Assembly: GCA_034520885.1 (NCBI GenBank)
Contig: JAXHNE010000005.1
Location: forward strand, 13,748 to 77,747
DNA from: Candidatus Saccharimonadota bacterium
Lineage (GTDB): Bacteria > Patescibacteriota > Saccharimonadia > Saccharimonadales > JAXHNE01
DNA: 64,000 bases
Direction: 5' to 3'
Shown: positions 1 through 64,000 of the stretch, piece by piece
Numbering within the stretch: the stretch's first letter is position 1
Layout of the letters: every line of letters begins with the position of its first letter
Translations under genes and position numbers: made by a program
The notes under the pieces: model-generated
What the model saw: the letters and a program-made list of their open reading frames with translations, nothing else
Database searches by the model: none
Told to the model about the DNA's origin: nothing

Positions 1-905
1 GGGTAGGGAGTTTCTTTTTGCCTGTAGGCCAACCGGTGCTTTTCCCAGGAGCCGTGTTCTTCGGTGATCGTGCACCCGGAGGTGTCGATCATTTTCAGTT
101 CTCTGCGCGAGTTGGTGTAGGCCACGAAGTTGCCGTCGTTGCTCACGGCGAAAGCCTGAGGCTCTATACCGACTTTCAGTATCATTTTCCGCTCGTAGTC
201 GGCCATATCGATTAACACCATGCCTTCGTTCCCACGGGTCAAAAGAAAGCGCCCGTTTTGTGAAAAACGGTGGCGGGATACGTTAAAATCGCCGTCCGAA
301 AGAGTAAGCTTTGTTTGGTTCTGAAAGTTCAGCCTGTCGGGGTGATACCCCCAGTGCACTTGGCGGCCATCCGCCCAAATTCCGCCCCAGCCGCGAAAGT
401 TCTCCTGCACGGTGATCTCGTACGTTTTGTCCTGAAAGTATTTTCGGTGGGTTTCCAGCACTTTGCTTCCTTGCGGAGCCGGCTCGAACCAACCCGTCGG
501 CCCGCTCATACCGTATTTGTAACTAACGAAGCCCGCTGCGGTCCCGTTATACAAAAAGCTTTCGTGCCGGGCGACGTTCCAGGCGTCGGTAGCACGTATC
601 GCGAAGCGCCCCTGGCTGTTGGCCACCGTGCAGTGTTCGCCAAGGTTTTCGCCCCTTAGGTGCTGAAAAAACGTGAATGATCCCGGCCTGTCGTAAACCT
701 TTTCGTCCAAAAACGCCTTGGAAACATTTTGATATTCGCAGTACGGAAGCTGCTCGACACGGTCTTCGGAAATGTCACCGATTGTCTCCAGGCTCGTGCC
801 GCCGTCCCAGTGCGTGAACGCCGTATCGGCGCTGGCGGTGTCCGGAAAACACCAAAAAACCAGGGTGCACAAAATCACCGAACCGGCCACTCCCACAAAC
901 TTCAT
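1..905 (-). CDS. Secreted or membrane-anchored beta-propeller-like repeat protein; 3' end cut by the window edge
   Basis: Hand translation of the minus strand from the ATG at 905-903 gives MKFVGVAGSVILCTLVFWCFPDTASADTAF..., a signal-peptide-like N-terminus. The frame stays open to position 1. It is missing from the ORF track only because no stop codon lies in the window. Segments such as FAVSNDGNFVAYTNSRRELKMID resemble TolB/WD40-type blades. Confidence 0.6.
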   Translation of the reverse strand, partial: MKFVGVAGSVILCTLVFWCFPDTASADTAFTHWDGGTSLETIGDISEDRVEQLPYCEYQNVSKAFLDEKVYDRPGSFTFFQHLRGENLGEHCTVANSQGRFAIRATDAWNVARHESFLYNGTAAGFVSYKYGMSGPTGWFEPAPQGSKVLETHRKYFQDKTYEITVQENFRGWGGIWADGRQVHWGYHPDRLNFQNQTKLTLSDGDFNVSRHRFSQNGRFLLTRGNEGMVLIDMADYERKMILKVGIEPQAFAVSNDGNFVAYTNSRRELKMIDTSGCTITEEHGSWEKHRLAYRQKETPY

Positions 906-999
906 TGAGTGAAGTATAACGCACTTCGCGCTGGAATGCCAAATTACGCGCGGTGCAACGCTTGTGTTTGATCAAAGCTTTTACGCTATAGTTTTTGGT

Positions 1000-2364
1000 A
1001 TGGAAAAGAGGATAACTCCGGCGGATTTTGGCAGCGACACTCCCCCGCCGCGCATCATCGGCACGGAGTGCGAGTATTTACTGCAAGGTGGTGGCGGGTT
1101 GTGGTGGGATATCGTGTCTCCGAAAAATATTCATAACATCGGCCTTGGCTCCAAGTATGAGTTCACTAGCAACGGTTCGCGGACTTATATTGATCTTGGT
1201 AAGCTTATCGAATACGCGACACCGGAGTCGCTCGGCCCCTTGGACGCAACGGTTTCTGATTTTGCGGGAGTTGAAGTTATGAGAAGGCTTGTCATGACCT
1301 CGTGCGTGGATTACGAAGGATTGTACCGGCAAACGGGCTCGTTCGCGCAAGAGAAACACAACAGAAGGGACAAGAGTACCACCAGAGGGTTTCATGAAAA
1401 TTATCTGGCCCCGGCAGAGGCGACGGAAACGGAGTTTTTTCAAAAACTGCTTCCTTCGTTTTTGGCCAGCAAAGTATTTGATGGACAGGGTGCACTTACA
1501 CCGAAAGGCTACGCCTTAAAACAAAAGGTATGGGATTGCGGTGGAGACCCCGTAACGAATACGTATCATCGGCAAACGACCGCGGGAAATAAACCCATGG
1601 TTATGGTGCGTAACGACGAAACCGCACAAGGCGACTGGCGGCGTGTGGAATTACGGTGCGTTGACGGCGGACTTTCACCCGAGGCCAGAGTGGTAGCGTT
1701 GGGCGCGACCTCATTGGTTCTACGCTTATTCGAGCACCCTCGTTTCGTGAAGCAATCGGATTTGGAGGAATTCGCTTCCTTGGTATCTCCGGCTGACGCG
1801 GCCAAAATATTCGCTAAGGATTTGGATTTTAATTCCAGGATCGCATCCACCGATACGCAGAAAAACGTGACGGCAACCTCCATTCAGGAGTGCTTTTTGG
1901 ACGCCTGTGAGTCGATGTCGAAAGAGGTGGAATTACCAAAGGACGAGCAATACGCCCTAGATAAGTGGCGGGAAATTACCGATCGGATGAAACAGGCGAA
2001 AATCCGTGAAGGATATGCCGCCGGGCTGCGCGGCATTTGTGATAACGTGGCATTGTTCACGAAGTTCCAGAAACACTACCCTGAGGAGGAGTGGACTCCG
2101 AAGAACTTGGAGGGTCTGCGGGTCACCCAAAACTGGGACAAAATATTACCCGTTGGCAGTGCGGTGAAGTGGTGGAAGAACCACGGATCACCCTTGCTGA
2201 AATCTGAGGCTATCAAAGCCCGGCTATTCGAACCCCCGCAAACGCGAGCACAGCGGCGATCCGAAAAAATTAGTGATCCCGCCGTGGAGTATGTCAATTG
2301 GTCGGGTTTTGCCGAAAACGGCGACCGATCACATGAAAGCGGCTCTTTCGGCGACGTTTACTAG
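1000..2364 (+). CDS. Pup ligase/deamidase family protein (PafA/Dop homolog)
   Basis: The track ORF is 964..2364 (GTG start), with an internal ATG at 1000 (MEKRITP...). RIIGTECEY and NGSRTYIDLGKLIEYATPES match the N-terminal signatures of the Pup-ligase (carboxylate-amine ligase) family. Its stop codon directly abuts the stop codon of a pup gene. PafA versus Dop cannot be decided by eye. Confidence 0.85.
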   Translation: MEKRITPADFGSDTPPPRIIGTECEYLLQGGGGLWWDIVSPKNIHNIGLGSKYEFTSNGSRTYIDLGKLIEYATPESLGPLDATVSDFAGVEVMRRLVMTSCVDYEGLYRQTGSFAQEKHNRRDKSTTRGFHENYLAPAEATETEFFQKLLPSFLASKVFDGQGALTPKGYALKQKVWDCGGDPVTNTYHRQTTAGNKPMVMVRNDETAQGDWRRVELRCVDGGLSPEARVVALGATSLVLRLFEHPRFVKQSDLEEFASLVSPADAAKIFAKDLDFNSRIASTDTQKNVTATSIQECFLDACESMSKEVELPKDEQYALDKWREITDRMKQAKIREGYAAGLRGICDNVALFTKFQKHYPEEEWTPKNLEGLRVTQNWDKILPVGSAVKWWKNHGSPLLKSEAIKARLFEPPQTRAQRRSEKISDPAVEYVNWSGFAENGDRSHESGSFGDVY

Positions 2365-2583
2365 TTATTGTCCGCCTTTTTGCTGGAATTCTTTGGCGAA
2401 TTTCTCCGCGTTCTCCTCAAGTACATCGTCTATTCCGTCGAGCAACTCGTCAATATCACTCTCGTTATCTTCAAACGCCCCGTTAACCGCGGCCTCGCCG
2501 GCTTTTTCGGCGATCTCTTCATTGGTGATTTCACCTTCGGTTTCTGTCCGTTCAGGTTTGCGGGTTTTTACTTGTTCTCCCAT
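2365..2583 (-). CDS. pup: Prokaryotic ubiquitin-like protein Pup
   Basis: The ATG at 2583 is preceded by GGAG about 6 nt upstream. The 72-aa product is MGEQVKTRKPERTETEG...DELLDGIDDVLEENAEKFAKEFQQKGGQ. The acidic, disordered N-terminal half, the conserved helix LLDxIDxVLEENAExF and the terminal GGQ are the Pup hallmarks. The longer track ORF (to 2634) is rejected as an N-terminal over-extension. Confidence 0.9.
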   Translation of the reverse strand: MGEQVKTRKPERTETEGEITNEEIAEKAGEAAVNGAFEDNESDIDELLDGIDDVLEENAEKFAKEFQQKGGQ

Positions 2584-2653
2584 GTGTGTCTCCTTTTCTA
2601 CATTAATAGTAGCTTGCGTTTTCAAAGTTCCCAAGCGTGAGCGTTTTAATTTG

Positions 2654-3157
2654 TTATTCTTCGCGGGGTTTTAGGACGATGTGGCGGTCGCGGCCTTGGC
2701 CTTCGGACTCCGTCACGAGGCCTTCGGCGTCCGCCAGTTTGTGGATGGTGCGGCGGTCGGCGGCGTTCATGGGTTTTAGGTGCATGGGCTCACCGATGTC
2801 TTTGACCTCTTTGACCCACTCGGTCGCGGTGTTCTCCAGGCGCTCGGCGCGCTGTTTTTTGTACTCCGCGATGTCGACGTTCACGCGTGATACGGCGTAG
2901 CCTTGGTTGCGCAGGGCGTTACTGATGGTGAACTGCAACGCGCGCAAGGTGTCGCCGCGTTGGCCGATCAAAAAGCCGTTGAGATGCGTGCTGGGCACGT
3001 GCAGCTCGATGACCTCGTTGTCTTCGGTGGTGGCGTAGACGTCGGTGTTGAGGCCAAAGAACGACAGAAGATCCTCCAGGTACTTTTTGGCGTAGAGAAT
3101 CGCTTCGTCTACCGAGTCGTTGATTTCTTGTGGTTCTTTGCTATCACCCTCACTCAT
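2654..3157 (-). CDS. jag: Jag/KhpB RNA-binding protein (Jag-N, KH, R3H domains)
   Basis: C-terminal R3H-type motif MNAADRRTIHKLADAEGLVTESEGQGRDRHIVLKP. Conserved position immediately after yidC, with a 4-nt overlap. Confidence 0.85.
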   Translation of the reverse strand: MSEGDSKEPQEINDSVDEAILYAKKYLEDLLSFFGLNTDVYATTEDNEVIELHVPSTHLNGFLIGQRGDTLRALQFTISNALRNQGYAVSRVNVDIAEYKKQRAERLENTATEWVKEVKDIGEPMHLKPMNAADRRTIHKLADAEGLVTESEGQGRDRHIVLKPREE

Positions 3158-4092
3158 TTCTTCCTCCTTCGCTTGGCTTTTTTGGAAGATTTTTTGGCTT
3201 TGTTCGGCTTTTTCTTGGGTTTTTCCACGACCTCGCCTTCGATGACCTTTTTATCGGACGTTTTGGTTTTGTCCGCGGTGCTTAGAAGTTCTTGCTTGTC
3301 CTGGTTGAGGATGTGGGCTTGCTGTAGATAACCGATGAGCCCGCCGGTGAACCAGTACAGCGCCAGGGCGGACGGGAGCCCGGCGGTCACGATAAAGATC
3401 ATGAACGGAATAAAGTAGCGCATGGTGCGCCCGGTGGCGGCGGAAACTTCGGATTGATCGGCCTTTTTGCCTTCTTTGGCGTCGTTTAAGATTTGTTTGA
3501 GCGAGCGGGAGTTTTCGTCCGTCGGCATAAGCTGTTTGCTGCTATAAAACTGAGTGACGGCGCTTCCCAGCACTAACGCCATGGCCGGCCAGTAAGTGCC
3601 CCCGCCACCGACCGCGCTGCGGGTAAGATCAATTACCCCGAACAAGGTTTGGTCGAAACGGGCCATGTTGCCGGCAATTTGCTCCAGCCATGGCAGGTGG
3701 TTAATAAAGCTGTAACTAAAGGTAATCAGCGCGTCCGGGTCGTCTACGAGTCGCCTTAACCCGGAAAGTAATCCGATCAAAATTACCAGCTGCACGATAA
3801 GCACGCCGATGGTGCCGAACGGGCTGATTTCCTTTTCCTTGTACAAGGCCATGAGCATCATGGATTCTTGTTGGCGATTCCCCTTGGTTTGTTTTTTGAT
3901 GCGCTTGATTTCCGGCTGGAGTTCGCGCATGGCTTTAGCGTGGTGCAACTGCTTTTTCACCAGCGGCCACATCAAAAGGCGCACGATAATCGTGAAAATA
4001 ATCAACGCCAGGCCGAAGTTGTGCCCCGGCAAGATCGCGTAAATAAAGACCAATAAGTTAAATATTGGCTGGACTATGAAAAAATCGAACAT
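3154..4092 (-). CDS. yidC: Membrane protein insertase YidC (short Gram-positive type)
   Basis: Multi-TM protein with the YidC/Oxa1 core (MWPLVKKQLHHAKAMRELQPEIKRIKKQ...) and a lysine-rich C-terminal tail. rnpA-yidC-jag synteny. Confidence 0.9.
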   Translation of the reverse strand: MFDFFIVQPIFNLLVFIYAILPGHNFGLALIIFTIIVRLLMWPLVKKQLHHAKAMRELQPEIKRIKKQTKGNRQQESMMLMALYKEKEISPFGTIGVLIVQLVILIGLLSGLRRLVDDPDALITFSYSFINHLPWLEQIAGNMARFDQTLFGVIDLTRSAVGGGGTYWPAMALVLGSAVTQFYSSKQLMPTDENSRSLKQILNDAKEGKKADQSEVSAATGRTMRYFIPFMIFIVTAGLPSALALYWFTGGLIGYLQQAHILNQDKQELLSTADKTKTSDKKVIEGEVVEKPKKKPNKAKKSSKKAKRRRKK

Positions 4093-4146
4093 ATAGCTCC
4101 TATGATAGCACGCTGTTACTTCTCCGCGCAGCCGTAAATTTTACGA

Positions 4147-4491
4147 CTAAATAATACCCGCTTGGGAGAGCTGGGTGCGCAACATGGTGTCCAGCTCCTC
4201 GTGCGGCATGGTGGCCACGTTTTCGCTGTACACCATGATGGCAATGTCATACGGGTGTTTTACGCGGTCTTCGTAATGGCGGACGACCTCGAACACCCGG
4301 CGGCGTATACGATTACGTACCACTGCGGATTTATTGACTTTTTTGCTCACCACTACCGCCAGCCGATACGTCGTGCGTTTGGGGTTTTTGTGGTATTTGA
4401 TGGCGCACATCGGCCCGCGCACCACCCTGCCGTGTTTGTACACGAACTTGAGGCTGCCGTAGCCGTGAAATCGATGTGCTTTGGAGATCAT
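4147..4491 (-). CDS. rnpA: Ribonuclease P protein component
   Basis: A 114-aa basic protein with the RNase P protein RNR-type motif (KSAVVRNRIRRRVFEVVR). Located between rpmH and yidC. Confidence 0.9.
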   Translation of the reverse strand: MISKAHRFHGYGSLKFVYKHGRVVRGPMCAIKYHKNPKRTTYRLAVVVSKKVNKSAVVRNRIRRRVFEVVRHYEDRVKHPYDIAIMVYSENVATMPHEELDTMLRTQLSQAGII

Positions 4492-4580
4492 GTAACTAAG
4501 TATAAAGTCAAAAGTTTATAAAGTTACAAGTTTTCCTGTCACGAAGACAGTTTTTTACTTGCCACTTTACACTTTAAAAC
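4492..4580. repeat. Cargo-less heptamer-periodic imperfect inverted repeat filling the rpmH-rnpA spacer
   Basis: The left arm reads aagtata aagtcaa aagttta taaagtt acaagtt. The apex is a hairpin ctgtc-acgaa-gacag. The right arm reads acttgcc acttta cacttta aaactta, i.e. NNNNctt words complementary to the aagNNNN words. It spans exactly from the rnpA start to the rpmH stop. Confidence 0.6.
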
Positions 4581-4718
4581 TTAAGCCGAGAGCTTGGCGC
4601 GGCTTTTATTGCGGCGGCGCTTGAGCACCGCTTTGCCCGCTTTGGAGGACATGCGGCTCATAAAACCGTGGCGGCGCGCGCGGCGGCGGGTTTTGGGTTG
4701 AAACGTTCTTTTTGGCAT
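4581..4718 (-). CDS. rpmH: 50S ribosomal protein L34
   Basis: Found by hand (45 aa, below the track cutoff): [45 protein letters not shown]. This is the classic L34 sequence at the head of the rpmH-rnpA operon. Confidence 0.9.
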
Positions 4719-4847
4719 AGAGGGTAATTTTACCGGTAAACGCCCGGGTTGTCAACTTCGGTGGGTAGGGCGCGTTCGGGCGGTGCGTATATTTCGGGCG
4801 GTGAAGTACGTGGAATTCACCACATTTTTGCCCGAATTTCCGGGTAG

Positions 4848-4973
4848 TTTTCCACGGTTTTTTTACTATTTTCCACAGTTTTTCAGTTGATTTTTTGGCT
4901 TGTGTACAATTCTACCCCTGTTTTTGAAAATGTCGCGCGTTTTCCGGGTTGAACAAAAAATTTCTGTGGAAAA
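4848..4973. promoter_or_regulatory. DnaA-box cluster upstream of dnaA (candidate oriC / dnaA control region)
   Basis: Near-consensus boxes versus TTATCCACA: ttttccacg at 4848-4856, ttttccaca at 4869-4877, and tgtggaaaa (reverse complement) at 4965-4973. More degenerate boxes lie in the dnaA-dnaN spacer, e.g. tgtggagaa at 6606-6614 and ttttacaca at 6648-6656. Confidence 0.5.
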
Positions 4974-5044
4974 CTTTGGATTGTTTGGTATATTGTGGGT
5001 ACGAACGCCGCCGGGCGTACGACTTAAAGCAGAGGGAGCAAAAG

Positions 5045-6409
5045 GTGCAGGACAGTTTGTGGCAAGCGGTTTTGGGGGAGATCGAGCTATCGGTTTCGCG
5101 CGCCAGTTTCGTCACGTGGTTCAAGAACACTCGCCTGCTGCGCCGCAACGAAGAATTAATGGTCATTGGCGTTCCGAACGTCTTTATAAAGCAGCAATTG
5201 GAGCAAAAGTATAATTCTTTGGTGTTGGACATCTTAAAAAAGAACGGGGTCGACTCGCTCAAAGTGGAGTATAAGATAAACTCCTCCATTACCCCGAAAA
5301 AGAAAGAAAACGACGAGGAAGAAACGGTGGTGCGCCGCGCCGCCGGTACCGTGAAAAAAACCAAACCTTCGTCGGCACTTACCCACAACTACCGCCAAGG
5401 CATTAACGAACGCTACACTTTTGAAAACTTTATCGTGGGGTCGGCCAACGAGCTGGCTTACGCCGCTTGCCAGGCGGTGGCGCAAAATCCGGGCTCCAAA
5501 TACAATCCGTTGTTTTTGTACGGCGGCGTGGGGATCGGAAAAACCCACCTGATCCAGGCGGTCGGCAACGAAATCCTCAAAGCCCGGCCCTCCTCCCGGG
5601 TGGTGTATATTTCTACCGAGCAGTTCGTGCAGGAATTCCTGGACGCCATTCGCTACAAAAAGAATACCGATTTTGCCGGCCACTACCGCAGCGCGGACGT
5701 GTTGATCGTAGACGATATCCAGTTCATCGCCGGCAAGGAAAAAACCCAAGAAGAATTCTTCCACACCTTTAACGCCCTGCACCAGGCCAATAAACAGATA
5801 ATTATTAGCAGCGATAAGCCGCCGCGGGATATCCCGACACTGGAAGAGCGGCTGCAATCACGTTTTGCCTGGGGGATGTCGATTGACATGCAAAACCCCG
5901 ATTACGAAACGCGCTGCGCGATCGTGACCGCCAAAGCCCAATCCCACGACGCTACGCTAGCGCCGGACGTAGTGGAATTTTTGGCCAATTTAATACAGAC
6001 CAACATCCGTGAGCTGGAAGGCGCGCTTAATCAACTACTCGCCTTTTGTGAAATGCGCGGGCTGGAGCCGGAAATCGGGATCGCCAAATCCTTGCTGAGC
6101 GGAAAATCTTCCCGCCCCAAACACGTCAGCGCCAAACAAATCATTGAGCGGTGCGCCAAACACTTTAACGTGGAGGTAGAAGACGTGCTCGGCCCCAAGC
6201 GCGACAAAGACATCGTGGTGCCGCGGCAAATCGCTATGTACATGCTGCGTAGTGAATTGCATTTGAGTTTTCCCAAAATCGCCCGGGAGCTTGGCCGTAA
6301 AGACCACACCACCGCGATTCATTCGGTCGAAAAAATCGAAAAGGCGTCCGGTTTGGATCCGGATCTTAAAACGGCGCTTTCCGATATTAAGGAGCGGTTG
6401 TATGCGTAG
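5045..6409 (+). CDS. dnaA: Chromosomal replication initiator DnaA
   Basis: AAA+ Walker A LFLYGGVGIGKTHL, Walker B LIVDDIQF, and the C-terminal DNA-binding domain (PRQIAMYMLR...HTTAIHSV). The start is set at GTG 5045, with GGGAG 6 nt upstream, giving VQDSLWQAVLGEI.... The track ORF begins at 4949 with an implausible extension. Confidence 0.9.
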   Translation: MQDSLWQAVLGEIELSVSRASFVTWFKNTRLLRRNEELMVIGVPNVFIKQQLEQKYNSLVLDILKKNGVDSLKVEYKINSSITPKKKENDEEETVVRRAAGTVKKTKPSSALTHNYRQGINERYTFENFIVGSANELAYAACQAVAQNPGSKYNPLFLYGGVGIGKTHLIQAVGNEILKARPSSRVVYISTEQFVQEFLDAIRYKKNTDFAGHYRSADVLIVDDIQFIAGKEKTQEEFFHTFNALHQANKQIIISSDKPPRDIPTLEERLQSRFAWGMSIDMQNPDYETRCAIVTAKAQSHDATLAPDVVEFLANLIQTNIRELEGALNQLLAFCEMRGLEPEIGIAKSLLSGKSSRPKHVSAKQIIERCAKHFNVEVEDVLGPKRDKDIVVPRQIAMYMLRSELHLSFPKIARELGRKDHTTAIHSVEKIEKASGLDPDLKTALSDIKERLYA

Positions 6410-6597
6410 TTTTGGAAGGTGGAAGATGGTAGGTGGAAGATGGAATTCATATTTTAGTACTTGGTTTTTGGCAAGTGGTCGTGAAAGTCTACTACTGGGT
6501 ATGCGTAAGTTTGGAAGGTGGAAGATGGTAGGTGGAAGATGGCGGTTGGGTGCTAACACTCTTTACTCTTTGCTCTTTGCTCTTTGCTCACACCTGT
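6400..6597. repeat. 44-bp direct repeat including the last dnaA codons, plus heptamer tracts
   Basis: gtatgcgta-N2-tttggaaggtggaagatggtaggtggaagatgg occurs at 6400-6443 and 6499-6542 (2 mismatches). The first copy contains the dnaA codons TAT GCG TAG. The internal words are ggaaggt ggaagat ggtaggt ggaagat (period 7). They are followed at 6568-6597 by ctcttta ctctttg ctctttg ctctttg ctcac. Confidence 0.8.
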
Positions 6598-6944
6598 GGG
6601 TGGCGTGTGGAGAAATCGTTGGAAAAGCTGTTCGTAAGGTTCGTGGGTTTTACACAAATACACAGCGCGCACTAAAAACATCATTTATTCACGTACGTTT
6701 TACACGGGTCCGTGCACAGTTTTTGTACTCACTTTTTCACAGGAATTTTACGAATTCTTCCCTGTTATTTGCTTTTGTACACATCTCCCACTGCCCCTAT
6801 AACGACTACTACTTATATAAACTAGTTAGAAGAAAGGTTTAAAAATGAATCCTATAAAACCGGCTCCAGAAAAAGTAAGGACAGGAAGTTCAACACTACA
6901 TTACAACCCAGGCATAACAATAAAACCAAAGGAGGTTTAACGGA

Positions 6945-8039
6945 ATGAAGTTGCAAGTTACCCAGGAAAATTTCGCCAAGGCGCTCGCCAGTGTGGCACG
7001 AACAGCAAGCTCTAAAAGCACCCTGCCCATTCTTTCCAACGTACTACTAAAAACCGCCGGGAATCGTTTACGCGTAGCGGCTACTAATTTAGATATCGGC
7101 ATTACGCATAACATTGGTTCCAAGATTAGCCAAGAAGGATCAATTACCGTTCCCGCCCGGCTTACGCAGGATTTCGTGAGTAGTCTCCCGGGCGAAGTGA
7201 TCGATCTGGAGCTGGAAGAAAACAAGCTGCACATTTCCACCGAAAAATACCAATCCACGATTAATGGTGTCGGCGCCGAGGATTTCCCGGTAATGCCGGC
7301 GATCAGCAACGGGTCTTCAATAAAAATTGACGCTCTTACCCTGAAAGAAGCGCTTTCGCAGGTGATCGTGGCGGCCAGTAACGACGAAGCCCGCCCGGTG
7401 CTTACCGGAATATTTATGCACGCGCACGAAGGAAATCTGTATTTCGTGGCCACGGACAGTTACCGCCTAGCGGAACGAAAAGTGATGCCGCTCAAACAAG
7501 ACGTTCGTTTACTGGTGCCTTCCAACGCCATGCAAGACTTACTGCGGGTGATTCCCGACGACACCGAAACCGTGGAAATTTTTTACGATGACCAGCAAGT
7601 AAGTTTCGTGGCCGGTGACGTGGAACTGGTGACACGCATGATCGACGGCGAATACCCCAACTACCGCAACCTTATCCCCGCCAAGTTCGAACACACCGCG
7701 ACCGTGGAGCGTTCCGAGTTCATTAATATCACTAAAGTATCCAGTTTGTTCGCCCGGGAAAGTGCCGGGAGCGTGACGTTGACGACGGACGAAAAAGCCA
7801 AGGAGTTGAGTATTACCTCGGTTGCCTCGCAGGTGGGCGACAACACCGCGGCGGCCAGCGCCAAAATTTACGGCGAGGGCGCGGCGATCACCCTTAATTC
7901 CCGCTACCTACTGGACGCGTTGAACGTGTTCCATGGCGCGGAAACCACCCTGTCGTTTAACAGTAAATTGGACGCCGCCCAGCTTTCCGACCCCAAAAAC
8001 AAGGACTATACTCATATTGTAATGCCGCTGAAGTCCTAG
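6945..8039 (+). CDS. dnaN: DNA polymerase III beta sliding clamp
   Basis: 364 aa with GGAGG upstream. Typical DnaN sequence (MKLQVTQENFAKAL...; ...YTHIVMPLKS) and dnaA-dnaN-recF synteny. Confidence 0.95.
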   Translation: MKLQVTQENFAKALASVARTASSKSTLPILSNVLLKTAGNRLRVAATNLDIGITHNIGSKISQEGSITVPARLTQDFVSSLPGEVIDLELEENKLHISTEKYQSTINGVGAEDFPVMPAISNGSSIKIDALTLKEALSQVIVAASNDEARPVLTGIFMHAHEGNLYFVATDSYRLAERKVMPLKQDVRLLVPSNAMQDLLRVIPDDTETVEIFYDDQQVSFVAGDVELVTRMIDGEYPNYRNLIPAKFEHTATVERSEFINITKVSSLFARESAGSVTLTTDEKAKELSITSVASQVGDNTAAASAKIYGEGAAITLNSRYLLDALNVFHGAETTLSFNSKLDAAQLSDPKNKDYTHIVMPLKS

Positions 8040-8473
8040 ACTTCAGCAAGTTGAAAGTGCAAAGCTTAAAGACTAAAGTTTTAGTATGAAGATAAATTCG
8101 TTCGAAGATATATTGGCTTGGAAAAAAGCCAAAGACCTTACGGTGGCGGTGTATAAAACCACCAAAAGCAACAAAGACAATGGCTTCAACAGCCAACTAC
8201 AAAGAGCCGCGGTGTCGATAATGAATAATATTGCTGAGGGGTTTGAGAGACAAAGCAACAAAGAGTTTAAAAAGTTTTTATATATAGCGAAGGGTTCTTG
8301 TGGTGAAGTGAGGTCAATGTTGCGGCTCGGCCAAAGCTTAGAGACGATAAACGAAGATTCCGGCAAGATTTTAATTGACCAGTCAATCGAGATTTCCAAA
8401 CTATTGTCAGGATTAATAAAGAAACTATGAAAACTTTCTACTTTATAAACTTTAAGAACTTTAAACTAAACGC
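8040..8473 (+). mobile_element. Putative heptamer-armed cassette 1 carrying a four-helix-bundle gene
   Basis: The left arm (8040-8085) is built of aagNNNN heptamers: aagttga aagtgca aagctta aagacta aagtttt. The right arm (8431-8473) is built of the complementary NNNNctt words: aaacttt ctacttt ...aactt taagaactt. The cassette begins 1 nt after the dnaN stop and ends 1 nt before the recF ATG. Confidence 0.55.
8086..8430 (+). CDS. Four-helix-bundle protein (23S rRNA intervening-sequence protein / Avd-like family)
   Basis: 114 aa. Family motif QLQRAAVSIMNNIAEGFERQSNKEFKKFLYIAKGSCGEVRSML. Three further paralogs lie in this window. Confidence 0.85.
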   Translation: MKINSFEDILAWKKAKDLTVAVYKTTKSNKDNGFNSQLQRAAVSIMNNIAEGFERQSNKEFKKFLYIAKGSCGEVRSMLRLGQSLETINEDSGKILIDQSIEISKLLSGLIKKL

Positions 8474-9526
8474 ATGATTTCAACATTGAGCCTCAAGCAA
8501 TTCAGGTCTTATCATGACGCTTCATTTGAGTTTGAGCCCGGGGTCAACATCATCGTCGGGCCGAATGCCAGCGGGAAGACGAATTTACTGGAGGCGATTT
8601 TGGTGTTAGCCAACGGGAGGTCGTATCGCGCCAAAGACCGGGAGTTACTGCGAACCGGCCAAGAATGGGCACGTTTGGACGCGCTCGCGGATAAAACGCC
8701 GCGCACGCTTAAACTGCAAACCAAAGCCGATAGCGCGCGGGTGGAAAAGGTTTTGGAGGTGGACGGCGTAGCCAAAAAACGCCTTACACTCCAGGACACG
8801 GTACCGGTGGTTTTGTTCGAACCCACCGACTTGCAACTCTTGACTGGTTCCCCCGCCCGGCGGCGAAGCTTTTTGGATACGCTCCTGAGCCGCAGCGAGC
8901 CGGATTTCGCCCGGCAACTACGGATTTACGAACGCAGCCTCGCGCAGCGCAATACGCTGCTTAAAACCGGTCATATGAGCAAGGACGAGCTGTTCGTGTG
9001 GAACGTGCGGCTTAGTGAATCCGGCGGTAAAATTATTGCGTCGCGCGCGGAGCTAATCAAGCGAATGAACACGGAGATAAACGGCCATTATAAAGACGTC
9101 GCGCACGAGGACAAACACATCACCGTGGCTTACCAAACCGACGTGAGCGCGCATCACGGGACGCAGTTAATGGAGTTGCTGGAAAAAAACATAAAACTGG
9201 ACGAAAAACGGGGGTTTACCAGCGTGGGACCGCACCGAGATGACATGTTGGTGGAGTTCGAAGGGCGGCCAGTGACCGAAACCGCTTCCCGCGGGGAGGT
9301 GCGCACCCTGGTGCTGGGGTTCAAAATGCTGGAACTTTCCATTATTGAAGCGTCACGCGGGCAAAAACCGCTCTTGCTACTGGACGACGTTTTTAGCGAA
9401 CTGGACGGCTCCCGCCGCAAAGCGCTAACGGATTTTTTGAAAGATCACCAAACCTTCATCACCACCACCGACGCCGACGTCGTCGTAGACCACTTCATGA
9501 AAAAAACCAACGTCATCGCGCTTTAG
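8474..9526 (+). CDS. recF: DNA replication and repair protein RecF
   Basis: Walker A GPNASGKTNLLEAI, an SMC-like signature, and Walker B LLLLDDVFSELD. Confidence 0.95.
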   Translation: MISTLSLKQFRSYHDASFEFEPGVNIIVGPNASGKTNLLEAILVLANGRSYRAKDRELLRTGQEWARLDALADKTPRTLKLQTKADSARVEKVLEVDGVAKKRLTLQDTVPVVLFEPTDLQLLTGSPARRRSFLDTLLSRSEPDFARQLRIYERSLAQRNTLLKTGHMSKDELFVWNVRLSESGGKIIASRAELIKRMNTEINGHYKDVAHEDKHITVAYQTDVSAHHGTQLMELLEKNIKLDEKRGFTSVGPHRDDMLVEFEGRPVTETASRGEVRTLVLGFKMLELSIIEASRGQKPLLLLDDVFSELDGSRRKALTDFLKDHQTFITTTDADVVVDHFMKKTNVIAL

Positions 9527-11059
9527 CTAGAGTCCGGTAATTACCCGATATCCTTCTTGTCTTAAAGAGCTATCCTTAATTAGTTGCTCCAAGTTGGATT
9601 TCACCCGGGAGATCTCATCTTGGCTATAACCCACTGTCTGTATATCTTCCTGGTATGTAGGCTCTCCTAATTCGGGGGCAATGTGTATGGTTTCGTTTTG
9701 TATTGAAACGTTTTTTACTATGGGGTTTTTTTCAAGCTCAAGAAATCGTTGACTGATGTTCATAGTATCTTGTGTTTCTTCGTCCAGAAGTAAGGTGTAC
9801 CTACTTTTAGTAGATAGAAAACAGGGATAAATTTTAGAGTCAAACGACCGGATTCCACACAGTGTGCCCTCACCCGGAGCACTATAGAGCACGGGGCCAC
9901 CCGTTTCTCGGGGATTAAATTTGATCACGGCGCTACTCGTTGATATATACAGCCTATCTTCTATGGTCGTGAAGCCGATACCTTCCGGAATCAGACTTGT
10001 TTTTTGGAGACCGTTATCCTTTTCATATACACCAAGTCCTTCATCGTGAATAATACAAATATAGTTGTTGCCACAAAAATCAGCGCCGCGGACTTCATCG
10101 AAAGATAGCTCATGTTGCCCACTCTCCGATTTTAAAACTACGGTTGAACCCTGCTCTTCTAGTTGGTCGGCATGTGCTTCAACGGCCTCGGCCCTCTCTC
10201 CGGAACCAATACTATGACCCCCACCGTATATAAACATAAACTCCTCGCCGTTGGAGCGAATGGCGTTAAGTGGTTTGTCGTCTTTTTGGTCAGCCGCTTC
10301 TGCTTGTGATGCGGTTAATGTATTGAGATCGGTAACCTTATAGTAGATTGCGTATTCGGTGTCATATGCAAGAAACCCATTTTTTAAATCGACAACTCGT
10401 AGATTTAAGTCGGTCGGGAGGTCTCCTACTATGCGATCCGCCGACACTTCGCCACTATCCGCTAGCGCGAAGAGCCTATGACGACCCGTCTCAAGTAGCT
10501 TAACCAGTAGGTAACTATCTCCCCCTTCTTCGATGTACCCTTCTACGTAACCATCTTGTGAAACGTCTATATTCTTAGCATAACTTGGGTTTGTGCCGCT
10601 TGCGGGAGTATGGAAAACGACTTCACTGAGTAAAGAACCGCCACAAAGTGACGAGAAAAACGCAAAAGGCTCACCCGTGCCATACACACACGGGTGAGGA
10701 TTTATTATCGCAAAACTGTGGTCGCGTTGCTTTATTAGTTCTCCGCCCATGTTTGTACTTTGAAAAAAACCGGGCACGTTGACCCTGGCAAAATAGCGAC
10801 CATCTTTCGAGTCCACAGTAGCCGTGTAATTGCCGCTCTTCAGCGAAATAGTCTCTTCGCTTGAGTTTAGCGGATAGGTTTCCGTCATGTTTTCGTCGTC
10901 GACAAGGGTTAACGTGCCACTACCAGATAAGCTCTCCATAGATATCACGAGTCGTCCACGAGTACTTACCCAAAACAGCAATAGAATAAAACTGGTTACA
11001 GCGAGGGCGACGATTGAGAGTCTGATTAGTTTTCTTTTTTGCACGGCTCTATCCTCCAT
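9527..11059 (-). CDS. Hypothetical N-terminally anchored extracytoplasmic protein (last gene of the T4SS-like operon)
   Basis: 510-aa ORF with a single N-terminal TM segment (LIRLSIVALAVTSFILLLFWV). Its start overlaps the stop of the upstream hydrolase gene. No family recognised. Confidence 0.6.
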   Translation of the reverse strand: MEDRAVQKRKLIRLSIVALAVTSFILLLFWVSTRGRLVISMESLSGSGTLTLVDDENMTETYPLNSSEETISLKSGNYTATVDSKDGRYFARVNVPGFFQSTNMGGELIKQRDHSFAIINPHPCVYGTGEPFAFFSSLCGGSLLSEVVFHTPASGTNPSYAKNIDVSQDGYVEGYIEEGGDSYLLVKLLETGRHRLFALADSGEVSADRIVGDLPTDLNLRVVDLKNGFLAYDTEYAIYYKVTDLNTLTASQAEAADQKDDKPLNAIRSNGEEFMFIYGGGHSIGSGERAEAVEAHADQLEEQGSTVVLKSESGQHELSFDEVRGADFCGNNYICIIHDEGLGVYEKDNGLQKTSLIPEGIGFTTIEDRLYISTSSAVIKFNPRETGGPVLYSAPGEGTLCGIRSFDSKIYPCFLSTKSRYTLLLDEETQDTMNISQRFLELEKNPIVKNVSIQNETIHIAPELGEPTYQEDIQTVGYSQDEISRVKSNLEQLIKDSSLRQEGYRVITGL

Positions 11060-12197
11060 TAATCGACCAGTGCCACGGTTCAGAAGGCAGGTTTTTTAAG
11101 CTGGTGTTGTCGCGTAAAAGTATAAAGCATGGATGGCTTCTACTGCTAATTGTGCTGCCATTACACGTAAAGTCAACAGCACTACCCCGTTCATGATTCG
11201 ATCTACCAGGGATTGCCGTAGCAATCCTACAGCTACCAGGAGGGGCGGAATACACGTCAGGACAACCGTTCTTGACGCGCAACTCTTCTTGGCGCTGTAC
11301 GGATCTCCAACCCCAACCACTCATGTTGAGTCCTTCGTTGTTCGCCAGGTTCACAACCCTCTCAACCTCTTCGGCGATACACGGGTGGACACGTATGCCG
11401 ACTGCCGAAACTGTTTGAGATTCCTCTACGGGTTCAGCCGGGCAGCCATTCTCATCTAACGCAACCGGGCCACCACCCGATTCTCCCGAACAAGTGGATA
11501 CCGAAACGTTTGAAACGCCTTCGACAGCATTAGTCCCGGATCCGAATTCCTGCAGCCAGGCGAGCGCTTGTGAGTGTCTAACCGGGCGGGTTCTTTCTAT
11601 GTGGGCAGGATTTTCATATTCCTCAAGAAAAATATCAGTCGCCTCAATATAGTCCTCCGTAGCCTTAATTGGTTCAAGAGTCGAAGACTTGTAGTCATCA
11701 CTTGTAAGTTCAGTCCACAAGTAGTCAAGTTGCACACCGAGGGGTTCGGTGGGTGGAACACCTCGTTCGGCATACAATTCCCGCAAACCTTGTTTGCGAG
11801 GAGGATGTGTCCACTGAACCAACCCGTAACCTGGCTGCCCTTTGCTGTTTTGATCCGGTGGTACCGTATCAGATCTGTGGGGCGGGTCGCTAAAAGCAAA
11901 CTCAACGACACGAGGATCCCAGGTGCCCGCTGACTCACTTTCGATATTACCCATAATACCCGCGACCTGAGCGGGGGTAAGCCCCTTTGATATAAGGAAA
12001 TTCCAAACCTTTTCCGGATTCTCCGAGCCGGTAAGGATGGTGGCTCCTTCACTGCAAGTACGCGAGTCCGGATCGTAGAAAGGAGTATATAGGTTTTCCC
12101 TGTCCGTGTCGGTGAGTGCGTAGGCCATCGAAGATATAAAAATTTGCCCCAAAAAAGCGAATAAAATAAATAAACAAAAAATACTGCGCCTATTCAT
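11049..12197 (-). CDS. Bifunctional cell-wall hydrolase (lysozyme-like domain + M15/VanY-type peptidase), functionally VirB1/CwlT-like
   Basis: The start is set at ATG 12197 (MNRRSIFCLFILFAFLGQIFISSMAYA, a signal peptide). It overlaps the upstream stop by 8 nt. GIMGNIESESAG is the phage-tail-lysozyme-type motif. The C-terminal PGRSNHERGSAVDF matches the SxHxxGxAxD zinc site of M15 peptidases. Confidence 0.8.
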   Translation of the reverse strand: MNRRSIFCLFILFAFLGQIFISSMAYALTDTDRENLYTPFYDPDSRTCSEGATILTGSENPEKVWNFLISKGLTPAQVAGIMGNIESESAGTWDPRVVEFAFSDPPHRSDTVPPDQNSKGQPGYGLVQWTHPPRKQGLRELYAERGVPPTEPLGVQLDYLWTELTSDDYKSSTLEPIKATEDYIEATDIFLEEYENPAHIERTRPVRHSQALAWLQEFGSGTNAVEGVSNVSVSTCSGESGGGPVALDENGCPAEPVEESQTVSAVGIRVHPCIAEEVERVVNLANNEGLNMSGWGWRSVQRQEELRVKNGCPDVYSAPPGSCRIATAIPGRSNHERGSAVDFTCNGSTISSRSHPCFILLRDNTSLKNLPSEPWHWSINGG

Positions 12198-14763
12198 TGG
12201 TAAAGTACGCTCCTGCTGCTTCGACCGCCGCTTCCTCCAGGAGGCAAGGGTTGGCAATCCTTTTTTCTTCCAATCCAGTGTAGGGGTTTTCATTTCCTTC
12301 GCCGGACTCTTCCCATCGTTCTTTGTACTCTTCGCAGCTTTCTTCGGTTAATTGATCGGGGTTTCGAGTAAAGGCGGGATCATTCTGGCTATAGCCGTAC
12401 CGTGTAATTCCAAAGGCGTTTATTGCCAGTTGCTGTTCGGCCAGTGAATCCGCCCCCACACTGCCGGTAAAAGCATTCCTTAAGTTCGCCTTGAAACCAT
12501 TCATTATTCCGAAGATCGCGCCAGTGCCCTGAGTTTGACCAATGGGTATAGAACCAACCAGGCCGCTGGCGAGTGATTGAGGGTGCTCAAGGCTTGCGAG
12601 GCGCGTAAGTAAGTCTTCTTTACGGAAGTTTTGACGTTGTTGCTCCAACTGTTCCTTCGTTATTTTAGCGTACTCTTCGTCGCTAATAACCGGGGCGCCC
12701 AGACCGTAAGGTTGGCCGGATTCGTCATATCCGCCCTCGGCGAATTCCGCCGATGTCACATCAGCGCCCGCTATGACTCCGTCCAACTTGACACGCGCCG
12801 GGCTGTCTTCTTGTACGGGGAGCGGAAAGACGTAACTAAATACCCATGTAAGAAAGGTGTCGAACAGGTTTTTAGCCCACTCTTCGAATGTATCGTAACC
12901 ACGAATATTGGATACCAAACCAAAGACGACACTTCCTATTGAGCTCAGGACGAAGTCTACAGCACCAACTATCCTTTCAAGGAAAAAGCGATAATCTGCT
13001 GGGCAAGGAGCGTTAATTTCTACAACAATTTCAACGCCTGGTGGACTTGTTACGCAGTCATCCAACGTATTTACTGCGCTGGCCACTCTATCGACCACCG
13101 GATTGTCCCGAAGCTTCTCTACCTCGAATCTATCCCCCGGGCCTCTAACAATCTTCTTTTCATCGCACACGTGATCACCTCTGTCTATCGGTTCTCCGTC
13201 CTGACAAGTGTATTCCTCGTCGGATTGTGCATGCACCGTTGAACTTCCGAGGAAGGCGACGTCATTGTTTTGTTGATTGGAATAGGCGCGCCACAATTTA
13301 CTTTTTTCAGCACCATCAAGGTCACTCAAAGCCGCTCCAAGTTCATTCAAGTCTACTTCGTGAGATTTTGTCTCGTCATTCAATGAACGAAAACCAGTAT
13401 AAATTTCTCTGTATTGTTCAGCAGCCAAAGCCGAATGGAACCGACTAAGTGCATCGTCATCTATAGCCCGGTCAAAATCATCAGCCAAAAGAGCCATGGA
13501 CGCAACAAAGTATAATTGTCCTGCCACAGGAATTTTAGTCGCTGCAAGCCGAGCCGAACTATCCTTCATGACCTTTGCCAACAATTTTTCGAGGACATAA
13601 CTGCTCACAGTTCCCCTGCTTCTACCAAGAGGTTTTCCATTCTCGTCTGTTCCACGAAAATGCTTTATAATGTCATTTCTGTCTTCCTCGGAAAGGTTGT
13701 TTCTGTCAAGGTCTCTTTCCCGCAAGTCGTTGGGGCCACAAGAGTTTGCGCGGCTTCCGATGTTCCTGTCGATAGCGCAGGTAAATATGAGGCCATACTT
13801 ACTAGAAAAAGGATATACAAACCTGCTTACGAATCTGTACTTATATCTCGTTCGTGCGCTTGCACTCCGGTCTTCCAGGTTATCTCTCGTGTCGCAAGCC
13901 CAAAAACACCAAAGCCTGACGTCGTGTTTTCGCTGGAGGTATTTACGGATTGAGCGGCGCTCCATGACCTGATAGATCTTTGTTTCTTGCCGTAAAAAAC
14001 GGTTCATTTCACGGCCGAAATCCCTCCTCCCCCTGTCGGTTACGATATTCCTGAATTTTCCGTCAACGTCCCTGCTTAAGTCGATTTCACTCCTGAGTTT
14101 GGTATCGTATAGGCGATGTCGAGTAATGCCGGTATCACTGTCTTGTTCCGTTCTGATTTCTATACCGTAGTTATCAAATAACTTTTGCTCGACTCGTGCG
14201 TCGCGCCATTGATTGAACAAGTTACCAGCGATACCTGCCCCCCTATAGGTATATCTGCAGTCGAGAGACACTGTCTGAGTACAGGTATTGAGCTGAGTCA
14301 TATAGGACACCATATATCTTTCCATGAGATGCCCCGCCCGGGCTTCAACGGCGTTGGCGGCAACAGCAAACGCTTTTTGGTTGATATTCTGCATAAAGTG
14401 TTCGAGCTTGAGTGCTGGGAGGGTCAATACCGATATGAGCACACCCCCGCCCACGAAAAGGCCGATAACTCCTCCTCCGGCTTTTCTGCGGCGGGTCCAG
14501 AACTTTTTCTTATTGGCACCACTTCCGTCATCTTTAAATAAGCTTTGCTCTTCTTCGCCTCCAGTGTCTTTACGAGGTTCAGCACCTTCTTCCTTTTCAG
14601 CGATTTCGTTAGGCGAGAGTGATCTTTGGCCGATATCCTCCGCCGCTCCGCTGTGGGCTTCGCGGTCCATGGCCTCTTCTTCATCGGGAGAAATACCGGT
14701 AATACCCCTTAATTCATCATTCGAGGTCCCCTTTTTTTGTCGTTGATCGTCGTAGACTGGCAT
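12190..14763 (-). CDS. Large T4SS-associated membrane protein, function unknown
   Basis: 857 aa. Acidic cytoplasmic N-terminus, a TM segment (GGGVIGLFVGGGVLISVLTLPAL) and a large exported region with a second hydrophobic patch. Lies between the virB4-like gene and the hydrolase. No family recognised. Confidence 0.6.
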   Translation of the reverse strand: MPVYDDQRQKKGTSNDELRGITGISPDEEEAMDREAHSGAAEDIGQRSLSPNEIAEKEEGAEPRKDTGGEEEQSLFKDDGSGANKKKFWTRRRKAGGGVIGLFVGGGVLISVLTLPALKLEHFMQNINQKAFAVAANAVEARAGHLMERYMVSYMTQLNTCTQTVSLDCRYTYRGAGIAGNLFNQWRDARVEQKLFDNYGIEIRTEQDSDTGITRHRLYDTKLRSEIDLSRDVDGKFRNIVTDRGRRDFGREMNRFLRQETKIYQVMERRSIRKYLQRKHDVRLWCFWACDTRDNLEDRSASARTRYKYRFVSRFVYPFSSKYGLIFTCAIDRNIGSRANSCGPNDLRERDLDRNNLSEEDRNDIIKHFRGTDENGKPLGRSRGTVSSYVLEKLLAKVMKDSSARLAATKIPVAGQLYFVASMALLADDFDRAIDDDALSRFHSALAAEQYREIYTGFRSLNDETKSHEVDLNELGAALSDLDGAEKSKLWRAYSNQQNNDVAFLGSSTVHAQSDEEYTCQDGEPIDRGDHVCDEKKIVRGPGDRFEVEKLRDNPVVDRVASAVNTLDDCVTSPPGVEIVVEINAPCPADYRFFLERIVGAVDFVLSSIGSVVFGLVSNIRGYDTFEEWAKNLFDTFLTWVFSYVFPLPVQEDSPARVKLDGVIAGADVTSAEFAEGGYDESGQPYGLGAPVISDEEYAKITKEQLEQQRQNFRKEDLLTRLASLEHPQSLASGLVGSIPIGQTQGTGAIFGIMNGFKANLRNAFTGSVGADSLAEQQLAINAFGITRYGYSQNDPAFTRNPDQLTEESCEEYKERWEESGEGNENPYTGLEEKRIANPCLLEEAAVEAAGAYFTNE

Positions 14764-15155
14764 TATTGAGTCCTGATTTTTGAGTTTTGTGTCTTGAGTG
14801 ATTTAAGAAGCCCGCTCAGTATCTTGGATATTTCATCGGTATTCTCCACCAGTCTATAATAGTCCTCAGTCTTGAAGTACTCAAGACTTCTTCCGAGTTC
14901 AAGCATAGATTCAACTTCGGCAGCAGAACCTTTGGCAATCAAGAGAAAGTTGGAAAAAGCCTTTGGGCTTCTTCTGGAGTGGCCTTCGGCTATATTGTTC
15001 ATAATCGAGACGGACGCTCTTTGTATCTGATCACGGAAGGAAAAGTCTTTGTTATTTTGCAGTAGTCCATATATTTCAACGCGTAAATGACGAGCTTTTT
15101 GCCAAGCCTTGATGTCTCGAAACGACTGCCCGGTGTTTTTGTTTACTTTGCTCAT
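14763..15155 (-). CDS. Four-helix-bundle protein (23S rRNA IVS protein / Avd-like family)
   Basis: 130 aa. Motif QIQRASVSIMNNIAEGHSRRSPKAFSNFLLIAKGSAAEVESML. Its stop shares 1 nt with the ATG of the downstream 857-aa gene (TAATG). Confidence 0.85.
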   Translation of the reverse strand: MSKVNKNTGQSFRDIKAWQKARHLRVEIYGLLQNNKDFSFRDQIQRASVSIMNNIAEGHSRRSPKAFSNFLLIAKGSAAEVESMLELGRSLEYFKTEDYYRLVENTDEISKILSGLLKSLKTQNSKIRTQ

Positions 15156-15196
15156 GGCTTTTGCTCAATACTCATCACTCACTACTCACAACTCAT
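14763..15196 (-). mobile_element. Putative heptamer-armed cassette 2 carrying a four-helix-bundle gene
   Basis: The right arm (15156-15196) reads gctcaat actcatc actcact actcaca actcatt (actcNNN). The left arm (14766-14810) reads ttgagtc ctgattt ttgagtt ttgtgtc ttgagtg (NNNgagt, the complement). The arm cores atcactca...aactca are shared. The left arm supplies the last codons of the gene (KSLKTQNSKIRTQ). Confidence 0.55.
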
Positions 15197-17122
15197 TTAT
15201 GAGCCGGGGCTTAGGCGGTTGTTCAGGTCTATTGTACCTTGTTCGCCGGATATTTCGCCCTGTTGTTCTATTTGGCTTACTTGTTCCGGATTGGTGGTGA
15301 TCAAATTGGTTTCCGTGGGGCTGGCGGTAACCTGAATATGTACGTGATTTTGCCCGGCAAAGAATAACCCTTGACCCACCGGGAATTGGCTGAGGCGTTT
15401 CTTTTCCTCGCTAGTGAGTTTGAATACATGAGAAAGTGTGTCCACGGCGGTGGAGGATTGTTTGAGCAGGATTTGCATGGAGGCGTTGGCCACGATTGCC
15501 CGCCCCATACGGCTACCCATAAAGTCTTCCACGTCTTGTGAAATGGTGGTGATACCCAGGTTGTATTTACGGGCCCGTTTGGCCAGGCTGAACATGAAAT
15601 TGGCGGAATCTTCGTACTTCATGAGCTGCCAGGCTTCGTCGACCACCAGCATACGACGCTTTTGGTCGGCTTTGGTTTTGTTCCAGATAAAGTTAAGTAC
15701 GATATACATGGCCACCGGGCGCAGTTCGTCTTCCAGGTCACGGATATTAAATACCACCATCGGGTTGTTGATGTCGATGTTAGACGGTTGCGAGAAGATA
15801 CCCGCGAACGTACCGGTGGTGTATTTGCGAAGCCGTTGCGCCAATTGCGGCCCATTTCCGCCCATATGTAACAGCGTGTCGTAAAGATCGTTAATGGTCG
15901 GCGGCGGCGAAGTGTGCGTGAGCGGATCGTTGGTGATTCCGGCTTTGGCATAGGTTTCGATCAGTGCGGCGTCCAGATCGGCCTCTTCAGCGGGGCTGAG
16001 CGCCGGAGCAATGCTGCCCTGGGCGCCTTCTTGTTGAGCCATTTGGGCCTGGGCGCCGCCCATCATCAGCCGTAAGAGCCCGTGCAAAGTAATCAGGTTG
16101 CTGCGCAGGGCGTTATCGGCCTCCTCTTCGTCGGCAACTTTCGGCAAATCAAAAGGGTTTATCCTGGTCGGTGAATTCAAACTTAAGCGAACGTAGGCTC
16201 CGCCGACCGCTTCGGCCATGCGCTGGTATTCGTTTTCCGGGTCGATAATGAACACCTCGGTGCCGAACATCATGCTACGCAAGGCTTCCAGCTTAACGGT
16301 AAAACTTTTACCGGCGCCGGACTTGGCAAACACCACGGAATTGCCGTTTTCCAAGGAAAAGCGATCAAAAATCACCAACCCGGAGTTGTGCATGTTAATG
16401 CCGTAAAGAATGCCGTTATCTTGCGTAAGATCGGCCGAAGTGAACGGGAAGCTGGTGCTTAAAGCGCCGGTGTTCAGGTTGCGGCGAATCTGCAGTTGAT
16501 CCGTAAATTGCGGCACGGTGCTGTTTAAGCCTTGCTCTTGCTGTGAAGTGGCCGGTTTGGAGTAAATTAATTGCTGGCCAAGCATGGATTCCACTTTTTG
16601 GGCGACGTATTCCAGCTCGTCTTCCGATCCCCCGTAAATCGTAAAGTACAGCCCGAAGCGGAAGAAGCGTTCTTCGCCCACCTGTAGTTTGTCGCGCATT
16701 TCCTCGGCGTCCTGGATGGCGGCCTGGGTGCCCGGATCGCGAACCCGACCCTTCTCGGCAGTGATTTGCATATCGGCCTCCAAGCGGGACACCTTTTTCT
16801 TGAGGTTATCCAGCACTACCTGGCTTTCGACTGGATAAATGTAAATTGAAAGATCAATCACTTCGTCCAGATTGACCATACTACTTAACCAACCGGTAAA
16901 AATTTGCCGCGGATACCCATACACGTAGTAGGTGCGGGCGTAGCGGGTGCCGATTTGAAAGTCCTTATTGTTAAAGACAATGGAGCTGGGGGCAATAAAG
17001 TCACGGAGCGCGCCAACACCCTTCTGGAAAGCGGCTTGGACTTCTTGCTCCTCACGGGCTTTTTGCTGCTGCGCCAGCGTCACCGGATCGGTCTGGTCGT
17101 TCTTTTTACCAAACAAACTCAC
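15197..17122 (-). CDS. virB4: VirB4/TrbE/ConE-family type IV secretion ATPase
   Basis: 641 aa. Walker A VFAKSGAGKSFT and Walker B MLVVDEAWQLM. The N-terminal domain is typical of VirB4 (GTRYARTYYVYGYPRQIFTGWL). GTG start. Confidence 0.9.
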   Translation of the reverse strand: MSLFGKKNDQTDPVTLAQQQKAREEQEVQAAFQKGVGALRDFIAPSSIVFNNKDFQIGTRYARTYYVYGYPRQIFTGWLSSMVNLDEVIDLSIYIYPVESQVVLDNLKKKVSRLEADMQITAEKGRVRDPGTQAAIQDAEEMRDKLQVGEERFFRFGLYFTIYGGSEDELEYVAQKVESMLGQQLIYSKPATSQQEQGLNSTVPQFTDQLQIRRNLNTGALSTSFPFTSADLTQDNGILYGINMHNSGLVIFDRFSLENGNSVVFAKSGAGKSFTVKLEALRSMMFGTEVFIIDPENEYQRMAEAVGGAYVRLSLNSPTRINPFDLPKVADEEEADNALRSNLITLHGLLRLMMGGAQAQMAQQEGAQGSIAPALSPAEEADLDAALIETYAKAGITNDPLTHTSPPPTINDLYDTLLHMGGNGPQLAQRLRKYTTGTFAGIFSQPSNIDINNPMVVFNIRDLEDELRPVAMYIVLNFIWNKTKADQKRRMLVVDEAWQLMKYEDSANFMFSLAKRARKYNLGITTISQDVEDFMGSRMGRAIVANASMQILLKQSSTAVDTLSHVFKLTSEEKKRLSQFPVGQGLFFAGQNHVHIQVTASPTETNLITTNPEQVSQIEQQGEISGEQGTIDLNNRLSPGS

Positions 17123-17144
17123 AAGACAACCCCCCGGGACTCTA

Positions 17145-17234
17145 AAGTCTGAAATCTGAAATGTGAAACCAGAAACAAATCTGAAATCTGAAATGTGAAA
17201 CCAGAAACAAATCTGAAATCTGAAATGTGAAACT
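17145..17234. repeat. 31-bp tandem repeat (about 2.8 copies) built of heptamers
   Basis: aaatctgaaatctgaaatgtgaaaccagaaac is repeated head-to-tail at 17146, 17177 and 17208 (the last copy is partial). It sits between the virB4 start and the stop of the four-helix-bundle gene. Confidence 0.9.
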
Positions 17235-17636
17235 TCATGATGAATTCCTCACAATCGCTCCGAGAATATTCATTAATTCGGTTGCTTCCTTCTGCAGTCT
17301 CGACTGTTCTTTACGATTTAATTCATTTGCTGTAATAAGTTCTAACCAGTAAATTGTTTCTCTCGCTTCTTTTTTTGCGATCTTAACCCGCATAATAAAA
17401 TCTTTCTTGCTTAAGGATTGATTTGCCTCCAAGTAGTTCGCACCAACGGAACCGGAAGAGCGAACGAGTTGCTTGCCGTCCTCTCTGTTACCGGCATTTT
17501 TAGGAAGTGCCCCCACGAATAAACGAACGTCTTTTGCGAACTTTTTAGTTCTATCTTCAAGATCAAAACGTTTCTGATTTCGTGCTTCGTGCTTGTTTCT
17601 GATTTCGTGCTTCGTGCTTCGTGCTTCAGTTTTCAT
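17235..17636 (-). CDS. Four-helix-bundle protein (23S rRNA IVS protein / Avd-like family), subtype B
   Basis: The start is set at ATG 17636, in an ATGA overlap with the upstream stop. Motifs RFDLEDRTKKFAKDV and QLVRSSGSVGANYLEANQSLSKKDFIMRVKIAKKEARET. The track ORF's 60-aa N-terminal extension overlaps the upstream gene and is rejected. Confidence 0.8.
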   Translation of the reverse strand: MKTEARSTKHEIRNKHEARNQKRFDLEDRTKKFAKDVRLFVGALPKNAGNREDGKQLVRSSGSVGANYLEANQSLSKKDFIMRVKIAKKEARETIYWLELITANELNRKEQSRLQKEATELMNILGAIVRNSS

Positions 17637-18547
17637 GAATATATATCCTTTTCCAGCTGTGGCTGGGCGGCTTGGCCTTCGCCCTTGGTGACAACTGGCG
17701 CTGTCATGGTGTTGAAGTCTTTCAGTTGCTGGCGGGTCGCGGTGTCCGGATTGTAGGTGTCGTAGTACAGTTCGATCAGCTCTTGCGTGTCCAGCGGGAT
17801 TCCCTGGATGCCGCATTGCTGCAACCCGTTTAACACCGCTTGTACGCGGTTACGCAGTTCGTCCTTGGCTTTGTTGAGCGTGGCTTCGTTGATGGTGACG
17901 TGCACGTCCTTGGGCTTGAAAATATGGGTCAGCCCCTGGAAGAATCCCCTACTACTTTCCACGGCCTGCTTTAGATCACCTTCCGGAAAGTACGGAATTA
18001 CCACGTAAAAATTCTTGTCCATAATGTTGGTTTGCAGGGAAAGGTTGTCGATGTAGGTAATGTAATCCTCCATTAACAGTGATAGCAGCATATTGTCATG
18101 CTCGCCACGGATTTTATCCAGCTTTTGGATATAGGGGGTCATGTCCACTTTGCGTGATCGCAGGAAAATTTGTATCGGAAAATATAAGGAGTTTAAAAAT
18201 CCCTGGTAACTGTATTCCACCGCATCCCGTTCTTCCGGGCTCATGAGATCGAAGTTGATGGAGCGGACGGCCACTACGGAGCGAAAGGAGCCGTCGTTCA
18301 TAATCACGATGCCATCGCGCACTTCGGCAATCTGTAAGGAGTTCTGGGTGCTATTAGGGTTGCCGGCCGGAGGTTGTTCCTTAGATTTTTGAGGTGTTGG
18401 TTGCTGGCCTTGAGATTGTTGGGGTGGCGGCTGTTGCCCCGGCGCTTGTTGTTGGCCGGGGTTTTGGGGCGCGTAGGCCTGCCCCGGCTGCGATTGAGCG
18501 GGAGGCTGCTGGGGATTGTTTTGTTGGCCGGGGTTTTGGGGATTCAT
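17633..18547 (-). CDS. T4SS-associated protein with a Gln/Pro-rich N-terminus, function unknown
   Basis: 304 aa. The first ~70 aa are low complexity (NPQNPGQQNNPQQPPAQ...). The segment DGSFRSVVAVRSINFDLMSPEERDAVEYSYQGFLNSLYFPIQIF is reminiscent of the N-terminal region of VirB4-type proteins, but this resemblance is weak and judged only by eye. Confidence 0.55.
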   Translation of the reverse strand: MNPQNPGQQNNPQQPPAQSQPGQAYAPQNPGQQQAPGQQPPPQQSQGQQPTPQKSKEQPPAGNPNSTQNSLQIAEVRDGIVIMNDGSFRSVVAVRSINFDLMSPEERDAVEYSYQGFLNSLYFPIQIFLRSRKVDMTPYIQKLDKIRGEHDNMLLSLLMEDYITYIDNLSLQTNIMDKNFYVVIPYFPEGDLKQAVESSRGFFQGLTHIFKPKDVHVTINEATLNKAKDELRNRVQAVLNGLQQCGIQGIPLDTQELIELYYDTYNPDTATRQQLKDFNTMTAPVVTKGEGQAAQPQLEKDIYS

Positions 18548-18802
18548 GTAAAACTAAACTCCACGTTTCAAATATCAATTTCCAGGGAATGGCTAAACAT
18601 TAACGTTTTCCCTGTCAATTTTACTTGTGATCGACCGTAATATCAAAACTATCCGATGACTTTCATTCATAAAAACCTCCGGATCGTAAGGAACTGATCG
18701 CACATTGGAGTTTGTGATTTGAGATTTAAGTTCTTCACGCCACCCTAAAAAGGTTATTCTTATATGCGGTTAATTATAGAGGAATTTTGTGCTTTGCACA
18801 AA

Positions 18803-19287
18803 ATAGCTGAAAGCTAAATGCTAAGAGCTCAAAGCTGCGCAATTTCCAATTTCCAATTTCTAATTTTCATTCAATTCTCAACCGCCATTTTTTAAACTAG
18901 TGGTAATTTTTTGGAAGATTAATACCAACTCATGAACTTCTTGCCATAATGATCGTAAATCAGCTTTTTTCGAAGGCGTTGCGGTACTAAGCATACGGAG
19001 CCAATGCTGTGTTTCTTGAGCCTCTTTTTTACAGATATGAATTTTATTACGGAAATCTTTTTTAGAGCTGGCCCCGTTCGCTTCCATATAGTTTGCTCCA
19101 ATGCTTGTCGAGGAACGAACCAACTGATTAATCAAAGGCTTGTTTATATTATTTTGTTTAATAACTTTACAGAGCTTAATTACATCTTCCCCAAACCTTG
19201 ATGTTCTTTCCTCTAAATCAAATTTATTGTCTTTTTGAGCCATTGAAGATTGATTGTAAATTGTAAAATTGAAAACTAAAAATTAAC
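18803..19287 (-). mobile_element. Putative heptamer-armed cassette 4 carrying a four-helix-bundle gene
   Basis: The left flank begins with agctgaa agctaaa tgctaag agctcaa agctgcg, then caatttc caatttc caatttc taatttt cattcaa. The right flank (19244-19287) reads ttgaaga ttgattg taaattg taaaatt gaaaact, whose reverse complement gives the caattt-type words. Confidence 0.55.
18878..19243 (-). CDS. Four-helix-bundle protein (23S rRNA IVS protein / Avd-like family), subtype B
   Basis: 121 aa. Motifs KFDLEERTSRFGEDV and QLVRSSTSIGANYMEANGASSKKDFRNKIHICKKEAQET. Confidence 0.85.
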   Translation of the reverse strand: MAQKDNKFDLEERTSRFGEDVIKLCKVIKQNNINKPLINQLVRSSTSIGANYMEANGASSKKDFRNKIHICKKEAQETQHWLRMLSTATPSKKADLRSLWQEVHELVLIFQKITTSLKNGG

Positions 19288-19345
19288 TTCTTGAATGATT
19301 CGATAGGCATACTGACAGCATAACGTATCAGCATTCAGCTGGTGG

Positions 19346-20464
19346 TCAGTGCAAACTGACCACGACTTCGTCGGGGTGGTCGTCGTCCTTGTTTTTGTTG
19401 GCTTGGCGGGCAATGGTTTCCACGTTCAGGTCGTTGTTATTGGCCAGTTGGGTGACTGACGGATCGGGTTTTTTCGGTTCCGGCTTGGCGGGTTCTTTTT
19501 GGTTCGTTGGTTGTTGATGAGGGGTGGATGGTGCCGCGTCTTTTTGCTTTTTTTGTTCGGAAAGCGGGAGCACGGTTTTTTGGTGCGTGGTGTAGGTGGA
19601 CTTTTTAGCTTGGGAGTCGTGAATTTTATTAAGTAAAGCTTCTTCATCGGCCTTGGAGAGGTTTTGCTCGCCCGGCTCCGGTTTGTCGTCAGTGTGCGGC
19701 GCAACGGTGGTGCCCTGCCCGGTTGCCATACCGGGTGGCGTTTTGCTAGGGTCGTTTTGGTGCATGAACCAAAAATCTTGCGGCGTTTGTTGGTTTTGCT
19801 GATTTTCTTGCGGGGCGGCTTGTGGGTGCGACATTCGTTGTTTTATCTGGTCTTTATGCGTGGCTTCGGATTGGGTAATCATTTTATCGATGTTTTTGGC
19901 GGTGGGATTGTTGTTTTCATCGAGCACGTCTTCTTTTACCCCAACATCGGTGGCAATTTGGGTGCCTACGGTTTCCGTTCCGGCGACCAACCGGTCGGAA
20001 TTGTCCACTTGTTGGCCGCCAAATGGCGAACCGCCCAATTGTTTTACCGCCCAGCCGCGGCTATCCACGGTTTGCGCCAGGGCGGAAAGCCGGCTGCGGA
20101 CTTGGGTTTGATCCAGTTCATCGGTAAGGTGCCGTTCCACTTTTTTCGGAACCGTAATAGTAACCAGTTCTTTTATGCCGGCTTGATCCCAAATGCGCTT
20201 ACGCGGCTTAAAGAAAAAGCGGATTTTTGCCAGCAACCATGTTTCCGTGGGTTGCGCTTTGCTCCACGGGAACCCGAGTACCCCGAAAAACACGGCCGGC
20301 GGTAGCAAAAATATCGCAAAAAATGCCGCCCCTTGAGTGAAAGTAAAAAAAATGAGGTACAAACACACGGCGGTAATTGCAAAGTAAATAAATTGCTTGA
20401 GCGTGAGCGGCCCGATGAGTTTGTCCTCGGCCTCGATATCTTGGATCACTTTGTGCTGCGCCAT
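19346..20464 (-). CDS. PrgI/VirB3-like T4SS membrane protein with a long disordered C-terminal extension
   Basis: The N-terminus VIQDIEAEDKLIGPLTLKQFIYFAITAVCLYLIFF followed by two TM helices is the PrgI-family pattern. The C-terminal ~200 aa are Q/P/K-rich. Confidence 0.7.
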   Translation of the reverse strand: MAQHKVIQDIEAEDKLIGPLTLKQFIYFAITAVCLYLIFFTFTQGAAFFAIFLLPPAVFFGVLGFPWSKAQPTETWLLAKIRFFFKPRKRIWDQAGIKELVTITVPKKVERHLTDELDQTQVRSRLSALAQTVDSRGWAVKQLGGSPFGGQQVDNSDRLVAGTETVGTQIATDVGVKEDVLDENNNPTAKNIDKMITQSEATHKDQIKQRMSHPQAAPQENQQNQQTPQDFWFMHQNDPSKTPPGMATGQGTTVAPHTDDKPEPGEQNLSKADEEALLNKIHDSQAKKSTYTTHQKTVLPLSEQKKQKDAAPSTPHQQPTNQKEPAKPEPKKPDPSVTQLANNNDLNVETIARQANKNKDDDHPDEVVVSLH

Positions 20465-20475
20465 CTATTTAAACC

Positions 20476-22644
20476 CTAACCTGTTCCAAATGGATTTTCT
20501 GGAGGTTCTTCTTCGCTTCGAAGCATTTCTTCTCTTTCTGCTTGTGTCACCCCCCCCCTGCTTAGCTTTCTCTCGACAGCATCCCTAACTGCGTTTTCAT
20601 CCGCTGGTTCAGCACCTGGCAGCAGCCCATTTTCTTGTTGTAATTTTACTCTCTCTGAATCAGTTAAGATACTTCGAATTTCTGCCTTGATGGCTGGATT
20701 GGTATATGCGTGGTAAGCCTGTTGTAGGGTTGACTCGATATCTTTAACTGCGTCTGCATTAACAGGTTTGCCATCAATATCGCCTCCACTGAGCGCCTTG
20801 GTGAAGGTTTTGTGGTATTTTTTGAGCATAGGTTCTTTCGCTCCTCCAATATCCTGAACGCTCATGCCTTGAATACGCTTAAGTTCTTGTGTTGCAGTAC
20901 CTGCACGGAAATTGCCATCTTCATCAACCCCAACACTATAGCCGGGTTTGGTGAGCGCTCCAGCTCGCGCTCCAGCAAGCTCTGCCTGGGTTTTGTACAT
21001 TGAACCAACACCACTCAAACCTTCCTGATCCAGGAGGTTTCCGACTTTGGCTACGTCTTCATTATCTGCAAAACCTTGCGACGCAAGAGCGAGTCCTGCG
21101 GCGCCCGTCACACTAGCACGTCCGTACTCGTCATTTCGAGAGACCGTAGTGAGATATGCACCGTTTTCCTCTAATTGTTTAGCCCCAAGTGCCATATTGT
21201 CATCGACTGAACCATCTGGTTTTCTGTAAGCTTTCATGTCCCGGACGACTCTATCCATGTCAGATGCAGAACCATTCCATCCCCTGATAAGTTCATTCCC
21301 GTCGTCGTCGAAGACACCTGTGCTGAGTGCTTTTAGTGCTCTGTCGTTCATTCCGACCTTACTGATGCTTTCGCCAAGTTTTTGCGTATCCTCCCACTTC
21401 GACTGAGCCAGTTCATTCAAAAGAGCTTTTCCACCCCTACTGCCAGAATAAATTTTGGCAGCACTCTTTGGATCCATTATGGCGCTAGCCCCAGAATTCA
21501 ATTTGTCAACCGCCCATCTACCCCGGGATCCTTTGGCGAACCTGTTTGGGTTTATTGCCCGGCTGGAAGACCAGCGTTCTCGTTTTTCGGCTCGTTTTTT
21601 GCGTTGGTGGTCGAAGATTCCGCGTGATTTTTCGTTGAGTGCTCCGGTGACCGTGGCGAACATCCCGCCAGCAACCTTAAAAGTGAATGGAATAAAGGCG
21701 TACGGAATTAAATAGGCAATAAAACCAAAGATATAATCCGCTATCGCGGCTTGGTCAGTAACTTCGCTACCGACGAATAGGTAAGCAAAAACCCTTCCCA
21801 TGGCAATCAAACCCATAATAAGCGGATACATAAATAAAAGCTTACTGAACAAACTCCACCAGTTGTTCCATAACTTGTCGTTACCGGGGAATATCCAAGC
21901 GAGAATCGCCAAGGGCGCAATTAGTAGTAGCATTACAATAAAAAGTTGCCTTATTATGAGAATCAGGAAGGCTATCGCAGCAACCGTTAGAAGCGTAGTC
22001 CCAAAAAAAGCGATAACAATGATCCCGCCAAGACCTAACAAGACCCAGTCGAGACCAGGTATACCAATCGAGAAAACATTCCGAAAACTTAATGCTTCAA
22101 AGCCACCAAATGGGCTCGTGATAAGACCGCCAACACCCCTGCCGGCCGCCTCTACGACATCAATGAAAAACGTTAGTAGTGGGTAAGATACCGCAATAAA
22201 TATGACCGCTATCACAAGACGCGGCAAGGCCTTTTTAACCGTATAGGCGCTTATGAAATCAAAACCGAGTGCGGTAGAGATGACCATGACGAGCATAATC
22301 GGCACCAAGATACTGAAAGCGATGCTTCGTATGTTACTGGCAGCATCGGCGAGGCGATCTTCTTCCGCGAAGTCGTTGTCAACTTCGAGCAAGTTTGCGA
22401 TTTGTCCGTCTAGCCACCTTACACTGGCATCGATAGCTGTCATGGCTGGGCACATGAACCATCCAAAGTCGCCGCCATGAGCTTCACAGTTGCCGCCGTC
22501 ATCCTCGTTCTCGGTTTCATTTTCCTGAGAAGCAGAATTGGAAGGTTGGGTACTGTCTGACTGGGCAAATGTAGCAGGAGCCGGCAAGAATAACCCGGTA
22601 GATACTATTCCCACAAAAAGAAGGGTCAAAAATTTTTTCGCCAT
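20476..22644 (-). CDS. VirB6/TrbL/ConG-like polytopic T4SS channel protein
   Basis: 722 aa. Signal peptide (LFLPAPATFAQS), about 6-8 TM helices in the central third, and a large soluble C-terminal domain. Position and topology are typical of VirB6-like proteins in Gram-positive-type systems. Confidence 0.7.
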   Translation of the reverse strand: MAKKFLTLLFVGIVSTGLFLPAPATFAQSDSTQPSNSASQENETENEDDGGNCEAHGGDFGWFMCPAMTAIDASVRWLDGQIANLLEVDNDFAEEDRLADAASNIRSIAFSILVPIMLVMVISTALGFDFISAYTVKKALPRLVIAVIFIAVSYPLLTFFIDVVEAAGRGVGGLITSPFGGFEALSFRNVFSIGIPGLDWVLLGLGGIIVIAFFGTTLLTVAAIAFLILIIRQLFIVMLLLIAPLAILAWIFPGNDKLWNNWWSLFSKLLFMYPLIMGLIAMGRVFAYLFVGSEVTDQAAIADYIFGFIAYLIPYAFIPFTFKVAGGMFATVTGALNEKSRGIFDHQRKKRAEKRERWSSSRAINPNRFAKGSRGRWAVDKLNSGASAIMDPKSAAKIYSGSRGGKALLNELAQSKWEDTQKLGESISKVGMNDRALKALSTGVFDDDGNELIRGWNGSASDMDRVVRDMKAYRKPDGSVDDNMALGAKQLEENGAYLTTVSRNDEYGRASVTGAAGLALASQGFADNEDVAKVGNLLDQEGLSGVGSMYKTQAELAGARAGALTKPGYSVGVDEDGNFRAGTATQELKRIQGMSVQDIGGAKEPMLKKYHKTFTKALSGGDIDGKPVNADAVKDIESTLQQAYHAYTNPAIKAEIRSILTDSERVKLQQENGLLPGAEPADENAVRDAVERKLSRGGVTQAEREEMLRSEEEPPENPFGTG

Positions 22645-22695
22645 TACAAGAATATTAACATAACGGGTATGCGTTCACACCAAATTTATAAAGTG

Positions 22696-23652
22696 TTAGC
22701 CGAAGTAAACCTCGCCGGGCTCTATCGATTTTATGGAGTAAAGACTCCAAACTTGAGTTGCCTGGTCGTCGCTTACGCTCAGATCCTCACTCCGCATATA
22801 GCCAACTTCGTACTTCCAGTGTTGATAGTCTTCTCCTTCGTTAGAAGTTTCTTTTACGATCACCTCAACCTCGCCTACTTCTTCAGTGCTTGAATCTATC
22901 ACTTCGTAAGTACTTGAGGAAACATAACCTGGATTATCTTGGCGGTAGCTCCACATACCAGTGAATGACTCCTGAAGTGAATTGGTTAAATCGCCCGATC
23001 CACCACCAACCACAAAATCAAGGCATCTTAAGCCGTCCCCGTACTCACCAGCGTTAAACATACAATTTAGGTTATGCTCCGTAATGGCAACGAGTTCTTC
23101 GGGGCTATCTACGTCCCAGTATTGCACTTTCGGGGTGAGTTCTTCCGGCAGCTCTTCAACGGGGGTTTCATCCGTTTCGATGGGCGCAGTCACGGGGGCT
23201 GATCCGGGTACTTCTTCATCGGCTACTGCCTCTTGTGTATTGTTGCTCGGCTCGTCTTCGTTCCCGCCAGAAATTGCTGCAAGAAATGCAACGCCGGCTA
23301 ACATTACCCCGCCGGCAACGGCAATGAATTTCCTGGAAATTATGTTCCGTGAAGGGTTTTGTTCGTCGGTTTCGGGTTCTGAATGGGGCGTGTTTTCCGG
23401 ATGCTCCGGGCTCAGTTCGGCGGTGGGTCGTTCGAAGTCCTTCCGTACGTTTTCCGGGAGCGTACCCGGATCTTGTATATCGCCGGGACTGATAAGACCC
23501 GCATCTATGGCTTCTTGGAGACTCATATCGCCAAAATCACCCGTTGGGTGATCTTCCCGCATTTCAGGAGGGACACTATCTGCTCCCGAGTGTGAAAATT
23601 TTGACTCGCTTTCAACTCCTGAAGCTTGCTCTGGATTGGATGGATCTACCAT
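22696..23652 (-). CDS. Bitopic membrane protein, first gene of the T4SS-like operon (possible VirB8-like role)
   Basis: 318 aa. Acidic disordered N-terminus, one TM segment (FIAVAGGVMLAGVAFLAAISGG) and an exported ~130-aa globular C-terminus. The VirB8-like assignment rests on topology and position only. Confidence 0.45.
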   Translation of the reverse strand: MVDPSNPEQASGVESESKFSHSGADSVPPEMREDHPTGDFGDMSLQEAIDAGLISPGDIQDPGTLPENVRKDFERPTAELSPEHPENTPHSEPETDEQNPSRNIISRKFIAVAGGVMLAGVAFLAAISGGNEDEPSNNTQEAVADEEVPGSAPVTAPIETDETPVEELPEELTPKVQYWDVDSPEELVAITEHNLNCMFNAGEYGDGLRCLDFVVGGGSGDLTNSLQESFTGMWSYRQDNPGYVSSSTYEVIDSSTEEVGEVEVIVKETSNEGEDYQHWKYEVGYMRSEDLSVSDDQATQVWSLYSIKSIEPGEVYFG

Positions 23653-23710
23653 TATGACCTCTCAATTGGTAATTATAGTATACCATAATTAGCATACCTT
23701 GTGCTACAAG

Positions 23711-23739
23711 TTGCGCAATGTTTCTGATAGAGGTACAAT
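23711..23739 (+). promoter_or_regulatory. Candidate sigma70-type promoter of the pilin array
   Basis: TTGCGC (23711-23716), a 17-nt spacer, then TACAAT (23734-23739). The ATG at 23750 follows 10 nt later with no Shine-Dalgarno sequence, so the mRNA would be nearly leaderless. Confidence 0.35.
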
Positions 23740-23749
23740 ATTTCCAACC

Positions 23750-24604
23750 ATGAAAGTTAAAAACAAAAAAGTCCTATTCATAACGCTACAGTTTTTGTCC
23801 ATTCTGGGCTTGTTTTTTGTTATTACAGTTCCGAAGGCAAATGCTGCTTTCACGAAAGAAAGAGCGCACCAGGAATACTATGTATGCGATAGCCCGTCAT
23901 ATGTAGAAAATCACCTCCAACGGGACAGTGAGGAAAAGTTCATAAGTGTTGAAAGGCACGATTCTTCCACCGGAGAAAGCACCGTTCATCTTTCATGCCA
24001 TTCAAGTGCCGACCTGATTAAGGTTCAAAGCGGTAGCACTATGCATGATACTTCCCGGTTTGCTGCTTTGTTTACGTGTGGTAGTGGTGAAAATCCGGGT
24101 ACGCTTACTTTTGACGAAGAAAAGATAGCCCCGTCCTCGGGAGCGAAGTACGTAACAGTTAAGTGCAGTAATGGTGATAACTTTGACTACGAGTTAAGTG
24201 GAGCCTATGGCGGGTGTTCGTCTCGGCGAGCCGAAGATTCATGTGATAATCCAACAATAACCAAGGAGCGCGACAACTTTGCCGACACTCTTGAAGAGAA
24301 CGCCAGCCGTGGCGAAAACGCCGAAGCTGTCGAGATAGCATCTGATTGTGAAGAAGGAATAGATCCGGATAATTGTAAAATTACCGACTACCTAAGAACG
24401 TTCACGAACGTACTAATCGCGTTGGTCGGTATAGTAGTGGTTATCATGGTCGTAGTCGGCGGCATTCAATACTCCGCGGCTCGTGACAATCCGCAGGCCG
24501 TACAGGCCGCCAAAGGGCGAATTGCGAATGCGGTGTTGGCGCTAATTGTCTATATATTCATGTCAGCCTTCTTGCAATATATAATTCCCGGAGGAGTCTT
24601 ATGA
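23750..24604 (+). CDS. VirB2/TrbC-like pilin-domain protein 1 with a large Cys-rich N-terminal domain
   Basis: The start is set at ATG 23750 (MKVKNKKVLFITLQFLSILGLFFVITVPKANA, a signal peptide). C-terminal module ...LIALVGIVVVIMVVVGGIQYSAARDNPQAVQAAKGRIANAVLALIVYIF..., i.e. two hydrophobic helices with a polar loop, shared with the next five genes. Confidence 0.75.
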   Translation: MKVKNKKVLFITLQFLSILGLFFVITVPKANAAFTKERAHQEYYVCDSPSYVENHLQRDSEEKFISVERHDSSTGESTVHLSCHSSADLIKVQSGSTMHDTSRFAALFTCGSGENPGTLTFDEEKIAPSSGAKYVTVKCSNGDNFDYELSGAYGGCSSRRAEDSCDNPTITKERDNFADTLEENASRGENAEAVEIASDCEEGIDPDNCKITDYLRTFTNVLIALVGIVVVIMVVVGGIQYSAARDNPQAVQAAKGRIANAVLALIVYIFMSAFLQYIIPGGVL

Positions 24605-25191
24605 TCGGGAGAGTGCTCGATTTTGCCGGTACCTTCAAGGTATATTTGGTCGTGGTTCTTGCTCTGGTTTTTGTTTTATTGTTCCTGGCTCCCAGTGCGA
24701 CTGCTGACCACGGGTTAACCAAAGCCGAATGTAGTGCGCGGGCGAGTAATTTTACCTCCGAAGAGTTCCGTGAATGTAACGAACACGCTGAAAGTGACCC
24801 AGGGGGTCTTGGAACGGCGGGAGGTCGATACGGACAAGGCAGCCCTGAACACTGTACTAGGGAGTCGTCAACTTTTCTGAACTTCCCCACTTGGTATAAA
24901 TATCTTGATCCAACTTTTACGGACGGTGAGTGTAAGCTTGACCTTGATTTTGAAGAGACTTCTACCTACACTGCGATATTCTTTGCAATTTTAGAGATTA
25001 TTCTACGGATTGCCGGTCTAGTGGCGGTTATTTTCGTAATTGTCGGGGGCTTTACGTTTATTACCAGTGACGGCCAACCGGAAAAAGCTAAAAATGCCCG
25101 CTGGACGATATTGAACGCATTAATTGGACTGGCCATTGCTTTGTCGGCGACAGTTTTGGTTAACTTTATTGGGAATAATCTGGGAATATAA
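24601..25191 (+). CDS. VirB2/TrbC-like pilin-domain protein 2
   Basis: ATGA overlap with the previous gene. Signal peptide. C-terminal module AGLVAVIFVIVGGFTFITSDGQPEKAKNARWTILNALIGLAIAL. Confidence 0.75.
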   Translation: MIGRVLDFAGTFKVYLVVVLALVFVLLFLAPSATADHGLTKAECSARASNFTSEEFRECNEHAESDPGGLGTAGGRYGQGSPEHCTRESSTFLNFPTWYKYLDPTFTDGECKLDLDFEETSTYTAIFFAILEIILRIAGLVAVIFVIVGGFTFITSDGQPEKAKNARWTILNALIGLAIALSATVLVNFIGNNLGI

Positions 25192-25196
25192 TTTCT

Positions 25197-25496
25197 ATGC
25201 TTTTACCGTTTCGTTTTTTTGCCCAACAAGTATTAGAGCGGGATGACCTTCCGGGTCTTCCGAATGTTGATCTTGCGCCGAGCTCGATACAAGACGCCAT
25301 TTCTTTGGTCGCAACGATTCTCGGCTTCATTTCGGTGATAGTGATCATTATTGCGTCAATTAAATTCGCCCTTTCCCAGGGCGAATCACAAAAAGTAGCT
25401 AATGCAAAAAACACGATTATTTATGCCTTGATTGGTTTGGTCGTGAGTCTTTTGGCCTACTCCATTGTGAACTTTGTGATTGGCGAGGTTACTTAA
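25197..25496 (+). CDS. VirB2/TrbC-like pilin 3
   Basis: 99 aa. Module ILGFISVIVIIIASIKFALSQGESQKVANAKNTIIYALIGLVVSLLAYSIVNFV. Confidence 0.7.
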   Translation: MLLPFRFFAQQVLERDDLPGLPNVDLAPSSIQDAISLVATILGFISVIVIIIASIKFALSQGESQKVANAKNTIIYALIGLVVSLLAYSIVNFVIGEVT

Positions 25497-25498
25497 CC

Positions 25499-25876
25499 AT
25501 GCGCAGACTGGCTGCTATCTTAATTGTTTTGTTCTCGTTCGCCAGTATTGGATTGTTTTCCGGTGATGTTGTGTCCGCACAAGTACTCAATCCTGCCTGT
25601 GAGGGAGTTGACCCATTACCTCCGGCATGCAGCGAAACGGATAATGATCCTTTTCGGGGCGGGTCACTGCTCTCCGATGTAGTAAGGCTATTTTCCTATG
25701 CACTCGGAGTTATCGTAGTAATCATGGTCATCATTGCCGGTATTAAATTTGCGACTTCGGGGGGAGACGCCTCAAGCGTTAAAAGCGCTCGTGACACATT
25801 GCTGTATGCGGTTCTTGCCCTGGCCATTGCGGCTATTGCCCAGTTGATTTTAATTTTCGTAATAGATAAAGTATAA
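25499..25876 (+). CDS. VirB2/TrbC-like pilin 4
   Basis: 125 aa. Signal peptide, then ALGVIVVIMVIIAGIKFATSGGDASSVKSARDTLLYAVLALAIAAIAQLI. Confidence 0.75.
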   Translation: MRRLAAILIVLFSFASIGLFSGDVVSAQVLNPACEGVDPLPPACSETDNDPFRGGSLLSDVVRLFSYALGVIVVIMVIIAGIKFATSGGDASSVKSARDTLLYAVLALAIAAIAQLILIFVIDKV

Positions 25877-25893
25877 GAAGAAAGGATAGTTAT

Positions 25894-26280
25894 ATGAAAA
25901 AACAAATTTTAAAATTCTGTGCGGTATTGGCTCTGGCACTTGGTTTAGTGATGCCGGCTGCAGTTTCCGTACCCGCGTACGCTCAAACTACGGATGATGT
26001 CCAAAGAGGTGTTGATTTCACTTGTCCCGGCGGTAACTGTGGCGGGAATGCCGAAACCGAAGTCGGTAATATTATCTCTACGGTCATAAACGTGCTAAGT
26101 ATTGTAGTGGGAGTGGTCGCCGTGATTATGGTAATCATCGGTGGCTTAAAATACATCATTTCCTCGGGCGACTCCGGTAATGTTCAATCGGCCAAGAACA
26201 CTATTCTCTACGCCATTGTCGGCCTTGTCATCGTCGCCTTCGCGCAAATCATCGTTCGTTTTGTATTGGATCAAGTCTAG
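25894..26280 (+). CDS. VirB2/TrbC-like pilin 5
   Basis: 128 aa. Signal peptide ending AYAQ, then VVGVVAVIMVIIGGLKYIISSGDSGNVQSAKNTILYAIVGLVIVAFAQIIVRFV. Confidence 0.8.
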   Translation: MKKQILKFCAVLALALGLVMPAAVSVPAYAQTTDDVQRGVDFTCPGGNCGGNAETEVGNIISTVINVLSIVVGVVAVIMVIIGGLKYIISSGDSGNVQSAKNTILYAIVGLVIVAFAQIIVRFVLDQV

Positions 26281-26346
26281 TAGATTTAATTACGGCTTGA
26301 TGTATGGTATAAATGAGTCATCAACAAAAGGACTAAAGGAATACTC

Positions 26347-26766
26347 ATGAAGAAAAAAATACGAATGTTACTGACAAGTTTCGCGCTCACATTCGGCTTG
26401 GTTGGCGCTTTCGCCTTTACCGGACCGGCTACTGTTTCCGCGCAGATTGAAGGATGTGAAGAAGGTATCAGTGGCGGTTTGGACTGCGGCTCCGCTAGTA
26501 CTGACGAAGAAGGTGCCGATGCAAATGCCAGTGAACGGGTCGACAGTATTATTAAGACGGTCATTAACGTCTTCTCCATCGTGGTCGGCGTGGTCTCCGT
26601 GGTGATGATCATTATCGGCGGCCTGAAGTACATTACCTCCGGCGGAGATTCCGGCAATGTGACCGGTGCCAAGAACACCATTCTCTACGCTATCATTGGT
26701 CTCGTGGTCGTTGCCCTGGCGCAAATCATCGTCCGGTTCGTACTGGAACGTGCGACCGGCGCTTAA
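26347..26766 (+). CDS. VirB2/TrbC-like pilin 6
   Basis: 139 aa. Signal peptide, then VVGVVSVVMIIIGGLKYITSGGDSGNVTGAKNTILYAIIGLVVVALAQIIVRFV. This is the closest paralog of pilin 5. Confidence 0.8.
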   Translation: MKKKIRMLLTSFALTFGLVGAFAFTGPATVSAQIEGCEEGISGGLDCGSASTDEEGADANASERVDSIIKTVINVFSIVVGVVSVVMIIIGGLKYITSGGDSGNVTGAKNTILYAIIGLVVVALAQIIVRFVLERATGA

Positions 26767-26787
26767 ACGAAGACCCCGGTATTTTAA

Positions 26788-26815
26788 ACACCCTGCTTCA
26801 TGGCAGGGTGTTTTT
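26788..26815 (+). terminator. Rho-independent terminator after the pilin array
   Basis: Stem acaccctgc / gcagggtgt with a 6-nt loop, followed by TTTT. Confidence 0.7.
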
Positions 26816-26844
26816 AGTTGAAGGCAACGTAACGCATGGGTAAT

Positions 26845-26872
26845 AAAAAAGACCTCCTTTTTAGCGGAGGCC
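26845..26872 (-). terminator. Rho-independent terminator after hsp20
   Basis: On the minus strand: ggcctcc-gctaaaaa-ggaggtc followed by TTTTTT. Confidence 0.6.
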
Positions 26873-26898
26873 TTTCGTTTTCCCGTTGGGGTTTAGGT

Positions 26899-27402
26899 TT
26901 AGTTGACCTGGATTTTCTTTACGGTATCTTGCTTGACTTTGTTAAAGCTAATGGTCAGCACGCCGTCTTTTAGCAAGGCTTCGATTTCGTCTTCTTTGAC
27001 GGGTACGGGCAGCGCGATGCTGCGGCTGAATTCGCCCCAGTAGCATTCCTGCACGAAGTAGTTTTCCACGTCTTCTTCGTTGCCCGCGGAAAGCGTTCCG
27101 CGGATACTGAGCGTGTTATCGGCAATGCTGACGTCCAGCTCTTGCTTGTTAACGCCGGCAGTACGGGCTTTTACCACTAGTTTTTCCTTGGTTTCGTAAA
27201 CGTCTACCGCGAGCTGTCCGGGGACCGCTTCTTCTTCGTCCCAGTCGTCAGTCGGAGCGGGAGCCGCTCCGGCGGCCGGTGCGCCTTGTTGGTCCGGTTG
27301 GTCTTGTCCTTCCGGAGCCGGGCCGAGATCGTCGTCACCCAGAAACGCCGCGGTTAGCTCGTCTTCCATCAATAAATCTTCGTCATCACGCTTACGTGCC
27401 AT
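26899..27402 (-). CDS. Hsp20/alpha-crystallin family small heat-shock protein
   Basis: Alpha-crystallin domain VDVYETKEKLVVKARTAGVNKQELDVSIADNTLSIRG...GEFSRSIALPVPVKEDEIEALLKDGVLTISFNK. Confidence 0.9.
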   Translation of the reverse strand: MARKRDDEDLLMEDELTAAFLGDDDLGPAPEGQDQPDQQGAPAAGAAPAPTDDWDEEEAVPGQLAVDVYETKEKLVVKARTAGVNKQELDVSIADNTLSIRGTLSAGNEEDVENYFVQECYWGEFSRSIALPVPVKEDEIEALLKDGVLTISFNKVKQDTVKKIQVN

Positions 27403-27680
27403 AAAGTTGTTACCCTCCAGGTTTTAGACACCTTCCCCAAGGTGCGTGCTCTTTTTTGAGCTCAAATGTTAGTTGTCGTTTTTTTACGAGTTTTTGTTGA
27501 TAGCTAGTATAACGTGATAGGTATCAGAGGTGCAACCTTTCCGGGTGGTTATTTACAACACATTAATCACAACATATTGGTGTATCGTTAAAAAAACTCG
27601 TGAAACTTGCCGATAGACGGCGTTTTACGGGAGGACGACTGGTTACACGCGGAGGATAGCTGTTATGTTGTAGGAAGCTT

Positions 27681-28355
27681 ATGTTTATTGCCGAAAGAGC
27701 CATATCCCTGCTGGCGCCTCACCGCTGCCTGGTTTGTGAGCGTGAAGGCGCTTTGCTATGCGAATGGTGTCGGCCGGACGCTTTTCCCCCGCTGCCGCCA
27801 CGTTGCTTTGGTTGTTATCGGCTCAGCCGGGACTTTAAAACCTGTAGTGATTGCCGCAAACAATCGCGGATTTCGCACGCCTGGATCGTGACGGAGTATG
27901 ACGCTTTGGCCACGTCGGTCATTCAAAAATTTAAGTTCCAGCGAGCCAAGCGGGCGTGCGAACTCATTGCCGGGGAGCTTGACCAACTTTTACCGGAACT
28001 TGGCAGTGAACTAATTATCACCCACGTGCCGACCGCGACCGGCCGGCGCCGCCAACGCGGCTATGACCAATCCGAGTTGATTGCCAAATCCTTGGCCCGT
28101 TTACGTGGGTTACCACACGGAACGCTGTTATACCGCCACGGCCAGGCACGTCAAGTCGGCGCCGATAGGCAAAAGCGTATCAAACAAATGCAGGCGGTTT
28201 TTCGCGTTCATAAAAACGCACCGCAGTACCCAAAAGTGTTGCTAATTGACGATTTGGTAACTACCGGTGCTTCCCTGGAAGCGGCCGCCCGAACGCTAAA
28301 AAATGCGGGCGCAGGGCGCGTATACGCCGCCGCCTTCGCCCAACGCAGTGTTTAA
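27681..28355 (+). CDS. comFC: ComF family protein (ComFC-type phosphoribosyltransferase)
   Basis: N-terminal Cys4 zinc-finger pattern (CLVCEREGALLCEWC...CFGC...CSDC) and the PRT motif VLLIDDLVTTGASL. Confidence 0.85.
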   Translation: MFIAERAISLLAPHRCLVCEREGALLCEWCRPDAFPPLPPRCFGCYRLSRDFKTCSDCRKQSRISHAWIVTEYDALATSVIQKFKFQRAKRACELIAGELDQLLPELGSELIITHVPTATGRRRQRGYDQSELIAKSLARLRGLPHGTLLYRHGQARQVGADRQKRIKQMQAVFRVHKNAPQYPKVLLIDDLVTTGASLEAAARTLKNAGAGRVYAAAFAQRSV

Positions 28356-28660
28356 GAATATATAAATACGCCGATAATGATCGGGATGTATACCAGCGAC
28401 CAAAGTACACCCGCTGCGACTACCGGAAAACTCTTGATTCGAAATCCGTAGGCCATCCAGGATAGAGAGGATACCAAAAAGAACGACCAACTAAACAGCG
28501 AATGCTCCTGCGCTGATTGTGCTTGGTAAATCTTAAATGCAATCGGCAGCGAAGCGATCGGTTCTATAGAACCAACGACCGTGACCCAAATAGCCAGTTT
28601 AGAGTGTTTACGGTGCGCAGCCTTTAGGAGTTTTGTTTTGCTGAGTTTATGATGTTTCAT
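28352..28660 (-). CDS. SemiSWEET / PQ-loop family small membrane transporter (probable)
   Basis: 102 aa with three TM helices. IASLPIAFKIYQAQSAQEHSLFSWSFFLVSSLSWMAYGF resembles the PQ-loop motif region. Confidence 0.55.
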   Translation of the reverse strand: MKHHKLSKTKLLKAAHRKHSKLAIWVTVVGSIEPIASLPIAFKIYQAQSAQEHSLFSWSFFLVSSLSWMAYGFRIKSFPVVAAGVLWSLVYIPIIIGVFIYS

Positions 28661-28677
28661 GAGTTTCTACCGGGAGA

Positions 28678-29496
28678 TTAGGCGGCTTTACTGGTGTCTT
28701 CGTGAAAAATCGATGCTGGTTTTTGGTTTTTTCCTTGAATGTAATCTCTCGCCTGTTGGCGGGTCGTGTCCTTACCCAATACTCGGTTTCGGGCTGTCTT
28801 GCTGTGGAGGGATACGACCCCGGTAGTTTTTTCGCCGGTCTTTTCGTCAATAATATCCGTTTCGTGCGTCCAGGCTTCTCCCCAAGCTTTTGCTCTTTCA
28901 TGTGCTTTGCGTGCTGTTTCGGATTGCTGCATAAAGGGTTTCGCGGCAGCTTCAATGGCCAACATCCCCATTCCCCTGACCGGTGCGAGTGTGACAAGCT
29001 CATAGGCGGCCATCTTTGCCATATCGAGCCGGGAAAACTTTCTATCCCCACCCGGGTTTGCGTGTTCACGAGCCACAGGGTTGTTATGTCTTTTATGCAT
29101 AGCCTCCCGGGCATCTTGGTCACCTTCAAGCAAGCGGGGAATGTGTTTTAGCCGGCTAACACGAGTTTTAAGGTTTTCGGAAAAACTAAGCGTGTAAACG
29201 TTTTCTTCGCTTGCTATGAAACCCGTATCAATCGTTAAATCCCAGTGATTTTCTTTGGCTGAACGCATAAAATCCTTAGCTTTGTTGCCGGCGGACTTAA
29301 TTTGTTCCCAACGGTTTTTAAAGAAACCACTATTAGGTTGGTTTTCGCTGGATTCTATGCTTTCCAGCGCTAACGATTGGTCAATAGAATCTGTCACCTG
29401 TTCCAGACCGGCAACATCAGGGCTCATTTCAAAGTTCTCTGAGCCAAGTAAATCTTCTTGTTCTGGTGTTTTTTGTTTTTGGATTTCCATAATCAT
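28678..29496 (-). CDS. Hypothetical protein
   Basis: 272-aa ORF with ordinary-looking codon and amino-acid composition. No family recognised. Confidence 0.5.
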   Translation of the reverse strand: MIMEIQKQKTPEQEDLLGSENFEMSPDVAGLEQVTDSIDQSLALESIESSENQPNSGFFKNRWEQIKSAGNKAKDFMRSAKENHWDLTIDTGFIASEENVYTLSFSENLKTRVSRLKHIPRLLEGDQDAREAMHKRHNNPVAREHANPGGDRKFSRLDMAKMAAYELVTLAPVRGMGMLAIEAAAKPFMQQSETARKAHERAKAWGEAWTHETDIIDEKTGEKTTGVVSLHSKTARNRVLGKDTTRQQARDYIQGKNQKPASIFHEDTSKAA

Positions 29497-29700
29497 ACAC
29501 TAGCATAAGTATTATTATAAGTCAAACTTATTGTATTGTTTATATTGAATGACGACCACAAAGTTCAATTGTATAATCTTATCTACCTTCTTGTTTAAAA
29601 TGATAGAAGTGTTAACCTGGAGCGATTTACAGATATACAGCGATACTTTAAGATAATTGGGAGCAGTAACCCAAAGCACATCAAGCGGTTTAGGCAGTTC

Positions 29701-29790
29701 GGAGGAGTCGGATAGTGGTTTATTCCAGCGGTCTTGAAAACCGCCAAGGGCGCAAGTCCTTCGTGGGTTCGAATCCCACCTCCTCCGCCA
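29701..29790 (+). tRNA. tRNA-Ser (anticodon TGA)
   Basis: Hand-folded: acceptor GGAGGAG/CTCCTCC, anticodon arm GCGGT-CTTGAAA-ACCGC, long variable arm, T-arm GTGGG-TTCGAAT-CCCAC, encoded CCA. Confidence 0.9.
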
Positions 29791-29822
29791 AAAATGTGGT
29801 AGGCTTGTTGTCGCAGGCCAAT

Positions 29823-29915
29823 GGAGAGGTACCCAAGTGGCTGAAGGGGCGGCTTTGCTAAAGCTGTAGGGGGGCGCAAGCTCCCGCGAGGGTTCGAATC
29901 CCTCTCTCTCCGCCA
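29823..29915 (+). tRNA. tRNA-Ser (anticodon GCT)
   Basis: Hand-folded: acceptor GGAGAGG, anticodon arm CGGCT-TTGCTAA-AGCTG, long variable arm, T-arm GAGGG-TTCGAAT-CCCTC, encoded CCA. Confidence 0.9.
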
Positions 29916-30001
29916 TTCGACGCGCTGCGCTTGCTCATGGCAAGCCAGCAAGGTGAATGATTCTGAGCGAACGCAGTGAGTCGAAGAACCAGGAGAAGAG
30001 C

Positions 30002-30035
30002 GGTCAGAGATTTTTCTCTGGCCGTTTCTCTTTTT
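30002..30035 (+). terminator. Probable terminator after the tRNA-Ser pair
   Basis: Stem ggtcagaga / tctctggcc (9 bp including one G-T pair) with a tttt loop, followed by the T-rich run gtttctcttttt. Confidence 0.5.
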
Positions 30036-30220
30036 AGAGAAAGATTCGAACCCTCATAAGCGAGCAAGGCGAGCGGTGGGTCGATATTCAAGCGAAACCG
30101 AGGAAGCTCGCTTACTCGCAGTTCGCGCCGAATATACCTTAGTAATCCCTCTCTCTGAAAAATCCGACTGACCAGTGTTGCCGCTTTCTTCGGCGGCAAG
30201 CATAAGCTACAATAAAACGC

Positions 30221-31030
30221 ATGGAACCAGGAAGCGTGATAAAGCCCGACCAGGGCGGCCAAAACCCTGATCCCGAGCAAGAGCCCCGGGAACCCCAAAA
30301 CGCCCAGCCGCCCCGAGAAGAGCAACCCGCGCCGCAGGCACCTCAACCGGAAGCCCCTGAAGATACTCCCGCTCCGCAAAACCAACCTCCGGTAGAGGAA
30401 AAACCGGCTCCTCCGGAACCTTCCACCGCTGCCAAGCAACCAACCGATCCCCTGCCACCCGAACCACAACCGACCGATACTAATACACGGGCGGAATTTA
30501 CCAGCTCCGGGTTCGAGCAAGGTAATCAGCAACCACCGGAGAGCACGCCACCAGCGCCCGCCCCTTCATCGAACGCGCAGGTTTCGTGGTCGGCCTCGGA
30601 GTACATCGCCCATCAAAAAGGAGCCGCGTGGTACCTGGGATTAGCGGGAGCGGGCGCGTTAATTACCGTTTTGGTTTTTGTCGTCACACGCGACATTATT
30701 GCTACGGCCGTCTTCCCGGTAATTACGCTGTTATTCGGAATATTCGCCGCTCGTCCGCCAGAAGTGCGGCAATACGAGGTACAAAGCAGTGGCATCACCA
30801 TTAGCGGCAAACATTACGACTTTGAAGATTTTAAGTCGTTCGCGGTGCAAGAACAAGCCTCCATGCCCGCCATATTTTTGCTTCCCACCAAGCGCTTTAT
30901 GCCCGCCATAACCATTTACTTTCCGCCGGACCAAGGTGATGAGATTATCGGTACGCTCAGCCAGTACCTTCCCCACGAGGAACGTGATGCCGATGCCGTC
31001 GACCGCCTCATGCACCGCGTACGGTTTTAA
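30221..31030 (+). CDS. Hypothetical membrane protein with a Pro-rich N-terminus
   Basis: 269 aa. The N-terminal ~110 aa are P/Q/E-rich. Two TM helices (AWYLGLAGAGALITVLVFVV, AVFPVITLLFGIFAA) are followed by a globular C-terminus. Confidence 0.6.
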   Translation: MEPGSVIKPDQGGQNPDPEQEPREPQNAQPPREEQPAPQAPQPEAPEDTPAPQNQPPVEEKPAPPEPSTAAKQPTDPLPPEPQPTDTNTRAEFTSSGFEQGNQQPPESTPPAPAPSSNAQVSWSASEYIAHQKGAAWYLGLAGAGALITVLVFVVTRDIIATAVFPVITLLFGIFAARPPEVRQYEVQSSGITISGKHYDFEDFKSFAVQEQASMPAIFLLPTKRFMPAITIYFPPDQGDEIIGTLSQYLPHEERDADAVDRLMHRVRF

Positions 31031-31106
31031 TTAGCGATAAGCCCGCAGTTTATATGAAACGAGGTGCCCTCCAGGGCATGTACTTACGTATGATATAGTT
31101 TTTTGT

Positions 31107-31859
31107 ATGAAGTTTATGGGCGGGACTCCCGTGTATCGTCGGAGACGATTCTTGGCGGTGGCGGCAGTTGCTTTTATTTTCGTGAGCGTGGCGGCGTATG
31201 ACACCGTACGGTTACACCGCCCCGTTACCCCCTTGCCCGGCGCACTATCAAAACACGAAGTACCACGAAAACAGCGGACTTTGGCGGTAGAGGCGCTCGG
31301 GCGCCTAGCGGTAAAGAATCGCGTATCGAGCGATGATTACTCGCGCGAACAATTCGGTAACGGCTGGGCTGAAGGCGGTGGTTGCGACACGCGCAACCGA
31401 ATTTTACGCCGTGATCTACAAGAGGTGGCCGTGGACGACGATAACTGTACGGTGCTGTCCGGCGTGCTCACGCATGATCCGTTTACCGCGCGGGAGATAC
31501 CGTTTAAGCGGGGCCGCGCCACGAGCGGCGATATCCACATCGAACACCTGGTGGCGGTTTCCGATGCCTGGCAAAAGGGCGCGCAAGAGCTTACTGCCCG
31601 GCAACGCCGGGATTTTTATAACGACCCGCTTAACTTGATCGCGACCGACAGCGCGGCAAACGTGGAAAAAGGCGGTGCCGATGCCGCGCACTGGCTCCCC
31701 GACCGCGCCTATCGCTGCATGTACGTGGCGCGCCAGATTGCCGTCAAACAAAAGTACGGACTGTGGGTGACCCAAAACGAACGTAGTGCCATGGAGCGCA
31801 CCCTGCACAATTGTCCCGACCAACTACTCCCGATCGTTAACCACTCGAAAGAAACGTGA
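31107..31859 (+). CDS. Membrane-anchored/secreted DUF1524-type HNH-like nuclease
   Basis: N-terminal TM segment. GGCDTRNRILRRDL...IHIEHLVAVSDAWQKGA...NDPLNLIATDSAANVEKGGADAAHWLP...CMYVARQIAVKQKYGLWV matches the pattern of DUF1524 (GmrSD C-terminal-type) nucleases. GTGA overlap with comEC. Confidence 0.75.
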   Translation: MKFMGGTPVYRRRRFLAVAAVAFIFVSVAAYDTVRLHRPVTPLPGALSKHEVPRKQRTLAVEALGRLAVKNRVSSDDYSREQFGNGWAEGGGCDTRNRILRRDLQEVAVDDDNCTVLSGVLTHDPFTAREIPFKRGRATSGDIHIEHLVAVSDAWQKGAQELTARQRRDFYNDPLNLIATDSAANVEKGGADAAHWLPDRAYRCMYVARQIAVKQKYGLWVTQNERSAMERTLHNCPDQLLPIVNHSKET

Positions 31860-33307
31860 AAGGCGTTCTCAACAAACGGATACACGTTTCGTGGCATATT
31901 GCCGCCACTGCGGCCGGGATTTTAGCGGGAACGCTGGCCGCACGATACGTACCCGCCGCCGCTTTCGCCGACTACTCCTGGTTGGTTATCGCCGCGGCGC
32001 TGATTTTTATTACGTTGCTCAAGCGCCGGTTGGCATTCATCGCTTTGATCATTTTGGCCGGTATGTTTTTGGGCTTGTACCGTGGATCGGTGCAAACCCG
32101 GGAGCTTGCCCGTTACGAGCCGTTTTACGAAAGCCAAGTTACTTTGAGGGCACAAGTAGTGGATGACACCACCAGCGGTCCGGGCGGTGATCAGCGGCTG
32201 CTGCTCGGGGACGTGAGCCTTGAAAACCGCCCCATGCCTGGGGAGATCTGGGCCAGCGTTCCAACCAACGCGGAGATCAAGCGCGGTGATAAAGTCACCA
32301 TATCCGGCTATTTGAGCGAAGGATTCGGCACGTTCGCCGGGTCGATTTTTCGCGCCCGGCTGGTTGCCGTGGAGCGGCCGGTGCCCGGAGATGTCGCCCG
32401 CCGCGTACGTGACGGGTTCGCCGAAAAAGTCCGCCTGAGTGTTCCGGAGCCGGAAGCCAGCCTGGGCATAAGCTACGTGAGCGGACACAGAAAAGCCCTG
32501 CCGGAGGATTTAAGCGAAACCTTTCGTTTGCTCGGTCTTTCGCACCTCGTCGTGGCCAGCGGATTTCACCTTACGATTATTATTCGGTTTGCCCGGCGCT
32601 TCTTTTCTGGCCGTTCCAAATACTTGGCAACACTACTGTGCTTTCTGGCGATAGGCGGGTTTTTGTTGATCACCGGATTTAGCACGTCCATGACGCGGGC
32701 GGCCTTGGTGACGGGCTTGAGCCTGATCGCCTGGTATTACGGCCGAGTCATCCACCCGGTGACGCTGCTGTTGTTCGTGGCGGCGGTGACCGTACTCTTG
32801 AGTCCTTCGTACATATGGGGTGACGTGGGGTGGTTTTTGTCCTTCAGTGCTTTTAGCGGCGTGATAATCATGAGTCCGCTGCTACAAAAGTACTTTTGGG
32901 GCAAAAAAAGATCCGGATATTTCCGGGACCTTATCGTGGCGACCACCGCGGCACAGATTGCCACTTTTCCGGTTATCGCCGCGGCGTTCGGCACCTATTC
33001 TCCTTTGGCGCTTTTCGCCAACGTGTTCATGTTGCCGCTCGTGCCTTTCGCCATGCTATTCACCGTCACCGGAGGTTTGGCGGGCTTGGTAGTACCCGGC
33101 CTGGCGGGAGTATTCGGCTTGCCCGCCCTGATTATTTTGCGCTACATGACCACCCTGACGGATTGGCTGGCCGCTATTCCATGGGCTCAGGGCGAGATCC
33201 AGTTCAGCGCTTTGCACGTAGGGGTGAGCTATATCGTTATGCTGGCGGCCCTGGCTTATATGTGGCGTAAAACCGGGCACGACTTTCGGGAAGAAACGCC
33301 GATATAA
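31856..33307 (+). CDS. comEC: ComEC/Rec2 DNA-uptake channel protein (competence domain only)
   Basis: 483-aa polytopic protein. LGLSHLVVASGFHLTII is the ComEC competence-domain motif. No C-terminal metallo-beta-lactamase domain is evident. Confidence 0.9.
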   Translation: MKGVLNKRIHVSWHIAATAAGILAGTLAARYVPAAAFADYSWLVIAAALIFITLLKRRLAFIALIILAGMFLGLYRGSVQTRELARYEPFYESQVTLRAQVVDDTTSGPGGDQRLLLGDVSLENRPMPGEIWASVPTNAEIKRGDKVTISGYLSEGFGTFAGSIFRARLVAVERPVPGDVARRVRDGFAEKVRLSVPEPEASLGISYVSGHRKALPEDLSETFRLLGLSHLVVASGFHLTIIIRFARRFFSGRSKYLATLLCFLAIGGFLLITGFSTSMTRAALVTGLSLIAWYYGRVIHPVTLLLFVAAVTVLLSPSYIWGDVGWFLSFSAFSGVIIMSPLLQKYFWGKKRSGYFRDLIVATTAAQIATFPVIAAAFGTYSPLALFANVFMLPLVPFAMLFTVTGGLAGLVVPGLAGVFGLPALIILRYMTTLTDWLAAIPWAQGEIQFSALHVGVSYIVMLAALAYMWRKTGHDFREETPI

Positions 33308-33364
33308 ACTTCGTATTGTTAATTTTTTGACAGGCTCCGTTTAGGGCGATAGGATGTCACTAAT

Positions 33365-35113
33365 ATGAAAATGGGCTGGGTTTTGGGTTTAGCTACGGTC
33401 TTCACCGCCGTTTTTCTATTGCCGGTTCACGTTGCGGCCGATACTGGCAACACGACTGCAACTACCGCTTCAAATATCCTCGTGAGTGAAGTGCAAAACA
33501 GGGGTGTCGTGGATGGCGAAACGTCCGGAAGCCGGGAGTTTATCGAACTGTATAATCCCACGGAAGAGACCGTGTCGCTTGATGGCTGGCAACTAGTGTT
33601 TTATAACGCCAGCGGCAGCGTGGAACGCGAAGTGGCGACGTTTGAGGACGACGCCGACACGGAGGTGTATTACGAAATATCACCCGACTCATTTTTTGTC
33701 GTAAGCCACGAGGCCTTTTTGCCCGACGCCGACTTTATACTGGACTCCCGTTCGGTTTCCGGTTACTTGAATTATAACGATGGAACGGTTCGTTTGTTTA
33801 ACGCCCAGGACGAGCCGGTCGATCTCATGGGTTACGGTGACCCCGAAGGATTCAATACCAATCCCGCCCCCGCTCCCGAGGAAGACGAATCGCTGAGCCG
33901 CTGTTTCGACGAAAACGGTATCGTGCGAAACACTGGTGACAATTCGGTCGATTTTCTCATAAATGATGCCCCGCTTCCCGGCGAAGGCATAGAGTGCCCG
34001 GACGCTGTGGGAGATCCCGATGACGATAACGACGAGACCTCCGGCGATTCTGACGACCCCGATGACGAGTCTAATGACGACAACGGTGATGATTCTGAGG
34101 ACCCCGATTCTTCAAAAGACAACGACGACGAAAACGAGGATACCGAAAACGAACCTCCGGCCAATACCTGCGAGAAAGTGCGACTCTCGGAAATAGGCGC
34201 CTATCTGGACGAGCAATTCATCGAGGTGTACAACACTTCCGATGAAGCGGTTTCACTAAAAGGTTGCCAGCTGCAAACCAACCGCAGTGACGAAACCTAC
34301 GTTTTTGGTGATAAAACCATGGAGCTTCAATCTTATTCGGCGGTGCTCATCGAGAATACGGAACTCACACTCACCAAAACCACCACCGGCACGGTGTACG
34401 TATTATCGGAGGACGGCTCCGTGGAGGTCGACGAGCAATACTACGAAGACCTAAAATCCGAAACTTCCTGGGCGTGGTTCGGCGACGGCCAATGGGAACA
34501 AACTTTCACCACGACCCCGGGCGGGGAAAACGTCCGGCGGGAACTTCGCCCCTGCCCCGAAGGTAAAAAACGCCACCCCGAAACGCGCAGATGCCGCACC
34601 ATCGAAACGGAAGAATCGTCGCTCAAGCCGTGCGATCCGGATCAAGAACGCAACCCCGAAACCAACCGTTGCCGCAAAATTGACGCGGGCAGCTCCGACC
34701 TCGAGCCGTGCGGGCCGGGCAGAGAGCGCAACCCGTCCACCAATCGTTGCCGCTCCATAGGCGGTGACTCCCGGGAGCTCGTGCCATGCGATGACGACCA
34801 AGAACGCAATCCGGAGACCAATCGTTGCCGACTCATTAACTCGACCTCGGAGCTTAAACCGTGCGGCGAAGGCAGAGAGCGTAACCCCGAAACCAACCGT
34901 TGCCGTAACGTGGCTTCGGCCTCCACGGTTTCGGGTATGGACGTTCGGGACGTGGCCTCCACGAACACGGGGACGCCCACCAGCTGGTGGTTCGCCGGCT
35001 TCATGGTAGCGTTCGCGACCGCGTACGGTTTGTGGGAATGGCGCTACGACATAAAAAACCTGGGAATGCGTTTGAACGAAAAGTTTTCCGTCCGCAAACC
35101 CGGCAGCGGCTGA
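33365..35113 (+). CDS. Lamin-tail-domain (LTD) surface protein with an acidic linker, five Cys-pair repeats and a C-terminal TM anchor
   Basis: Signal peptide. Two LTD-like modules (EFIELYNPTEETVSLDGWQLVFYN; QFIEVYNTSDEAVSLKGCQLQTN). D/E-rich linker. Five repeats of PCxxxxERNPETNRCR. Hydrophobic C-terminal segment WWFAGFMVAFATAYGLW. Confidence 0.8.
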   Translation: MKMGWVLGLATVFTAVFLLPVHVAADTGNTTATTASNILVSEVQNRGVVDGETSGSREFIELYNPTEETVSLDGWQLVFYNASGSVEREVATFEDDADTEVYYEISPDSFFVVSHEAFLPDADFILDSRSVSGYLNYNDGTVRLFNAQDEPVDLMGYGDPEGFNTNPAPAPEEDESLSRCFDENGIVRNTGDNSVDFLINDAPLPGEGIECPDAVGDPDDDNDETSGDSDDPDDESNDDNGDDSEDPDSSKDNDDENEDTENEPPANTCEKVRLSEIGAYLDEQFIEVYNTSDEAVSLKGCQLQTNRSDETYVFGDKTMELQSYSAVLIENTELTLTKTTTGTVYVLSEDGSVEVDEQYYEDLKSETSWAWFGDGQWEQTFTTTPGGENVRRELRPCPEGKKRHPETRRCRTIETEESSLKPCDPDQERNPETNRCRKIDAGSSDLEPCGPGRERNPSTNRCRSIGGDSRELVPCDDDQERNPETNRCRLINSTSELKPCGEGRERNPETNRCRNVASASTVSGMDVRDVASTNTGTPTSWWFAGFMVAFATAYGLWEWRYDIKNLGMRLNEKFSVRKPGSG

Positions 35114-35235
35114 TTTACACCTATCGGCTTGAATCCTTAACAAATTAAGAATCCTCCATAGCTGACCCCAAAGGGCCCACGACGGAGGATGGTGCACGGT
35201 AGTAAGGGAAGTTCAAACGTTACTGGTACAAAATG

Positions 35236-35664
35236 CTATGGTTGTTGCCTAACACCTAGGTAGTAGTTATTAGCACCCACAGCTCCGTACCATTCAGCAG
35301 TACGTATCCCAGCAAGCTTTTCTTGAAGTTGCCTACTGGCTTTGGGGCTTAAAGTCGCACCTGGTACTGGCTCTAGCGGAGGAGGTTCACTCCTCCAGGT
35401 TGGCATACCGCCTGGGAGACTTCTGCCTTTCACGACGTGTTTGCCAGCTAGAAAAATATTGAACGCTTCCGTTCTATCGTGAGGTACTTGCAATATATCG
35501 GCAAATCCTCGCATAGCGGTTAGTAATTCTGTGCGTTCGATTTCTGGTCCCAACAATGCAACGGCTGCTAGGTGGTGAATGGTTTTTACGTCATTATCAC
35601 CAACCTCAATAGGAGGCTCAAAATCGTATGCCATTCCATCTTGTTCAAAATGTGCTATTTGCAT
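35236..35664 (-). CDS. Hypothetical protein (islet-associated)
   Basis: The start is set at ATG 35664 (MQIAHFEQDGMAYDF...). AT-rich 5' part. No family recognised. Confidence 0.4.
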   Translation of the reverse strand: MQIAHFEQDGMAYDFEPPIEVGDNDVKTIHHLAAVALLGPEIERTELLTAMRGFADILQVPHDRTEAFNIFLAGKHVVKGRSLPGGMPTWRSEPPPLEPVPGATLSPKASRQLQEKLAGIRTAEWYGAVGANNYYLGVRQQP

Positions 35665-35805
35665 AATTGAATTATGATTTTTTTCATACTTTTTGCAAGC
35701 ACAAGCAAAACACCAAACAAGATACAAACTCATTTTAAAGCGTCAAAAATATAGTTATCAAAAAAAGATTGAATATGACTTAAATCTCTATCTGTAATTT
35801 CACTG

Positions 35806-35850
35806 TGGTACCCCTGAAGAAACGTCTTTCGAACCCTGATCTGGCAGGGG
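35806..35850 (-). other. Degenerate tRNA-3'-end-like relic (possible old att site)
   Basis: tggtacccctgaagaaacgtctttcgaaccctgatctggcagggg shares TGGTAC..CCC and TTCGAACC with the 3' half of the tRNA-Arg gene at 37866, but it cannot be folded as a tRNA. Confidence 0.35.
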
Positions 35851-35917
35851 CGCTGGCATCTCTGCTTGGGTCGGCTCAATGAGCTGCAATTATCGCCTGC
35901 TCAATGCGCAGTATCGG

Positions 35918-36712
35918 CTATCGCTCGTCAAGCTTTCTGCCTGTGAGTGCCTGGCGTGGGTCAGCACCAGCGGGGAGCTGCACTTTGATCGCGACACGTT
36001 GGCCAGGTCTTAGGTCGTGGTGCGGAAGCCGAATGGAATACTGCCGAGGTGATTTCCGCTCGTCTGGAAAGCCGCGAGTGAAATCTCCGGACTTGCCACT
36101 CCACATCTGCATGCCTGGGGTCGGCGAACTCAAGAACCCCAGGTAGTTCGCACTGAGCATGTCGACGGTGCTCGTGACCGCAAACGCAATCTCCTCAGCC
36201 CAAGTCCGAGGCTCGAACCACACGAGTGCGGTAGATGACTCCTCTGCTGACTCAACGGTAACGTTTAGGTTAGGAGCGCTCGGAATCGAGCCGGGGGTGG
36301 CTGGTTCCCCCCTGACCGCAGCGTCGAATGTCTTGAGCCAGTCGGCCTTCGAGAGGCGGGTCAGATCAATGTACAGCCGATCCTCCAGAAAATCTGGCAT
36401 CTTGTCGACCGTACCGATCTTCACCGGCACTATGAAGAACGTTTCCTCTTTGATCTCGCGCATGATCGCCTTACGCAACTCACGAGTTACCCAAGGCTTG
36501 TCAATGGTTACCCGAGACAGGAAAACGAAGAACTTGTCCGTGGTGTTGATTCCTTCGGCGATCCTTCCAAGGAGCGAGTCCCCACCCACAATCTCATAGC
36601 GATCAAGCCATGGCTGAAGGTCCGGCAGTTCGCTTGTCACTACATTGAATACATCATTCACGGCTGCAGCGTCCTCACTGGCGTGGCAGAAAAATGCTCT
36701 TCTTTCGGGCAC
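35918..36712 (-). CDS. TIR-domain protein with an unknown C-terminal domain
   Basis: The N-terminus AFFCHASEDAAAVNDVF...WLDRYEIVGGDSLLGRIAEGINTTDKFFVFLSRVTIDKPWVTRELRKAI fits the bacterial TIR pattern (FxSHAxED ... G ... S ... W..E). The C-terminal ~130 aa are unassigned. Confidence 0.75.
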   Translation of the reverse strand: MPERRAFFCHASEDAAAVNDVFNVVTSELPDLQPWLDRYEIVGGDSLLGRIAEGINTTDKFFVFLSRVTIDKPWVTRELRKAIMREIKEETFFIVPVKIGTVDKMPDFLEDRLYIDLTRLSKADWLKTFDAAVRGEPATPGSIPSAPNLNVTVESAEESSTALVWFEPRTWAEEIAFAVTSTVDMLSANYLGFLSSPTPGMQMWSGKSGDFTRGFPDERKSPRQYSIRLPHHDLRPGQRVAIKVQLPAGADPRQALTGRKLDER

Positions 36713-37148
36713 GATCGCCTCCTCTCCTCGGATTTATTACCAAGCCGCTACTCGGAGCGAGCCGTTGCACGACTTTGGTAGCTACTTCCAGTACAAGAAT
36801 AGCACGAGAGACCTACGAACCCTTGCTTGCCGATTCATTCAAGTAGTCGATTAGTGAACGGACTACCAACACCCATCTGTCTCTGGTCTCGTGATTACGC
36901 TCAGCTGAACCAGCCGAATACTCCGGACGCTTGTGACGTTTGAGTAGCTGAATGAGGTATCGGTATGTCATGCCAGCCCGGCTGGCAGCGCGGGCATCAT
37001 CGGGGAGATGTAGAGGCACACAGAACGCTCGAACACTCACTACAGATGCGGAAAAGCCTCCACTTAAGTGAGATTCATCTCTACAGATTGGAGGTTCGAA
37101 TTAGTGCTAAACGGTACAGCTTAGTAGCTGAGGTTAGAACGCAATCTA

Positions 37149-37664
37149 TTATCGCTCCGCTTCATATTTTGCAATAACATCATCGTAAATCTTCAGGTCT
37201 TTTATTGAAAGTTTTTGAGGAGAGGAGCTGTATTTATGTATCCATTTCGCTGCATCTTCTACGCTGTCTGCCACATAATCAGATGATACTTTAAGAAAGG
37301 GGTGTACCCACTCATCCATCTTTACACCATGAAAAGTAGCATTAGTTTTCCGATGATGAGTGTCTTTGGGGATGACGGATACAACAGGTTTTCTGAAATG
37401 TTTTGCAATAATCATTTCCTGAGCAGTACCGGCTCCAATTTTTTGTTGAGCATCAACAACACAGACGTCAGCCTGTCTAATCATGGATAAGTCATGCCCC
37501 ACTACCATTTCAGCGCCAGCGTTATCGCTGATTGCATCACCATGTATAAACTCTGCATCGGGGAGCAGGTTCTTGATAGTTTCTATATATGGAATCTTCC
37601 AGTCAACCCAATTTTCACGAATATCGTCACCCTTTGGGATACTGCCTAACAAAACTATTTTCAT
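37149..37664 (-). CDS. Nucleoside 2-deoxyribosyltransferase-like (NDT/SLOG-type Rossmannoid) protein
   Basis: The start is set at ATG 37664 (MKIVLLGSIPKGDD...). HDLSMIRQADVCVVDAQQKIGAGTAQEMIIAKHFRKPVVSV matches the D..i..aD-vv...GTa.E.G.A...KPV pattern of NDT-like proteins. Confidence 0.6.
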   Translation of the reverse strand: MKIVLLGSIPKGDDIRENWVDWKIPYIETIKNLLPDAEFIHGDAISDNAGAEMVVGHDLSMIRQADVCVVDAQQKIGAGTAQEMIIAKHFRKPVVSVIPKDTHHRKTNATFHGVKMDEWVHPFLKVSSDYVADSVEDAAKWIHKYSSSPQKLSIKDLKIYDDVIAKYEAER

Positions 37665-37725
37665 AAAATGATTATAACAACTAAAGAAGTAGACGCCGTT
37701 CTGACGTCTACTGATCAATCTCGCG

Positions 37726-37744
37726 TGGTACACCCGACAGGATT
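37726..37744. repeat. 19-bp direct repeat of the tRNA-Arg 3' end (att-like)
   Basis: tggtacacccgacaggatt at 37726-37744 is identical to 37866-37884, the 3' end of the tRNA-Arg gene. Confidence 0.85.
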
Positions 37745-37865
37745 ACTATGGTATATTCCGCCCGTTTGCCAACAAGTTGGCGGGGGATTATCGAACCTTG
37801 ACGGTTCGGATTCGCTAACGCGAACCTACCAATGAAAAAGCCGACCGACCGGCCGACTCTTTCAT

Positions 37866-37942
37866 TGGTACACCCGACAGGATTCGAACCTGTGACCTCC
37901 TGTACCGCAAACAGACGCTCTATCCAGCTGAGCTACGGGTGC
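37866..37942 (-). tRNA. tRNA-Arg (anticodon GCG by hand folding)
   Basis: The reverse complement folds as GCACCCG TA GCTC AGCTGGATA GAGC G TCTGT TTGCGGT ACAGG AGGTC ACAGG TTCGAAT CCTGT CGGGTGT A CCA. Confidence 0.85.
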
Positions 37943-38208
37943 TTATCTAAAAAAGCAATTTTTCCATCCTTTACTATACGCTCAATATAATCTCGACGTT
38001 TCCAAGATTTAATTCGTTTCTCTGCCCACCTAGCCGTGGCGATGTCATTTACTTCTTGAGTAAATGCAAGCTTAAACTTGCCGAGCCTGTGCGTACTGTA
38101 AGTATGGCTTGAACTATACTGCGCTACCCTGCGTTTTATGTCATTCGTAGAGCCAACATAGTATCTACCTGAGTTGTAAAAGTACAGTATGTACACGCAA
38201 GCCATCAA
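37933..38208 (-). CDS. GIY-YIG nuclease superfamily protein (small stand-alone type)
   Basis: 91 aa. CVYILYFYNSGRYYVGSTNDIKRRVAQY carries the GIY...YxG...R motifs. The last 10 nt overlap the 5' end of tRNA-Arg. Confidence 0.75.
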   Translation of the reverse strand: MMACVYILYFYNSGRYYVGSTNDIKRRVAQYSSSHTYSTHRLGKFKLAFTQEVNDIATARWAEKRIKSWKRRDYIERIVKDGKIAFLDKHP

Positions 38209-38352
38209 TTCATAATACCAGCCCCGACGATTGTCGGGGCCCCGAAACTACAGCGGGGCAGAGCTACGGGAGCATATTTTCGCCATGAAAACGAGGCTTA
38301 TCATAGCATTTTCCCCGGATATTTACCACTGTTTCTGCTAAAATCTGTCTCT

Positions 38353-38442
38353 GGAGAGGTGACCGAGCGGTCGAAGGTGCTGCTCTCGAAAAGCAGTGTG
38401 CCCGCAAGGGCACCGAGGGTTCGAATCCCTTCCTCTCCGCCA
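38353..38442 (+). tRNA. tRNA-Ser (anticodon CGA)
   Basis: Hand-folded: acceptor GGAGAGG/CCTCTCC, anticodon arm CTGCT-CTCGAAA-AGCAG, long variable arm, TTCGAAT T-loop, encoded CCA. Confidence 0.9.
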
Positions 38443-38521
38443 TCCATCCTTCGCTAAAGCTACGGAGGATTACCAGGATAATGAGTCGAAGAACCATGAA
38501 AAGACGAATCCCACGCAGGAT

Positions 38522-39502
38522 TTAGTCGAAGAAAATACTCGCGGCCTGCGCGGCAACGAACAAAGCTATACCGATACCGGTAATAATTGCCGGCCATTTG
38601 GCTCTTTTGAGGATCGGTCTGTGGGGGCCAATTTGCTGCGCCATACTAAACGAGCGGCGTACGCTCGCGGTGCTGCCCAGAACCTCTTCCATGATGGTGA
38701 ACAGCGCCCGCAGCTTTTTCTCATTGTAGCGTCTTCCCCCGTCGTACACGTAGAGCGCGTTCTTATAAATTTCAATATCCGCGGGTTCATGGAGATCAAT
38801 CAGCGTTTGCATAACCGACGGGTTCAAAATCTGCAGCACCTCGATTTCATATTCCTTCGGTCCGAACACGTTAAAGTACTTGTTAAAATCTCCTTCCAGC
38901 TCCAGTTGTTGCGACCGGTCGAAATCCATCGAGCCAACGCTGCCGTCCTTTTTGTTGTCCAGCAAGATATGTGGCAAGGTTTTATCAAGCGTAATTTTTA
39001 CGGTGGTAAAGTAAGACGTCTTTTTATTTTTGCCGCTTCCGGTAGTGTACTGATAGTCAAACACCGAAAAGGGCCGGTCGTTCATGTGTCCGGTAATACC
39101 GTGCGAAGCTTTCCTGGAGCGGCCTTTTTGAAACAATATCCCCTGCTCATTATTCACGGTAAGCGTTTCGTCGTAACGAAAGTCGTTGTCCTTACAAAAT
39201 CGTTCTATTAACAGTGCTCGTTTTCCGCTCACGTAGAAGTTGTATCCGAATGAAAGAATCATCAGTAGCGGTATCATGACAATGAATAAAAACAGCGGGA
39301 GTGGCACTTCGCCACTCACGACCGCCCCTAAGAGAAAAACGAAGGGCGCCACGAGAACAATGATTCCAATAATGATCGCCGCGCCAAAGAGGTACTTTAC
39401 GACGTTATTTTTGTGGTTGTGATTAGCTGTTTTCAGGCGAAAATACTTCCGCAAGGAAGTCGAAACCGGGTATTTTTTATCGAAAGCCCCGTAGTCGGTC
39501 AT
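38522..39502 (-). CDS. Hypothetical membrane protein
   Basis: 326 aa with two N-terminal TM helices and one C-terminal TM helix. No family recognised with confidence. Confidence 0.6.
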   Translation of the reverse strand: MTDYGAFDKKYPVSTSLRKYFRLKTANHNHKNNVVKYLFGAAIIIGIIVLVAPFVFLLGAVVSGEVPLPLFLFIVMIPLLMILSFGYNFYVSGKRALLIERFCKDNDFRYDETLTVNNEQGILFQKGRSRKASHGITGHMNDRPFSVFDYQYTTGSGKNKKTSYFTTVKITLDKTLPHILLDNKKDGSVGSMDFDRSQQLELEGDFNKYFNVFGPKEYEIEVLQILNPSVMQTLIDLHEPADIEIYKNALYVYDGGRRYNEKKLRALFTIMEEVLGSTASVRRSFSMAQQIGPHRPILKRAKWPAIITGIGIALFVAAQAASIFFD

Positions 39503-40641
39503 TGCTCTCGATCCGGTTTCCGGTTTTTATTCGCGCTTTGATCTTCACGCGCCGCACTATTGGGATCCGGCACTTGGCCGTGCTCGGTGTTTTCATCAGT
39601 TGATTCACGGTTTTCCACGGACGTCTCGGGCGTTTCGCGTTCCGGCTTTTTCCGCGTTATAAACAAGATAACAATACCGATCACCAAATAAATGAGGGTG
39701 ATGATCGCCCCGCTGAGCAGAAGGTCTTTGCCCAGGCTATCCACCACGGAAGCCACGACGCCATCGAGTGTCCGGTCGTTTTGCGGGTCAAGCGTTGTTT
39801 TGAGTCCGTTCAGCGTGAAATGCGTAATGATTCCCGCGATTACCAACGAAACGGTGGTGCCAACAAATAGCTTTCCGAGTTTACGCGTGCCTTCCCGGCG
39901 AGTGTCATATAAAAATACGATTCCCGCGCCGGTAATGGCGGCCAAAACGCCCAAAATCCACGGAAGCTTTGTGAAGACGGCGAATAATGACGGGAGGTTT
40001 TGTGCGCTGTTAGTAGAATCATGGCGCTCCCCTTCTTTGAACAAATCTTCTCCGGTTAGCGTGGTATCAGGCAAAAACTCCTCACTTTGGCCGTATTCAT
40101 CAATGAATTTTTGTTTTTCGGCCGCCAGGTCGATCGGTGGCTTGCACGGAACGGTAAACGGGTCGAATTCCTCGTTTTGTAAGGCCCGAAGTTCTTGCGG
40201 AGAGCAAGGCTCCAAATCGTTGACACGCCCAAAGGCGTTGTCGGCAAGTGATTGAATTATCGTCTCTTTTTCCGCGGCCAAATTAATCGTGAAATCCGGA
40301 TACTCCGCTTCACCGTTGAGCCACACGTAGGTGCCATCGATCATGCGCTCCACGATGTTTTGCTTTTTGTCCGGAGGGAAAGCGCTGGCGATCGCCTCCC
40401 GCACGTGGGGATCATCGGGCGAGAGGCCGGCATCTTCTTCCGTTTCGTCCGGTGTAGCGGGTTGGAAATCAAATAACTCATGCAGTGGAATATCGTATGC
40501 GCCGGAGTCCTCTACGGCGGTCTTTGCGGGCTCCGGCGTACCGAACGTCAGTAACAGCGCGGTTGCCACCGCGAAACCGAATAACCCTAGGCGGCACCCG
40601 AGAACGCCCAGGCCACGAACGAGCTTTTTAAGAATGCGCAT
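39499..40641 (-). CDS. Hypothetical membrane protein
   Basis: 380 aa. N-terminal TM segment, exported acidic domain, three C-terminal TM helices and a charged tail. 4-nt overlap with the downstream gene. Confidence 0.6.
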   Translation of the reverse strand: MRILKKLVRGLGVLGCRLGLFGFAVATALLLTFGTPEPAKTAVEDSGAYDIPLHELFDFQPATPDETEEDAGLSPDDPHVREAIASAFPPDKKQNIVERMIDGTYVWLNGEAEYPDFTINLAAEKETIIQSLADNAFGRVNDLEPCSPQELRALQNEEFDPFTVPCKPPIDLAAEKQKFIDEYGQSEEFLPDTTLTGEDLFKEGERHDSTNSAQNLPSLFAVFTKLPWILGVLAAITGAGIVFLYDTRREGTRKLGKLFVGTTVSLVIAGIITHFTLNGLKTTLDPQNDRTLDGVVASVVDSLGKDLLLSGAIITLIYLVIGIVILFITRKKPERETPETSVENRESTDENTEHGQVPDPNSAAREDQSANKNRKPDREQ

Positions 40642-40660
40642 AAACTAATTCTAGCAGAGC

Positions 40661-41500
40661 CTAACAGTCGGCAATATTCACATAGGTTTTCTTGAACGCT
40701 AAATGATCGGATCCAATGTCGATGACTTCTCGCTGATCGAAGAGTTCGTCGCCACAGGCAAGGTCTACGTGGTCAATAGCTCTGGTTGGAGACCACGCCG
40801 GATGTGTGGGCGGGCCATAACTTACGCCTGCCGCTAAAACATCAAGCGACCAGGAGCCAACTTCGCTCTCCACGGCGTTTAAGTCGCCACAAAGATTAAC
40901 GTTCTCTTGGCGCTCCTCGGCTTTCCCCATAATCGCGTCGGCCTGTAAGGCTCGTTCTTGTTGGTTCAAGCCCAGATGGGTCGCAGTCATGAACAGCGAA
41001 TTTTGTTTGGTTTGCACCTCAAACATAATCGCGTTGCGCGGAATACCGGTTTCTGAATTGGGCAAGTATTCGACGTCAACGTTTAGTAGTGGTGGTTTGC
41101 TAAGGATGGCATTGCCGGATTCTCCATAAAAGGGATAGCGAGTCGTAGTCGCGTAGACGACGTTGTATCGTTCTTGTTCGTAAAGCTGTGTTAGCTCTTC
41201 ACCCTTCTTGACTTCTTGCAGGCAAACGATGTCGGGGTTGTATTCGTCCAGCGTGTCTTTAAAGGTTTCGAACAAAGGCATCCGGCCTTCGTCCCACCCG
41301 CGTACGTTAGCGGTCATAATGGTTAGTTCATCGTCGTCCAGGGGTTCGGCGGCTTCGTGGGTCATGACGGTGGTGTCTTCGGGGTACATGTATTCGTTGG
41401 CGCCCCAAGCGATGGTACCCAGCAAAGCGGCTTTGGCCAGGAAAGGTTTCCAGCCCTCGCGCACCACCTCTTTTAAAGATTTATTCGGTGTATTCTCCAT
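40661..41500 (-). CDS. Endonuclease/exonuclease/phosphatase (EEP) family protein, membrane-anchored
   Basis: LTIMTANVRGW, PDIVCLQEV and the terminal IGSDHLAF motifs are typical of the EEP fold. N-terminal TM segment. Confidence 0.8.
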   Translation of the reverse strand: MENTPNKSLKEVVREGWKPFLAKAALLGTIAWGANEYMYPEDTTVMTHEAAEPLDDDELTIMTANVRGWDEGRMPLFETFKDTLDEYNPDIVCLQEVKKGEELTQLYEQERYNVVYATTTRYPFYGESGNAILSKPPLLNVDVEYLPNSETGIPRNAIMFEVQTKQNSLFMTATHLGLNQQERALQADAIMGKAEERQENVNLCGDLNAVESEVGSWSLDVLAAGVSYGPPTHPAWSPTRAIDHVDLACGDELFDQREVIDIGSDHLAFKKTYVNIADC

Positions 41501-41610
41501 TGTTCGTCGATTTATAGCATCGCATGAAAACCCGTTTTGTTTCCATTGTATTTACCGCAATGCACCCTGTTCATAACGTACTGCGCGGGGTTTTCTGCTA
41601 CATTAAAAGC

Positions 41611-42006
41611 ATGGAAGATAGCATTTTTACCAAAATCATTAACGGTGATATTCCCTGCCATAAGGTATATGAAGACGACCGCGTGTTCGCCTTTTTGGAT
41701 ATTCACCCTATCCAGCCCGGACACACCTTGGTGGTGCCCAAAAAACAAATCGATCAGTTCGATGAGCTGAGCGAAGAAGATTACGAAGCGCTATTTGGCG
41801 CGGTGAAAGTGATCGCCCAAAAGCAAAAAGCGGTATTGGGTAAACCGCGTGCGTGCGTACGGGTCGAAGGCTTTGACGTGCCGCACGCCCACGTGCACGT
41901 TTATCCGTGTAATGATGCGCGGGAGTTTTATGGCGACCCCGACCGAGCGCAAAAAGAACCGGATCATGACGCCCTGGCCGAAGTGGCTCAAAAATTAGCG
42001 CTTTAG
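41611..42006 (+). CDS. HIT (histidine triad) family protein
   Basis: The start is set at ATG 41611 (MEDSIFTKIINGDIPCHKVYEDDRVFAFLDIHP...). Histidine triad VPHAHVHVYP. Confidence 0.9.
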   Translation: MEDSIFTKIINGDIPCHKVYEDDRVFAFLDIHPIQPGHTLVVPKKQIDQFDELSEEDYEALFGAVKVIAQKQKAVLGKPRACVRVEGFDVPHAHVHVYPCNDAREFYGDPDRAQKEPDHDALAEVAQKLAL

Positions 42007-42021
42007 TGCTAAACTGGAGAT

Positions 42022-42198
42022 ATGTCGAACGCACTTATCGGATTTTTGTTGGGAGCCGGCGTAGCCGCTTGGGTATATTCCAAAATGATGAGCAAAACCG
42101 GAAATAACACTAAACAGGCCATTACTACGGCGGCGATTGCCGCGGCCGTCGCGTTTTTGATGGTCGTTTCCCTGCTCAGCCTGGTGCCGTCAAACTAG
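42022..42198 (+). CDS. Small two-TM membrane protein (58 aa)
   Basis: Hand-found ORF with GGAGA upstream of the ATG at 42022: MSNALIGFLLGAGVAAWVYSKMMSKTGNNTKQAITTAAIAAAVAFLMVVSLLSLVPSN. Confidence 0.45.
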   Translation: MSNALIGFLLGAGVAAWVYSKMMSKTGNNTKQAITTAAIAAAVAFLMVVSLLSLVPSN

Positions 42199-42312
42199 TA
42201 AAATACGGCTAGTTTTTATTGGTTTTTACCCGTAAAAGCGGTATTATTATGCTATGGATCCCGTAAGGGTTTTCTTTCGGGTACGTGCAACTAATGGTGG
42301 AGAATAAATTTC

Positions 42313-43305
42313 GTGACTAGTGGGAGTTCTAACGGAACGGATGCGGAGCGCTCCGCGGAAAACGGGGTAAGCCGGGAGCGGTCTATTTCTGACGAGGCAA
42401 GCCACGTAGGAAATAGGGCAAGTCAAGGACTTGCCCGTGACGACCAAAGGTCTATTTCTGACGAGGCAAGCCTCGCCAAGGCGTTGAAGGCCGCGCGCAA
42501 AAACGCGGGGTTAACCCAGCAAGAACTGTGCGAAAAGGCGGATTTAAGCTATTCCACGCTCGCCAAAATTGAGCGCGGCGCCATTAAAGCGCCGTCCATT
42601 TTTACCATCGCGCACATCGCGGCGGTCGTCGGTTTGTCGCTGGACGAGCTTGTTGGCGATTCACTGGGCGGCGTTACTCCCAAAAAAACTTCTAAAAAGA
42701 TCTCCAAGGCCGGTACGCGGTTCGTGTACTTCGATATCAACGGTTGTTTGGTGCGCTTTTTCCACCGGGCGTTTGCCTCTCTCGCCGAACAAAGCGGCGC
42801 CAAGGCCGACGCCGTGGAAGCCATTTTTTGGCACTATAACGACACGGTGTGCCGTGGCGAAATGTCCATCGATGAGTTTAACGGCATTTTAAATAAAAAA
42901 CTGGGGTGCGAGAGGCTGGACTGGCGCGAGCACTACTTGGACGCCGTGGAGCCCATCGAGGAAATGACCGACCTGGTCAAATGGGCGGCCGAACATTATC
43001 ATATCGGGCTTTTGAGTAATATCATGCCCGGCTTGATCGCCGCCATGACCGAACGTGACATGTTGCCGCGCGCTGATTATGACGCGATTATTGATTCCTC
43101 ATCGGTCAAAGCCATAAAACCCGAACAGCATATTTTTGACGTGGCACTGGAAAAATCCGGCGTGGAACCCCATGAAATATTGTTCGTGGACGATTCGCGT
43201 ACCAACATTATGGCCGCCGAACGCGATGGGTGGAAGGTGATGTGGTTCGATGATTATCGGCCGGACGAGTCGGCGGAGAGAATCCGCAAAGCCCTAGAGT
43301 ACTAA
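42313..43305 (+). CDS. XRE-type HTH domain fused to a HAD-superfamily hydrolase
   Basis: HTH LTQQELCEKADLSYSTLAKIERG. HAD motif I FVYFDINGCLV and motif IV ILFVDDSRTNIMAAERDGW. The true start is uncertain (the track uses GTG 42313). The 5' region contains a 69-nt in-frame duplication. Confidence 0.75.
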   Translation: MTSGSSNGTDAERSAENGVSRERSISDEASHVGNRASQGLARDDQRSISDEASLAKALKAARKNAGLTQQELCEKADLSYSTLAKIERGAIKAPSIFTIAHIAAVVGLSLDELVGDSLGGVTPKKTSKKISKAGTRFVYFDINGCLVRFFHRAFASLAEQSGAKADAVEAIFWHYNDTVCRGEMSIDEFNGILNKKLGCERLDWREHYLDAVEPIEEMTDLVKWAAEHYHIGLLSNIMPGLIAAMTERDMLPRADYDAIIDSSSVKAIKPEQHIFDVALEKSGVEPHEILFVDDSRTNIMAAERDGWKVMWFDDYRPDESAERIRKALEY

Positions 43306-43650
43306 CAGAAGCTGACTGACCAGCTTCCCGTCAGGCACTTTTTGCATGGCCAAAAAGTGCCCCAAAAAGGCCACAGGCGCGAAAACCTCTTTATGATCTC
43401 ATTGTCAAAAAGCACAACGCTCGGACAACTCAAGCTTGCTTTATTGATTTCAGCCGACAAGCTTTCTAACAAGTCCTCGGCAGAAATTGTGCTTTTGACA
43501 CTCGCTCATCAGGAGGCTTTCGAAGCCTGGAAGCCAGGTGAACAACCGCCGAAGGCAGTTGTAGGTATATAAAACAAACTTGAGGCTTGTTTACTGGTTT
43601 TACCCGGATCGGCCAATAAGTTTGAGCAGAGCCTGGAACCCCTCGCCACC

Positions 43651-43832
43651 TACTTTTTACTTATTACTTTCCCCATCTTCTATCTTCCATCTTCTATCTA
43701 CCAAATTCCAACTTCCATCTTCCAACTCCTAGCACCTAAACCCTATCCATGAACTATGAACCCAGAACTCTTTCCTCAATCCTCAATCCCCGATCTCCTA
43801 TCTACTATCTACCAACTTCCACCTTCTATCTG
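43651..43832. repeat. About 180-bp orphan heptamer-periodic pyrimidine-rich tract
   Basis: The tract reads ccatctt ctatctt ccatctt ctatcta ccaaatt ccaactt ccatctt ccaactc ctagcac ctaaacc ctatcca tgaacta tgaaccc agaactc tttcctc aatcctc aatcccc gatctcc tatctac tatctac caacttc caccttc. No complementary arm lies nearby. Confidence 0.85.
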
Positions 43833-43851
43833 CGCCTCTGTTAAATGATAA

Positions 43852-43889
43852 TAATACTAGAATTAATACTAGTATTAATTCTAGTATTA
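43852..43889. repeat. Perfect 38-bp AT-rich palindrome overlapping the valS stop codon (possible bidirectional terminator)
   Basis: taatactagaattaatact|agtattaattctagtatta. The two halves are exact reverse complements, and 43887-43889 is the valS TAA. Confidence 0.8.
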
Positions 43890-46544
43890 ATTATCGAATC
43901 GTTTGATTTCGTTTTTCAGGTTTTTCAGCAGAGCTCGGTTCTCTTCCAGTTGGTCTTTGGTTTGCTGTACTACCGTTTTCGGGGCGTTTTTCACGTAGGA
44001 TTTATTGTCCAGCCGGCCTTCCAGTTGCTTGATTATCTTTTGGTAGTCTTCCGCCCTGCCCTTCAGGTTATCAACGTATTTCACGACGGTTCGTTTGTCG
44101 ATATCCAGCCAGGCTTCGTACGGCGTTTCCGTTAAGTTGAGCCCGGAGCCGTCCTTTACCTCCTTGACCGTTTCCAGCCCGGCCAGGCGGCTGATGAGCG
44201 TCGCGTTGTTGTCAATAAACTCTTCACCCCCGTGGTACAAGCCGATGTTCTTTACCTTGAGTTCGTTCTTGATGTGGCGCACCTCGGAAATAATTACTTT
44301 AATGTCCTCGAACGTTTTGGCCTGTTCTTCATCGGCCTTCCGAGCTTTCGGCCATCGGCTTACGGCCAGCAAGTCTTTATCGGGGTGCAGGGTTTGCCAA
44401 ATGGTTTCGGTCACGAACGGAGCGAACGGATGCAGCATTTTAAGGCACGTCTCCAGCACGTAGGAAAGCATATCAAGGTTTTCATGGACTTTACTGGCCT
44501 CGATGTACCAATCGGCCACATCGTCCCACACGAAGTGATACAGCGTCTCGTAGGCTTCAGCGAACCGGTAGTTATCTAGCGAATCGGAAACTGAAGTAAT
44601 ACAATAGTTCATGTTATGAAGTATCCAATGATCGGCCAAAGACTGGGGTTGAGGTTTTTTAGTGGTGTGCCCTTCCAGCTTACCCTCTACGTAACGGGCG
44701 ACGTTCCAAAGCTTGTTACAGAAATTACGCGCTGATTCGATGCGCCCCCTGCTCCAGTTCATGTCCTGTCCTGCGGCTACTCCGGCAATTAACCCCATGC
44801 GCAACGCATCGGTACCGTATTCTTCAATAACGTCAAGAGGATTTACGATAGATTCCGGCCGGCTTTTGCTCATTTTTTTGCCGTCTTCAGCTCGCACCAT
44901 CCCATGAAGGTAAACCGTTTTAAATGGTACTTGTCCGGTCATATAAGTGGTCGAAAGTATCATTCTGGCGATCCAAAAGAAGATGATATCCCAGCCGGAC
45001 TCCATAACACTGGTTGGATGATAAGCTTGAAAATCCGGACTTTTTTCCAGTACTTGCTCAAGAGTAAGGTCTTGGTTGGCGGCTAGCTCCGGATCAACTA
45101 GGGTACTCCATGTCCAGAGTGCCGAGCTAAACCAAGTGTCTAGCGTGTCCGCGTCTTGTTTCCAGGTGTGGAACCCCTCCGCTCCATCGTCGACCGGTGG
45201 TCGTATGCCAACATAGGTTTCTGTTTCGCCTTCTGCGTTCGTGCGATACCAGGCGGGAATACGGTGCCCCCACCAGATTTGTCTGGAGATACACCAGTCG
45301 CGCAAATTATCAATCCAGTGGAAGTATATTTTTTCAAATCTACTGGGCACAATCTCGATATCCTTGGCTTTTATAACGTCCTGCATTACTTCTTTCAGAC
45401 TGTGTTTTTTGCCCTTCCACTCCACTGCTTTTTTGTTAACATCAACGAACCACTGTAAGCGTATCTGGGGCTCGATCACCCCTTTCCCTCGTTCGTTCAC
45501 TGCCATGCTGTGGGTGTAGTTGTCGTTGACTTTAATAAGAAGCCCTTTTTTATCGAGCTTTTCTACGATTTTTGGACGCGCCTCTTCAATGGGTATACCG
45601 GCGAACTCCTTAGCAATAGGTAGGAGTTTTCCATGAAAGTCAATAATCTGCTCCTTGTCTAATCCGTGTCTTTCTGCAATTTCAAAATCAGTCGCGTCGT
45701 GCCACGGTGTGATCGTCATTACCCCTGTTCCAAACTCCGGATCGATCGCTTCGTCTTTTATGATAGTGGCGGTTACTTTGCCGTTTATCCACTCCGCCTC
45801 AAAGGTATCGCCATGCTTGTATTCTGAGTAGCGTTTGTCATCCGGGTGCATCACGACGTACTTATCGCCGAACTTGGTCTCCGGCCGTGCGGTACCAATC
45901 TCGAACGGACCGTATTTAAAGGTATAGAATTTGGCCTTTTTTTCGACTCTTTCCACTTCGTCGTCTGAAACGTTCGTTTCAAGGTTAGGATCCCAGTTAA
46001 CAATGCGACTACCCCTGTAAATGAGCCCATCGTTGTACATACGAATAAAAGTTTCGTTGACGCAACGATTGAGTGCACCATCAAGTGTGTAGCGTTGTCG
46101 CGTCCAGTCAGCACTAAAACCAAGTGCTCGCATTTGCTCCACCATTGTGCCGCGACTACTGGCTACGAATTCTTTAGTCCGACGAAGAAATTCTTCTCTG
46201 CCCACCTCGTGTTTGTTTGTGTCCTCGTCAGCAAGCTTCTTTTCGATAACCGCGTTTACCGCAATTGCCGCATGATCAGTTCCAGGGAGCCATAGCACAT
46301 CCTTCCCCTGTAATCGTTGGTAGCGCGCCATAACGTCCTGAAGGCTATACATCGCGTGCCCAAGACTTAAAGTACCCGTTTCGTTGGGGGGCGGCATACT
46401 AATACTAAAGCGCTCGGCTTTTTTATCCGGCCGAGCAATAAATACTTCGCTGCGCTCCCAGAGAGCGTAGATGTCTTTCTCGTAGAGTCGAGGCTCATAT
46501 AACTTTGGCAGCTTCACGAATAACACTTCCCTTTTTACATTCAA
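43887..46544 (-). CDS. valS: Valine--tRNA ligase
   Basis: 885 aa. Class I HIGH-type (PPPNETGTLSLGHA) and KMSKS (KMSKS present) motifs, plus a C-terminal coiled coil. The track start is TTG 46544; GTG at 46517 (VKLPKLYEP) is an alternative. Confidence 0.95.
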   Translation of the reverse strand: MNVKREVLFVKLPKLYEPRLYEKDIYALWERSEVFIARPDKKAERFSISMPPPNETGTLSLGHAMYSLQDVMARYQRLQGKDVLWLPGTDHAAIAVNAVIEKKLADEDTNKHEVGREEFLRRTKEFVASSRGTMVEQMRALGFSADWTRQRYTLDGALNRCVNETFIRMYNDGLIYRGSRIVNWDPNLETNVSDDEVERVEKKAKFYTFKYGPFEIGTARPETKFGDKYVVMHPDDKRYSEYKHGDTFEAEWINGKVTATIIKDEAIDPEFGTGVMTITPWHDATDFEIAERHGLDKEQIIDFHGKLLPIAKEFAGIPIEEARPKIVEKLDKKGLLIKVNDNYTHSMAVNERGKGVIEPQIRLQWFVDVNKKAVEWKGKKHSLKEVMQDVIKAKDIEIVPSRFEKIYFHWIDNLRDWCISRQIWWGHRIPAWYRTNAEGETETYVGIRPPVDDGAEGFHTWKQDADTLDTWFSSALWTWSTLVDPELAANQDLTLEQVLEKSPDFQAYHPTSVMESGWDIIFFWIARMILSTTYMTGQVPFKTVYLHGMVRAEDGKKMSKSRPESIVNPLDVIEEYGTDALRMGLIAGVAAGQDMNWSRGRIESARNFCNKLWNVARYVEGKLEGHTTKKPQPQSLADHWILHNMNYCITSVSDSLDNYRFAEAYETLYHFVWDDVADWYIEASKVHENLDMLSYVLETCLKMLHPFAPFVTETIWQTLHPDKDLLAVSRWPKARKADEEQAKTFEDIKVIISEVRHIKNELKVKNIGLYHGGEEFIDNNATLISRLAGLETVKEVKDGSGLNLTETPYEAWLDIDKRTVVKYVDNLKGRAEDYQKIIKQLEGRLDNKSYVKNAPKTVVQQTKDQLEENRALLKNLKNEIKRFDN

Positions 46545-46847
46545 GCACCATCATAGCACCCCTGGTGCAAAATCAGCAAACAGTGGTGGTTTCATGTGAA
46601 ATTTTTAGCAATACAACCCAAGAGTTTCTTCGCTGACTAGCGAGTGAAACCCCTTACTTCTACTGCTAAAACCGGTATTCTGTTTCCTCTGGTGCGACCC
46701 GCTTGGATACACGGGTAAATTCCACTGTTTTTGTTTCATAAGCAGTATAACACGGAACAAAATACGAACAAACTGTTTAGGTGTAAGGGTGTGGTTTACT
46801 GGCAGGGCGGCTTTGTCTATTTATTAAACATTTGTTAAACTTTAATC

Positions 46848-47147
46848 ATGAAGAAATACATCGAAACGAATAAAAATACGGAAGAAATCGGATTCCGGGA
46901 ACTTCGTAATAACGCCGATAGCGTGATACGTAACGTCGGCAAAGGCAAATCCTATGTGGTGAAGCGCCACTCGAAGCCGCTGTTTCGTATCGTTCCGATG
47001 GACGAGCCGGTGTGGAATACGGTCGTTGATTTTACGGAACTTTCACCGGAAGGGGTCGGCATTGAGGAGGTTCTTGAGAGCATTGATCAGCTAAAAGCCG
47101 AAAAACCCAAAAAATATGGCGGACAAAATAAAAAAATTTCTGGCTAA
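46848..47147 (+). CDS. Phd/YefM-type antitoxin (probable)
   Basis: 99 aa. EIGFRELRNNADSVIRNVGKGKSYVVKRHSKPLFRIVPMDE fits the Phd/YefM N-terminal fold pattern. It overlaps the toxin gene by 32 nt. Confidence 0.65.
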   Translation: MKKYIETNKNTEEIGFRELRNNADSVIRNVGKGKSYVVKRHSKPLFRIVPMDEPVWNTVVDFTELSPEGVGIEEVLESIDQLKAEKPKKYGGQNKKISG

Positions 47148-47361
47148 GCTTTCAAAGCGGGAGCTCGATAGCGTGCAAGCGCTTCTTTTGGATATTCGCA
47201 ATCACGAAATAGAACACCTTGACGTAAAGCCCATAAAAGGCCAAAAGGGCGTGTACCGGGCTCGCAAGGGGCGGATCCGGGTTATCTTCTCGAACCATAG
47301 CGGTAAAATACATATTCTGGCGATTGGCCGGCGGGACGATCAAACTTACCGCGGTTTTTAG
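47116..47361 (+). CDS. RelE/ParE-family toxin
   Basis: 81 aa. ...KPIKGQKGVYRARKGRIRVIFSNHSGKIHILAIGRRDDQTY matches the L.G....yR.R.G.yRiiy......i.i..i..R...Y pattern. Confidence 0.7.
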   Translation: MADKIKKFLAKLSKRELDSVQALLLDIRNHEIEHLDVKPIKGQKGVYRARKGRIRVIFSNHSGKIHILAIGRRDDQTYRGF

Positions 47362-47453
47362 GCTACATACTCAGATTCGGTTTGATATCGAGCGTGTACG
47401 GGTCGGCCTCGGGTTGATCATGCATCATCTTGAAACATCCCAATGTAGCAATC
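47362..47453 (-). pseudogene. Duplicated, diverged copy of the tsaD 3' end (last 29 codons plus stop)
   Basis: 92 bp with 9 mismatches relative to 47542-47633. It translates to IATLGCFKMMHDQPEADPYTLDIKPNLSM*, versus IATLGCFKMMHNQPQADPYTLDIKPNLSM* in tsaD. It starts 1 nt after the toxin stop codon. Confidence 0.8.
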
Positions 47454-47542
47454 CCCGCCCCAAAATCTTGACGCTCCACAATCTGGTTGCGGACTGCTTC
47501 GCTCAGGATTTGGGGCGGGGCAGGCATCGCGCCCGGTAATTG

Positions 47543-48766
47543 CTACATGCTCAGATTTGGTTTGATATCGAGCGTGTACGGGTCGGCTTGGGGTTGATTA
47601 TGCATCATCTTGAAGCACCCTAATGTAGCAATCATGGCGCCGTTGTCGGTCATGAGCTGGGGGTCGGTGTATTCGATTGGTATCGGTAGGCGTTCGGCAA
47701 GCTGGCGGCGGAGTTCCGGGTTGGCGGCCACGCCGCCGCCGATAACGACGCTCTCGGGCTGAAACTCCTCATAAGCCGCCGCTACCTTATCTACTACTGT
47801 TTCTATAGCAGTTCGTTGGAAACTGGCGGCAATATCGGCCTTCTGGGCTTCTGAGAGCCGTTCCGCGATCTTATGGGAAGGGAAGTGGTGATCCATGCCG
47901 ATTTCCTTTTGGGCGAGCCGTAAAACGGCCGTTTTGAGCCCGGAGAACGAATAATTGTATTTATCTTGGAGCTTGGCTTTCGGGAGGTCATAGGCATATG
48001 GATCGCCGTCTTTAGCTTTTTGGCCGATACTCGGGCCGCCGGGGTAGGGGAGGCCGAGCAATTTGGCGACTTTATCGAAGGCTTCGCCAATGGCGTCATC
48101 GGTGGTCTGCCCCAAAAGCGTGTAGTCAAAGTGATCACGCCAGATAACGATCTGCGAATGCCCGCCACTGACGATAAGCCCCAGCATTGGGAATGCCGGG
48201 CTCTTAGCCCTTAGCCTATAGCTATCAGCTTTTAGCTTTGAGCTTTCAGCTATTCCCGTAAGGAAATTGGCATAGATGTGTGCTTCCACATGGTTGATGG
48301 CGTAGAGCGGTTTGTTTTTGGTGATGGCATAGGTGCGCGCGGCCATCACGCCGACCAATAGTGAACCGCCCAACCCCGCACCATGCGTCACGGCGATAGC
48401 GTCAATTTCATCCCACGGATTAGATTCCGTTGTCCGTTGTCTGTTCTCTGTGATCTGTTTTCTGTCCTCTGTTGTCCGTTGTCTGTAATCTGTGTTCTGT
48501 AATCTGTGTTCTGTAATCTGTGTTCTGTGCCCCTTGCTCCCTGCTCCCTGCTCCGTGTTCGCCACGAACGCATCATGCAGTGCTTTATTTATGACCGGCT
48601 GGATGCTTTCGATATGGCTGCGGGCGGCGATTTCCGGCACTACGCCACCGTACGCCACGTGCAAATCCATGCTGGACAGCACCGCGTTGGACAGCAGTTT
48701 TTGACCGTCTTCCACGACCGCGGCCGCCGTTTCGTCGCAACTCGTTTCAATTCCCAGTATTTTCAT
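47543..48766 (-). CDS. tsaD: tRNA N6-adenosine threonylcarbamoyltransferase TsaD, with two in-frame low-complexity insertions
   Basis: MKILGIETSCDETAAAVVEDG..., VPEIAARSHIE, GLIVSGGHSQ and the C-terminal conserved blocks. At 407 aa it is longer than usual because of heptamer-tract insertions at 48424-48561 and 48200-48253. Confidence 0.9.
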   Translation of the reverse strand: MKILGIETSCDETAAAVVEDGQKLLSNAVLSSMDLHVAYGGVVPEIAARSHIESIQPVINKALHDAFVANTEQGAGSKGHRTQITEHRLQNTDYRQRTTEDRKQITENRQRTTESNPWDEIDAIAVTHGAGLGGSLLVGVMAARTYAITKNKPLYAINHVEAHIYANFLTGIAESSKLKADSYRLRAKSPAFPMLGLIVSGGHSQIVIWRDHFDYTLLGQTTDDAIGEAFDKVAKLLGLPYPGGPSIGQKAKDGDPYAYDLPKAKLQDKYNYSFSGLKTAVLRLAQKEIGMDHHFPSHKIAERLSEAQKADIAASFQRTAIETVVDKVAAAYEEFQPESVVIGGGVAANPELRRQLAERLPIPIEYTDPQLMTDNGAMIATLGCFKMMHNQPQADPYTLDIKPNLSM

Positions 48767-48792
48767 AACGTTTTACCAAGTATACTAGGAGT

Positions 48793-50085
48793 ATGCAGCC
48801 AAAGAAATTCGTCCGAAGAGTTGTCCCCAAAAGCGGGGTACGTATTGCCGAGGAATCTTATCGCCGCGGTCGTATCTATGCTTTACAAGCTCGCTACGGC
48901 TTTCCGGCCCGCAAACTAAAAATTATCGGGGTAACTGGCACCAACGGCAAAACCACGACGTGCCTGTACCTGAACGAAATCTTAAAGGCCGGCGGGTATA
49001 AAACCGCGATGTACACCACCGCGACCATTGAGCTTAATGGTAAAAGCGAGCCCAATCACACGCACCGCACGCTGCCGTTGACCGGCAAGCTGCTGGCGTT
49101 TTTGAAAAAAGTCCAAAAAAGTAACGTCGATTATTTAATTCTGGAGGTCACCAGCCAAGCACTGGATCAGCATAAACTACTGGGCATTCCGTTCGAGGTG
49201 TCGATATTAACCAACCTGACGCAAGAACACCTGGACTACCACGGCACCATGAAACGCTACGCCAAAGCCAAAGCGCGATTATTTAACACCTACGCCGATC
49301 CGAAGTTTTGCGTACTCAATGCTGATAGCGAGTGGTACGACTACTTCTTAGAACAATCAGTCGGACAGGTAGTAAGTTACGGAACGAGCAGCGACGCTAC
49401 GGAGCGAATCAAACAAATAAAATCTACTAAATCCGGCATGAGCTGGCAGCTGCTTAACGGCGATAAAGTCATGGACGTGCGCATTCCGCAATACGGCGAA
49501 TTTAACGTGACCAACGCTTCGGCCGCGGCAACCGCCGCTTTGGCGCTACAAGTAAAACCCAAAGATATCACCACGGGCGTAAAAAACGTCAAACGTATGG
49601 CGGGGCGCATGGAGTTGGTTGACGCGGGCCAACCCTTTAAGGTGTGGATAGATTATGCGGTGACACCGGACGCCTTGGAAAAGGTGCTTGCCGCCGGACG
49701 TCAAGCGGCAAGCAAAAGCGGGCGGGTGATAATCGTTTTCGGAGCGACGGGTGACCGCGATAAAGCCAAACGCCCCAAAATGGGCGAAGTCGTGGCTAAA
49801 CATGCCGATAAAATTTATTTGACGGACGACGAAACCTACACCGAAGACCCCGCGGCCATTCGCAAGGCCGTCATGCGCGGTATCGTGAAAGGGAAGGGCA
49901 AAAGCAAAACCAAAACCACCGAAATTGCCGACCGCCAAAAAGCCATTGCCGCGGCACTGAAAGCCGCCAAAAAGGGCGACGTGGTAATTATCACCGGCAT
50001 CGGCCACCAAAACGCCCGCAACATGGGCGGAAAAGACGTCTCCTGGAACGAACGGAAAATCATCGAAAACTATTTGACAAAATGA
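48793..50085 (+). CDS. Mur ligase family protein (MurE-like, short N-terminus)
   Basis: P-loop GVTGTNGKTTT, a central Mur-ligase domain and the C-terminal TGDRD motif. AGGAG lies upstream of the ATG. The usual DNPR motif is replaced by DDETY, so the added amino acid is unclear. Confidence 0.8.
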   Translation: MQPKKFVRRVVPKSGVRIAEESYRRGRIYALQARYGFPARKLKIIGVTGTNGKTTTCLYLNEILKAGGYKTAMYTTATIELNGKSEPNHTHRTLPLTGKLLAFLKKVQKSNVDYLILEVTSQALDQHKLLGIPFEVSILTNLTQEHLDYHGTMKRYAKAKARLFNTYADPKFCVLNADSEWYDYFLEQSVGQVVSYGTSSDATERIKQIKSTKSGMSWQLLNGDKVMDVRIPQYGEFNVTNASAAATAALALQVKPKDITTGVKNVKRMAGRMELVDAGQPFKVWIDYAVTPDALEKVLAAGRQAASKSGRVIIVFGATGDRDKAKRPKMGEVVAKHADKIYLTDDETYTEDPAAIRKAVMRGIVKGKGKSKTKTTEIADRQKAIAAALKAAKKGDVVIITGIGHQNARNMGGKDVSWNERKIIENYLTK

Positions 50086-50131
50086 AATATAAGTTGTATT
50101 TTAAGTGTCTTTGTGATAAATTGAGGCGGAA

Positions 50132-50416
50132 ATGACCGAAAGAAGCAACCCATTTAGTGAAGTGAACGACGAGGCTCTTGTGGGGTACCACAACGAGCTT
50201 GCTCGTGAAGCCAATGAAGCTAAGGACAAATTGGAGCGGCTTAAAGGTGAACGGGGTGAAGACGAGCTTATGGATGATCCCGATGTAAGCTATTTACAAG
50301 GAAAGGTTAGGGGGTTTGATATTGCGACTAGCGGGCTTCACGCCCTTATAGAGGCTCGCAAGCTTGATGACGCATCACTTGATGCGGCAATCAAAACCTT
50401 TAAAACCGGAGAATAA
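50132..50416 (+). CDS. Hypothetical small acidic protein
   Basis: 94-aa helical-looking ORF. No family recognised. Confidence 0.4.
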   Translation: MTERSNPFSEVNDEALVGYHNELAREANEAKDKLERLKGERGEDELMDDPDVSYLQGKVRGFDIATSGLHALIEARKLDDASLDAAIKTFKTGE

Positions 50417-50494
50417 GCACAAATAATATTGACAAAATGTACAATAATTGCTATTATTAAGCACGTACAATACTAAAACAAAAGGAAAACAAAA

Positions 50495-50764
50495 ATGGAA
50501 AATCCAATCCCAACCGTAGAGGATAAGCCAGCTGAGCTTCAGGCAGTTGATGAATTGCGTGCAGACGCAAAAACCCCAGAAGATCATGCCTACTTAGATA
50601 AAGTAACAGAACAGGTTAAGGCAGAGAGAGCGCAGCTGCTCGGTGGTCCAGCTGTAAGAACCCAAGAGCTGCCAGACGGCACTAATCCTACACTGGAAGA
50701 GCTTAAAAAGTCTCAAGAAAATGACGAAGAACCCTCAGGTCCCTACAATGGTGGCCAACGCTAA
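50495..50764 (+). CDS. Hypothetical small acidic protein
   Basis: 89-aa ORF with GGAAAA upstream, followed by a strong terminator. Confidence 0.4.
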   Translation: MENPIPTVEDKPAELQAVDELRADAKTPEDHAYLDKVTEQVKAERAQLLGGPAVRTQELPDGTNPTLEELKKSQENDEEPSGPYNGGQR

Positions 50765-50789
50765 ATAGCCTTCACGTTATATTTAAAAA

Positions 50790-50813
50790 ACACCCCGTTC
50801 TGGGGTGTTTTTT
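50790..50813. terminator. Bidirectional-looking Rho-independent terminator
   Basis: An A-run, then the stem acacccc / ggggtgt with a 5-nt loop, then TTTTT. Confidence 0.7.
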
Positions 50814-50974
50814 GTTGGCATGAAAATGGGCACGTTTTGTTTGATCGGAGGCGATTGCCTGCGACGAAAAAATAAACGTGCCCAGGGGTCCCGAGCGGGG
50901 GGTGGTGTAACGTGTACTGCAATGAATGCTGCAACGTGTAGTGTGTTTCCCCGCCCGGGCGTCCTGGTTGGCCT

Positions 50975-51421
50975 CTAGCTGTGGTCGTCGGGGTCGCCGT
51001 GGGCGAACATCGCAACGGCCTGCTCGTCGCTCCCGTAGAGGAACTTCCGCAACATCTCGTAGTCCTGGACTCGCACCCTGTTGTTCACCTCGAGTATGAA
51101 CTGCTCAGCGATACGATGCATACGATGTACGTCATTGAAATGAGCAGGGAAGACCAGCTCATAGCGGGCTTCTGGTTCCTTGCTGGTGAGCACGATCTCC
51201 AGGTTCTCGATGCCGTTGGTGACGGCGTCGAGGAAGTTTCCAAACATGTGCGTTGGTTCGGCCTCACACCAGATCTTGATGCGGGTGTGCCCGGTTTTGG
51301 ACTCACACTCGCCGTTGTTGCTCACCACGAGCAATTCTGGGTCGATCTCTTCCGAGTCGAATTCCACTATTTCCCCTATCAGTTGCCAATATGGACTCTT
51401 TGAAGATACTCCTTTTGACAA
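50975..51421 (-). CDS. Hypothetical protein
   Basis: 148-aa ORF in a visibly GC-richer patch. No family recognised. Confidence 0.45.
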   Translation of the reverse strand: MSKGVSSKSPYWQLIGEIVEFDSEEIDPELLVVSNNGECESKTGHTRIKIWCEAEPTHMFGNFLDAVTNGIENLEIVLTSKEPEARYELVFPAHFNDVHRMHRIAEQFILEVNNRVRVQDYEMLRKFLYGSDEQAVAMFAHGDPDDHS

Positions 51422-51482
51422 AACATGTCAAATATTTTTTAAGTTGACTCACCGCTGTATAAAATGTTAAAATTACGCGACT

Positions 51483-52058
51483 ATGACAAAAGCATCAGGA
51501 GAATTTCCAGATTTTGGTGAAGGCGCACGCGAAGGTGCAGCTTTTAGCTTTGAAATGACAGAAGTAGATGAACGCTATCTTGAGGTTAAGCCGGTGTTTG
51601 ATAAAGTAACGGGATTTTTATTGCGCGCTAAAGCATCAGACGAAGCGCTTGAAGAAGTCGCTGGACCACGTACGCGACGTTTTAAGATTCGCTCCGCCGG
51701 TAACGACGACTTTCCTTTTGCTCATGACCACGTAACGCTTATTCCTAAACGACGCGAAGAAACAATAATTGCCCGTCGTGATTTGCGATTTGCCGTGAGC
51801 GAACGCGATCAAGAAAACCAAACACTAAAAACGGTGTTTATTACAGATTTTGACAGTAACGGTGACGCAATGGGTGATTTTATACTTACTGAGACGACAT
51901 TTGGCTGGTACAGCGACGACGTTCGTTTACATTTGCGTGAAGGTAAACTGGGCGGTATCGAAGGGCTTGAGCACGAAAAAAATGCACCAGCTTTTTTGGA
52001 TGCCCAAATGGAAATGTTTGAACTCGACCATCAAACCAACCACTCAGAAGCTGCTTAG
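51483..52058 (+). CDS. Hypothetical protein
   Basis: 191-aa ORF, divergent from the 148-aa gene. No family recognised. Confidence 0.45.
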   Translation: MTKASGEFPDFGEGAREGAAFSFEMTEVDERYLEVKPVFDKVTGFLLRAKASDEALEEVAGPRTRRFKIRSAGNDDFPFAHDHVTLIPKRREETIIARRDLRFAVSERDQENQTLKTVFITDFDSNGDAMGDFILTETTFGWYSDDVRLHLREGKLGGIEGLEHEKNAPAFLDAQMEMFELDHQTNHSEAA

Positions 52059-52361
52059 ATCTTTTATAAATTTGCACCTCCCAATTGTTACCCTCGTAAA
52101 CATATCCCCAGATACACCAATAGAGTAGAAAGTTATTCGTCTAGGGTGTCGTCTTGGGGGTTTTTGTTAAGCAAATCGAGTGTTTTAGTCTCTATATAAT
52201 CAAGTTTCAGATCGATCATATCAAGTAAATCTTCGGCATGTGCAAGTTTGGCGGCAATAGTTGCCGACTTTTCTTGAAATTGTTGGTGAGGATCTTTTTC
52301 CATGGATTTTACGCTTATGTAGGCTCATTTCTATGGGCGGGAATGCTCCGGGAACGCGTTG

Positions 52362-55058
52362 TTAACGGAGGGAGATGACGGTTTCGTCGGATTCGCCGTC
52401 TTTGCCAACGTGTAGGGTGTCGCTATTTTTGCTGTTTTTGGCTGGTTTGGCGGCTGGATTTTTGGCTGCGGACTTTTTGTCGTCTAATTTTGCGCGTGCT
52501 TTTTTGGGTTTTTCCTCCGTTGATTGATTAGCTTTCGGACTCTCTGACTTACCTTTTTTTCTACGACGACGCCGGCGACGCTTTTTCTTCGGCTGCCCAG
52601 GCGTTTCTTTGCTAGCCAGCTCAATAATGCTTTTGGCGCTTTTGTTGCCGTCTTTTGGGGCAGTTGTTTCGGGCGTCGGCTCTTTTTCGAACTTCGTTTC
52701 TCGCGTGGTTTTCGGGGGCGTATCGGCCTGATCTTTAGGTTCGGGGGCAGGGGGTTTGGGCGCTGGTTTGTCCGCGGACTTCTTGGGTGGCTTCTGTAGC
52801 TTATCGATTTTATTGAGTTCACTGCCGTAGCGCTCTTGCATGAAGGCTTCGATGTGTTCACGGTCGGCGGCGAATTGGCGTCGGCTTTGGTCAATGATAG
52901 AGGCGGAGTGGTTTTCGCCGTATTCGGGCAAGTTCAAGGTGGTAGCGGAGAAGGCGGGTTGTTTCTCGCCTTCGATAATCATACTGATGGCGATGTGGCG
53001 GTTATGCATGTGCACGATGTCGTGATCTTCAAAGTGTGGTTCAAAGTATTTTTGCATGACTTTGGCGTCGTCTGCGCTGGTACGGAAGGTAATAATGGAA
53101 CCGACGTTGCCGAACACCGCGTCTTTGACCTCCGGCGTCATTTGCGCGGTGTATTGGTTGGCCACCGTCAGATTTAAGGCGTATTTTCGGGCCTCGGACA
53201 AAATGGTGGCGAAGCTGTCGGTGGCGAAGTTTTGGAACTCGTCAACGTAGAGGTAGAACGGCACGCGCTCACTTGCCTCGATATCCGCCCGGCTCATGGC
53301 GCCCATTTGAATTTTGGTCACCAGCAAGGCACCCAAAAGGCTGGCGTTGTCCTCGCCAATAAGCCCGCGGGAGAGATTGACGATTAAAATTTTGCGCTCG
53401 TCCATGATTTTACGGATGTTAAAACTGCTTTTGGGCTGGCCGATGATGTTGCGAACAATCGGGTTGGCGGTAAAAGCGCCGACTTTGTTTAATACCGGCG
53501 CCACGGCTTCGGCCTGGAATTTGGGGTTCCAGCTGGCGAATTCTACTTGCCAAAAGTTGCGCACCACCGGGTCGTCGACGTAGGTCAGGACTTCGTCGCG
53601 GAATTTTTTATCGGTTAAAATGCGGGTGATATCCAGCATGGTGGATTCCGGATAATCCAAAAGCGCCAGCAAGCTGTAGCGCAAAATGTATTCCAGGCGA
53701 GGTCCCCAGGATTCGAACATGCGTTTTAAGACGCCGATAAGTTCCGACGCCGTGTGGGTTTTGAGTTTGTCGTCCACCACCTCCATGGGGTTGAAGGCGA
53801 TAGGAAAATCGGTGTCCGCGGGGTTGAAGTAAATTACGTCCTCCACGCGATCCGGAGAAATTCGTTTGAGCGTATTCAGGGCGTAATCGCCGTGCGGATC
53901 GATGACCGCGAACCCGTACGGGCTGGGAATGTCGGAAATGGTCAGGAGCTCCAGCAGGGCGGATTTACCTACGCCGGTCTGTCCGATGATGTAAAGGTGA
54001 CGTCCGCGATCCGAACGGTGCACGCCAAAAGGCGTGTGATGTCCACGGAAGTTAGTTGCTGCCAGAGGGCTGACGTGGTCGGTGTTCTCGCCCACGAGAA
54101 TCGGCAAGTTAGCCGGCGGTTCGGCGGTTTTGGCATTGGCCCACAAAATATTGGGCGTTTCCACGTTGGTATGCGGTAAGTGGAATAAACTGGCGACTTC
54201 CTCGATGTTTAAAATAAAGCTTTTACTTAAAGTTCGGTTGGTGTAGGCCTGAATGTGCGCCGGTTTGTTATCAATAAATTTTTGCTTGAATCCGTTTAAA
54301 TAAGTGCTGTTGAACTGCTTATAGCTGGCGATAATGGATTGCAAACGCATTTTGGCTTCCGACGGGGAAGTATTGCCGGCATAGACCAGCCGTACACAAA
54401 CGTCGTAGGCCAGTTTTTGGGCTTTTTCTTCCGCGCCTTTGACGCGGGCGTTTTCGTGTTCGGCCAGTTTTTGGCCGCCGCTGTCTTCCGGTGGAGCCCA
54501 CAGCGCCTTGCCCAGTCCGACACCGCCGCCGCGCATTTTGGCGATGTAACGTTCGCTGGCTTTATGCCAACTGTCCCCGGTGGGGCGTACGATGACTTGT
54601 AGCCAAGCCTCTTCGTCGTCCCGGAATTGGGCCAAGGTAGCAGTGATTGCCGCTAGCGGGTCGACCTCAAAACTTGGGAAGGTTTTAATTGGCAACTGAC
54701 TGGGGCCGGTGAGCGCAATCTCCGCCGCCATGCGGGTCGGGGCAGTATTGGTGCTTAAATCAGCGTAGTCGCTAATTTCGGTAATGTGCACCGTCGGGTA
54801 CTGGGCGTAAATTTGCTCGATGACATAACTTTTTAGGTACGTCGGTACCCACACGTAAAAACCAATACGGCGGTTTTTGACGGCAATTTCGAAACTAATT
54901 TGCTGGCTGGCGTTTTTAAGGAGTAAACCTTGTTTGCCGCCATGCAGCAATCCGTGCAGCGAGGCCAGCATTTGCTCCGCAGCCAACTCCTTTTTTTCGT
55001 TGGTGCGGGGAACTTGCAATAAGAGCACTGTACCATCTGGTGTCGGTGTTTGTGACAT
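52362..55058 (-). CDS. VirD4/TraG-like (coupling-protein-type, HerA/FtsK-superfamily) P-loop ATPase with a long basic C-terminal tail
   Basis: 898 aa. Walker A IIGQTGVGKSALLELL and Walker B FYLYVDEFQNF. The C-terminal ~180 aa are K/P/R-rich (KKKRRRRRRRKKGKS). No N-terminal TM helices are seen. Confidence 0.65.
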   Translation of the reverse strand: MSQTPTPDGTVLLLQVPRTNEKKELAAEQMLASLHGLLHGGKQGLLLKNASQQISFEIAVKNRRIGFYVWVPTYLKSYVIEQIYAQYPTVHITEISDYADLSTNTAPTRMAAEIALTGPSQLPIKTFPSFEVDPLAAITATLAQFRDDEEAWLQVIVRPTGDSWHKASERYIAKMRGGGVGLGKALWAPPEDSGGQKLAEHENARVKGAEEKAQKLAYDVCVRLVYAGNTSPSEAKMRLQSIIASYKQFNSTYLNGFKQKFIDNKPAHIQAYTNRTLSKSFILNIEEVASLFHLPHTNVETPNILWANAKTAEPPANLPILVGENTDHVSPLAATNFRGHHTPFGVHRSDRGRHLYIIGQTGVGKSALLELLTISDIPSPYGFAVIDPHGDYALNTLKRISPDRVEDVIYFNPADTDFPIAFNPMEVVDDKLKTHTASELIGVLKRMFESWGPRLEYILRYSLLALLDYPESTMLDITRILTDKKFRDEVLTYVDDPVVRNFWQVEFASWNPKFQAEAVAPVLNKVGAFTANPIVRNIIGQPKSSFNIRKIMDERKILIVNLSRGLIGEDNASLLGALLVTKIQMGAMSRADIEASERVPFYLYVDEFQNFATDSFATILSEARKYALNLTVANQYTAQMTPEVKDAVFGNVGSIITFRTSADDAKVMQKYFEPHFEDHDIVHMHNRHIAISMIIEGEKQPAFSATTLNLPEYGENHSASIIDQSRRQFAADREHIEAFMQERYGSELNKIDKLQKPPKKSADKPAPKPPAPEPKDQADTPPKTTRETKFEKEPTPETTAPKDGNKSAKSIIELASKETPGQPKKKRRRRRRRKKGKSESPKANQSTEEKPKKARAKLDDKKSAAKNPAAKPAKNSKNSDTLHVGKDGESDETVISLR

Positions 55059-55234
55059 CAGGTCGATTATACCCTAAAATTAAAGATTTTTCAATATATT
55101 CTTATGGTTTTGTAAAGAGTTCCGTTGGTTTGCAATTTGACAATGACGGGCGTATAGTTGGTAGCTAAGTTTAATGTGTGCCTCGGTGGACCACAAAAAA
55201 CAGCCGCCTGAAAACTACTAAATCCGCAGCAGGG

Positions 55235-55273
55235 TTGACTAAATAATTAGCACTCTATTATTATGAGTGCTAA
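55235..55273 (+). promoter_or_regulatory. groESL promoter -35 box plus a perfect CIRCE operator (HrcA site)
   Basis: TTGACT at 55235-55240. TTAGCACTC-tattattat-GAGTGCTAA at 55247-55273 equals the CIRCE consensus TTAGCACTC-N9-GAGTGCTAA. The -10 (tattat) lies inside the spacer. Confidence 0.9.
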
Positions 55274-55333
55274 TGATCGATGTGATTTGCGAGATACATC
55301 GATCAAAAATGAGGCATAAACAGGAGGACGAGT

Positions 55334-55600
55334 ATGGCCGTAAACATCAAGCCACTTGGCGAGTACGTGGTGGCGCAAACCGAAGAAGCGCCCAGCAAAA
55401 CCGCCAGCGGGTTGTATATCCCCAAAGAAGCGCAGGAAAAACCCAAGATTTCCAAGGTTTTGGCCGTGGGCAAGGACGTCAAAGAGGTAAAAGTGGGCGA
55501 CCGCATTATTTACGGCGGTTTCAGCAACACCGAAGTCAACCATGACGGCGAAGATTACATGCTTATTAAGGAAGAAAACATCTACGCGGTAGTTAAATAG
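55334..55600 (+). CDS. groES: Co-chaperonin GroES
   Basis: 88 aa. MAVNIKPLGEYVVAQTEEAPSKTASGLYIP... AGGAGG lies upstream. Confidence 0.95.
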   Translation: MAVNIKPLGEYVVAQTEEAPSKTASGLYIPKEAQEKPKISKVLAVGKDVKEVKVGDRIIYGGFSNTEVNHDGEDYMLIKEENIYAVVK

Positions 55601-55657
55601 CTAAAAGCTTAAAGCCGAAAGCTCTGAGCTTATGGCTCTTGGCTCTTGGCTCAAGCG
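55598..55657 (+). repeat. Cargo-less heptamer-periodic hairpin in the groES-groEL spacer
   Basis: The tract reads tagctaa aagctta aagccga aagctct gagctta tggctct tggctct tggctca agc. The A-rich left half pairs with the T-rich right half (about 16 of 22 positions). This includes G-U pairs that form only in the sense-strand RNA. Confidence 0.7.
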
Positions 55658-55675
55658 ACTGGAAGGAGCGAAAGA

Positions 55676-57343
55676 ATGGCTAATAAAGTTTTTTACGATG
55701 AAGACGCCCGCCGGCGAGTACTGGGCGGCGCGGAAATTTTATACAACGCGGTACGCACCACCATGGGGCCCAAAGGCCGCAACGCGGTTTTAAGCAAAAG
55801 CTACGGTGGTCCCACGGTTACGCATGACGGGGTGAGTGTCGCTAAAGGCGTGGAACTGGAGGACAAGGACGACGAAACGCTGGGCTACAAAGTCGGCGCC
55901 GAACTTATTAAACAGGCCGCTAACAAAATGAACGACGTGGCGGGTGATGGCACCACCACCGTGACCGTGCTGACGTATCACATTTTGAGCGAGGCCAACA
56001 AGTTGATCGCCGCCGGGCACAACCCCATGTTGTTGCGCAAAGGCTTGGAAGCCGCGGCCCAAGACGTACAGGCCAAGTTAGGATCTATGTCCGAAGACAT
56101 CAAGGCCAACAAAAAGCGCGTGGCGGAAGTCGCCACCATTTCCGCCGGCGATAACGAAATCGGTAACTTGATTGCTGAGGTAATCGGCCAGGTCGGCAAA
56201 GACGGCGTGGTCACCGTGGAAGAAGGCCAAAGCCTGGAGCTGGAAAGCGAAGTAGTAGAAGGCTTTACCTTTGATCGCGGCTTCGTCAGCCCCTACATGG
56301 TGACGGATTCCGGCCGCATGGAAGCCATCCAGGAAAAGCCGGCCGTGGTGATTACCGATAAAAAAATCAGCAGCTTACAGGAATTCTTACCACTCATGGA
56401 AAAACTGGCGCAAGCCGGCAAAAAGGAGCTGATGTTAATTGCCGAGGACGTGGAAGGCGAAGCGCTGGGATCGCTGATTCTCAACCGCCTCAAAGGTGTC
56501 TTTAACACCGTCGCCGTCAAAGCGCCGGCCTTTGGTGATCGCCGCAAGGACGCGTTGCAAGACATCGCGATTCTTACCGGCGCGACGGTGATTAGCGAAG
56601 ACCAAGGTATGAGCTTTGAAAACGTGGACATCGACGTGGCCGGAAGCGCCCGTAAAGTGATCGTCACCAAGGACGACACCACGATTATCGAGGGCAACGG
56701 GTCGGTTAACGAGCTAAAAGCCCGTATCGATCAAATCAATACGCAGATCGAAGCCGCGACCAGCGAATACGACAAAGAAAACCTGGAAAAACGCCGCGCC
56801 GCACTGCAGGGCAAAGTGGCGGTGATTAAGGTTGGCGGTGCTACGGAAACGGAAATCGAGGAAAAGAAATTCCGCGTGGACGACGCCGTGGCCGCCGTGA
56901 AAGCCGCACTGGACGAAGGTATCGTGCCTGGTGGTGGCGTAACGTTGGTTAATCTAATTTCCGCGGTGAGCGAACAAAAGTCCGACGATGACGCCGTGGC
57001 CGCCGGCCGGCAACTGCTGAAAAAGGCGCTGGAACAACCGTTCCGCTGCTTACTGGAAAACGCCGGGCTTAACGCCGATGGCTGGCTGCCGCTCGTGAAG
57101 CAAGCCAAGGACGGACAAGGCGTGGACGTTAACGAACCCAACAAGTTAGTGGACATGAAGTCCGCCGGCGTGATTGATCCGGCCCGCGTGACCAAGGAAG
57201 CCATTCAAAACGCCGCATCGATTGCCGGCACCTCCATGACCATGGGCGCGCTGGTAGTCGAAGTGCCGCAAAAAGAAGAGTCCGGTGGCGGAGCCGCCGG
57301 CGGTGGAATGCCCGGAGGCATGGGCGGAATGATGGGTATGTAG
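55676..57343 (+). CDS. groEL: Chaperonin GroEL
   Basis: The start is set at ATG 55676 (MANKVFYDEDARRRV...), with GGAAGGAG upstream. Typical GroEL throughout, including the C-terminal GGM-type tail (GGMPGGMGGMMGM). Confidence 0.95.
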   Translation: MANKVFYDEDARRRVLGGAEILYNAVRTTMGPKGRNAVLSKSYGGPTVTHDGVSVAKGVELEDKDDETLGYKVGAELIKQAANKMNDVAGDGTTTVTVLTYHILSEANKLIAAGHNPMLLRKGLEAAAQDVQAKLGSMSEDIKANKKRVAEVATISAGDNEIGNLIAEVIGQVGKDGVVTVEEGQSLELESEVVEGFTFDRGFVSPYMVTDSGRMEAIQEKPAVVITDKKISSLQEFLPLMEKLAQAGKKELMLIAEDVEGEALGSLILNRLKGVFNTVAVKAPAFGDRRKDALQDIAILTGATVISEDQGMSFENVDIDVAGSARKVIVTKDDTTIIEGNGSVNELKARIDQINTQIEAATSEYDKENLEKRRAALQGKVAVIKVGGATETEIEEKKFRVDDAVAAVKAALDEGIVPGGGVTLVNLISAVSEQKSDDDAVAAGRQLLKKALEQPFRCLLENAGLNADGWLPLVKQAKDGQGVDVNEPNKLVDMKSAGVIDPARVTKEAIQNAASIAGTSMTMGALVVEVPQKEESGGGAAGGGMPGGMGGMMGM

Positions 57344-57683
57344 CATGCTTGCCCCGTAGTAAATCCCGCTCGAAGTGATATGTAATCAGATCACGGAGAA
57401 ACGAGATTTTACTACCGGGGATGGGCATGTAAGGCTAACGCACCACACGCGGTACAATTCGGCAAAGCCGATTGAATCCAGTATTTTTGGCGCATCTTGG
57501 CAGTTTTCTTTCCGGGGCGCAGTCAATGTACGAGAAAGTACATCTCCTTTGCGCTCCTCAAGAAGAACTGCCACCCTGTATCCAAATGCGTTACCCTTCG
57601 TTTCACCACCTATAACGGCTTTTCGTAAAAAACTTGCAAACCTTGCGAGTATGGGCGGGAGTAAGCGTAAGCGTATACAAAAG

Positions 57684-57712
57684 TTGTTTATTTAGCGAAT
57701 ATATCGTATAAT
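57684..57712 (+). promoter_or_regulatory. Candidate promoter of the LPXTG-protein gene
   Basis: TTGTTT, a 17-nt spacer, then TATAAT (57707-57712). AAGGAG at 57724-57729 precedes the ATG at 57735. Confidence 0.4.
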
Positions 57713-57734
57713 CAACTCCAAACAAGGAGTGCAC

Positions 57735-58301
57735 ATGGGACTGTTTAACCGCAAAAAATCTACTGACAACGATATTAATAGCTATTACACCAGCGAGCGT
57801 CGCCAGCGTGTTGGCATGGCGTGGGCATTAGGCATTGCTACGCTCATTTTGACCGTATTGTTGGCGCTCGGGCTATTTTATGGCGGGCGTTGGACATACC
57901 GTACGGTGTTTGATGACGATGAAACCACCACCAGTGAAACGGCTACCGAAGAAGACCAGACCGATGATCAAACTACTCCCGGGGTAAATGACGACGAGCA
58001 AGACGAAAACAATGATCAATCCGACGACCAGGCGGACCAAGGAGCCGACGACTCTGGCTTCGAAGACATTGTGGGCAGTGATACGGACGAAACTAGCAGT
58101 GATACTGACGAGACCGGCAGTGCTACCGGCGGCAGCTCGGACCGAGATAGCAGCCAGCCTTCCGGCGAAGAATTGTCGAGCACGGGTTCGCAAGGGCTTC
58201 CCAGCACCGGCCCTGAAGACACGTTGGGTGTTTTTGTAATCGTTTCGGTCGCTTTCGGGCTGGGACACAAAGCTTACCACGTAAAAAAAGCCAGTAGATA
58301 A
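57735..58301 (+). CDS. LPXTG-motif cell-wall-anchored acidic protein
   Basis: N-terminal TM/signal segment, D/E/T-rich low-complexity middle, and a C-terminal sorting signal of LPSTG + VFVIVSVAFGLG + HKAYHVKKASR. Confidence 0.75.
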   Translation: MGLFNRKKSTDNDINSYYTSERRQRVGMAWALGIATLILTVLLALGLFYGGRWTYRTVFDDDETTTSETATEEDQTDDQTTPGVNDDEQDENNDQSDDQADQGADDSGFEDIVGSDTDETSSDTDETGSATGGSSDRDSSQPSGEELSSTGSQGLPSTGPEDTLGVFVIVSVAFGLGHKAYHVKKASR

Positions 58302-58460
58302 AAAACCGGGCTCCAGAAATAGACGCTTCACCGGCAACGGTCTTGGTGCTCATGCTATAATATAAGCAATAGCATTTGAGAGATGCGCGCAATTTAAATG
58401 GAGGTATTGAGGTCGCGAAGACAGACACAAAATCATAAAACTTTTCATTAAAAAGGAGGG

Positions 58461-58835
58461 ATGATGAGTGCAGCTTCACAGCAAGAGATACAAACCATGC
58501 TTGACCAAATGCGTACGCGCATGCAAGATCGAATGGCCACGAGACAGGACGTGCAACGGGCGACGGATGACGCCAGGGACCGCATGATCAGTTACATGCA
58601 CGACTATTTGCAGCAAAACCAGCAACAGTTCGTACGGCAACTGGATGACCGGACGAAAACGTATAAATCGCAGATAACGAATCTGGAATACCGGATCCAG
58701 TCGCTGGAACAAGAAATTCGTAACGCTAACCAGATACTAAACCAAATGGCCCAAAAGCAACAAAGCGTTATTATTCCGCATGTTCAGGAGGCGGTGAGTA
58801 ATCAACATAACTACCGCTATGTCCAGGAAGGCTAG
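58461..58835 (+). CDS. Hypothetical coiled-coil protein (Q-rich)
   Basis: 124-aa ORF with GGAGG upstream and a heptad-like composition. No family recognised. Confidence 0.5.
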   Translation: MMSAASQQEIQTMLDQMRTRMQDRMATRQDVQRATDDARDRMISYMHDYLQQNQQQFVRQLDDRTKTYKSQITNLEYRIQSLEQEIRNANQILNQMAQKQQSVIIPHVQEAVSNQHNYRYVQEG

Positions 58836-59186
58836 ATACTAGAGGTTAGAGGTTAGACGTTAGAGGCTAGACGTTAGAGATTGGAGGTTAGGATTTAGGA
58901 GTTCGTAGCTAGGCAGCTTAGCGGTTAGCAAAAACACAATGGGAAGGACGTAAATAGCGAGTTATCAGGTTTTTCAAACCCCATGGTAATGGAGCGTAAG
59001 TTCACTACGGGTAGGCTGTCACGCTGCCAATTAAACACCGGGTTGGTCACCAGGCTATTGATAAATAGAGGCCGCGGAAACACTTTCTTGGCTTTTACCT
59101 TCTACCCAACCTCCAACGTCTAACGTCTAGCGTCAAATTTCTAGCCTCTAGCCTCTAACGTCCAACCTCTAACGTCTTAGTCTCTA
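58836..59186. repeat. Heptamer-armed inverted repeat enclosing a 168-bp non-coding core
   Basis: The left arm (58836-58929) reads tagaggt tagaggt tagacgt tagaggc tagacgt tagagat .... The right arm (59098-59186) reads aacctcc aacgtct aacgtct ... agcctct agcctct aacgtcc aacctct aacgtct. The reverse complement of the left arm contains tagcctctaacgtctaacctcta, versus tagcctctaacgtccaacctcta in the right arm (about 24 of 25 nt). Confidence 0.85.
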
Positions 59187-59254
59187 TTTTTGCCGCTGGG
59201 CAAGCCCAGCAGCAAATCCTGATAGCAAGTAGTAAGCAATCAGATTACGCGCTA

Positions 59255-59809
59255 TCAAGACTTTTGCTGCTGGGTAAAGTAATTGATTTCGTTGATAACG
59301 TCCAAAAGTGCTTGGGCGCGGGCTTTGTCGTTTTCGATTTTTTGGGCGGCTTCGTAGGCTTCTTTTAACAGGGACTGATCATCCGTGGCCTGAATCATCA
59401 TCATGGTGGTGCGGAACTTTTCTTCCGCGGTTTGGTCCAAATGTGACACTAACGGGGAAAGTTGAGACAAAGCTTGCTGCTTAATCTCTACCAGATTGCC
59501 GGAAGGTGCCGGTTCGTCTTCCGCTTGCGGGGCGGGGTCGGGCGTGCCGTGATCGGTCACCATGTGCTCGGTGTCTTCGTGGTGCGGAATGTTATCCTGC
59601 GGCGCATCGGGTTGTTGTGCGTCCGTTGTAGCCGGTGCCGGATTGGCGTCCACCGGTTGTTGAGTCGCCGGCTGGAACGGTGAGTTTTGCCCGCCCATGG
59701 TCGGCAAATCCGGCGCGCCCCCGTTGTTTTGTGGCTGAGGTTCACCAAAATCCTGGAGGTCGTTTTGTTGTTGAGCATCGTTATTCTTTGAATTTCCAAA
59801 CATTTCCAC
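59255..59809 (-). CDS. Hypothetical protein with a Q/P-rich N-terminus and a helical C-terminus
   Basis: 184-aa ORF. No family recognised. Confidence 0.5.
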   Translation of the reverse strand: MEMFGNSKNNDAQQQNDLQDFGEPQPQNNGGAPDLPTMGGQNSPFQPATQQPVDANPAPATTDAQQPDAPQDNIPHHEDTEHMVTDHGTPDPAPQAEDEPAPSGNLVEIKQQALSQLSPLVSHLDQTAEEKFRTTMMMIQATDDQSLLKEAYEAAQKIENDKARAQALLDVINEINYFTQQQKS

Positions 59810-59920
59810 CCCTGTATCCCGCTGTCGGGAATTTCCATTTAGCAGTTTTCAATTTACAATTATAAGCGTAGCAAAAATTTACAGTAAACGAAAGCGTTTT
59901 GAAGGGAAGGAAACCGGAGC

Positions 59921-60952
59921 ATGCTGGACGATCTGAAATACATTCACCAAAAGGACGGTAGTGATGCGTTGGGAATCGCCGGCCGGCAAGCCCGTCAACT
60001 GGCGCATGAGTTTACGTTGGAATGGCAACCGGAAAACGAAATAAAAAATGTCGTCCTGGCCGGTATGGGCGGTTCGGCCTTGGCCGGGCTTTTGAGTACC
60101 ACGTGGCCCGATTATCACGTACCCTTTGAGATCGTTCGGGATTATGATATCCCAACGCACGTTAACGACAACACCTTATTTATCGCCTCCAGCTATTCGG
60201 GAAACACCGAGGAAACGTTGTCCGCGCTAGGGCAGGCCGAAGCGGCGGGAGCGCAAATCGTGATCCTGTCCGGCGGCGGAAAACTCATTGAATTGGCCGA
60301 AGAAAAGAGCTATCCCTACGAAGTAATCCCCAAAGTCGAGCAGCCGCGTTTCGCGGTGTTTTACGCGCTCAAAGCTTACGTGACCATACTGGAGCGCGCC
60401 GGGCTAGTAAAAACCACCGAAGCCGAAAAAACCATGCACCGAGCGAGCACATTTATTGCCCGTGCCGTGGAGCAATGGGGCGCGGATCGACCAACGAGTA
60501 AAAATCCGGCCAAAGAACTGGCCTTGGAGTTGGCCGGCAGTTCGCCGGTAATTTACGCCGGGCCGAAATTGTTCCCGGCCGCCTACAAGTGGAAGATCAG
60601 TTTTAACGAAAACGCCAAAAACGTGGCCTGGTGTAACGAGTACCCGGAATTTAACCACAACGAATTCATGGGCTGGACGAGCCACCCGGTAGAAAAACCC
60701 TACAAAGTCGTGGAGCTGCGCAGCAACTTGGAACACCCGCGCACCCAAAAACGTTTTGAGGTCAGCGAACGTTTGCTATCCGGTAAACGTCCCGCTCCGG
60801 AAGTAGTGGAAGTCCAAGGAGAGACCATCTTAGAGCAGCTACTGTGGGCGGTGGCTTTCGGTGATTTCGTGAGCATTTACGTGGCGCTGCTTAACGGAGT
60901 TGATCCGTCACCGGTAAAGTTAATCGAAAAATTCAAAAAAGATTTGGGTTAA
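59921..60952 (+). CDS. Bifunctional phosphoglucose/phosphomannose isomerase family (SIS domain) protein
   Basis: 343 aa. SIS motif VVLAGMGGSALAG...FIASSYSGNTEET. Size and C-terminal region are typical of the PGI/PMI family. Confidence 0.75.
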   Translation: MLDDLKYIHQKDGSDALGIAGRQARQLAHEFTLEWQPENEIKNVVLAGMGGSALAGLLSTTWPDYHVPFEIVRDYDIPTHVNDNTLFIASSYSGNTEETLSALGQAEAAGAQIVILSGGGKLIELAEEKSYPYEVIPKVEQPRFAVFYALKAYVTILERAGLVKTTEAEKTMHRASTFIARAVEQWGADRPTSKNPAKELALELAGSSPVIYAGPKLFPAAYKWKISFNENAKNVAWCNEYPEFNHNEFMGWTSHPVEKPYKVVELRSNLEHPRTQKRFEVSERLLSGKRPAPEVVEVQGETILEQLLWAVAFGDFVSIYVALLNGVDPSPVKLIEKFKKDLG

Positions 60953-60964
60953 TACGAAGAAGCC

Positions 60965-61678
60965 ATGAACGACGCGCGCCACATAAAATCCCTGGGAACT
61001 ATCCTGGGGGTGTGGGCGCATCCGGACGACGAAGTCTTCAGTTGTGGCGGCATCATGGCTTTGGCCGCGGAGAACGGGCAGCGCGTAATGTGCATGACTG
61101 CCAGCCGCGGGGAAGCCGGCGTCCAGGACGAGTCCCGCTGGCCGGCGGAGAAACTCGGCGCCATTCGCACCAAAGAGCTGGAAGCGGCGTACGAGTGCTT
61201 GGGCGCTATCGAGCACGTGTGGTTCGATTATTCCGACGGGAAAGTCGGCGATGTGTCGCTCGCGGAAGGCGAGAAAGTCGTGACGCGCCGTATCGAGGCG
61301 TGTCATCCGGACACTATTTTAACGTTCGGGCCGGAGGGGATGACCGGCCACCCCGATCACCGCGCGGTTTCTGCTTGGGCAACGCGCGTGGGCAAAGAGC
61401 GGGGCATAGCGGTGTATCACGCGGTGCTTACGCCGGAAACGTACGACGCCGACCGCGAAGCCGACGAACAATTCGACATATTTTTTAACATAGAACGACC
61501 GCCGATCGTACAACGTGGAGACTGCGACTTATATATCGATCTTAGTGATAAAACGCTGCAAAAAAAGTGCGCCGCTTTAAAGGCCATGCCCTCCCAAACC
61601 GAATCACTCATAAAAGCCATGGGCGAAGAAAAAGTATGTGATATGAACCGAATCGAGAGTTTCGTAAGGGCTAAATAG
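60965..61678 (+). CDS. PIG-L/LmbE family deacetylase
   Basis: GVWAHPDDEVFSCGG (AHPDDE zinc motif) and TGHPDH. Confidence 0.85.
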   Translation: MNDARHIKSLGTILGVWAHPDDEVFSCGGIMALAAENGQRVMCMTASRGEAGVQDESRWPAEKLGAIRTKELEAAYECLGAIEHVWFDYSDGKVGDVSLAEGEKVVTRRIEACHPDTILTFGPEGMTGHPDHRAVSAWATRVGKERGIAVYHAVLTPETYDADREADEQFDIFFNIERPPIVQRGDCDLYIDLSDKTLQKKCAALKAMPSQTESLIKAMGEEKVCDMNRIESFVRAK

Positions 61679-62186
61679 GCGCGTTTTTCAGGCCGAGCTT
61701 GTACCCAATGTAGGCAAATAATAAATGCATCCCGAACCAGATGATTACTATTTGTGCGCAAAGAATGAGCGTAAGCTCGGCAAAAGGAAGCGCGAACACA
61801 ATTCCGCCAAGGATATAGTCGATTTGATCGAAAGGAAACCACTTTTCACCCGAGGCGACGCCTTTTTGCCGCTTAAAAAAGCTTTCCAGCGCATCGCCGA
61901 GGAGCGCTCCGGCGCCCAACGCGACGCCGATAATAAACGACATTTCCGGAAAATCGGCCGGCGCCAGTAGCTGTTGCCCGTGCCCGACGCCGCCGGCAAT
62001 CAGCGCGCCGCACACCACGCCGCGAATGGTTTTGTTATTACCGAGAATCCGAATGCCGCGAAAGGATTTGCCGAAATCCAGCGGAGTATTCCAACGGGTA
62101 ACGAACGGGATTTTATTGATCAGGACAGGGGCGGCGTTGGCCACGCCGGCCGGCAGGAAAAACCACAGCGCGAAAAGCCAGCTCAT
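61671..62186 (-). CDS. CDP-archaeol synthase (CarS, DUF46) family protein
   Basis: 171 aa, polytopic. LPAGVANAAPVL, PLDFGKSFRGIRILGNNKTIRGV, LGDALESFFKRQKG and FPFDQIDY align block by block with my recollection of archaeal CarS (PIDFGK..G.RILGDGKTWRG, FGDL..SFIKRR.G, DQL). Confidence 0.7.
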   Translation of the reverse strand: MSWLFALWFFLPAGVANAAPVLINKIPFVTRWNTPLDFGKSFRGIRILGNNKTIRGVVCGALIAGGVGHGQQLLAPADFPEMSFIIGVALGAGALLGDALESFFKRQKGVASGEKWFPFDQIDYILGGIVFALPFAELTLILCAQIVIIWFGMHLLFAYIGYKLGLKNAPI

Positions 62187-62842
62187 CCCCGATCTCCCTT
62201 TTTGATTTTCTTTTTGGCGCGGTTAAGCTTGGGGTACAAAAGCGCCCGCATGGACGGGCGATTGGTGATCAACTGGCCGGTTTTGATAAGTTCGACCACA
62301 TTATTTTTGCCGGGCCGCTCGGCAAGATCGCTGTAGGTCTTACCCAGGCCTTTATGGCCATGGGCATCGCTGCTAGCCGCTCCGGGTACGTTATTTATCC
62401 GCGACCATACCAGGGCTTGTTCGCCGCGGTTTTGCAAAAACGCCCGGCCGTTACACACTTCGATTAGGTCAATTTCGGCGGTATGTTTTTCAATCGTTTC
62501 CGGATGCAGTCCTTTGCGAACGGTTTCGAACGGATGGGGGACGTAGACGATCCCGTTTTGTTGTTTGATGGCCGAAATGGTGTCGGCCGGCGTTTGATGG
62601 GGCCGCACCTCATTCGTTAAAAATAAGCCGATAATTTCGCCCTCGGTGGTCATGATTTCTTCGCCCACGATAATGCGATCACCAAGCGCTTCGCGGGCTT
62701 TTTGCGCGAAATCAATACGGTTGTGGTCGGTGATGGCGATGTAATCCAGAACGCCGTCCTCCAGCGTTCGTTGGTACTGTTTCAGGGTGATGCCGCCGTC
62801 GTAGGAGTGTTCGGAATGGGTGTGAAGGTCGGTTTTAAACAT
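62183..62842 (-). CDS. PHP-domain metal-dependent phosphoesterase
   Basis: The start is set at ATG 62842 (MFKTDLHTHSEHSYDGG...AITDHN). It shares 1 nt with the upstream stop and has a 4-nt overlap with the downstream gene. Confidence 0.8.
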   Translation of the reverse strand: MFKTDLHTHSEHSYDGGITLKQYQRTLEDGVLDYIAITDHNRIDFAQKAREALGDRIIVGEEIMTTEGEIIGLFLTNEVRPHQTPADTISAIKQQNGIVYVPHPFETVRKGLHPETIEKHTAEIDLIEVCNGRAFLQNRGEQALVWSRINNVPGAASSDAHGHKGLGKTYSDLAERPGKNNVVELIKTGQLITNRPSMRALLYPKLNRAKKKIKKGDRG

Positions 62843-63486
62843 TAGCCGAGCTTTCGATAAATGGCGAACAAACGGGCGAAGGCGGTGTACCACGCGGTGA
62901 CGGCGATAAGCCCGACTGCCAGGGCCAATTCATTTACGAGTAATCCCACGACCAGCGCGAACATTCTGACTTCATAACGCATAAGGCCGTTTTGAAATAG
63001 CCGATTAACTTGATTGGCCGTGAGTGAGCCGTCCTTGACCGCGGTTTCACCCTTGGCTTTGACATAGCTGACCAACAAAGAGCCGCCACAGGCCGCTACC
63101 ACGAGCGCCGCGATAAGTGCCGGAGAATAATCGCCGACCGGCCGGTTGATGAGTGCGTAGGCCGCCCCGATATATAAAATGACCTCCTTCATACGATCGG
63201 TGCTGGCGTCCAAAAGCATGCCACCGGCGGAGGCCTTTTTTTGCAAGCGGGCCAGTTCGCCGTCCAAGGCGTCCATTAATCCGAAAACTACTAATAACCC
63301 GGCGGCCAAAACGTAAGACCCGGTGGCGATGAAATAGGCAATGGGTACGTGCGCTAATAAACTGGTGACGGTCACCATATTGGGGGTTATACTTCCCCCG
63401 GATAAGCGATGTAGTACGCCAGCGATTTGCTTCACTATGTTACGGACGGCGTTTCTTACGGTTTCTAGTGCTCCGCTCATGGACAC
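62842..63486 (-). CDS. CDP-alcohol phosphatidyltransferase family protein
   Basis: Signature DALDGELARLQKKASAGGMLLDASTDRMKE (D-G-x2-A-R-x8-G-x3-D-x3-D) in a polytopic protein. Confidence 0.85.
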   Translation of the reverse strand: MSMSGALETVRNAVRNIVKQIAGVLHRLSGGSITPNMVTVTSLLAHVPIAYFIATGSYVLAAGLLVVFGLMDALDGELARLQKKASAGGMLLDASTDRMKEVILYIGAAYALINRPVGDYSPALIAALVVAACGGSLLVSYVKAKGETAVKDGSLTANQVNRLFQNGLMRYEVRMFALVVGLLVNELALAVGLIAVTAWYTAFARLFAIYRKLG

Positions 63487-63544
63487 TAGTATACTCGACT
63501 GTCGGAAATCATTACAGTATCAGGTGTTTCGGCGTAGCTTCGGT

Positions 63545-64000
63545 TCACGTATTAATACTAAATTCGCTCAATGTTTTTACGGCTTTTCGTACATTTTCTT
63601 CGGCCTTTTCATTTTCTACCACCCCGTTTTTTACATAATCTTTGACTTTGGGGATGGGTATTTCGGCGACGGGGAAAAGTTTTACGCGTAATATATTGAG
63701 TTTTAGCTGGGCTGCGGCCCGCGTTCCGCCCATACCGCCGTAGCCAACAATGGCCGCCGGTTTATTGTGCCACTCGCCAAAGAGCCAGTCGATCGCATTT
63801 TTCAGGGAAGCGGGCGGTCCGTGATTGTACTCCGCGCTGACCAGTATGAAGGCGTCGGAGGCCTTTACCTTTTTTGACCACGTTCGGACGCGTTCGTCCT
63901 CGTACTGTTCGTTGGCCGCGCCGGGAATGGTTTCCTGATTAACGAACGGCAAATCCAGTTCTTTTAAGTCGGCCACCTCGTATTCGGCACCGATGTCGTC
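63545..64000 (-). CDS. NADPH-dependent FMN reductase family flavoprotein; 5' end beyond the window
   Basis: ILVSAEYNHGPPASLKNAIDW is the family motif. The reading frame stays open upstream of the track's GTG (63976) to position 64000 (DDIGAEYEVADLKELDLPF). Confidence 0.75.
   Translation of the reverse strand, partial: DDIGAEYEVADLKELDLPFVNQETIPGAANEQYEDERVRTWSKKVKASDAFILVSAEYNHGPPASLKNAIDWLFGEWHNKPAAIVGYGGMGGTRAAAQLKLNILRVKLFPVAEIPIPKVKDYVKNGVVENEKAEENVRKAVKTLSEFSINT

Follow-up and report, generated by a model that had tools for sequence, protein, structure and literature searches.

Pupylation is regarded as an essentially actinobacterial process, found also in Nitrospira, in which two specialised paralogues work together with an Mpa-proteasome. 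UBact-type systems of Gram-negative phyla have reportedly been described as well, by Lehmann and co-workers in 2017. Proteasome-less Corynebacterium and Bifidobacterium carry an ARC-Dop-Pup-PafA set, and ferritin disassembly has been described in C. glutamicum (PMC8223512). The single-copy PafA/Dop homologue of Planctomycetes served as the outgroup in Hecht et al. 2020 (PMC7947786), where the ancestor of PafA and Dop was argued to be a promiscuous ligase. In the same study, an engineered Dop/PafA chimera, Dop2PafA-alpha(Ac), performed direct ligation from ATP and Pup-Gln, with some depupylase activity left. In the literature that was searched, no paper links Pup or pupylation with Saccharibacteria, the Candidate Phyla Radiation (CPR) or Patescibacteria.

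The window analysed here, a stretch of 64 kb of DNA, carries a pup gene and a single gene of the Pup-ligase family that converge on each other (Table 1). The stop codons touch, as an earlier note on this DNA had claimed: the TAG of the enzyme gene (2362-2364) abuts the reverse-strand TAA of pup (2365-2367). The 70 nt that the note had given between jag and pup, on the same strand, were likewise found between the jag stop and the pup ATG. Beyond the rpmH-rnpA-yidC-jag row, dnaA and dnaN come next on the plus strand. An alternative GTG start at 964 would extend the enzyme to 466 aa; homologues favour the ATG at 1000. A protein identical to the enzyme is recorded at NCBI as MDZ7785848.1, 'PafA2 family protein [Candidatus Saccharibacteria bacterium]'; the host is thus assigned to the CPR, as proposed, and not to the Actinobacteria.

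Table 1. Features of the pup-enzyme locus and its neighbourhood (positions in the window).
Feature	Position	Strand	Basis
Single Pup-ligase-family (PF03136) enzyme, 454 aa	1000..2364	+	PF03136, tree, AF2 model, fold search
pup, 72-aa prokaryotic ubiquitin-like protein, GGQ end	2365..2583	-	PF05639, TIGR03687, solved Pup chains
Shine-Dalgarno AAGGAG, 6 nt 5' of the pup ATG	2590..2595	-	read from sequence
Weak sigma-70-like site TTGGGA-17-TACTAT (8/12 matches), jag-pup gap	2606..2634	-	under promoter-scan threshold
jag/khpB (KH + R3H), directly 5' of pup	2654..3157	-	PF01424, PF13083
yidC	3154..4092	-	PF02096
rnpA	4147..4491	-	PF00825
rpmH (L34), 45 aa	4581..4718	-	L34-typical ORF translation MPKRTFQPK...
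Promoter-like site TTGACA-17-TAAAAT (11/12 matches), 5' of rpmH	4727..4755	-	promoter scan

The ATG-initiated pup ORF encodes a protein with the C-terminus ...DELLDGIDDVLEENAEKFAKEFQQKGGQ. It scored above the curated cut-offs of both Pfam PF05639 (E=6e-15, 56.4 bits, cut-off 27) and NCBIfam TIGR03687 (48.6 bits, cut-off 41.45), which bears out the earlier proposal that it is a real Pup. Solved Pup chains also matched it in phmmer (E ~1e-6); in the last 28 residues, identity is about 71%. The final QKGGQ is a Pup C-terminal end, and its GG-Q would suit isopeptide formation, for which GG-Q/E is characteristic. In these respects the protein resembles the tag of the actinobacterial Mpa/ARC-Dop-Pup-PrcB-PrcA-PafA system: the two are of one family, their C-terminal enzyme-binding regions are near-identical, and both end in GGQ.

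Membership of the enzyme in PF03136 is clear (E=1.3e-37, 130 bits, cut-off 25), and it is the one gene of this family at the locus. The lone PafA/Dop homologue claimed earlier therefore stands, in the refined form that it is neither PafA nor Dop. Against the PafA equivalog model TIGR03686 it scored 69.6 bits, under the cut-off of 551.3 (verified PafAs, 549-660 bits), and against the Dop equivalog model TIGR03688 79.7 bits, under the cut-off of 492.3 (verified Dops, 509-537 bits). It is equidistant from the two enzymes, with 22.3% identity to PafA and 22.4% to Dop, whereas PafA and Dop share 35.4%. With local PafA and Dop HMMs, its relatives scored 117 and 110 bits; canonical enzymes reached about 685 bits with their own model and about 390 with the other. 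The Dop-minus-PafA score difference over these relatives was -7.6 ± 14 bits, with no consistent preference. In a neighbour-joining tree on simple distances they formed a clade in 100/100 bootstraps. Because intermediate sequences wander, PafA and Dop grouped together in just 25/100 bootstraps of this tree; its root is not placeable. Clustered at 50% identity, the clade has 103 or more representatives (E<=1e-30). The enzyme is thus a member of a third, deep, Saccharibacteria-specific clade. Its AF2 model (pLDDT 92.8) has Dop (TM 0.77) and PafA (TM 0.76) as best folds.

Weak matches in Actinomyces, Schaalia and Pauljensenia had prompted the idea of a horizontal transfer from the actinobacterial host, which was rejected. 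These matches are an artefact of the search pattern, identities to Actinobacteria are no higher than those to Nitrospira, the clade is not nested in Actinobacteria, and the base composition is native.

The enzyme shares with its actinobacterial counterparts the carboxylate-amine-ligase fold, the GhExE motif, Mg ligands and the catalytic Asp. It keeps I20-G-T-E23-C-E25-Y, Y63, D65, E71 and H132. The Mg ligands E23, E25, Y63, E71 and H132 (list from PMC8599861) are essentially invariant in the clade, and the sixth, His241 of A. cellulolyticus Dop, corresponds to Glu217. Conservation at positions 65, 176, 198, 217 and 219 was counted over a 50%-identity set of 149 representatives. At the catalytic position 65, 136/149 have D and 9/149 have E. 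The clade carries an active-site signature, R176K, R198K, H217E and I219R, that is near-invariant (K176 in 143/149, K198 in 146/149, E217 in 134/149 and R219 in 133/149). Of the residues invariant in PafA and Dop, the Arg of 'INTRDEPHA' is retained in just about a quarter of clade members and the 'KNN' motif is gone; the R193A variant of PafA is inactive. Since PafA/Dop-invariant residues are changed, the chemistry of the clade may differ from that of both enzymes.

The Dop loop (about 40 residues, W-D-Y...D.RG) is absent clade-wide in the alignment. Positions that discriminate PafA are V58, G59, A65 and F47, together with the lack of the Dop loop (Table 1 of PMC7947786). The surroundings of the catalytic Asp are PafA-like, with F55, D65-L-G and EYAT in the window enzyme and the clade consensus F..NG..Y.DVGHLEYATPE (V/L-G after the Asp). 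Instead of the D-H-A-H-P-E-Y-S that follows the catalytic strand in Dop, the window enzyme reads D-L-G-K-L-I-E-Y-A. The alpha-loop is unique: the E-V-E-x-G-L-E-T-T of Dop is reduced to its T-T pair, and the WEG.SSATTRS motif of PafA is replaced by PVTNTYHRQTTAGN plus an insertion. It is modelled as a coil, as in Dop, in the predicted structure (pLDDT 84-92). The helix of PafA is not seen there; a control PafA model did show it, but with pLDDT <50.

Related loci were inspected to ±10 kb, and Pups were detected by a local HMM on six-frame ORFs. At nine independent Saccharibacteria loci, a Pup gene converges on the gene of a clade enzyme, their stops 0-11 nt apart, and each locus has one enzyme, without Mpa and without a 20S (PrcB) gene in the ±10 kb. 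The minimal pupylation module suggested earlier is therefore a recurrent arrangement. The partner Pups end in GGQ (seven), NGQ (one) or GGE (one). Pup closes core housekeeping rows in different lineages (rnpA-yidC-jag, dnaG-rpoD). Over half of the distinct loci with a clade enzyme showed no Pup within ±10 kb, and no Pup- or UBact-like small acidic ORF ending in Q or E was found near these 'orphan' enzymes. In the window, HMMs for Mpa/ARC, PrcB and PrcA, built from NCBIfam-verified references, found no match among any of the ORFs of 60 aa or longer (best E = 0.66). Pfam scans of its large ORFs, which include T4SS, ComEC and ValRS genes among others, detected no proteasome parts. The earlier statement that no proteasome genes are in view is thus upheld, and no CPR locus examined (±10 kb) contained Mpa/ARC, PrcB/PrcA, or Dop and PafA together.

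This organisation differs from that of the described systems. The actinobacterial system has two enzymes, and its Pup gene follows dop co-directionally; the Saccharibacteria module has a single enzyme orthologous to neither, a convergent Pup gene, no linked Mpa or 20S gene, and a CPR bacterium as host. Indeed, Dop, PafA and Mpa are present in nearly all of the loci fetched from Actinobacteria and Nitrospira, with Pup on the same strand, and Mpa was found in 59 non-CPR loci. Corynebacterium and Bifidobacterium likewise pupylate without a 20S core, so the role of their tag is non-degradative. However, they retain ARC, Dop and PafA together, as seen at two of the loci (L058, L083), whereas the Saccharibacteria module has none of them. 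Planctomycetes and UBact-type systems also have a single member of the family, which stands apart from the PafA/Dop duplication, and an adjoining small tag gene; at a Phycisphaeraceae locus (L079), an 85-aa ORF with a QQGE end lies just 5' of the single homologue. The Planctomycete protein occupies an open frame that spans 838 aa from stop to stop, shows a partial Dop-loop alignment and retains the canonical motifs, and its tag is co-directional and missed by the Pup HMM. Unlike it, the Saccharibacteria enzymes form their own fully supported group with a distinct active-site signature.

With no Mpa/ARC or 20S gene nearby, the locus looks like minimal one-enzyme tagging. We therefore favour, with moderate confidence, a self-contained two-gene module in which one enzyme would both activate Pup-Gln and ligate it, independently of a proteasome. 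Pup would be produced constitutively, either as the tail of the housekeeping row or under a weak promoter of its own. Its conserved C-terminal helices would be bound by the single PF03136 enzyme, which would transfer Pup, once activated, onto lysine side chains of its targets. Because the partner Pups end in GGQ, NGQ or GGE, carboxylate chemistry would apply; because most end in Gln, Gln processing would be needed from the sole enzyme present. A single active site would thus combine the job of Dop (deamidation or activation of Pup-Gln) with that of PafA (ligation), and the same enzyme would probably catalyse the reverse reaction. The data show the two genes with their families, the separate clade, the kept catalytic and metal-binding residues, the conserved convergent arrangement, and surroundings with one enzyme and neither Mpa nor 20S; that the enzyme is bifunctional, that conjugation to targets takes place, that it is independent of a proteasome, and that the partner genes are absent genome-wide is inferred. 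Most likely, the tag would work without a proteasome, serving regulation or giving another unfoldase a handle.

The working mode proposed here is that of the Dop2PafA-alpha(Ac) chimera. The chimera was made in the laboratory and combines a Dop loop with the PafA alpha-helix; the Saccharibacteria enzyme is natural, lacks the Dop loop, and has a unique longer alpha-loop with an 'RRT'-type motif. More tentatively, it might be a natural one-enzyme pupylation catalyst (Pup-Gln <-> lysine isopeptide; remodelled K176/K198/E217/R219), a living counterpart of the promiscuous PafA/Dop ancestor that serves proteasome-free tagging in ultra-small episymbionts. If so, pupylation would reach the Candidate Phyla Radiation through a widespread clade with a third-lineage enzyme and Pup-Gln. 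The question of an ancestral bifunctional PafA/Dop enzyme would become directly testable with two small genes, and the module would offer a clean case for the role of Pup without proteasome or Mpa.

The module might instead be one part of an ordinary system whose other genes lie elsewhere: another PF03136 paralogue, and perhaps also Mpa/ARC and 20S, leaving this enzyme just one of the two jobs. Indeed, the genome measures roughly 1 Mb, of which the window covers just about 6%, and two adjacent paralogues occur at a Sungbacteria locus (L074). Moreover, two divergent Saccharibacteria sequences (L016, L020) are nearer to the canonical enzymes and retain the TRDEPHA motif, so more than one lineage exists in the phylum. 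We nevertheless judge this unlikely. A GTDB scan gave one match per assembly in about 19 CPR assemblies, and 20-plus Saccharibacteria loci all have one enzyme, without Mpa or PrcB (±10 kb). In nearly all non-CPR loci, by contrast, Dop, PafA and Mpa are tightly linked, and the enzyme, equidistant from PafA and Dop, is the orthologue of neither.

It also seems improbable, to a slightly greater degree, that the enzyme has one activity only, either as a deamidase/depupylase or as a ligase; in the latter case a different amidase would deamidate Pup-Gln, or Pup-Gln would never be conjugated. A Dop-like role would agree with the slightly better NCBIfam score for Dop given above, with phmmer against the PDB (Dop 56.8 bits, PafA 29.5 bits), with Foldseek (Dop 6.5e-23, PafA 1.1e-19) and with the alpha-loop predicted as a loop; however, a depupylase has no substrate without a ligase. 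A ligase-only role would agree with the missing Dop loop, the PafA-like surroundings of the catalytic Asp and the GGE end of one partner Pup, but a ligase unable to use Gln does not fit the Gln end of the other eight of the nine. Against either role, the clade shows no consistent preference for the PafA or the Dop model.

Saccharibacteria live on Actinobacteria, which have pupylation themselves. Delivery of Pup or the enzyme to the actinobacterial host, for example via the T4SS, could disturb the host pupylome. The Pup C-terminus, about 71% identical to that of actinobacterial Pup, and a T4SS cluster with a VirD4-like gene inside the same window would suit such a role. We consider it very unlikely, since in different lineages Pup is the last gene of core housekeeping rows, the enzyme is just 22% identical to actinobacterial enzymes and not nested among them, and the base composition is native; the Actinomyces enrichment among weak matches stems from the search pattern RIIGTETEY. 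Finally, a decaying remnant or a recent, functionless horizontal acquisition, which the replacement of several PafA/Dop-invariant residues might suggest, deserves hardly any credence, given that the replacing residues are near-invariant over the 149 representatives, the ORFs intact, the fold confident, the synteny conserved, and the GC content and codon usage native.

Returning to the proposed two-gene module, terminator and promoter scans round the enzyme-pup junction gave chance-level results only, and an Rfam search of the region gave zero matches. The weak site in the jag-pup gap is only a possible pup promoter; its 'GCTACTAT' is common to one relative (L003), a partial conservation. Because of this site in the 70-nt gap, co-transcription of pup with jag is just one option. 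The promoter-like site 5' of rpmH could drive the rpmH-rnpA-yidC-jag row, possibly with pup at its end.

The 72-aa ORF claimed as Pup in the earlier note was recognized by both Pfam PF05639 (E=6e-15, 56.4 bits; cut-off 27) and NCBIfam TIGR03687 (48.6 bits; cut-off 41.45). It ends in ...DELLDGIDDVLEENAEKFAKEFQQKGGQ, and solved Pup chains are ~71% identical to it across the final 28 residues. The exact sequence is not among the NCBI entries of the protein collection and may have been left unannotated in the deposited MAG; the adjoining enzyme is there, as the identical record MDZ7785848.1 ('PafA2 family protein [Candidatus Saccharibacteria bacterium]'). This label bears out the supposed CPR host, which the rest of the window also matches (type IV secretion (T4SS) cluster, ComEC, three PF05635 genes, short YidC).

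Every detail of the sequence observation in the earlier note was borne out: a lone Pup-ligase-family gene adjoins pup, its TAG stop (2362-2364) abutting the reverse-strand pup TAA (2365-2367), and pup follows jag in the same orientation. Because the convergent stops leave no space for terminators, the two transcripts must, on sequence grounds, overlap at their 3' ends. Upstream of pup, yidC and rnpA stand on the same strand in a row with jag and rpmH, and dnaA and dnaN are divergent from this rpmH-rnpA-yidC-jag-pup row. The suggested co-transcription of pup with these housekeeping genes stood in part. A strong promoter-like site (4755-4727, reverse strand; 11/12 matches) precedes rpmH, and a scan around the junction detected no terminator-like site between jag and pup, making read-through plausible. 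Pup may also have its own promoter, as suggested by a weak match in the 70-nt gap (TTGGGA-17-TACTAT), the 'GCTACTAT' of which is common to the window and its relative L003.

Positions of features in the window and of selected Pup genes in related loci
Feature	Position	Strand	Remark
PF03136 (Pup-ligase family) enzyme	1000-2364	+	454 aa; Pfam E=1.3e-37
pup	2365-2583	-	72-aa ORF, ATG start
AAGGAG	6 nt upstream of pup ATG	-	sequence reading
jag	2654-3157	-	70 nt from pup, upstream
rpmH	4581-4718	-	upstream of pup
PF05635 paralogue	8086-8427	+	among replication and T4SS genes
PF05635 paralogue	14763-15152	-	as preceding
PF05635 paralogue	18878-19240	-	as preceding
TraG/VirB4-like ATPase	15197-17119	-	
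PrgI	19346-20461	-	
T4SS pilin	23699-24601	+	
TIR-domain protein	35918-36709	-	
Nucleoside 2-deoxyribosyltransferase-like gene	37149-37730	-	adjoins TIR gene
GIY-YIG nuclease	37933-38205	-	
VirD4-like coupling protein	52362-55055	-	apart from T4SS cluster
L005 Pup	11439-11711	-	duplicated helix or variant end
L008 Pup	3767-4111	-	as preceding
L009 Pup	11426-11692	-	as preceding
L090 Pup	8619-8906	-	as preceding

Proteasome parts were sought with local HMMs, made from all strong relatives in the fetched loci and run against every stop-to-stop ORF. Reference Mpa, Dop, PrcB, PrcA and PafA came from loci of Acidimicrobium (L022) and Nitrospiraceae (L029) and were verified by NCBIfam equivalog models. 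Of the non-CPR loci, 59 gave a match to Mpa and 12 to PrcB/PrcA; none was found in the 64-kb window, as the earlier note had said, or in any Saccharibacteria or other CPR locus, the best E-value across all of these being 0.4. Scanning one genome per GTDB species gave ~17 Saccharimonadales/Saccharibacteria assemblies with one match each, plus a few other CPR; further loci came from contig look-ups. Nine independent Saccharibacteria loci carry the Pup-enzyme pair (window, L003, L005, L007, L008, L009, L013, L088, L090). In all nine, Pup converges on the enzyme with stop codons 0-11 nt apart, and within ±10 kb there is a single PF03136 gene and neither Mpa nor PrcB. In contrast, nearly all loci from Actinobacteria, Nitrospira and others encode a pair of paralogues as well as Mpa, and their Pup genes run in the same direction. 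The genes preceding Pup are rnpA-yidC-jag (3' end) in three lineages and dnaG-rpoD in another. Seven of the nine Pups end in GGQ, one in NGQ (L005) and one in GGE (L090); the 'LLDxIDxxLE' helix is tandemly duplicated in some Saccharibacteria Pups.

In over half of the distinct clade loci surveyed, most of them on deeper branches, the ±10 kb around the enzyme gene contains neither Pup nor a small acidic ORF resembling it (L010-L012, L014-L017, L019, L020, L041, L086). There, either Pup is encoded elsewhere or the enzymes act on another substrate. The 253-kb contig of clade member P0018 (L086) also carries a gene (20143-20577) of the WhiB family, which is typical of Actinobacteria.

Placing the lone PafA/Dop homologue succeeded in part: a tree was built and the Dop loop is absent, but the protein could be assigned to neither family, with 22.3% identity to PafAs and 22.4% to Dops in the trimmed alignment (PafA versus Dop, 35.4%). 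It scored 79.7 bits on the NCBIfam Dop equivalog (cut-off 492) and 69.6 on that of PafA (cut-off 551), whereas verified Dops and PafAs reached 509-660 bits on the model of their own family and 364-406 on that of its counterpart. With locally built HMMs for PafA and Dop, the mean scores of 45 clade members were 117 and 110 bits, without consistent preference, against ~685 (own) and ~390 (other) for canonical members. The Saccharibacteria clade was recovered in 100/100 bootstraps of a neighbour-joining tree, with two divergent Saccharibacteria, Azambacteria, Sungbacteria, one Phycisphaeraceae and one sequence labelled Woesearchaeota between it and the canonical pair. Since this tree is distance-based and unrooted, it is only by inference that the clade would have branched before the duplication. 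When 1.84 billion cluster representatives were searched exhaustively with HMMER, 103 of them matched at E<=1e-30 and, at the looser limit of E<=1e-10, 437 did; the clade is large and no oddity.

More canonical-looking PF03136 genes occur in L025 (Azambacteria), L026 (labelled Woesearchaeota) and L074 (Sungbacteria, 4078-7838; two adjacent genes); the sequence reachable around them contains no gene for Pup, Mpa or the 20S proteasome. In L079 (Phycisphaeraceae, 9582-12352), a single homologue lies in an 838-aa stop-to-stop open frame. Ahead of it, in the same orientation, comes an 85-aa ORF with the C-terminus QQGE, a UBact/Pup-like tag missed by the Pup HMM.

An AlphaFold2 model of the enzyme, based on 32 clade sequences (pLDDT 92.8, pTM 0.94), has a fold about equally close to Dop (TM 0.77) and PafA-Pup (TM 0.76). 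Among the Mg ligands of A. cellulolyticus Dop (Glu8, Glu10, Tyr92, Glu99, His155, His241; PMC8599861), five are kept, as E23, E25, Y63, E71 and H132; the sixth position is Glu217 in 134 of 149 representatives. The catalytic Asp65 position holds D in 136/149 and E in 9/149. At the positions that separate PafA from Dop according to Hecht et al. (PMC7947786), the clade is PafA-like in lacking the Dop loop and in having F at position 7, V/L-G past the catalytic Asp, and 'EYAT'. The alpha-loop, the prime discriminator in that work, is Dop-like in being predicted as coil (pLDDT 84-92); a control model of canonical PafA gave a helix there, at low confidence. The clade's loop is longer, with its own sequence, unlike PafA or Dop. 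Several residues invariant in both families are systematically swapped (R176K, R198K, H217E, I219R), the 'KNN' motif has disappeared and 'INTRDEPHA' has become degenerate, which argues that the enzyme is a constrained, remodelled third type.

From gene content, homology, conservation and synteny, we infer, with somewhat better than even confidence, a one-enzyme, proteasome-independent pupylation. With one enzyme and a Gln-ended Pup in most lineages, the simplest model has one enzyme for both steps: it would activate or deamidate Pup-Gln and also ligate Pup to lysines. As neither Mpa nor a 20S proteasome lies nearby, the tag would act without the proteasome. An engineered Dop/PafA chimera pupylates with ATP and Pup-Gln while keeping some depupylase activity, and the PafA/Dop ancestor is argued to have been a promiscuous ligase (PMC7947786); by analogy, the chimera unites both jobs as proposed for the Saccharibacteria enzyme. 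That the missing partners are encoded elsewhere in the genome is unlikely; the survey covered the 64-kb window and ±10 kb around each related enzyme gene, and the single-enzyme arrangement recurs in all nine paired loci. An enzyme with a single activity is slightly less probable still. A module directed against actinobacterial hosts is very improbable; pup and the enzyme gene have native GC content and codon usage. A non-functional remnant is hardly credible. In full-text literature searches, no paper linked pupylation or Pup to Saccharibacteria, CPR or Patescibacteria. UBact systems were reportedly described in some candidate phyla by Lehmann et al. in 2017. Single-copy PafA/Dop homologues were already known in Planctomycetes (Hecht et al. 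2020, PMC7947786).

Elsewhere in the window, a type IV secretion gene cluster occupies 12190-27000, several large ORFs of which have no Pfam match. PF05635 is the '23S rRNA intervening sequence protein', a four-helix bundle; such a gene also follows dnaN in L003. The TIR, deoxyribosyltransferase and GIY-YIG group (35918-38442), bordered by genes for tRNA-Arg and tRNA-Ser, possibly forms a small islet, defensive or mobile in nature.

Follow-up and report, generated by a model that had tools for sequence, protein, structure and literature searches.

Inverted arrays of a short, subfamily-specific word bracket PF05635 four-helix-bundle genes inserted at operon junctions

Four small genes lie between positions 8,040 and 19,287 of a 64,000-nt stretch of DNA from a Candidatus Saccharimonadota bacterium (hereafter the window), each bracketed by short repeats, and the locus raises the question of what these bracketed genes are and how they came to stand among protein-coding genes. 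The answer that we favor, with somewhat better than even confidence, is that each is an operon cassette of the type of rRNA intervening sequences (IVSs), with end arrays of a word that is probably read by the cassette's own protein.

The four genes (c1 to c4) had been taken in an earlier note for four-helix-bundle paralogs of the 23S-IVS-protein family, and profile searches bore this out: all four ORFs matched PF05635 (E 3e-33 to 1.6e-15; 57.7-114.7 bits; curated cut-off 33.8 bits) and TIGR02436 (80-112 bits; curated cut-off 24 bits). The window's PF05635 genes form two sub-groups, c1/c2 and c3/c4. By sequence similarity, the closest solved structure is 2GSC (XCC0516) for c1 and 2RLD for c4, and five chains are deposited in each entry; going by this likeness, the c1 and c4 proteins may assemble into homopentameric four-helix bundles. 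Their neighbors code for DnaN, RecF, VirB4, TraC-like, PrgI-like and lysozyme-like proteins, and the cassette genes usually have no evident ribosome-binding site.

The c1 gene (8086..8430, + strand; 114 aa; PF05635 E 3e-33; TIGR02436 112 bits) sits between dnaN and recF. Its 5' array (8050..8082, +), which follows the dnaN stop (8039) and precedes the c1 ATG, has AAAG(T) cores at 8054, 8061, 8068 and 8075, spaced exactly 7 nt apart, and its 3' array (8431..8466, +) repeats the reverse complement of that word, with CTTT cores at 8434, 8441, 8450 and 8459 (spacings 7, 9 and 9; TRF period 9). The c2 gene (14763..15155, - strand; 130 aa; PF05635 E 6e-33) is preceded by five words, (A/G)CTCA when read on the + strand and TGAG(T/C) in gene sense, 7 nt apart, between the VirB4 stop and its ATG (15163..15196, -); its 3' array (14763-14805, -), in which TTGAGT (ACTCAA in sense) recurs on the + strand at 14-nt intervals, is translated and spans the last ~14 codons of the gene. 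For c3 (17235..17636, -; PF05635 E 1.6e-15; TIGR02436 80 bits) the true start is probably the ATG at 17636 rather than 17816, which gives 133 aa and overlaps, as ATGA, the stop codon of the TraC-like gene before it. Here it is the 5' array (17570-17633, -) that is translated, since it lies within the first ~22 codons, and TRF found the 3' array (17148..17233, -) as a 32-nt unit that is composed of TCTGAAA/TGTGAAA/CAGAAAC heptamers (+ strand) and present in 2.7 copies. The c4 gene (18878..19243, -; 121 aa; PF05635 E 5e-17) has a 5' array of (C/T)AATTT(T/A) words in sense (19244..19287, -) and a 3' array, also recovered by TRF, of three CAATTTC words plus variants on the + strand, GAAATTG in sense (18840..18877, -); the pairing of the two reaches the start and stop codons. 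A solo outer array of AGCTNAA words (18805..18839), with no partner arm, adjoins the c4 3' arm and has 10-mers in common with a tract at 48200-48254.

The repeats had been described as having a strict 7-nt period. A formal lag scan of the window (35-nt windows, 74% self-match threshold, shuffled control) detected period-7 tracts: lags 7, 14 and 21 passed the threshold, as did a single lag-12 array, and nothing else did; shuffled sequence gave zero tracts, and TRF recovered the same tracts. The strictness does not hold, given the 7/9/9 spacing of the c1 3' arm and the period of 14 in the c2 3' arm; in the c1-type family at large the spacings are 7, 8 or 9 nt. Heptamer tracts also occur in the window outside 8040-19287. 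We observed such tracts without a four-helix-bundle gene in the groES-groEL and dnaA-dnaN spacers and in frame inside tsaD, and word families recur between distant tracts. A gene-less complementary pair occupies 58827..59182 (TAGAGGT-type words at 58827-58891; ACCTCTA/AACGTCT-type words at 59092-59182), with an arm duplex of -82.5 kcal/mol (z -8.8) and a fold z of -8.9; the ~200 nt inside it held no detectable four-helix-bundle or coding remnant.

The two arms of each cassette had further been said to be mutually reverse-complementary. Judged against 500 dinucleotide shuffles, arm-versus-arm duplex energies upheld this for c2 (z -3.3; 2/500), c3 (z -6.1; 0/500) and c4 (z -4.2; 1/500), whereas c1, despite its four AAAG and four CTTT cores, was not significant by energy (arms z -1.3, 53/500; whole cassette z -0.6). 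In an all-against-all matrix of arm pairing the diagonal, i.e., each cassette's own arms, was strongest, and in the whole-cassette minimum-energy folds the arms of c2, c3 and c4 pair with each other, leaving the ORF in the loop of a terminal stem; whole-cassette z-scores were modest (-0.6 to -2.15). The stem with an ORF in its loop, and the analogy to rRNA IVSs drawn from it in the earlier note, are present in c2, c3 and c4, with the Coxiella 23S IVS as a parallel. Among c1-type elements, own arms pair moderately better than arms taken from other elements (z -0.76), an advantage so small that much of the complementarity follows from the shared word. G.U-type and A.C-type mismatches were equal (82 vs 88), giving no sign of selection on RNA-level pairing, and folding energy did not differ between sense and antisense (p 0.58 and 0.2).

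Inverted arrays of 7-9-base words bracket PF05635 genes across many bacterial phyla. Among 73 c1-type loci, drawn from Bacteroidota, Patescibacteria, Leptospirales, Gammaproteobacteria and other phyla, at least three AAAGT words occurred within 100 nt upstream in 53, at least three ACTTT words downstream in 46 and both in 39, against a background of 4/1041 windows (0.4%), an enrichment of more than 100-fold beside the gene. The wrong word orientation was found in 1 and 3 cases, so that word polarity relative to the gene is fixed (53 vs 1). Tract coverage is ~0.5% at a distance from the gene and climbs to 6-10% within the 75 nt next to it, at lags 7-9 only, and the arrays abut the ORF (median gaps of 18 nt to the ATG and 9 nt from the stop). 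Arms mostly hold 2-5 repeat copies with no peak at five, which lends no support to one repeat per pentamer subunit. Heptamer arrays were present in 11/11 plasmid copies checked (10 from Nostocales or Pseudanabaena, 1 from Riemerella), inverted in 10; a few elements have direct instead of inverted arrays (L053, L080 and L195). As a general rule for PF05635 genes, such inverted arrays have apparently not been described in the literature.

Could the arrays be neutral STRR-like repeats, produced at junction hairpins by slippage during replication and by fold-back template switching, on which genes merely land or persist, with no relation between protein and word? Among long simple repeats, heptamers are the most common kind in many bacteria (Mrazek 2007, as cited in passages of PMC4679880 and PMC4692102), the arm complementarity is symmetric Watson-Crick pairing as expected of a DNA-level process, and in-frame heptamer tracts such as those in tsaD fit this account too. 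We nonetheless consider it improbable, because both the >100-fold enrichment beside the gene and the fixed polarity speak against it, as does the behavior of the words themselves. The core words are AAAGT for c1, TGAGT for c2 and CAATTT for c4. CAATTT/AAATTG is retained in relatives of c4 type (L162, L168 and L170; 71-75% identity), be it at the same site, elsewhere or in reversed orientation; TGAG(T)/(A)CTCA is likewise retained in those of c2 type, with TGAGT in L176, L177, L175 and L105; and GGATTT is common to L047 and L055. Overall, the more alike two proteins are, the more alike are their word profiles (Mantel r 0.63; 0/2000 permutations), and within subfamilies pS is 0.8-1.0, i.e., saturated, with pN at 0.11-0.30. 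The repeat word is thus specific to the protein subfamily and not to the element, contrary to the earlier note, which had called the words element-specific and had suggested that the arms are co-generated rather than inherited; the c1, c2 and c4 words persist over genomes, sites and phyla despite saturated synonymous sites. Since the word stays with its subfamily under such saturation, it is either carried along with the gene or dictated by it.

We then compared orthologous loci, which revealed presence/absence polymorphism with empty sites in relatives at all four junctions. The dnaN/recF junction that holds c1 is empty in four relatives (17-20 nt in L180, L182 and L186) and filled in L002 and L058; no such gene occurs at the c2 junction (VirB4/p857) in 16 relatives; the c3 junction has a median of -4 nt in 74 relatives vs 510 nt here; and the gene is absent from the c4 junction in 61/62 relatives. 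Only 1/80 relatives has a four-helix-bundle gene anywhere in the type IV secretion system (T4SS) operon. Different subfamilies, in different orientations, occupy the same junctions. These observations indicate that the cassettes are insertions, and their flanks, dnaN/recF and type IV secretion genes, agree with the earlier placement in protein-coding operons. Of 57 c1-type cassettes, 49 were co-oriented with both neighbors and none was antisense inside an operon. Together with the overlap between the c3 ATG and the stop upstream of it, this speaks for joint transcription with the host genes. At the p372/p304 site, c4-type and c2-type copies are antisense to the flanking genes, so that read-through transcription is not always available. 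We saw no transposase, integrase, recombinase or reverse transcriptase next to any cassette, and comparison of filled with empty sites gave no clear target-site duplication.

The same comparison bears on a second account, in which the gene is a resident that regulates itself: its oligomeric product would bind the arrays as cis-regulatory sites in RNA or DNA, and presence/absence would reflect gene loss. The TRAP protein, which binds tandem GAG repeats, is comparable. Conserved, subfamily-specific words and arrays that abut start and stop codons are what this account expects; heptamer arrays elsewhere, in operon spacers such as groES-groEL and dnaA-dnaN that have no four-helix-bundle gene, would be trans targets of paralogs, in keeping with the word families shared by distant tracts of the window, and the TAACTGA heptamers of Beggiatoaceae have been proposed as sites of a post-transcriptional regulator (PMC4679880). 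However, with the gene missing from the T4SS operon in 79/80 close relatives and the c3 site being mostly a 4-nt stop/start overlap, gain is far more parsimonious than loss. Occupation of the same junctions by different subfamilies also argues against residence, and so does the 55-68% identity of c1-type genes between phyla, which implies horizontal spread. We regard this account as unlikely, less so than neutral repeat generation; it overlaps our favored explanation on protein-word recognition.

Some elements have decayed, and gene-less hairpins stand at the very junctions that cassettes occupy. L105 retains TGAGT/ACTCA arms, but of the c2-like ORF between them only the C-terminal third is left, and L184 has an 88-nt TGAGT/ACTCA remnant at dnaN/recF. 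At the p304/VirB4 junction we found 14 gene-less heptamer inserts, whose words all differ, some resembling local host sequence (the last codons of the host gene). Because their words differ, in-situ generation fits these inserts as well as decay does; such lineage-specific words are in line with the neutral account, and in-situ or fold-back generation may apply to this set.

Taken together, we favor the cassette explanation, in which each of the four genes would be the cargo of an IVS-type insertional cassette: a four-helix-bundle gene between two inverted arrays of a 7-9-nt repeat with a 4-6-nt subfamily core word. The cassette would enter gene junctions inside host transcription units and be transcribed with them. 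In the transcript, we infer, base pairing between the arrays could form a long, imperfect stem that closes a loop containing the ORF. RNase III cuts structures of this architecture in 23S rRNA IVSs, and by analogy the enzyme might cleave here as well. The encoded oligomeric protein would read its own arrays, either for spread and maintenance of the cassette or for control of its own expression; a self-reading protein is the most economical reading of a core word that is kept while neutral sites are randomized and that changes with the subfamily. In cassettes gained at junction hot-spots, internal deletion would in time remove the ORF, so that only a gene-less heptamer hairpin remains.

Among known systems, the first to consider is the diversity-generating retroelement (DGR), whose accessory protein Avd is a pentameric, nucleic-acid-associated four-helix bundle (in part from PMC10053308) of the PF05635 fold family. 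On this reading the genes would be Avd proteins and the repeats DGR parts, and c2 does match the PHROG 'Avd protein of DGR' weakly (E 7e-5). However, c1, c3 and c4 do not match that PHROG, the repeats are 7-9-nt tandem words instead of a ~100-nt template/variable repeat pair, and the neighbors (DnaN, RecF, VirB4, TraC-like and PrgI-like) include no reverse transcriptase. The reading is contradicted by these observations, and we find it barely credible. Integron attC cassettes and REP/BIME hairpins are also promoter-less ORFs or hairpins between genes, co-oriented with the host unit, but integrons have an integrase, which our cassettes lack, and the cassette repeats flank the ORF on both sides; REP elements have no ORF and are not tandem heptamers. 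Mu, Tn7 and Ac/Ds, with their MITE derivatives, carry short protein-binding motifs in inverted subterminal arrays. The cassettes appear to resemble them in having oriented word arrays inward at both ends, internal-deletion derivatives that keep the ends and sites that are hit repeatedly, and differ in that no transposase is encoded and no terminal inverted repeat with a defined tip or target-site duplication was found.

The arrays themselves are tandem degenerate 7-nt units, as are the STRR or long heptanucleotide repeats (Mazel 1990; Mrazek 2007; as cited in passages of PMC4679880 and PMC4692102), with some arms of 8-9-nt units. Like the TAACTGA repeats of Beggiatoaceae, Cyanobacteria and Bacteroidetes (PMC4679880), STRRs are intergenic, often lie just upstream of start codons and are found in the phyla in which PF05635 genes abound; the link to STRR-type heptamers is borne out by the arrays in 10/10 cyanobacterial plasmid copies checked. 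Those repeats were described without a gene family or inverted bracketing of an ORF, whereas the cassette arrays flank PF05635 genes and their word follows the subfamily.

The closest relatives in architecture are the 23S rRNA IVSs. S23p-carrying IVSs are on record for Leptospira and Coxiella burnetii (Ralph and McClelland 1993; Warrier et al. 2016). The Coxiella burnetii IVS (Warrier et al. 2016; PMC4990558) has the heptamer GACAGAT in 3-4 tandem copies ahead of the S23p start, a number that varies among strains, and a 28-bp terminal stem that RNase III cuts in vitro, while its protein is seemingly not made in vivo; excision by RNase III without religation has been shown only for rRNA IVSs (PMC4990558). 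It is a single-case precedent for heptamers, stem and RNase III together, so the earlier statement that no link between heptamers and this gene family had been described was too strong. The cassettes are not themselves 23S rRNA insertions: they are flanked by dnaN/recF and type IV secretion genes, an Rfam scan of the window returned four tRNAs only and no rRNA, and rRNA motifs were absent from every related locus examined. An IVS is hosted by helix 25 or 45 of 23S rRNA and a cassette by a protein-coding operon, and both cassette arms are arrays of a repeated, subfamily-specific word. Both kinds of element nevertheless carry a PF05635 protein in the loop between terminal inverted repeats, are distributed sporadically and horizontally, and keep their ends while the ORF decays.

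All four of the small ORFs followed up here (c1-c4) scored above the curated cut-offs of both PF05635 and TIGR02436 in a profile search, which bears out the assignment of the four paralogs to the four-helix-bundle family of 23S rRNA intervening sequence (IVS) proteins that an earlier note had made from the sequence alone; no paralog beyond these four was found within the window. As the same note had it, the genes sit in protein-coding operons: c1 (8086-8430, + strand) lies between dnaN and recF, c2 (14763-15155, - strand) directly downstream of VirB4, c3 (17235-17636, - strand) between the TraC-like p304 and VirB4, and c4 (18878-19243, - strand) between the PrgI-like p372 and p304. The proteins fall into two sub-groups (c1 and c2 are 54% identical, c3 and c4 ~40%), and the nearest solved structures are XCC0516 (2GSC) and 2RLD, with five chains per deposited entry. 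We rejected an identity as Avd, the accessory protein of diversity-generating retroelements (DGR), because no reverse transcriptase is present beside the cassettes, a cassette being a gene with its two flanking repeat arms. Neither c2 nor a c3/c4 alignment matched anything in scans of viral contigs, c1 had no counterpart in a phage collection, and PADLOC found nothing.

We scanned the window for self-matching lags in 35-nt windows at a threshold of 74% self-match, with shuffled sequence as the control. The only lags that reached the threshold were 7, 14 and 21, together with one lag-12 array; no lag did so in shuffled sequence, and TRF recovered the same tracts. These tracts confirm the repeats that had been described as strictly 7-nt periodic, but the true period is 7-9 nt. 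In c1, AAAG cores stand upstream at 8054, 8061, 8068 and 8075, and CTTT cores downstream at 8434, 8441, 8450 and 8459 (spacings of 7, 9 and 9). Likewise, the arrays said to bracket the genes are present, but parts of them are translated: the downstream array of c2, of period 14, falls within the last 14 codons of that gene, and the upstream array of c3 within its first ~22 codons, the c3 ATG overlapping the p304 stop.

Duplex energies of arm against arm were compared with 500 dinucleotide shuffles. The proposed reverse complementarity held for c2 (z -3.3; 2/500 shuffles at least as good), c3 (z -6.1; 0/500) and c4 (z -4.2; 1/500), but was weak for c1 (z -1.3; 53/500). The diagonal was strongest in an all-against-all matrix of arm pairing, and in whole-cassette folds the own arms of c2, c3 and c4 paired together, with modest z-scores (c1 -0.6, c2 -1.65, c3 -1.37, c4 -2.15). 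The analogy with rRNA IVS, an ORF in the loop of paired arms, is apt. Much of the complementarity arises because the same oriented word (the short motif repeated in an arm) stands on both sides, and an element's own arms pair only moderately better than arms taken from different c1-type elements (z -0.76, p 2e-4). No RNA-strand signature appeared by mismatch type (G.U-type 82 vs A.C-type 88) or by folding, sense and antisense energies not differing, and for this reason we claim no RNA-level selection. That the arms may pair as RNA and be cleaved by RNase III is therefore an inference, drawn from the architecture, the co-orientation with host genes and the rRNA IVS precedent. At the gathering threshold, Rfam placed no family on the arms of the window or of 13 c1-type loci.

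Scanning a single genome for each species gave 80 c1-type loci (54-68% identity), spanning Bacteroidota, Patescibacteria, Leptospirales, Gammaproteobacteria, Omnitrophota, Nitrospirota and others. Among the 73 loci with enough flank, 53 carried at least three AAAGT within 100 nt upstream, 46 at least three ACTTT within 100 nt downstream and 39 both arms, against 4/1041 background windows per word; the opposite polarity occurred in 1 and 3 loci. Exceptions mostly carried CAAGT/ACTTG, variants of the same core. Cores were spaced by 7, 8 or 9 nt, and coverage by lag 7-9 tracts rose from ~0.5% far off to 6-10% in the adjacent 75 nt, coverage at lags 4-6 and 10-13 being essentially nil. The arrays abut the ORF, at a median distance of 18 nt from the ATG on the upstream side and 9 nt from the stop on the downstream side, and usually hold 2-5 copies (maximum 23), with no peak at the five repeats per arm that a pentamer might produce. 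Co-orientation with both neighbouring long ORFs was seen in 49 of 57 c1-type cassettes, and 0 were antisense within an operon. In a Peptostreptococcus MAG (L046, ~1995-2800), two c1-type genes with the same leader each stand in tandem with an ACTTT array between them; therefore cassettes can be arrayed head to tail.

Most loci are MAG-derived, although complete isolate plasmids show the same pattern. Tandem heptamer arrays (10 inverted, 1 direct) flanked 11/11 four-helix-bundle genes inspected on plasmids of Nostoc (four), Calothrix, Anabaena, Aulosira, Pseudanabaena and Riemerella. No two of the proteins exceed 51% identity, and the words differ by gene (GGGAAAA, GGGTGTA, GGTGACA, GGGAGTA, GGGAACA, GAGTCAG, GCTAAAA, AAGGTTY). 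By these plasmid arrays, the heptamers of the tandem heptanucleotide repeat (STRR) type in heterocystous cyanobacteria are tied to the PF05635 family. Arrays are direct rather than inverted in a few elements (L037, L053, L068, L080 from Brumimicrobium and L195 from a Pseudanabaena plasmid), as with AACTTGA-type words on both sides in Brumimicrobium and (GCTAAAA)14 upstream plus (GCCAAAA)n downstream between cas6 and cas4. The cas6-cas4 interval of a type I-D CRISPR-Cas locus holds a heptamer-armed cassette in both Anabaena sp. 90 pANA02 (L190) and Pseudanabaena pPg_01 (L195), and such cassettes may be the source of the published 'association' of the family with cas operons.

The word follows the protein subfamily. 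The c1-type word is AAAGT upstream and ACTTT downstream (73 loci examined across phyla); c2-type genes have TGAG(T) and (A)CTCA (L175, L176, L177 and L105; L176 at the same site and strand as c2, L177 at another site on the opposite strand); and c4-type genes, at 71-75% identity, have (C/T)AATTT and AAATT(G/A) (L162 and L168 at the c4 site on the opposite strand, L170 at an unrelated site), the samples for the c2, c4 and cyanobacterial types being small. A further type from Ignavibacteriae and Bacteroidota (L047/L055) has GGATTT upstream and no complementary array in the 130 nt after the stop; judging from protein tails rather than DNA, its complement probably lies within the C-terminal codons. 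Within the c1-, c2-, c4- and L047/L055-type subfamilies, pS is saturated (0.8-1.0) and pN low (0.11-0.30); purifying selection therefore acts on the proteins, and flanks free of constraint would be expected to be randomised. The core words persist despite this saturation, and word profiles grow steadily more alike as protein identity increases (Mantel r 0.63; 0/2000 permutations). The earlier view that words are element-specific and arms co-generated gives way to a subfamily-specific, conserved word, in light of its recurrence across sites and phyla and the saturated pS.

A metagenome scan with VirB4 returned 80 relatives at 81-86% identity in which the gene order is unchanged, and only one of them (L096; c4 site, CTAGAAA/TTTCTAG arms) has a four-helix-bundle gene in the T4SS operon. 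The p304-VirB4 junction is a stop/start overlap in relatives (median -4 nt in 74) vs 510 nt in the window; that between VirB4 and its T4SS-region neighbour p857 measures 22-277 nt in 16 relatives without such a gene vs 433 nt; and that between p372 and p304 has a median of 93 nt vs 798 nt. At dnaN-recF, 17-20 nt separate the genes in L180, L182 and L186 (DnaN 77%, 74% and 65% identical), and a c1-type cassette occupies the junction in L002 and L058 (~65%). The anticipated presence/absence polymorphism is thus real, relatives' T4SS junctions and dnaN-recF being found without the gene, and it marks the cassettes as insertions. The c3 and c4 positions hold c1-type cassettes in other Patescibacteria, and therefore different subfamilies strike the same junctions. 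Comparison of filled with empty sites gave no convincing target-site duplication. Three copies at p372-p304 (L162 and L168, c4-type; L177, c2-type) run antisense to the T4SS genes on either side, which fits independent insertions or flipping between inverted arms. At 8027-8046 the last 7-10 nt of dnaN with its stop are followed by an exact inverted copy (CTGAAGTcctagACTTCAG), and the same dnaN-end hairpin occurs at this junction in L002 (GCTCAAATcttagATTTGAGC) and L058 (CAAAAGTTAAatgaaccTTAACTTTTG). It covaries among the three and is absent from empty sites; as a general insertion signature it was rejected (5/59 c1-type loci vs 1.3% in controls).

Signs of decay were also found. At the c2 site of L105, TGAGT/ACTCA arms surround a 55-aa ORF that corresponds to just the C-terminal third of a c2-like protein, and dnaN-recF of L184 holds an 88-nt TGAGT/ACTCA remnant. 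At p304-VirB4, 14 relatives have gene-less heptamer-array inserts of 60-160 nt, mostly inverted, with a different word in each and a Shine-Dalgarno sequence following each insert. Some of these words look like the host gene's last codons, and we cannot tell whether the inserts are decayed cassettes or formed in place. A gene-less complementary pair at 58827-59182 (TAGAGGT-type and its complement, ~200 nt inside) lies between convergent ORFs and is the strongest hairpin in the window (arms -82.5 kcal/mol, z -8.8, 0/500 shuffles at least as good; fold z -8.9); the ~200 nt within it bore no detectable trace of a decayed four-helix-bundle gene.

Heptamer tracts occur elsewhere in the window. The tsaD gene (47543-48766, - strand; TIGR03723, E 3e-107, matched in two stretches) has two in-frame heptamer-encoded inserts of ~50 aa (residues ~66-116) and ~20 aa (~171-190), from tracts 48200-48254 and 48422-48562, so heptamer arrays occur inside an essential gene with its reading frame intact. 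The groES-groEL spacer (55594-55652) is filled by AGCTAAA/AGCTTAA..., then GGCTCTT three times, and has 10-mers in common with the c1 5' arm and tract 48200-48254. A solo outer array by the c4 3' arm (18805-18839) shares several inverted 10-mers, e.g. agctttcagctatt, with that same tract; therefore word families recur at distant loci of one genome. The dnaA-dnaN spacer is 536 nt vs ~250 nt in relatives, where an ~80-aa ORF is present, and contains a duplicated TGGAAGR block and a CTCTTTG tract (6413-6445, 6512-6542, 6553-6589). Its TGGAAGR words are the reverse complement of words at 43672-43835, part of a one-sided CCATCTT/CTATCTT/CCAACTT run of ~25 units (43651-43835) without a complementary partner nearby, which is followed by 3.3 copies of the 12-mer TAATACTAGTAT (43852-43891). 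Strict lag-7 tracts are ~18x denser in the T4SS region of this genome (5 in 16 kb, 8000-24000) than in the 80 relatives (14 in 804 kb; L082-L161), and tract-bearing relatives include the ones that have a four-helix-bundle gene (L096) or what is left of one (L105).

A bolder reading, to which we give only a slim chance, is that PF05635 proteins are diversified oligomeric readers of short nucleic-acid words and, with the arrays, constitute a new class of mobile cassette whose ends, instead of being inherited base by base, are remade or lengthened in tandem copies of a word specified by its own protein. Such renewal could proceed through, e.g., templated addition of repeats or slippage and fold-back guided by the protein, and classical cyanobacterial STRR, operon-spacer and intragenic heptamer tracts would be the system's footprints.

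If the protein reads its own word, the family would be a natural set of short-sequence readers, which would also explain its presence inside cas, T4SS and housekeeping operons. Interest is high because the cassettes give testable handles on two old questions, the role of the ORF inside rRNA IVS (since 1993) and the origin of STRR (since 1990), and joining them makes both directly testable through a family numbering thousands of members across Patescibacteria, Bacteroidota, Cyanobacteria and other phyla, whose arrays carry a subfamily-specific word. In practice, cassettes can pass wrongly for operon members and arrays for CRISPR-like repeats.

PF05635 genes were previously noted inside cas operons and in CPR rRNA insertions, and a full-text literature search turned up no account of repeat arms as a general feature of the family. 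No gene family had been linked to the heptamer repeats known from cyanobacteria, Xanthomonas, Beggiatoaceae and Bacteroidetes (PMC4679880, PMC4692102). In the Coxiella IVS, RNase III cuts a 28-bp terminal stem in vitro, the S23p start is preceded by 3-4 tandem copies of the heptamer GACAGAT in numbers that vary among strains, and decay of the ORF has been described (PMC4990558). The c2, c3 and c4 cassettes share the architecture of rRNA IVS; all four live in protein-coding operons, and we rate them as apparently IVS-type cassettes whose ends would be cognate repeat arrays.

Follow-up and report, generated by a model that had tools for sequence, protein, structure and literature searches.

The gene and start signals within the dnaN-recF spacer

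What fills the 434 nt that separate dnaN from recF at this locus, and how is so long a spacer tolerated? The original prediction, made for the same 64-kb window (the whole stretch of DNA that was analyzed), was that a repeat-bounded cassette replaces the entire spacer to the nucleotide, from the dnaN TAG (8037-8039) to the recF ATG (8474). These coordinates and the 434-nt gap are correct, since domain searches and alignments of relatives agree on them. Pfam identifies three DNA_pol3_beta domains in dnaN (DNA polymerase III beta, 6945-8039) and an SMC_N domain in recF (8474-9526). Both gene ends are fixed by homology in about 70-80 related loci, with DnaN aligned to residue 364 and RecF aligned from residue 1. 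The spacer is a single unit with a GC content of 38-41%, vs about 55% in the dnaN and recF flanks. The locus is organized as follows.

6945-8039, forward strand: dnaN (Pfam, full-length alignment), preceded by a strong Shine-Dalgarno (SD) sequence, aaggagg, at ~6931-6937
8040-8085, forward strand: left arm of the cassette (sequence, orthologue alignment)
8051-8079, forward strand: putative promoter-like site in the left arm (TTGAAA, 17 nt, TAAAGT)
8086-8430, forward strand: cassette ORF of 114 aa, PF05635 (23S_rRNA_IVP)/TIGR02436 (Pfam, NCBIfam, PDB)
8431-8467, forward strand: right arm of the cassette (ACTTT cores, orthologue alignment)
8462-8473, forward strand: TAAACT (8462-8467) plus aaacgc before the recF ATG, with the TAnnnT geometry seen in relatives
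8474-9526, forward strand: recF (Pfam, homology from residue 1)

Although the spacer does hold one unit, replacement to the nucleotide overstates its extent. Among seven orthologous cassettes, identity is 76% in the left arm, 87% in the right arm and 61% in the ORF, the arms being conserved above the ORF even though synonymous sites are saturated. In contrast, identity among the seven aligned orthologues is 59% in the ~7 nt past the dnaN TAG (acttcag) and 56% in the ~11 nt ahead of the recF ATG. The conserved element therefore ends short of both genes.

The cassette contains a recognizable gene, unmentioned in the original prediction, which is the key to the identity of the element. Its ORF, in the same direction as dnaN and recF, matches Pfam PF05635 "23S rRNA-intervening sequence protein" (E = 3e-33), NCBIfam TIGR02436 "four helix bundle protein" (E = 1.4e-32) and the pentameric four-helix-bundle structure PDB 2GSC (E = 9e-12). 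The protein has >7,850 homologues with E ≤ 1e-10, and homologues that are 60-70% identical are found in Flavobacteriales, Saprospirales, Bacteroidales and other Patescibacteria. No PADLOC defence model matches the cassette. In a 2024 survey, the PF05635 domain was still termed functionally uncharacterized and was reported only within rRNA insertions of bacteria of the candidate phyla radiation (CPR) (PMC11270868). We found no description of an operon or mRNA-spacer form of the cassette in the literature searched, which did not extend to subscription journals.

Transcription of the cassette may have a local source. In the TTGAAA-17-TAAAGT site, 6 nt separate the second hexamer from the cassette ATG, as would fit a leaderless-type promoter geometry. 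This spacing is retained in 5/9 dnaN-recF orthologues; a leaderless promoter common to the left arms of all copies was rejected on that count, and we keep the site as a tentative candidate.

It had also been proposed that, with the right arm ending immediately before its ATG, recF has no recognizable SD sequence and has its translation signals within the repeats. There is indeed no SD-like motif upstream of the recF ATG, and SD sequences are used elsewhere in the genome, as for dnaN (aaggagg). The absence is ancestral, however, rather than caused by the cassette, because an SD-like motif precedes recF in just 3/51 cassette-free relatives, whereas 44/51 have TAnnnT at a distance of 4-8 nt from the recF start codon (exactly 6 nt in 32/51), for a chance expectation of about 0.03 per position. 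The window copy has the same geometry, TAAACT followed by 6 nt (aaacgc) and the recF ATG, an arrangement that, to judge from its layout, would be typical of leaderless mRNAs. TAAACT and aaacgc may be retained native spacer or may have been contributed by the last unit of the right arm.

Occupancy of the spacer among Saccharimonadales

We compared the dnaN-recF junction in 74 species-level Saccharimonadales (TM7) relatives having both genes. Rather than an equally long, unrelated spacer, which would have pointed to ancestral gene order, 56/74 relatives have one measuring 4-48 nt; the median length over all 74 is about 20 nt. A PF05635 ORF is present in the spacer of 10/74. Six relatives (L010, L011, L012, L034, L038 and L065) share the cassette type of the window copy, including its arms (hereafter c1-type), and four (L005, L014, L041 and L062) have other PF05635 cassette types with quite different arm motifs. 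The nearest relatives that could be retrieved, L171 (DnaN 84% identical) and L172 (82%), harbour a cassette of 46% identity whose arms are CTGTTGT/ACAACAG, while the spacers of L173 (DnaN 80%) and of L001 and L002 (77%) are empty and measure 17-18 nt. A short ancestral spacer and empty near relatives thus bear out the proposal that the cassette is an insertion. Less can be said for very precise targeting to gene boundaries. The element family does sit at boundaries of co-oriented cistrons, but since ancestral spacers measure about 17 nt, any insertion abuts both genes. Neither a target-site duplication nor residual similarity was seen between filled and empty dnaN-recF spacers.

When every ORF of 80 loci of ~7 kb was searched with the profile, PF05635 was confined to the dnaN-recF spacer. 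This restriction marks the spacer as a hotspot, which hosts at least four arm/protein types and where cassettes come, go and get exchanged. The divergence of cassettes is out of step with that of their hosts: DnaN of L010 and L034 is 90% identical and their cassettes 64%, vs 64% and 68%, respectively, for the window copy and L065.

How old is the copy in the window? Recent horizontal transfer was considered and rejected, third-position identity being 0.47 in the cassette, hardly more than the 0.40 of dnaN and the 0.42 of recF. As synonymous sites are saturated, the window copy is no recent arrival, and it may have resided here for long and been passed on vertically. On the DnaN tree, occurrences of the c1-type cassette are scattered, yet the eight c1-type dnaN-recF cassettes group into a single clade within a set of about 90 c1-type proteins, a pattern that suggests one old acquisition, followed by many losses and replacements. 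The same clade and the same saturation, together with an arm-adjacent motif (gagcaagt) common to several orthologues, could be explained without any mobile insertion if the cassette were an ancestral small gene of the dnaA-dnaN-recF region, vertically inherited and lost in most relatives. We regard this as very unlikely. It sits badly with the clean, ~20-nt spacers of the 56/74 cassette-free relatives, with closest relatives that have another cassette type or none, and with the discordant L010/L034 and window/L065 identities. It also has to contend with a GC content that, in all seven genomes compared, is 37-41% in the cassette vs 48-56% in its flanks, and with 60-70%-identical homologues that carry the same arms at unrelated sites in Bacteroidota and other Patescibacteria.

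Repeat arms and further copies in the window

The left arm is an array of five heptamers that share the core AAAG(T) (CAAGTTG, AAAGTGC, AAAGCTT, AAAGACT and AAAGTTT, starting at 8047, 8054, 8061, 8068 and 8075), which run up to the cassette ATG. The right arm has four ACTTT cores starting at 8433, 8440, 8449 and 8458, i.e. with a spacing of 7, 9 and 9 nt, as assessed by TRF. ACTTT is the reverse complement of the left-arm core AAAGT. Three ACTTT cores in this phase (8440-8462) occur once in the window, vs 0.02 expected.

Related elements are found elsewhere in the window.

4492-4581, reverse strand: ORF-less hairpin with AAAGT/ACTTT arms that fills the rpmH-rnpA spacer
14763-15196, reverse strand: cassette 2 (c2), with a 130-aa PF05635 ORF (14763-15155) and TGAGTnn/ACTCnnn heptamer arms
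17140-17636, reverse strand: cassette 3 (c3), with a PF05635 ORF (17235-17636) and a right arm of 13 TCTGAAA units
18800-19290, reverse strand: cassette 4 (c4), with a 121-aa PF05635 ORF (18878-19243) and CAATTTn/AAATTGn arms
58825-59190, reverse strand: decayed cassette with a PF05635 remnant and 76-nt TAGAGGT/AACGTCT heptamer arms

Cassettes c2, c3 and c4, each with heptamer arms of its own, occupy consecutive spacers of one operon resembling those for type IV secretion systems (T4SS-like). The neighbours of c2 are a TraG/VirB4-like ATPase gene and an 857-aa gene; its right arm lies within the 3' end of the ORF, the TAA of which overlaps the ATG of the next gene. In c3, the start codon shares bases with the upstream TGA (ATGA), and translation probably takes in the left-arm heptamers (GAAGCAC/GAAATCA). 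Cassette c4 is downstream of a PrgI-family gene. Several of these copies have strong stems. The arm duplex has a z-score of -4.4 in c2 and the stem one of -3.6 in c3, the arm duplex of the decayed cassette reaches -89 kcal/mol (z = -9.7), and the rpmH-rnpA hairpin, capped by a small ctgtc-ttcgt-gacag hairpin, -28.6 kcal/mol (z = -3.1).

The nearest known relative of the dnaN-recF cassette is the ORF-bearing intervening sequence (IVS) of 23S rRNA in Leptospira and Coxiella burnetii, of which it is a form located in an mRNA spacer. The Coxiella IVS is 428 nt long, has an S23p ORF and a 28-bp terminal stem, carries three or four GACAGAT heptamers directly before the ATG, has a GC content below that of the genome and is excised by RNase III (PMC4990558). 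Its counterparts in the 434-nt dnaN-recF cassette are a PF05635/S23p-family ORF that reads in the same direction as the host transcript, tandem heptamers that immediately precede the ATG, inverted-repeat ends, a GC content below that of the host and a sporadic distribution among relatives. On the other hand, the cassette lies between protein-coding cistrons and not in helix 9, 25 or 45 of 23S rRNA, its stem is weak and interrupted in contrast to the near-perfect Coxiella stem, its excision is unnecessary for host function, and its ORF is intact and of conserved length in the copies examined, whereas the Coxiella ORF is decaying. No rRNA was identified in the window by Rfam, which at gathering and E-value thresholds returned tRNAs only, plus a spurious snoRNA match on the repeats.

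This anatomy, so like that of rRNA IVSs excised by RNase III (PMC4990558), raises the possibility that the cassette acts at the RNA level. The arm stem in a dnaN-cassette-recF transcript would be cut by RNase III, which would free the cassette RNA, split the mRNAs and make the insertion harmless, in line with the original suggestion of removal at the RNA level. The minimum free energy (MFE) fold of 8030-8485 does pair the two arms across the ORF, strong stems exist elsewhere in the window (c2, c3 and the decayed cassette), and family members are strongly co-oriented with their upstream gene (see below). The window copy itself speaks against it. Its arm-arm duplex is weak (-13.3 kcal/mol, z = -1.9), with 10/300 shuffles equally good and a longest unbroken helix of about 7 bp. 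Comparison of sense and antisense folding of the arms in 18 cassettes gave a mixed picture: c3, c4, L084 and L041 fold better on the sense strand, but c1 (the dnaN-recF copy of the window) favours the antisense strand by 5.9 kcal/mol, and no consistent sense-strand G-U signature was found in the arms of these 18 cassettes. Nor do the cassettes match an Rfam family. The window contains no RNase III signature motif; the enzyme may be encoded in another part of the genome.

What the arms conserve also differs from what a processed stem would lead one to expect. RNAalifold of the seven orthologues yields no more than an 11-bp consensus arm helix that shows little covariation (term -0.91), its register being ambiguous because the arms are periodic. 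In metagenomic c1-type copies, cognate arms pair slightly better than non-cognate arms (-20.8 vs -17.9 kcal/mol, p = 0.004), and the window copy ranks at 0.43. An individually co-evolved stem for each cassette was rejected, the excess in cognate pairing being small and the window copy unremarkable. The conserved entity is the motif array, i.e. sequence and not covarying pairs, and arm pairing may be a mere consequence of the complementary motifs. In addition, a polycistronic mRNA tolerates an intervening cistron without its removal, and the cassette is a separate cistron, so excision from the transcript is not needed. We therefore depart from the original suggestion here: with a weak stem and mixed strand asymmetry, RNA excision of the dnaN-recF copy is possible but neither necessary nor supported, and we consider RNase III-mediated removal unlikely as the reason the cassette is tolerated.

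Dispersal of the cassette family and its proposed nature

Outside the window, c1-type cassettes are retrieved from three contexts, between dnaN and recF in Saccharimonadales, between a sufS-like aminotransferase gene and sufE in Flavobacteriales, and in a T4SS-like operon in Minisyncoccia. In all three, AAAGT repeats are on the left and ACTTT repeats on the right, and the arms take up all of the spacer between the stop codon and the following ATG. A scan of metagenomes identified 80 further c1-type cassettes, all with AAAGT/ACTTT arms, a single one of which is at the dnaN-recF site. The upstream gene is co-oriented with the cassette in 65/66 of these copies and the downstream gene in 58/68, with median gaps of 55 and 43 nt, respectively. 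Their arms typically have 3-4 cores each (range 0-6) with a spacing of 7 or 9 nt and often fill the whole interval between a stop codon and the ATG that follows. Proteins of c2-type, in turn, carry TGAGT/ACTC-type heptamer arms, and since two c2-type copies are anti-oriented, the orientation rule is not absolute.

Four pairs of cassettes (L111/L131, L107/L113, L091/L111 and L102/L111) are >80% identical in nucleotide sequence within unrelated flanks. As the similarity stops at the arms, the mobile unit consists of the arms plus the ORF. Such a unit might be a non-autonomous DNA transposon, in which the arms would be multi-site terminal inverted repeats (TIRs), the recombinase would be encoded elsewhere, the four-helix-bundle gene would be a passenger or accessory and the ORF-less hairpins would be akin to miniature inverted-repeat transposable elements (MITEs). 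The ends of Tn7 and Mu contain multiple binding sites. Like MITEs and multi-site TIR transposons, the cassettes have inverted, multi-copy and sequence-conserved ends of short motifs, occur in unrelated contexts and have ORF-less derivatives with the same ends, namely the rpmH-rnpA hairpin in this genome and an element with c2-like arms in the relative L003. Departures from this scheme are several. The dnaN-recF cassette has neither a transposase nor a recombinase gene next to it, none of the roughly 100 copies inspected adjoins a transposase gene, target-site duplications are not visible and no cassette relatives are present in the viral contigs searched. Moreover, a single trans-acting enzyme leaves subtype-specific arm motifs unexplained, and DNA transposons seldom show so nearly complete a co-orientation with the gene upstream. 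We are accordingly doubtful of a DNA transposon, although less so than of excision by RNase III.

Our preferred explanation, which we consider probable as a whole, is that the dnaN-recF spacer holds one copy of a widespread PF05635 cassette with the anatomy of an IVS, inserted at a hotspot and tolerated as a sense-oriented cistron. The cassette, a promoter-poor gene for a 114-aa four-helix-bundle protein bracketed by arrays of 3-5 copies of AAAGT (5') and ACTTT (3'), would have entered an ancestral Saccharimonadales spacer of ~17-20 nt. It would be tolerated as a self-contained cistron in the sense orientation that interrupts no coding sequence, and because recF in this lineage would be expressed independently of an SD sequence, from a -10-like TAnnnT located 6 nt before its ATG, a distance that TAAACT keeps. 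The cassette itself would be transcribed by read-through from dnaN and/or from the candidate TTGAAA-17-TAAAGT site. The arm arrays would be the functional ends of the element and are probably protein recognition sites. The simplest guess is that they would be recognized by the pentamer encoded between them, given that the motif is subtype-specific and better conserved than the gene and that the genome also has ORF-less derivatives whose arms are the same.

A more far-reaching reading is that PF05635 cassettes constitute an unrecognized class of autonomous mobile elements without a known recombinase, which would spread across phyla by means of a pentamer that reads the arm motif of its own cassette. 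By analogy with TRAP, which reads GAG repeats, each pentamer subtype would recognize its own periodic motif (here 3-5 copies of AAAGT/ACTTT, approximately one per subunit). The protein-arm module would spread among operon spacers, rRNA helices and even coding sequences, and ORF-less hairpins and heptamer arrays would be its leftovers. This is a speculative proposal, and on balance we think it unlikely to be correct. To our knowledge, the origin and mobility of rRNA IVSs and the function of the ORF conserved in them have awaited an answer since the early 1990s; if the proposal were true, this 30-year-old puzzle of their origin would be a special case of the element.

Across Patescibacteria and Bacteroidota, an IVS-type element is thus housed chiefly in spacers that separate ordinary protein genes, and it obeys family-wide rules. 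Its arm motif tracks the protein subtype, its orientation follows a strong rule and spacers such as dnaN-recF are recurrently occupied. What was a curiosity of rRNA becomes a model, open to experiment, of a selfish module made up of a protein and its repeats, for which the AAAGT/ACTTT arrays and the 114-aa protein are concrete sequences for binding and processing experiments. The element also accounts for many "four helix bundle protein" genes and heptamer arrays annotated in these small genomes, and long gaps in conserved operons of the CPR, which includes Patescibacteria, should be annotated with the awareness that they are often such cassettes.

Other known systems resemble the cassette in part. 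Avd, an accessory protein of diversity-generating retroelements, is a small, basic, pentameric four-helix bundle that we take to belong to the same or a closely related family. A review of these retroelements reportedly names PF05635 (PMC10053308). The dnaN-recF cassette differs from them in that it neighbours dnaN and recF, with no adjoining reverse transcriptase or template/variable repeat pair, and no reverse transcriptase is found beside cassettes in the retrieved contexts. Like integron cassettes with their attC sites, PF05635 cassettes are small, largely promoterless single-gene units with imperfect inverted repeats, oriented with upstream transcription. Unlike them, they are single and dispersed in housekeeping or T4SS-like operons, with no attI array and no integrase gene called beside them in the retrieved contexts, and their repeats are periodic arrays on both sides of the gene. 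Short tandem heptamers and hairpins in intergenic spacers of operons are also familiar from the STRR heptanucleotide repeats of cyanobacteria and from REP-BIME elements. The cassette arrays, in contrast to these, come as complementary pairs around one gene family, and their motif co-varies with the subtype of the protein.

Arm pairs and arrays with no intact ORF

Cassettes in the window consist of short-motif, mostly heptamer, arrays (arms) bracketing an ORF with a PF05635 four-helix-bundle domain. Arm-like sequences are also found with no intact ORF, as listed below.

4492-4581, minus strand: ORF-less hairpin occupying the rpmH-rnpA spacer from stop codon to ATG
58825-59190, minus strand: decayed cassette with 76-nt TAGAGGT/AACGTCT heptamer arms
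43651-43928 and 55594-55652: additional spacers with long arrays of heptamers
6397-6590: dnaA-dnaN spacer repeats
6559-6589: CTCTTTG x4.4, after the dnaA-dnaN duplication

The rpmH-rnpA hairpin (folding energy -28.6 kcal/mol, z = -3.1) shares its AAAGT/ACTTT arm motif with cassette 1, the cassette in the dnaN-recF spacer, and has a small 5-bp capped hairpin in place of the ORF. In the decayed cassette, the arms (duplex energy -89 kcal/mol, z = -9.7) enclose no more than a 31-aa remnant of the PF05635 ORF; here the arms persist longer than the gene. No PF05635 ORF adjoins the arrays at 43651-43928 and 55594-55652, which are composed of CCATCTT/CTATCTT, TCCTCAA, ATCTACT, and AGCTnnn then TGGCTCT motifs and include a 12-nt palindromic block, TAATACTAGTAT, repeated 3.3 times.

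In the dnaA-dnaN spacer, a direct duplication of ∼46 nt (copies at 6397-6445 and 6497-6543) includes the 3'-terminal ∼12 nt of dnaA as well as a TGGAAGA heptamer block. Together with the CTCTTTG array that follows, these repeats, which sit immediately upstream of the probable oriC region, look like the remains of a further arm pair.

Heptamer repeats within reading frames

12190-20464, minus strand: T4SS-like operon with PF05635 cassettes 4, 3, and 2 in three consecutive spacers
47543-48766, minus strand: tsaD, with a Pfam TsaD match (E = 6e-75) split into two stretches
48429-48554: tsaD array 1, GTTGTCT/TCTGTAA units encoding ∼45 aa
48205-48255: tsaD array 2, AGCTnnn units encoding ∼20 aa

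The operon genes around cassettes 4, 3, and 2 encode a PrgI-family protein, a 304-aa protein, a TraG/VirB4-like ATPase, and an 857-aa protein. Matching positions hold cassettes, sometimes in the opposite orientation, in related genomes (L169, L170, L168, and L087). Cassette 3 begins with an ATG that overlaps the TGA of the upstream gene (ATGA, 17633-17636), so that its left-arm heptamers are probably translated as an N-terminal extension. Cassette 2 has its right arm within the 3' end of its own ORF, the TAA of which (14763-14765) overlaps the ATG of the next gene (TAATG). These junctions suggest that the arm repeats of PF05635 cassettes can be translated.

The essential gene tsaD contains two in-frame insertions, both encoded by heptamer arrays, and its frame is open over 407 aa. 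The GTTGTCT/TCTGTAA motif resembles the arms of the different-type dnaN-recF cassette in the two closest relatives (L171 and L172).

The recF upstream region and metagenome cassettes

Comparison of the 20 nt preceding recF in Saccharimonadales loci (L001-L080), with counts over the 51 cassette-free genomes, identified TAnnnT in 32 of them at a distance of exactly 6 nt from the ATG; the hexamer is frequently TACAAT or TATAGT. A Shine-Dalgarno sequence is nearly absent from the same 51 genomes. This pattern points to a conserved leaderless-type promoter at the dnaN-recF junction.

Among metagenome loci with cassettes of the cassette 1 type, tandem and nested arrangements exist. In L131 (2846-2965), the first cassette is directly abutted by a second AAAGT left arm and the degenerate start of a second cassette, and in L091 (1109-1228) an intact cassette has an ORF-less arm pair embedded in its left arm. 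At some orthologous sites, nucleotide identity is higher in the cassette than in the flanking host genes (91% versus 78% for L096/L098, and 84% versus 71-73% for L093/L143), the reverse of the dnaN-recF case in Saccharimonadales.
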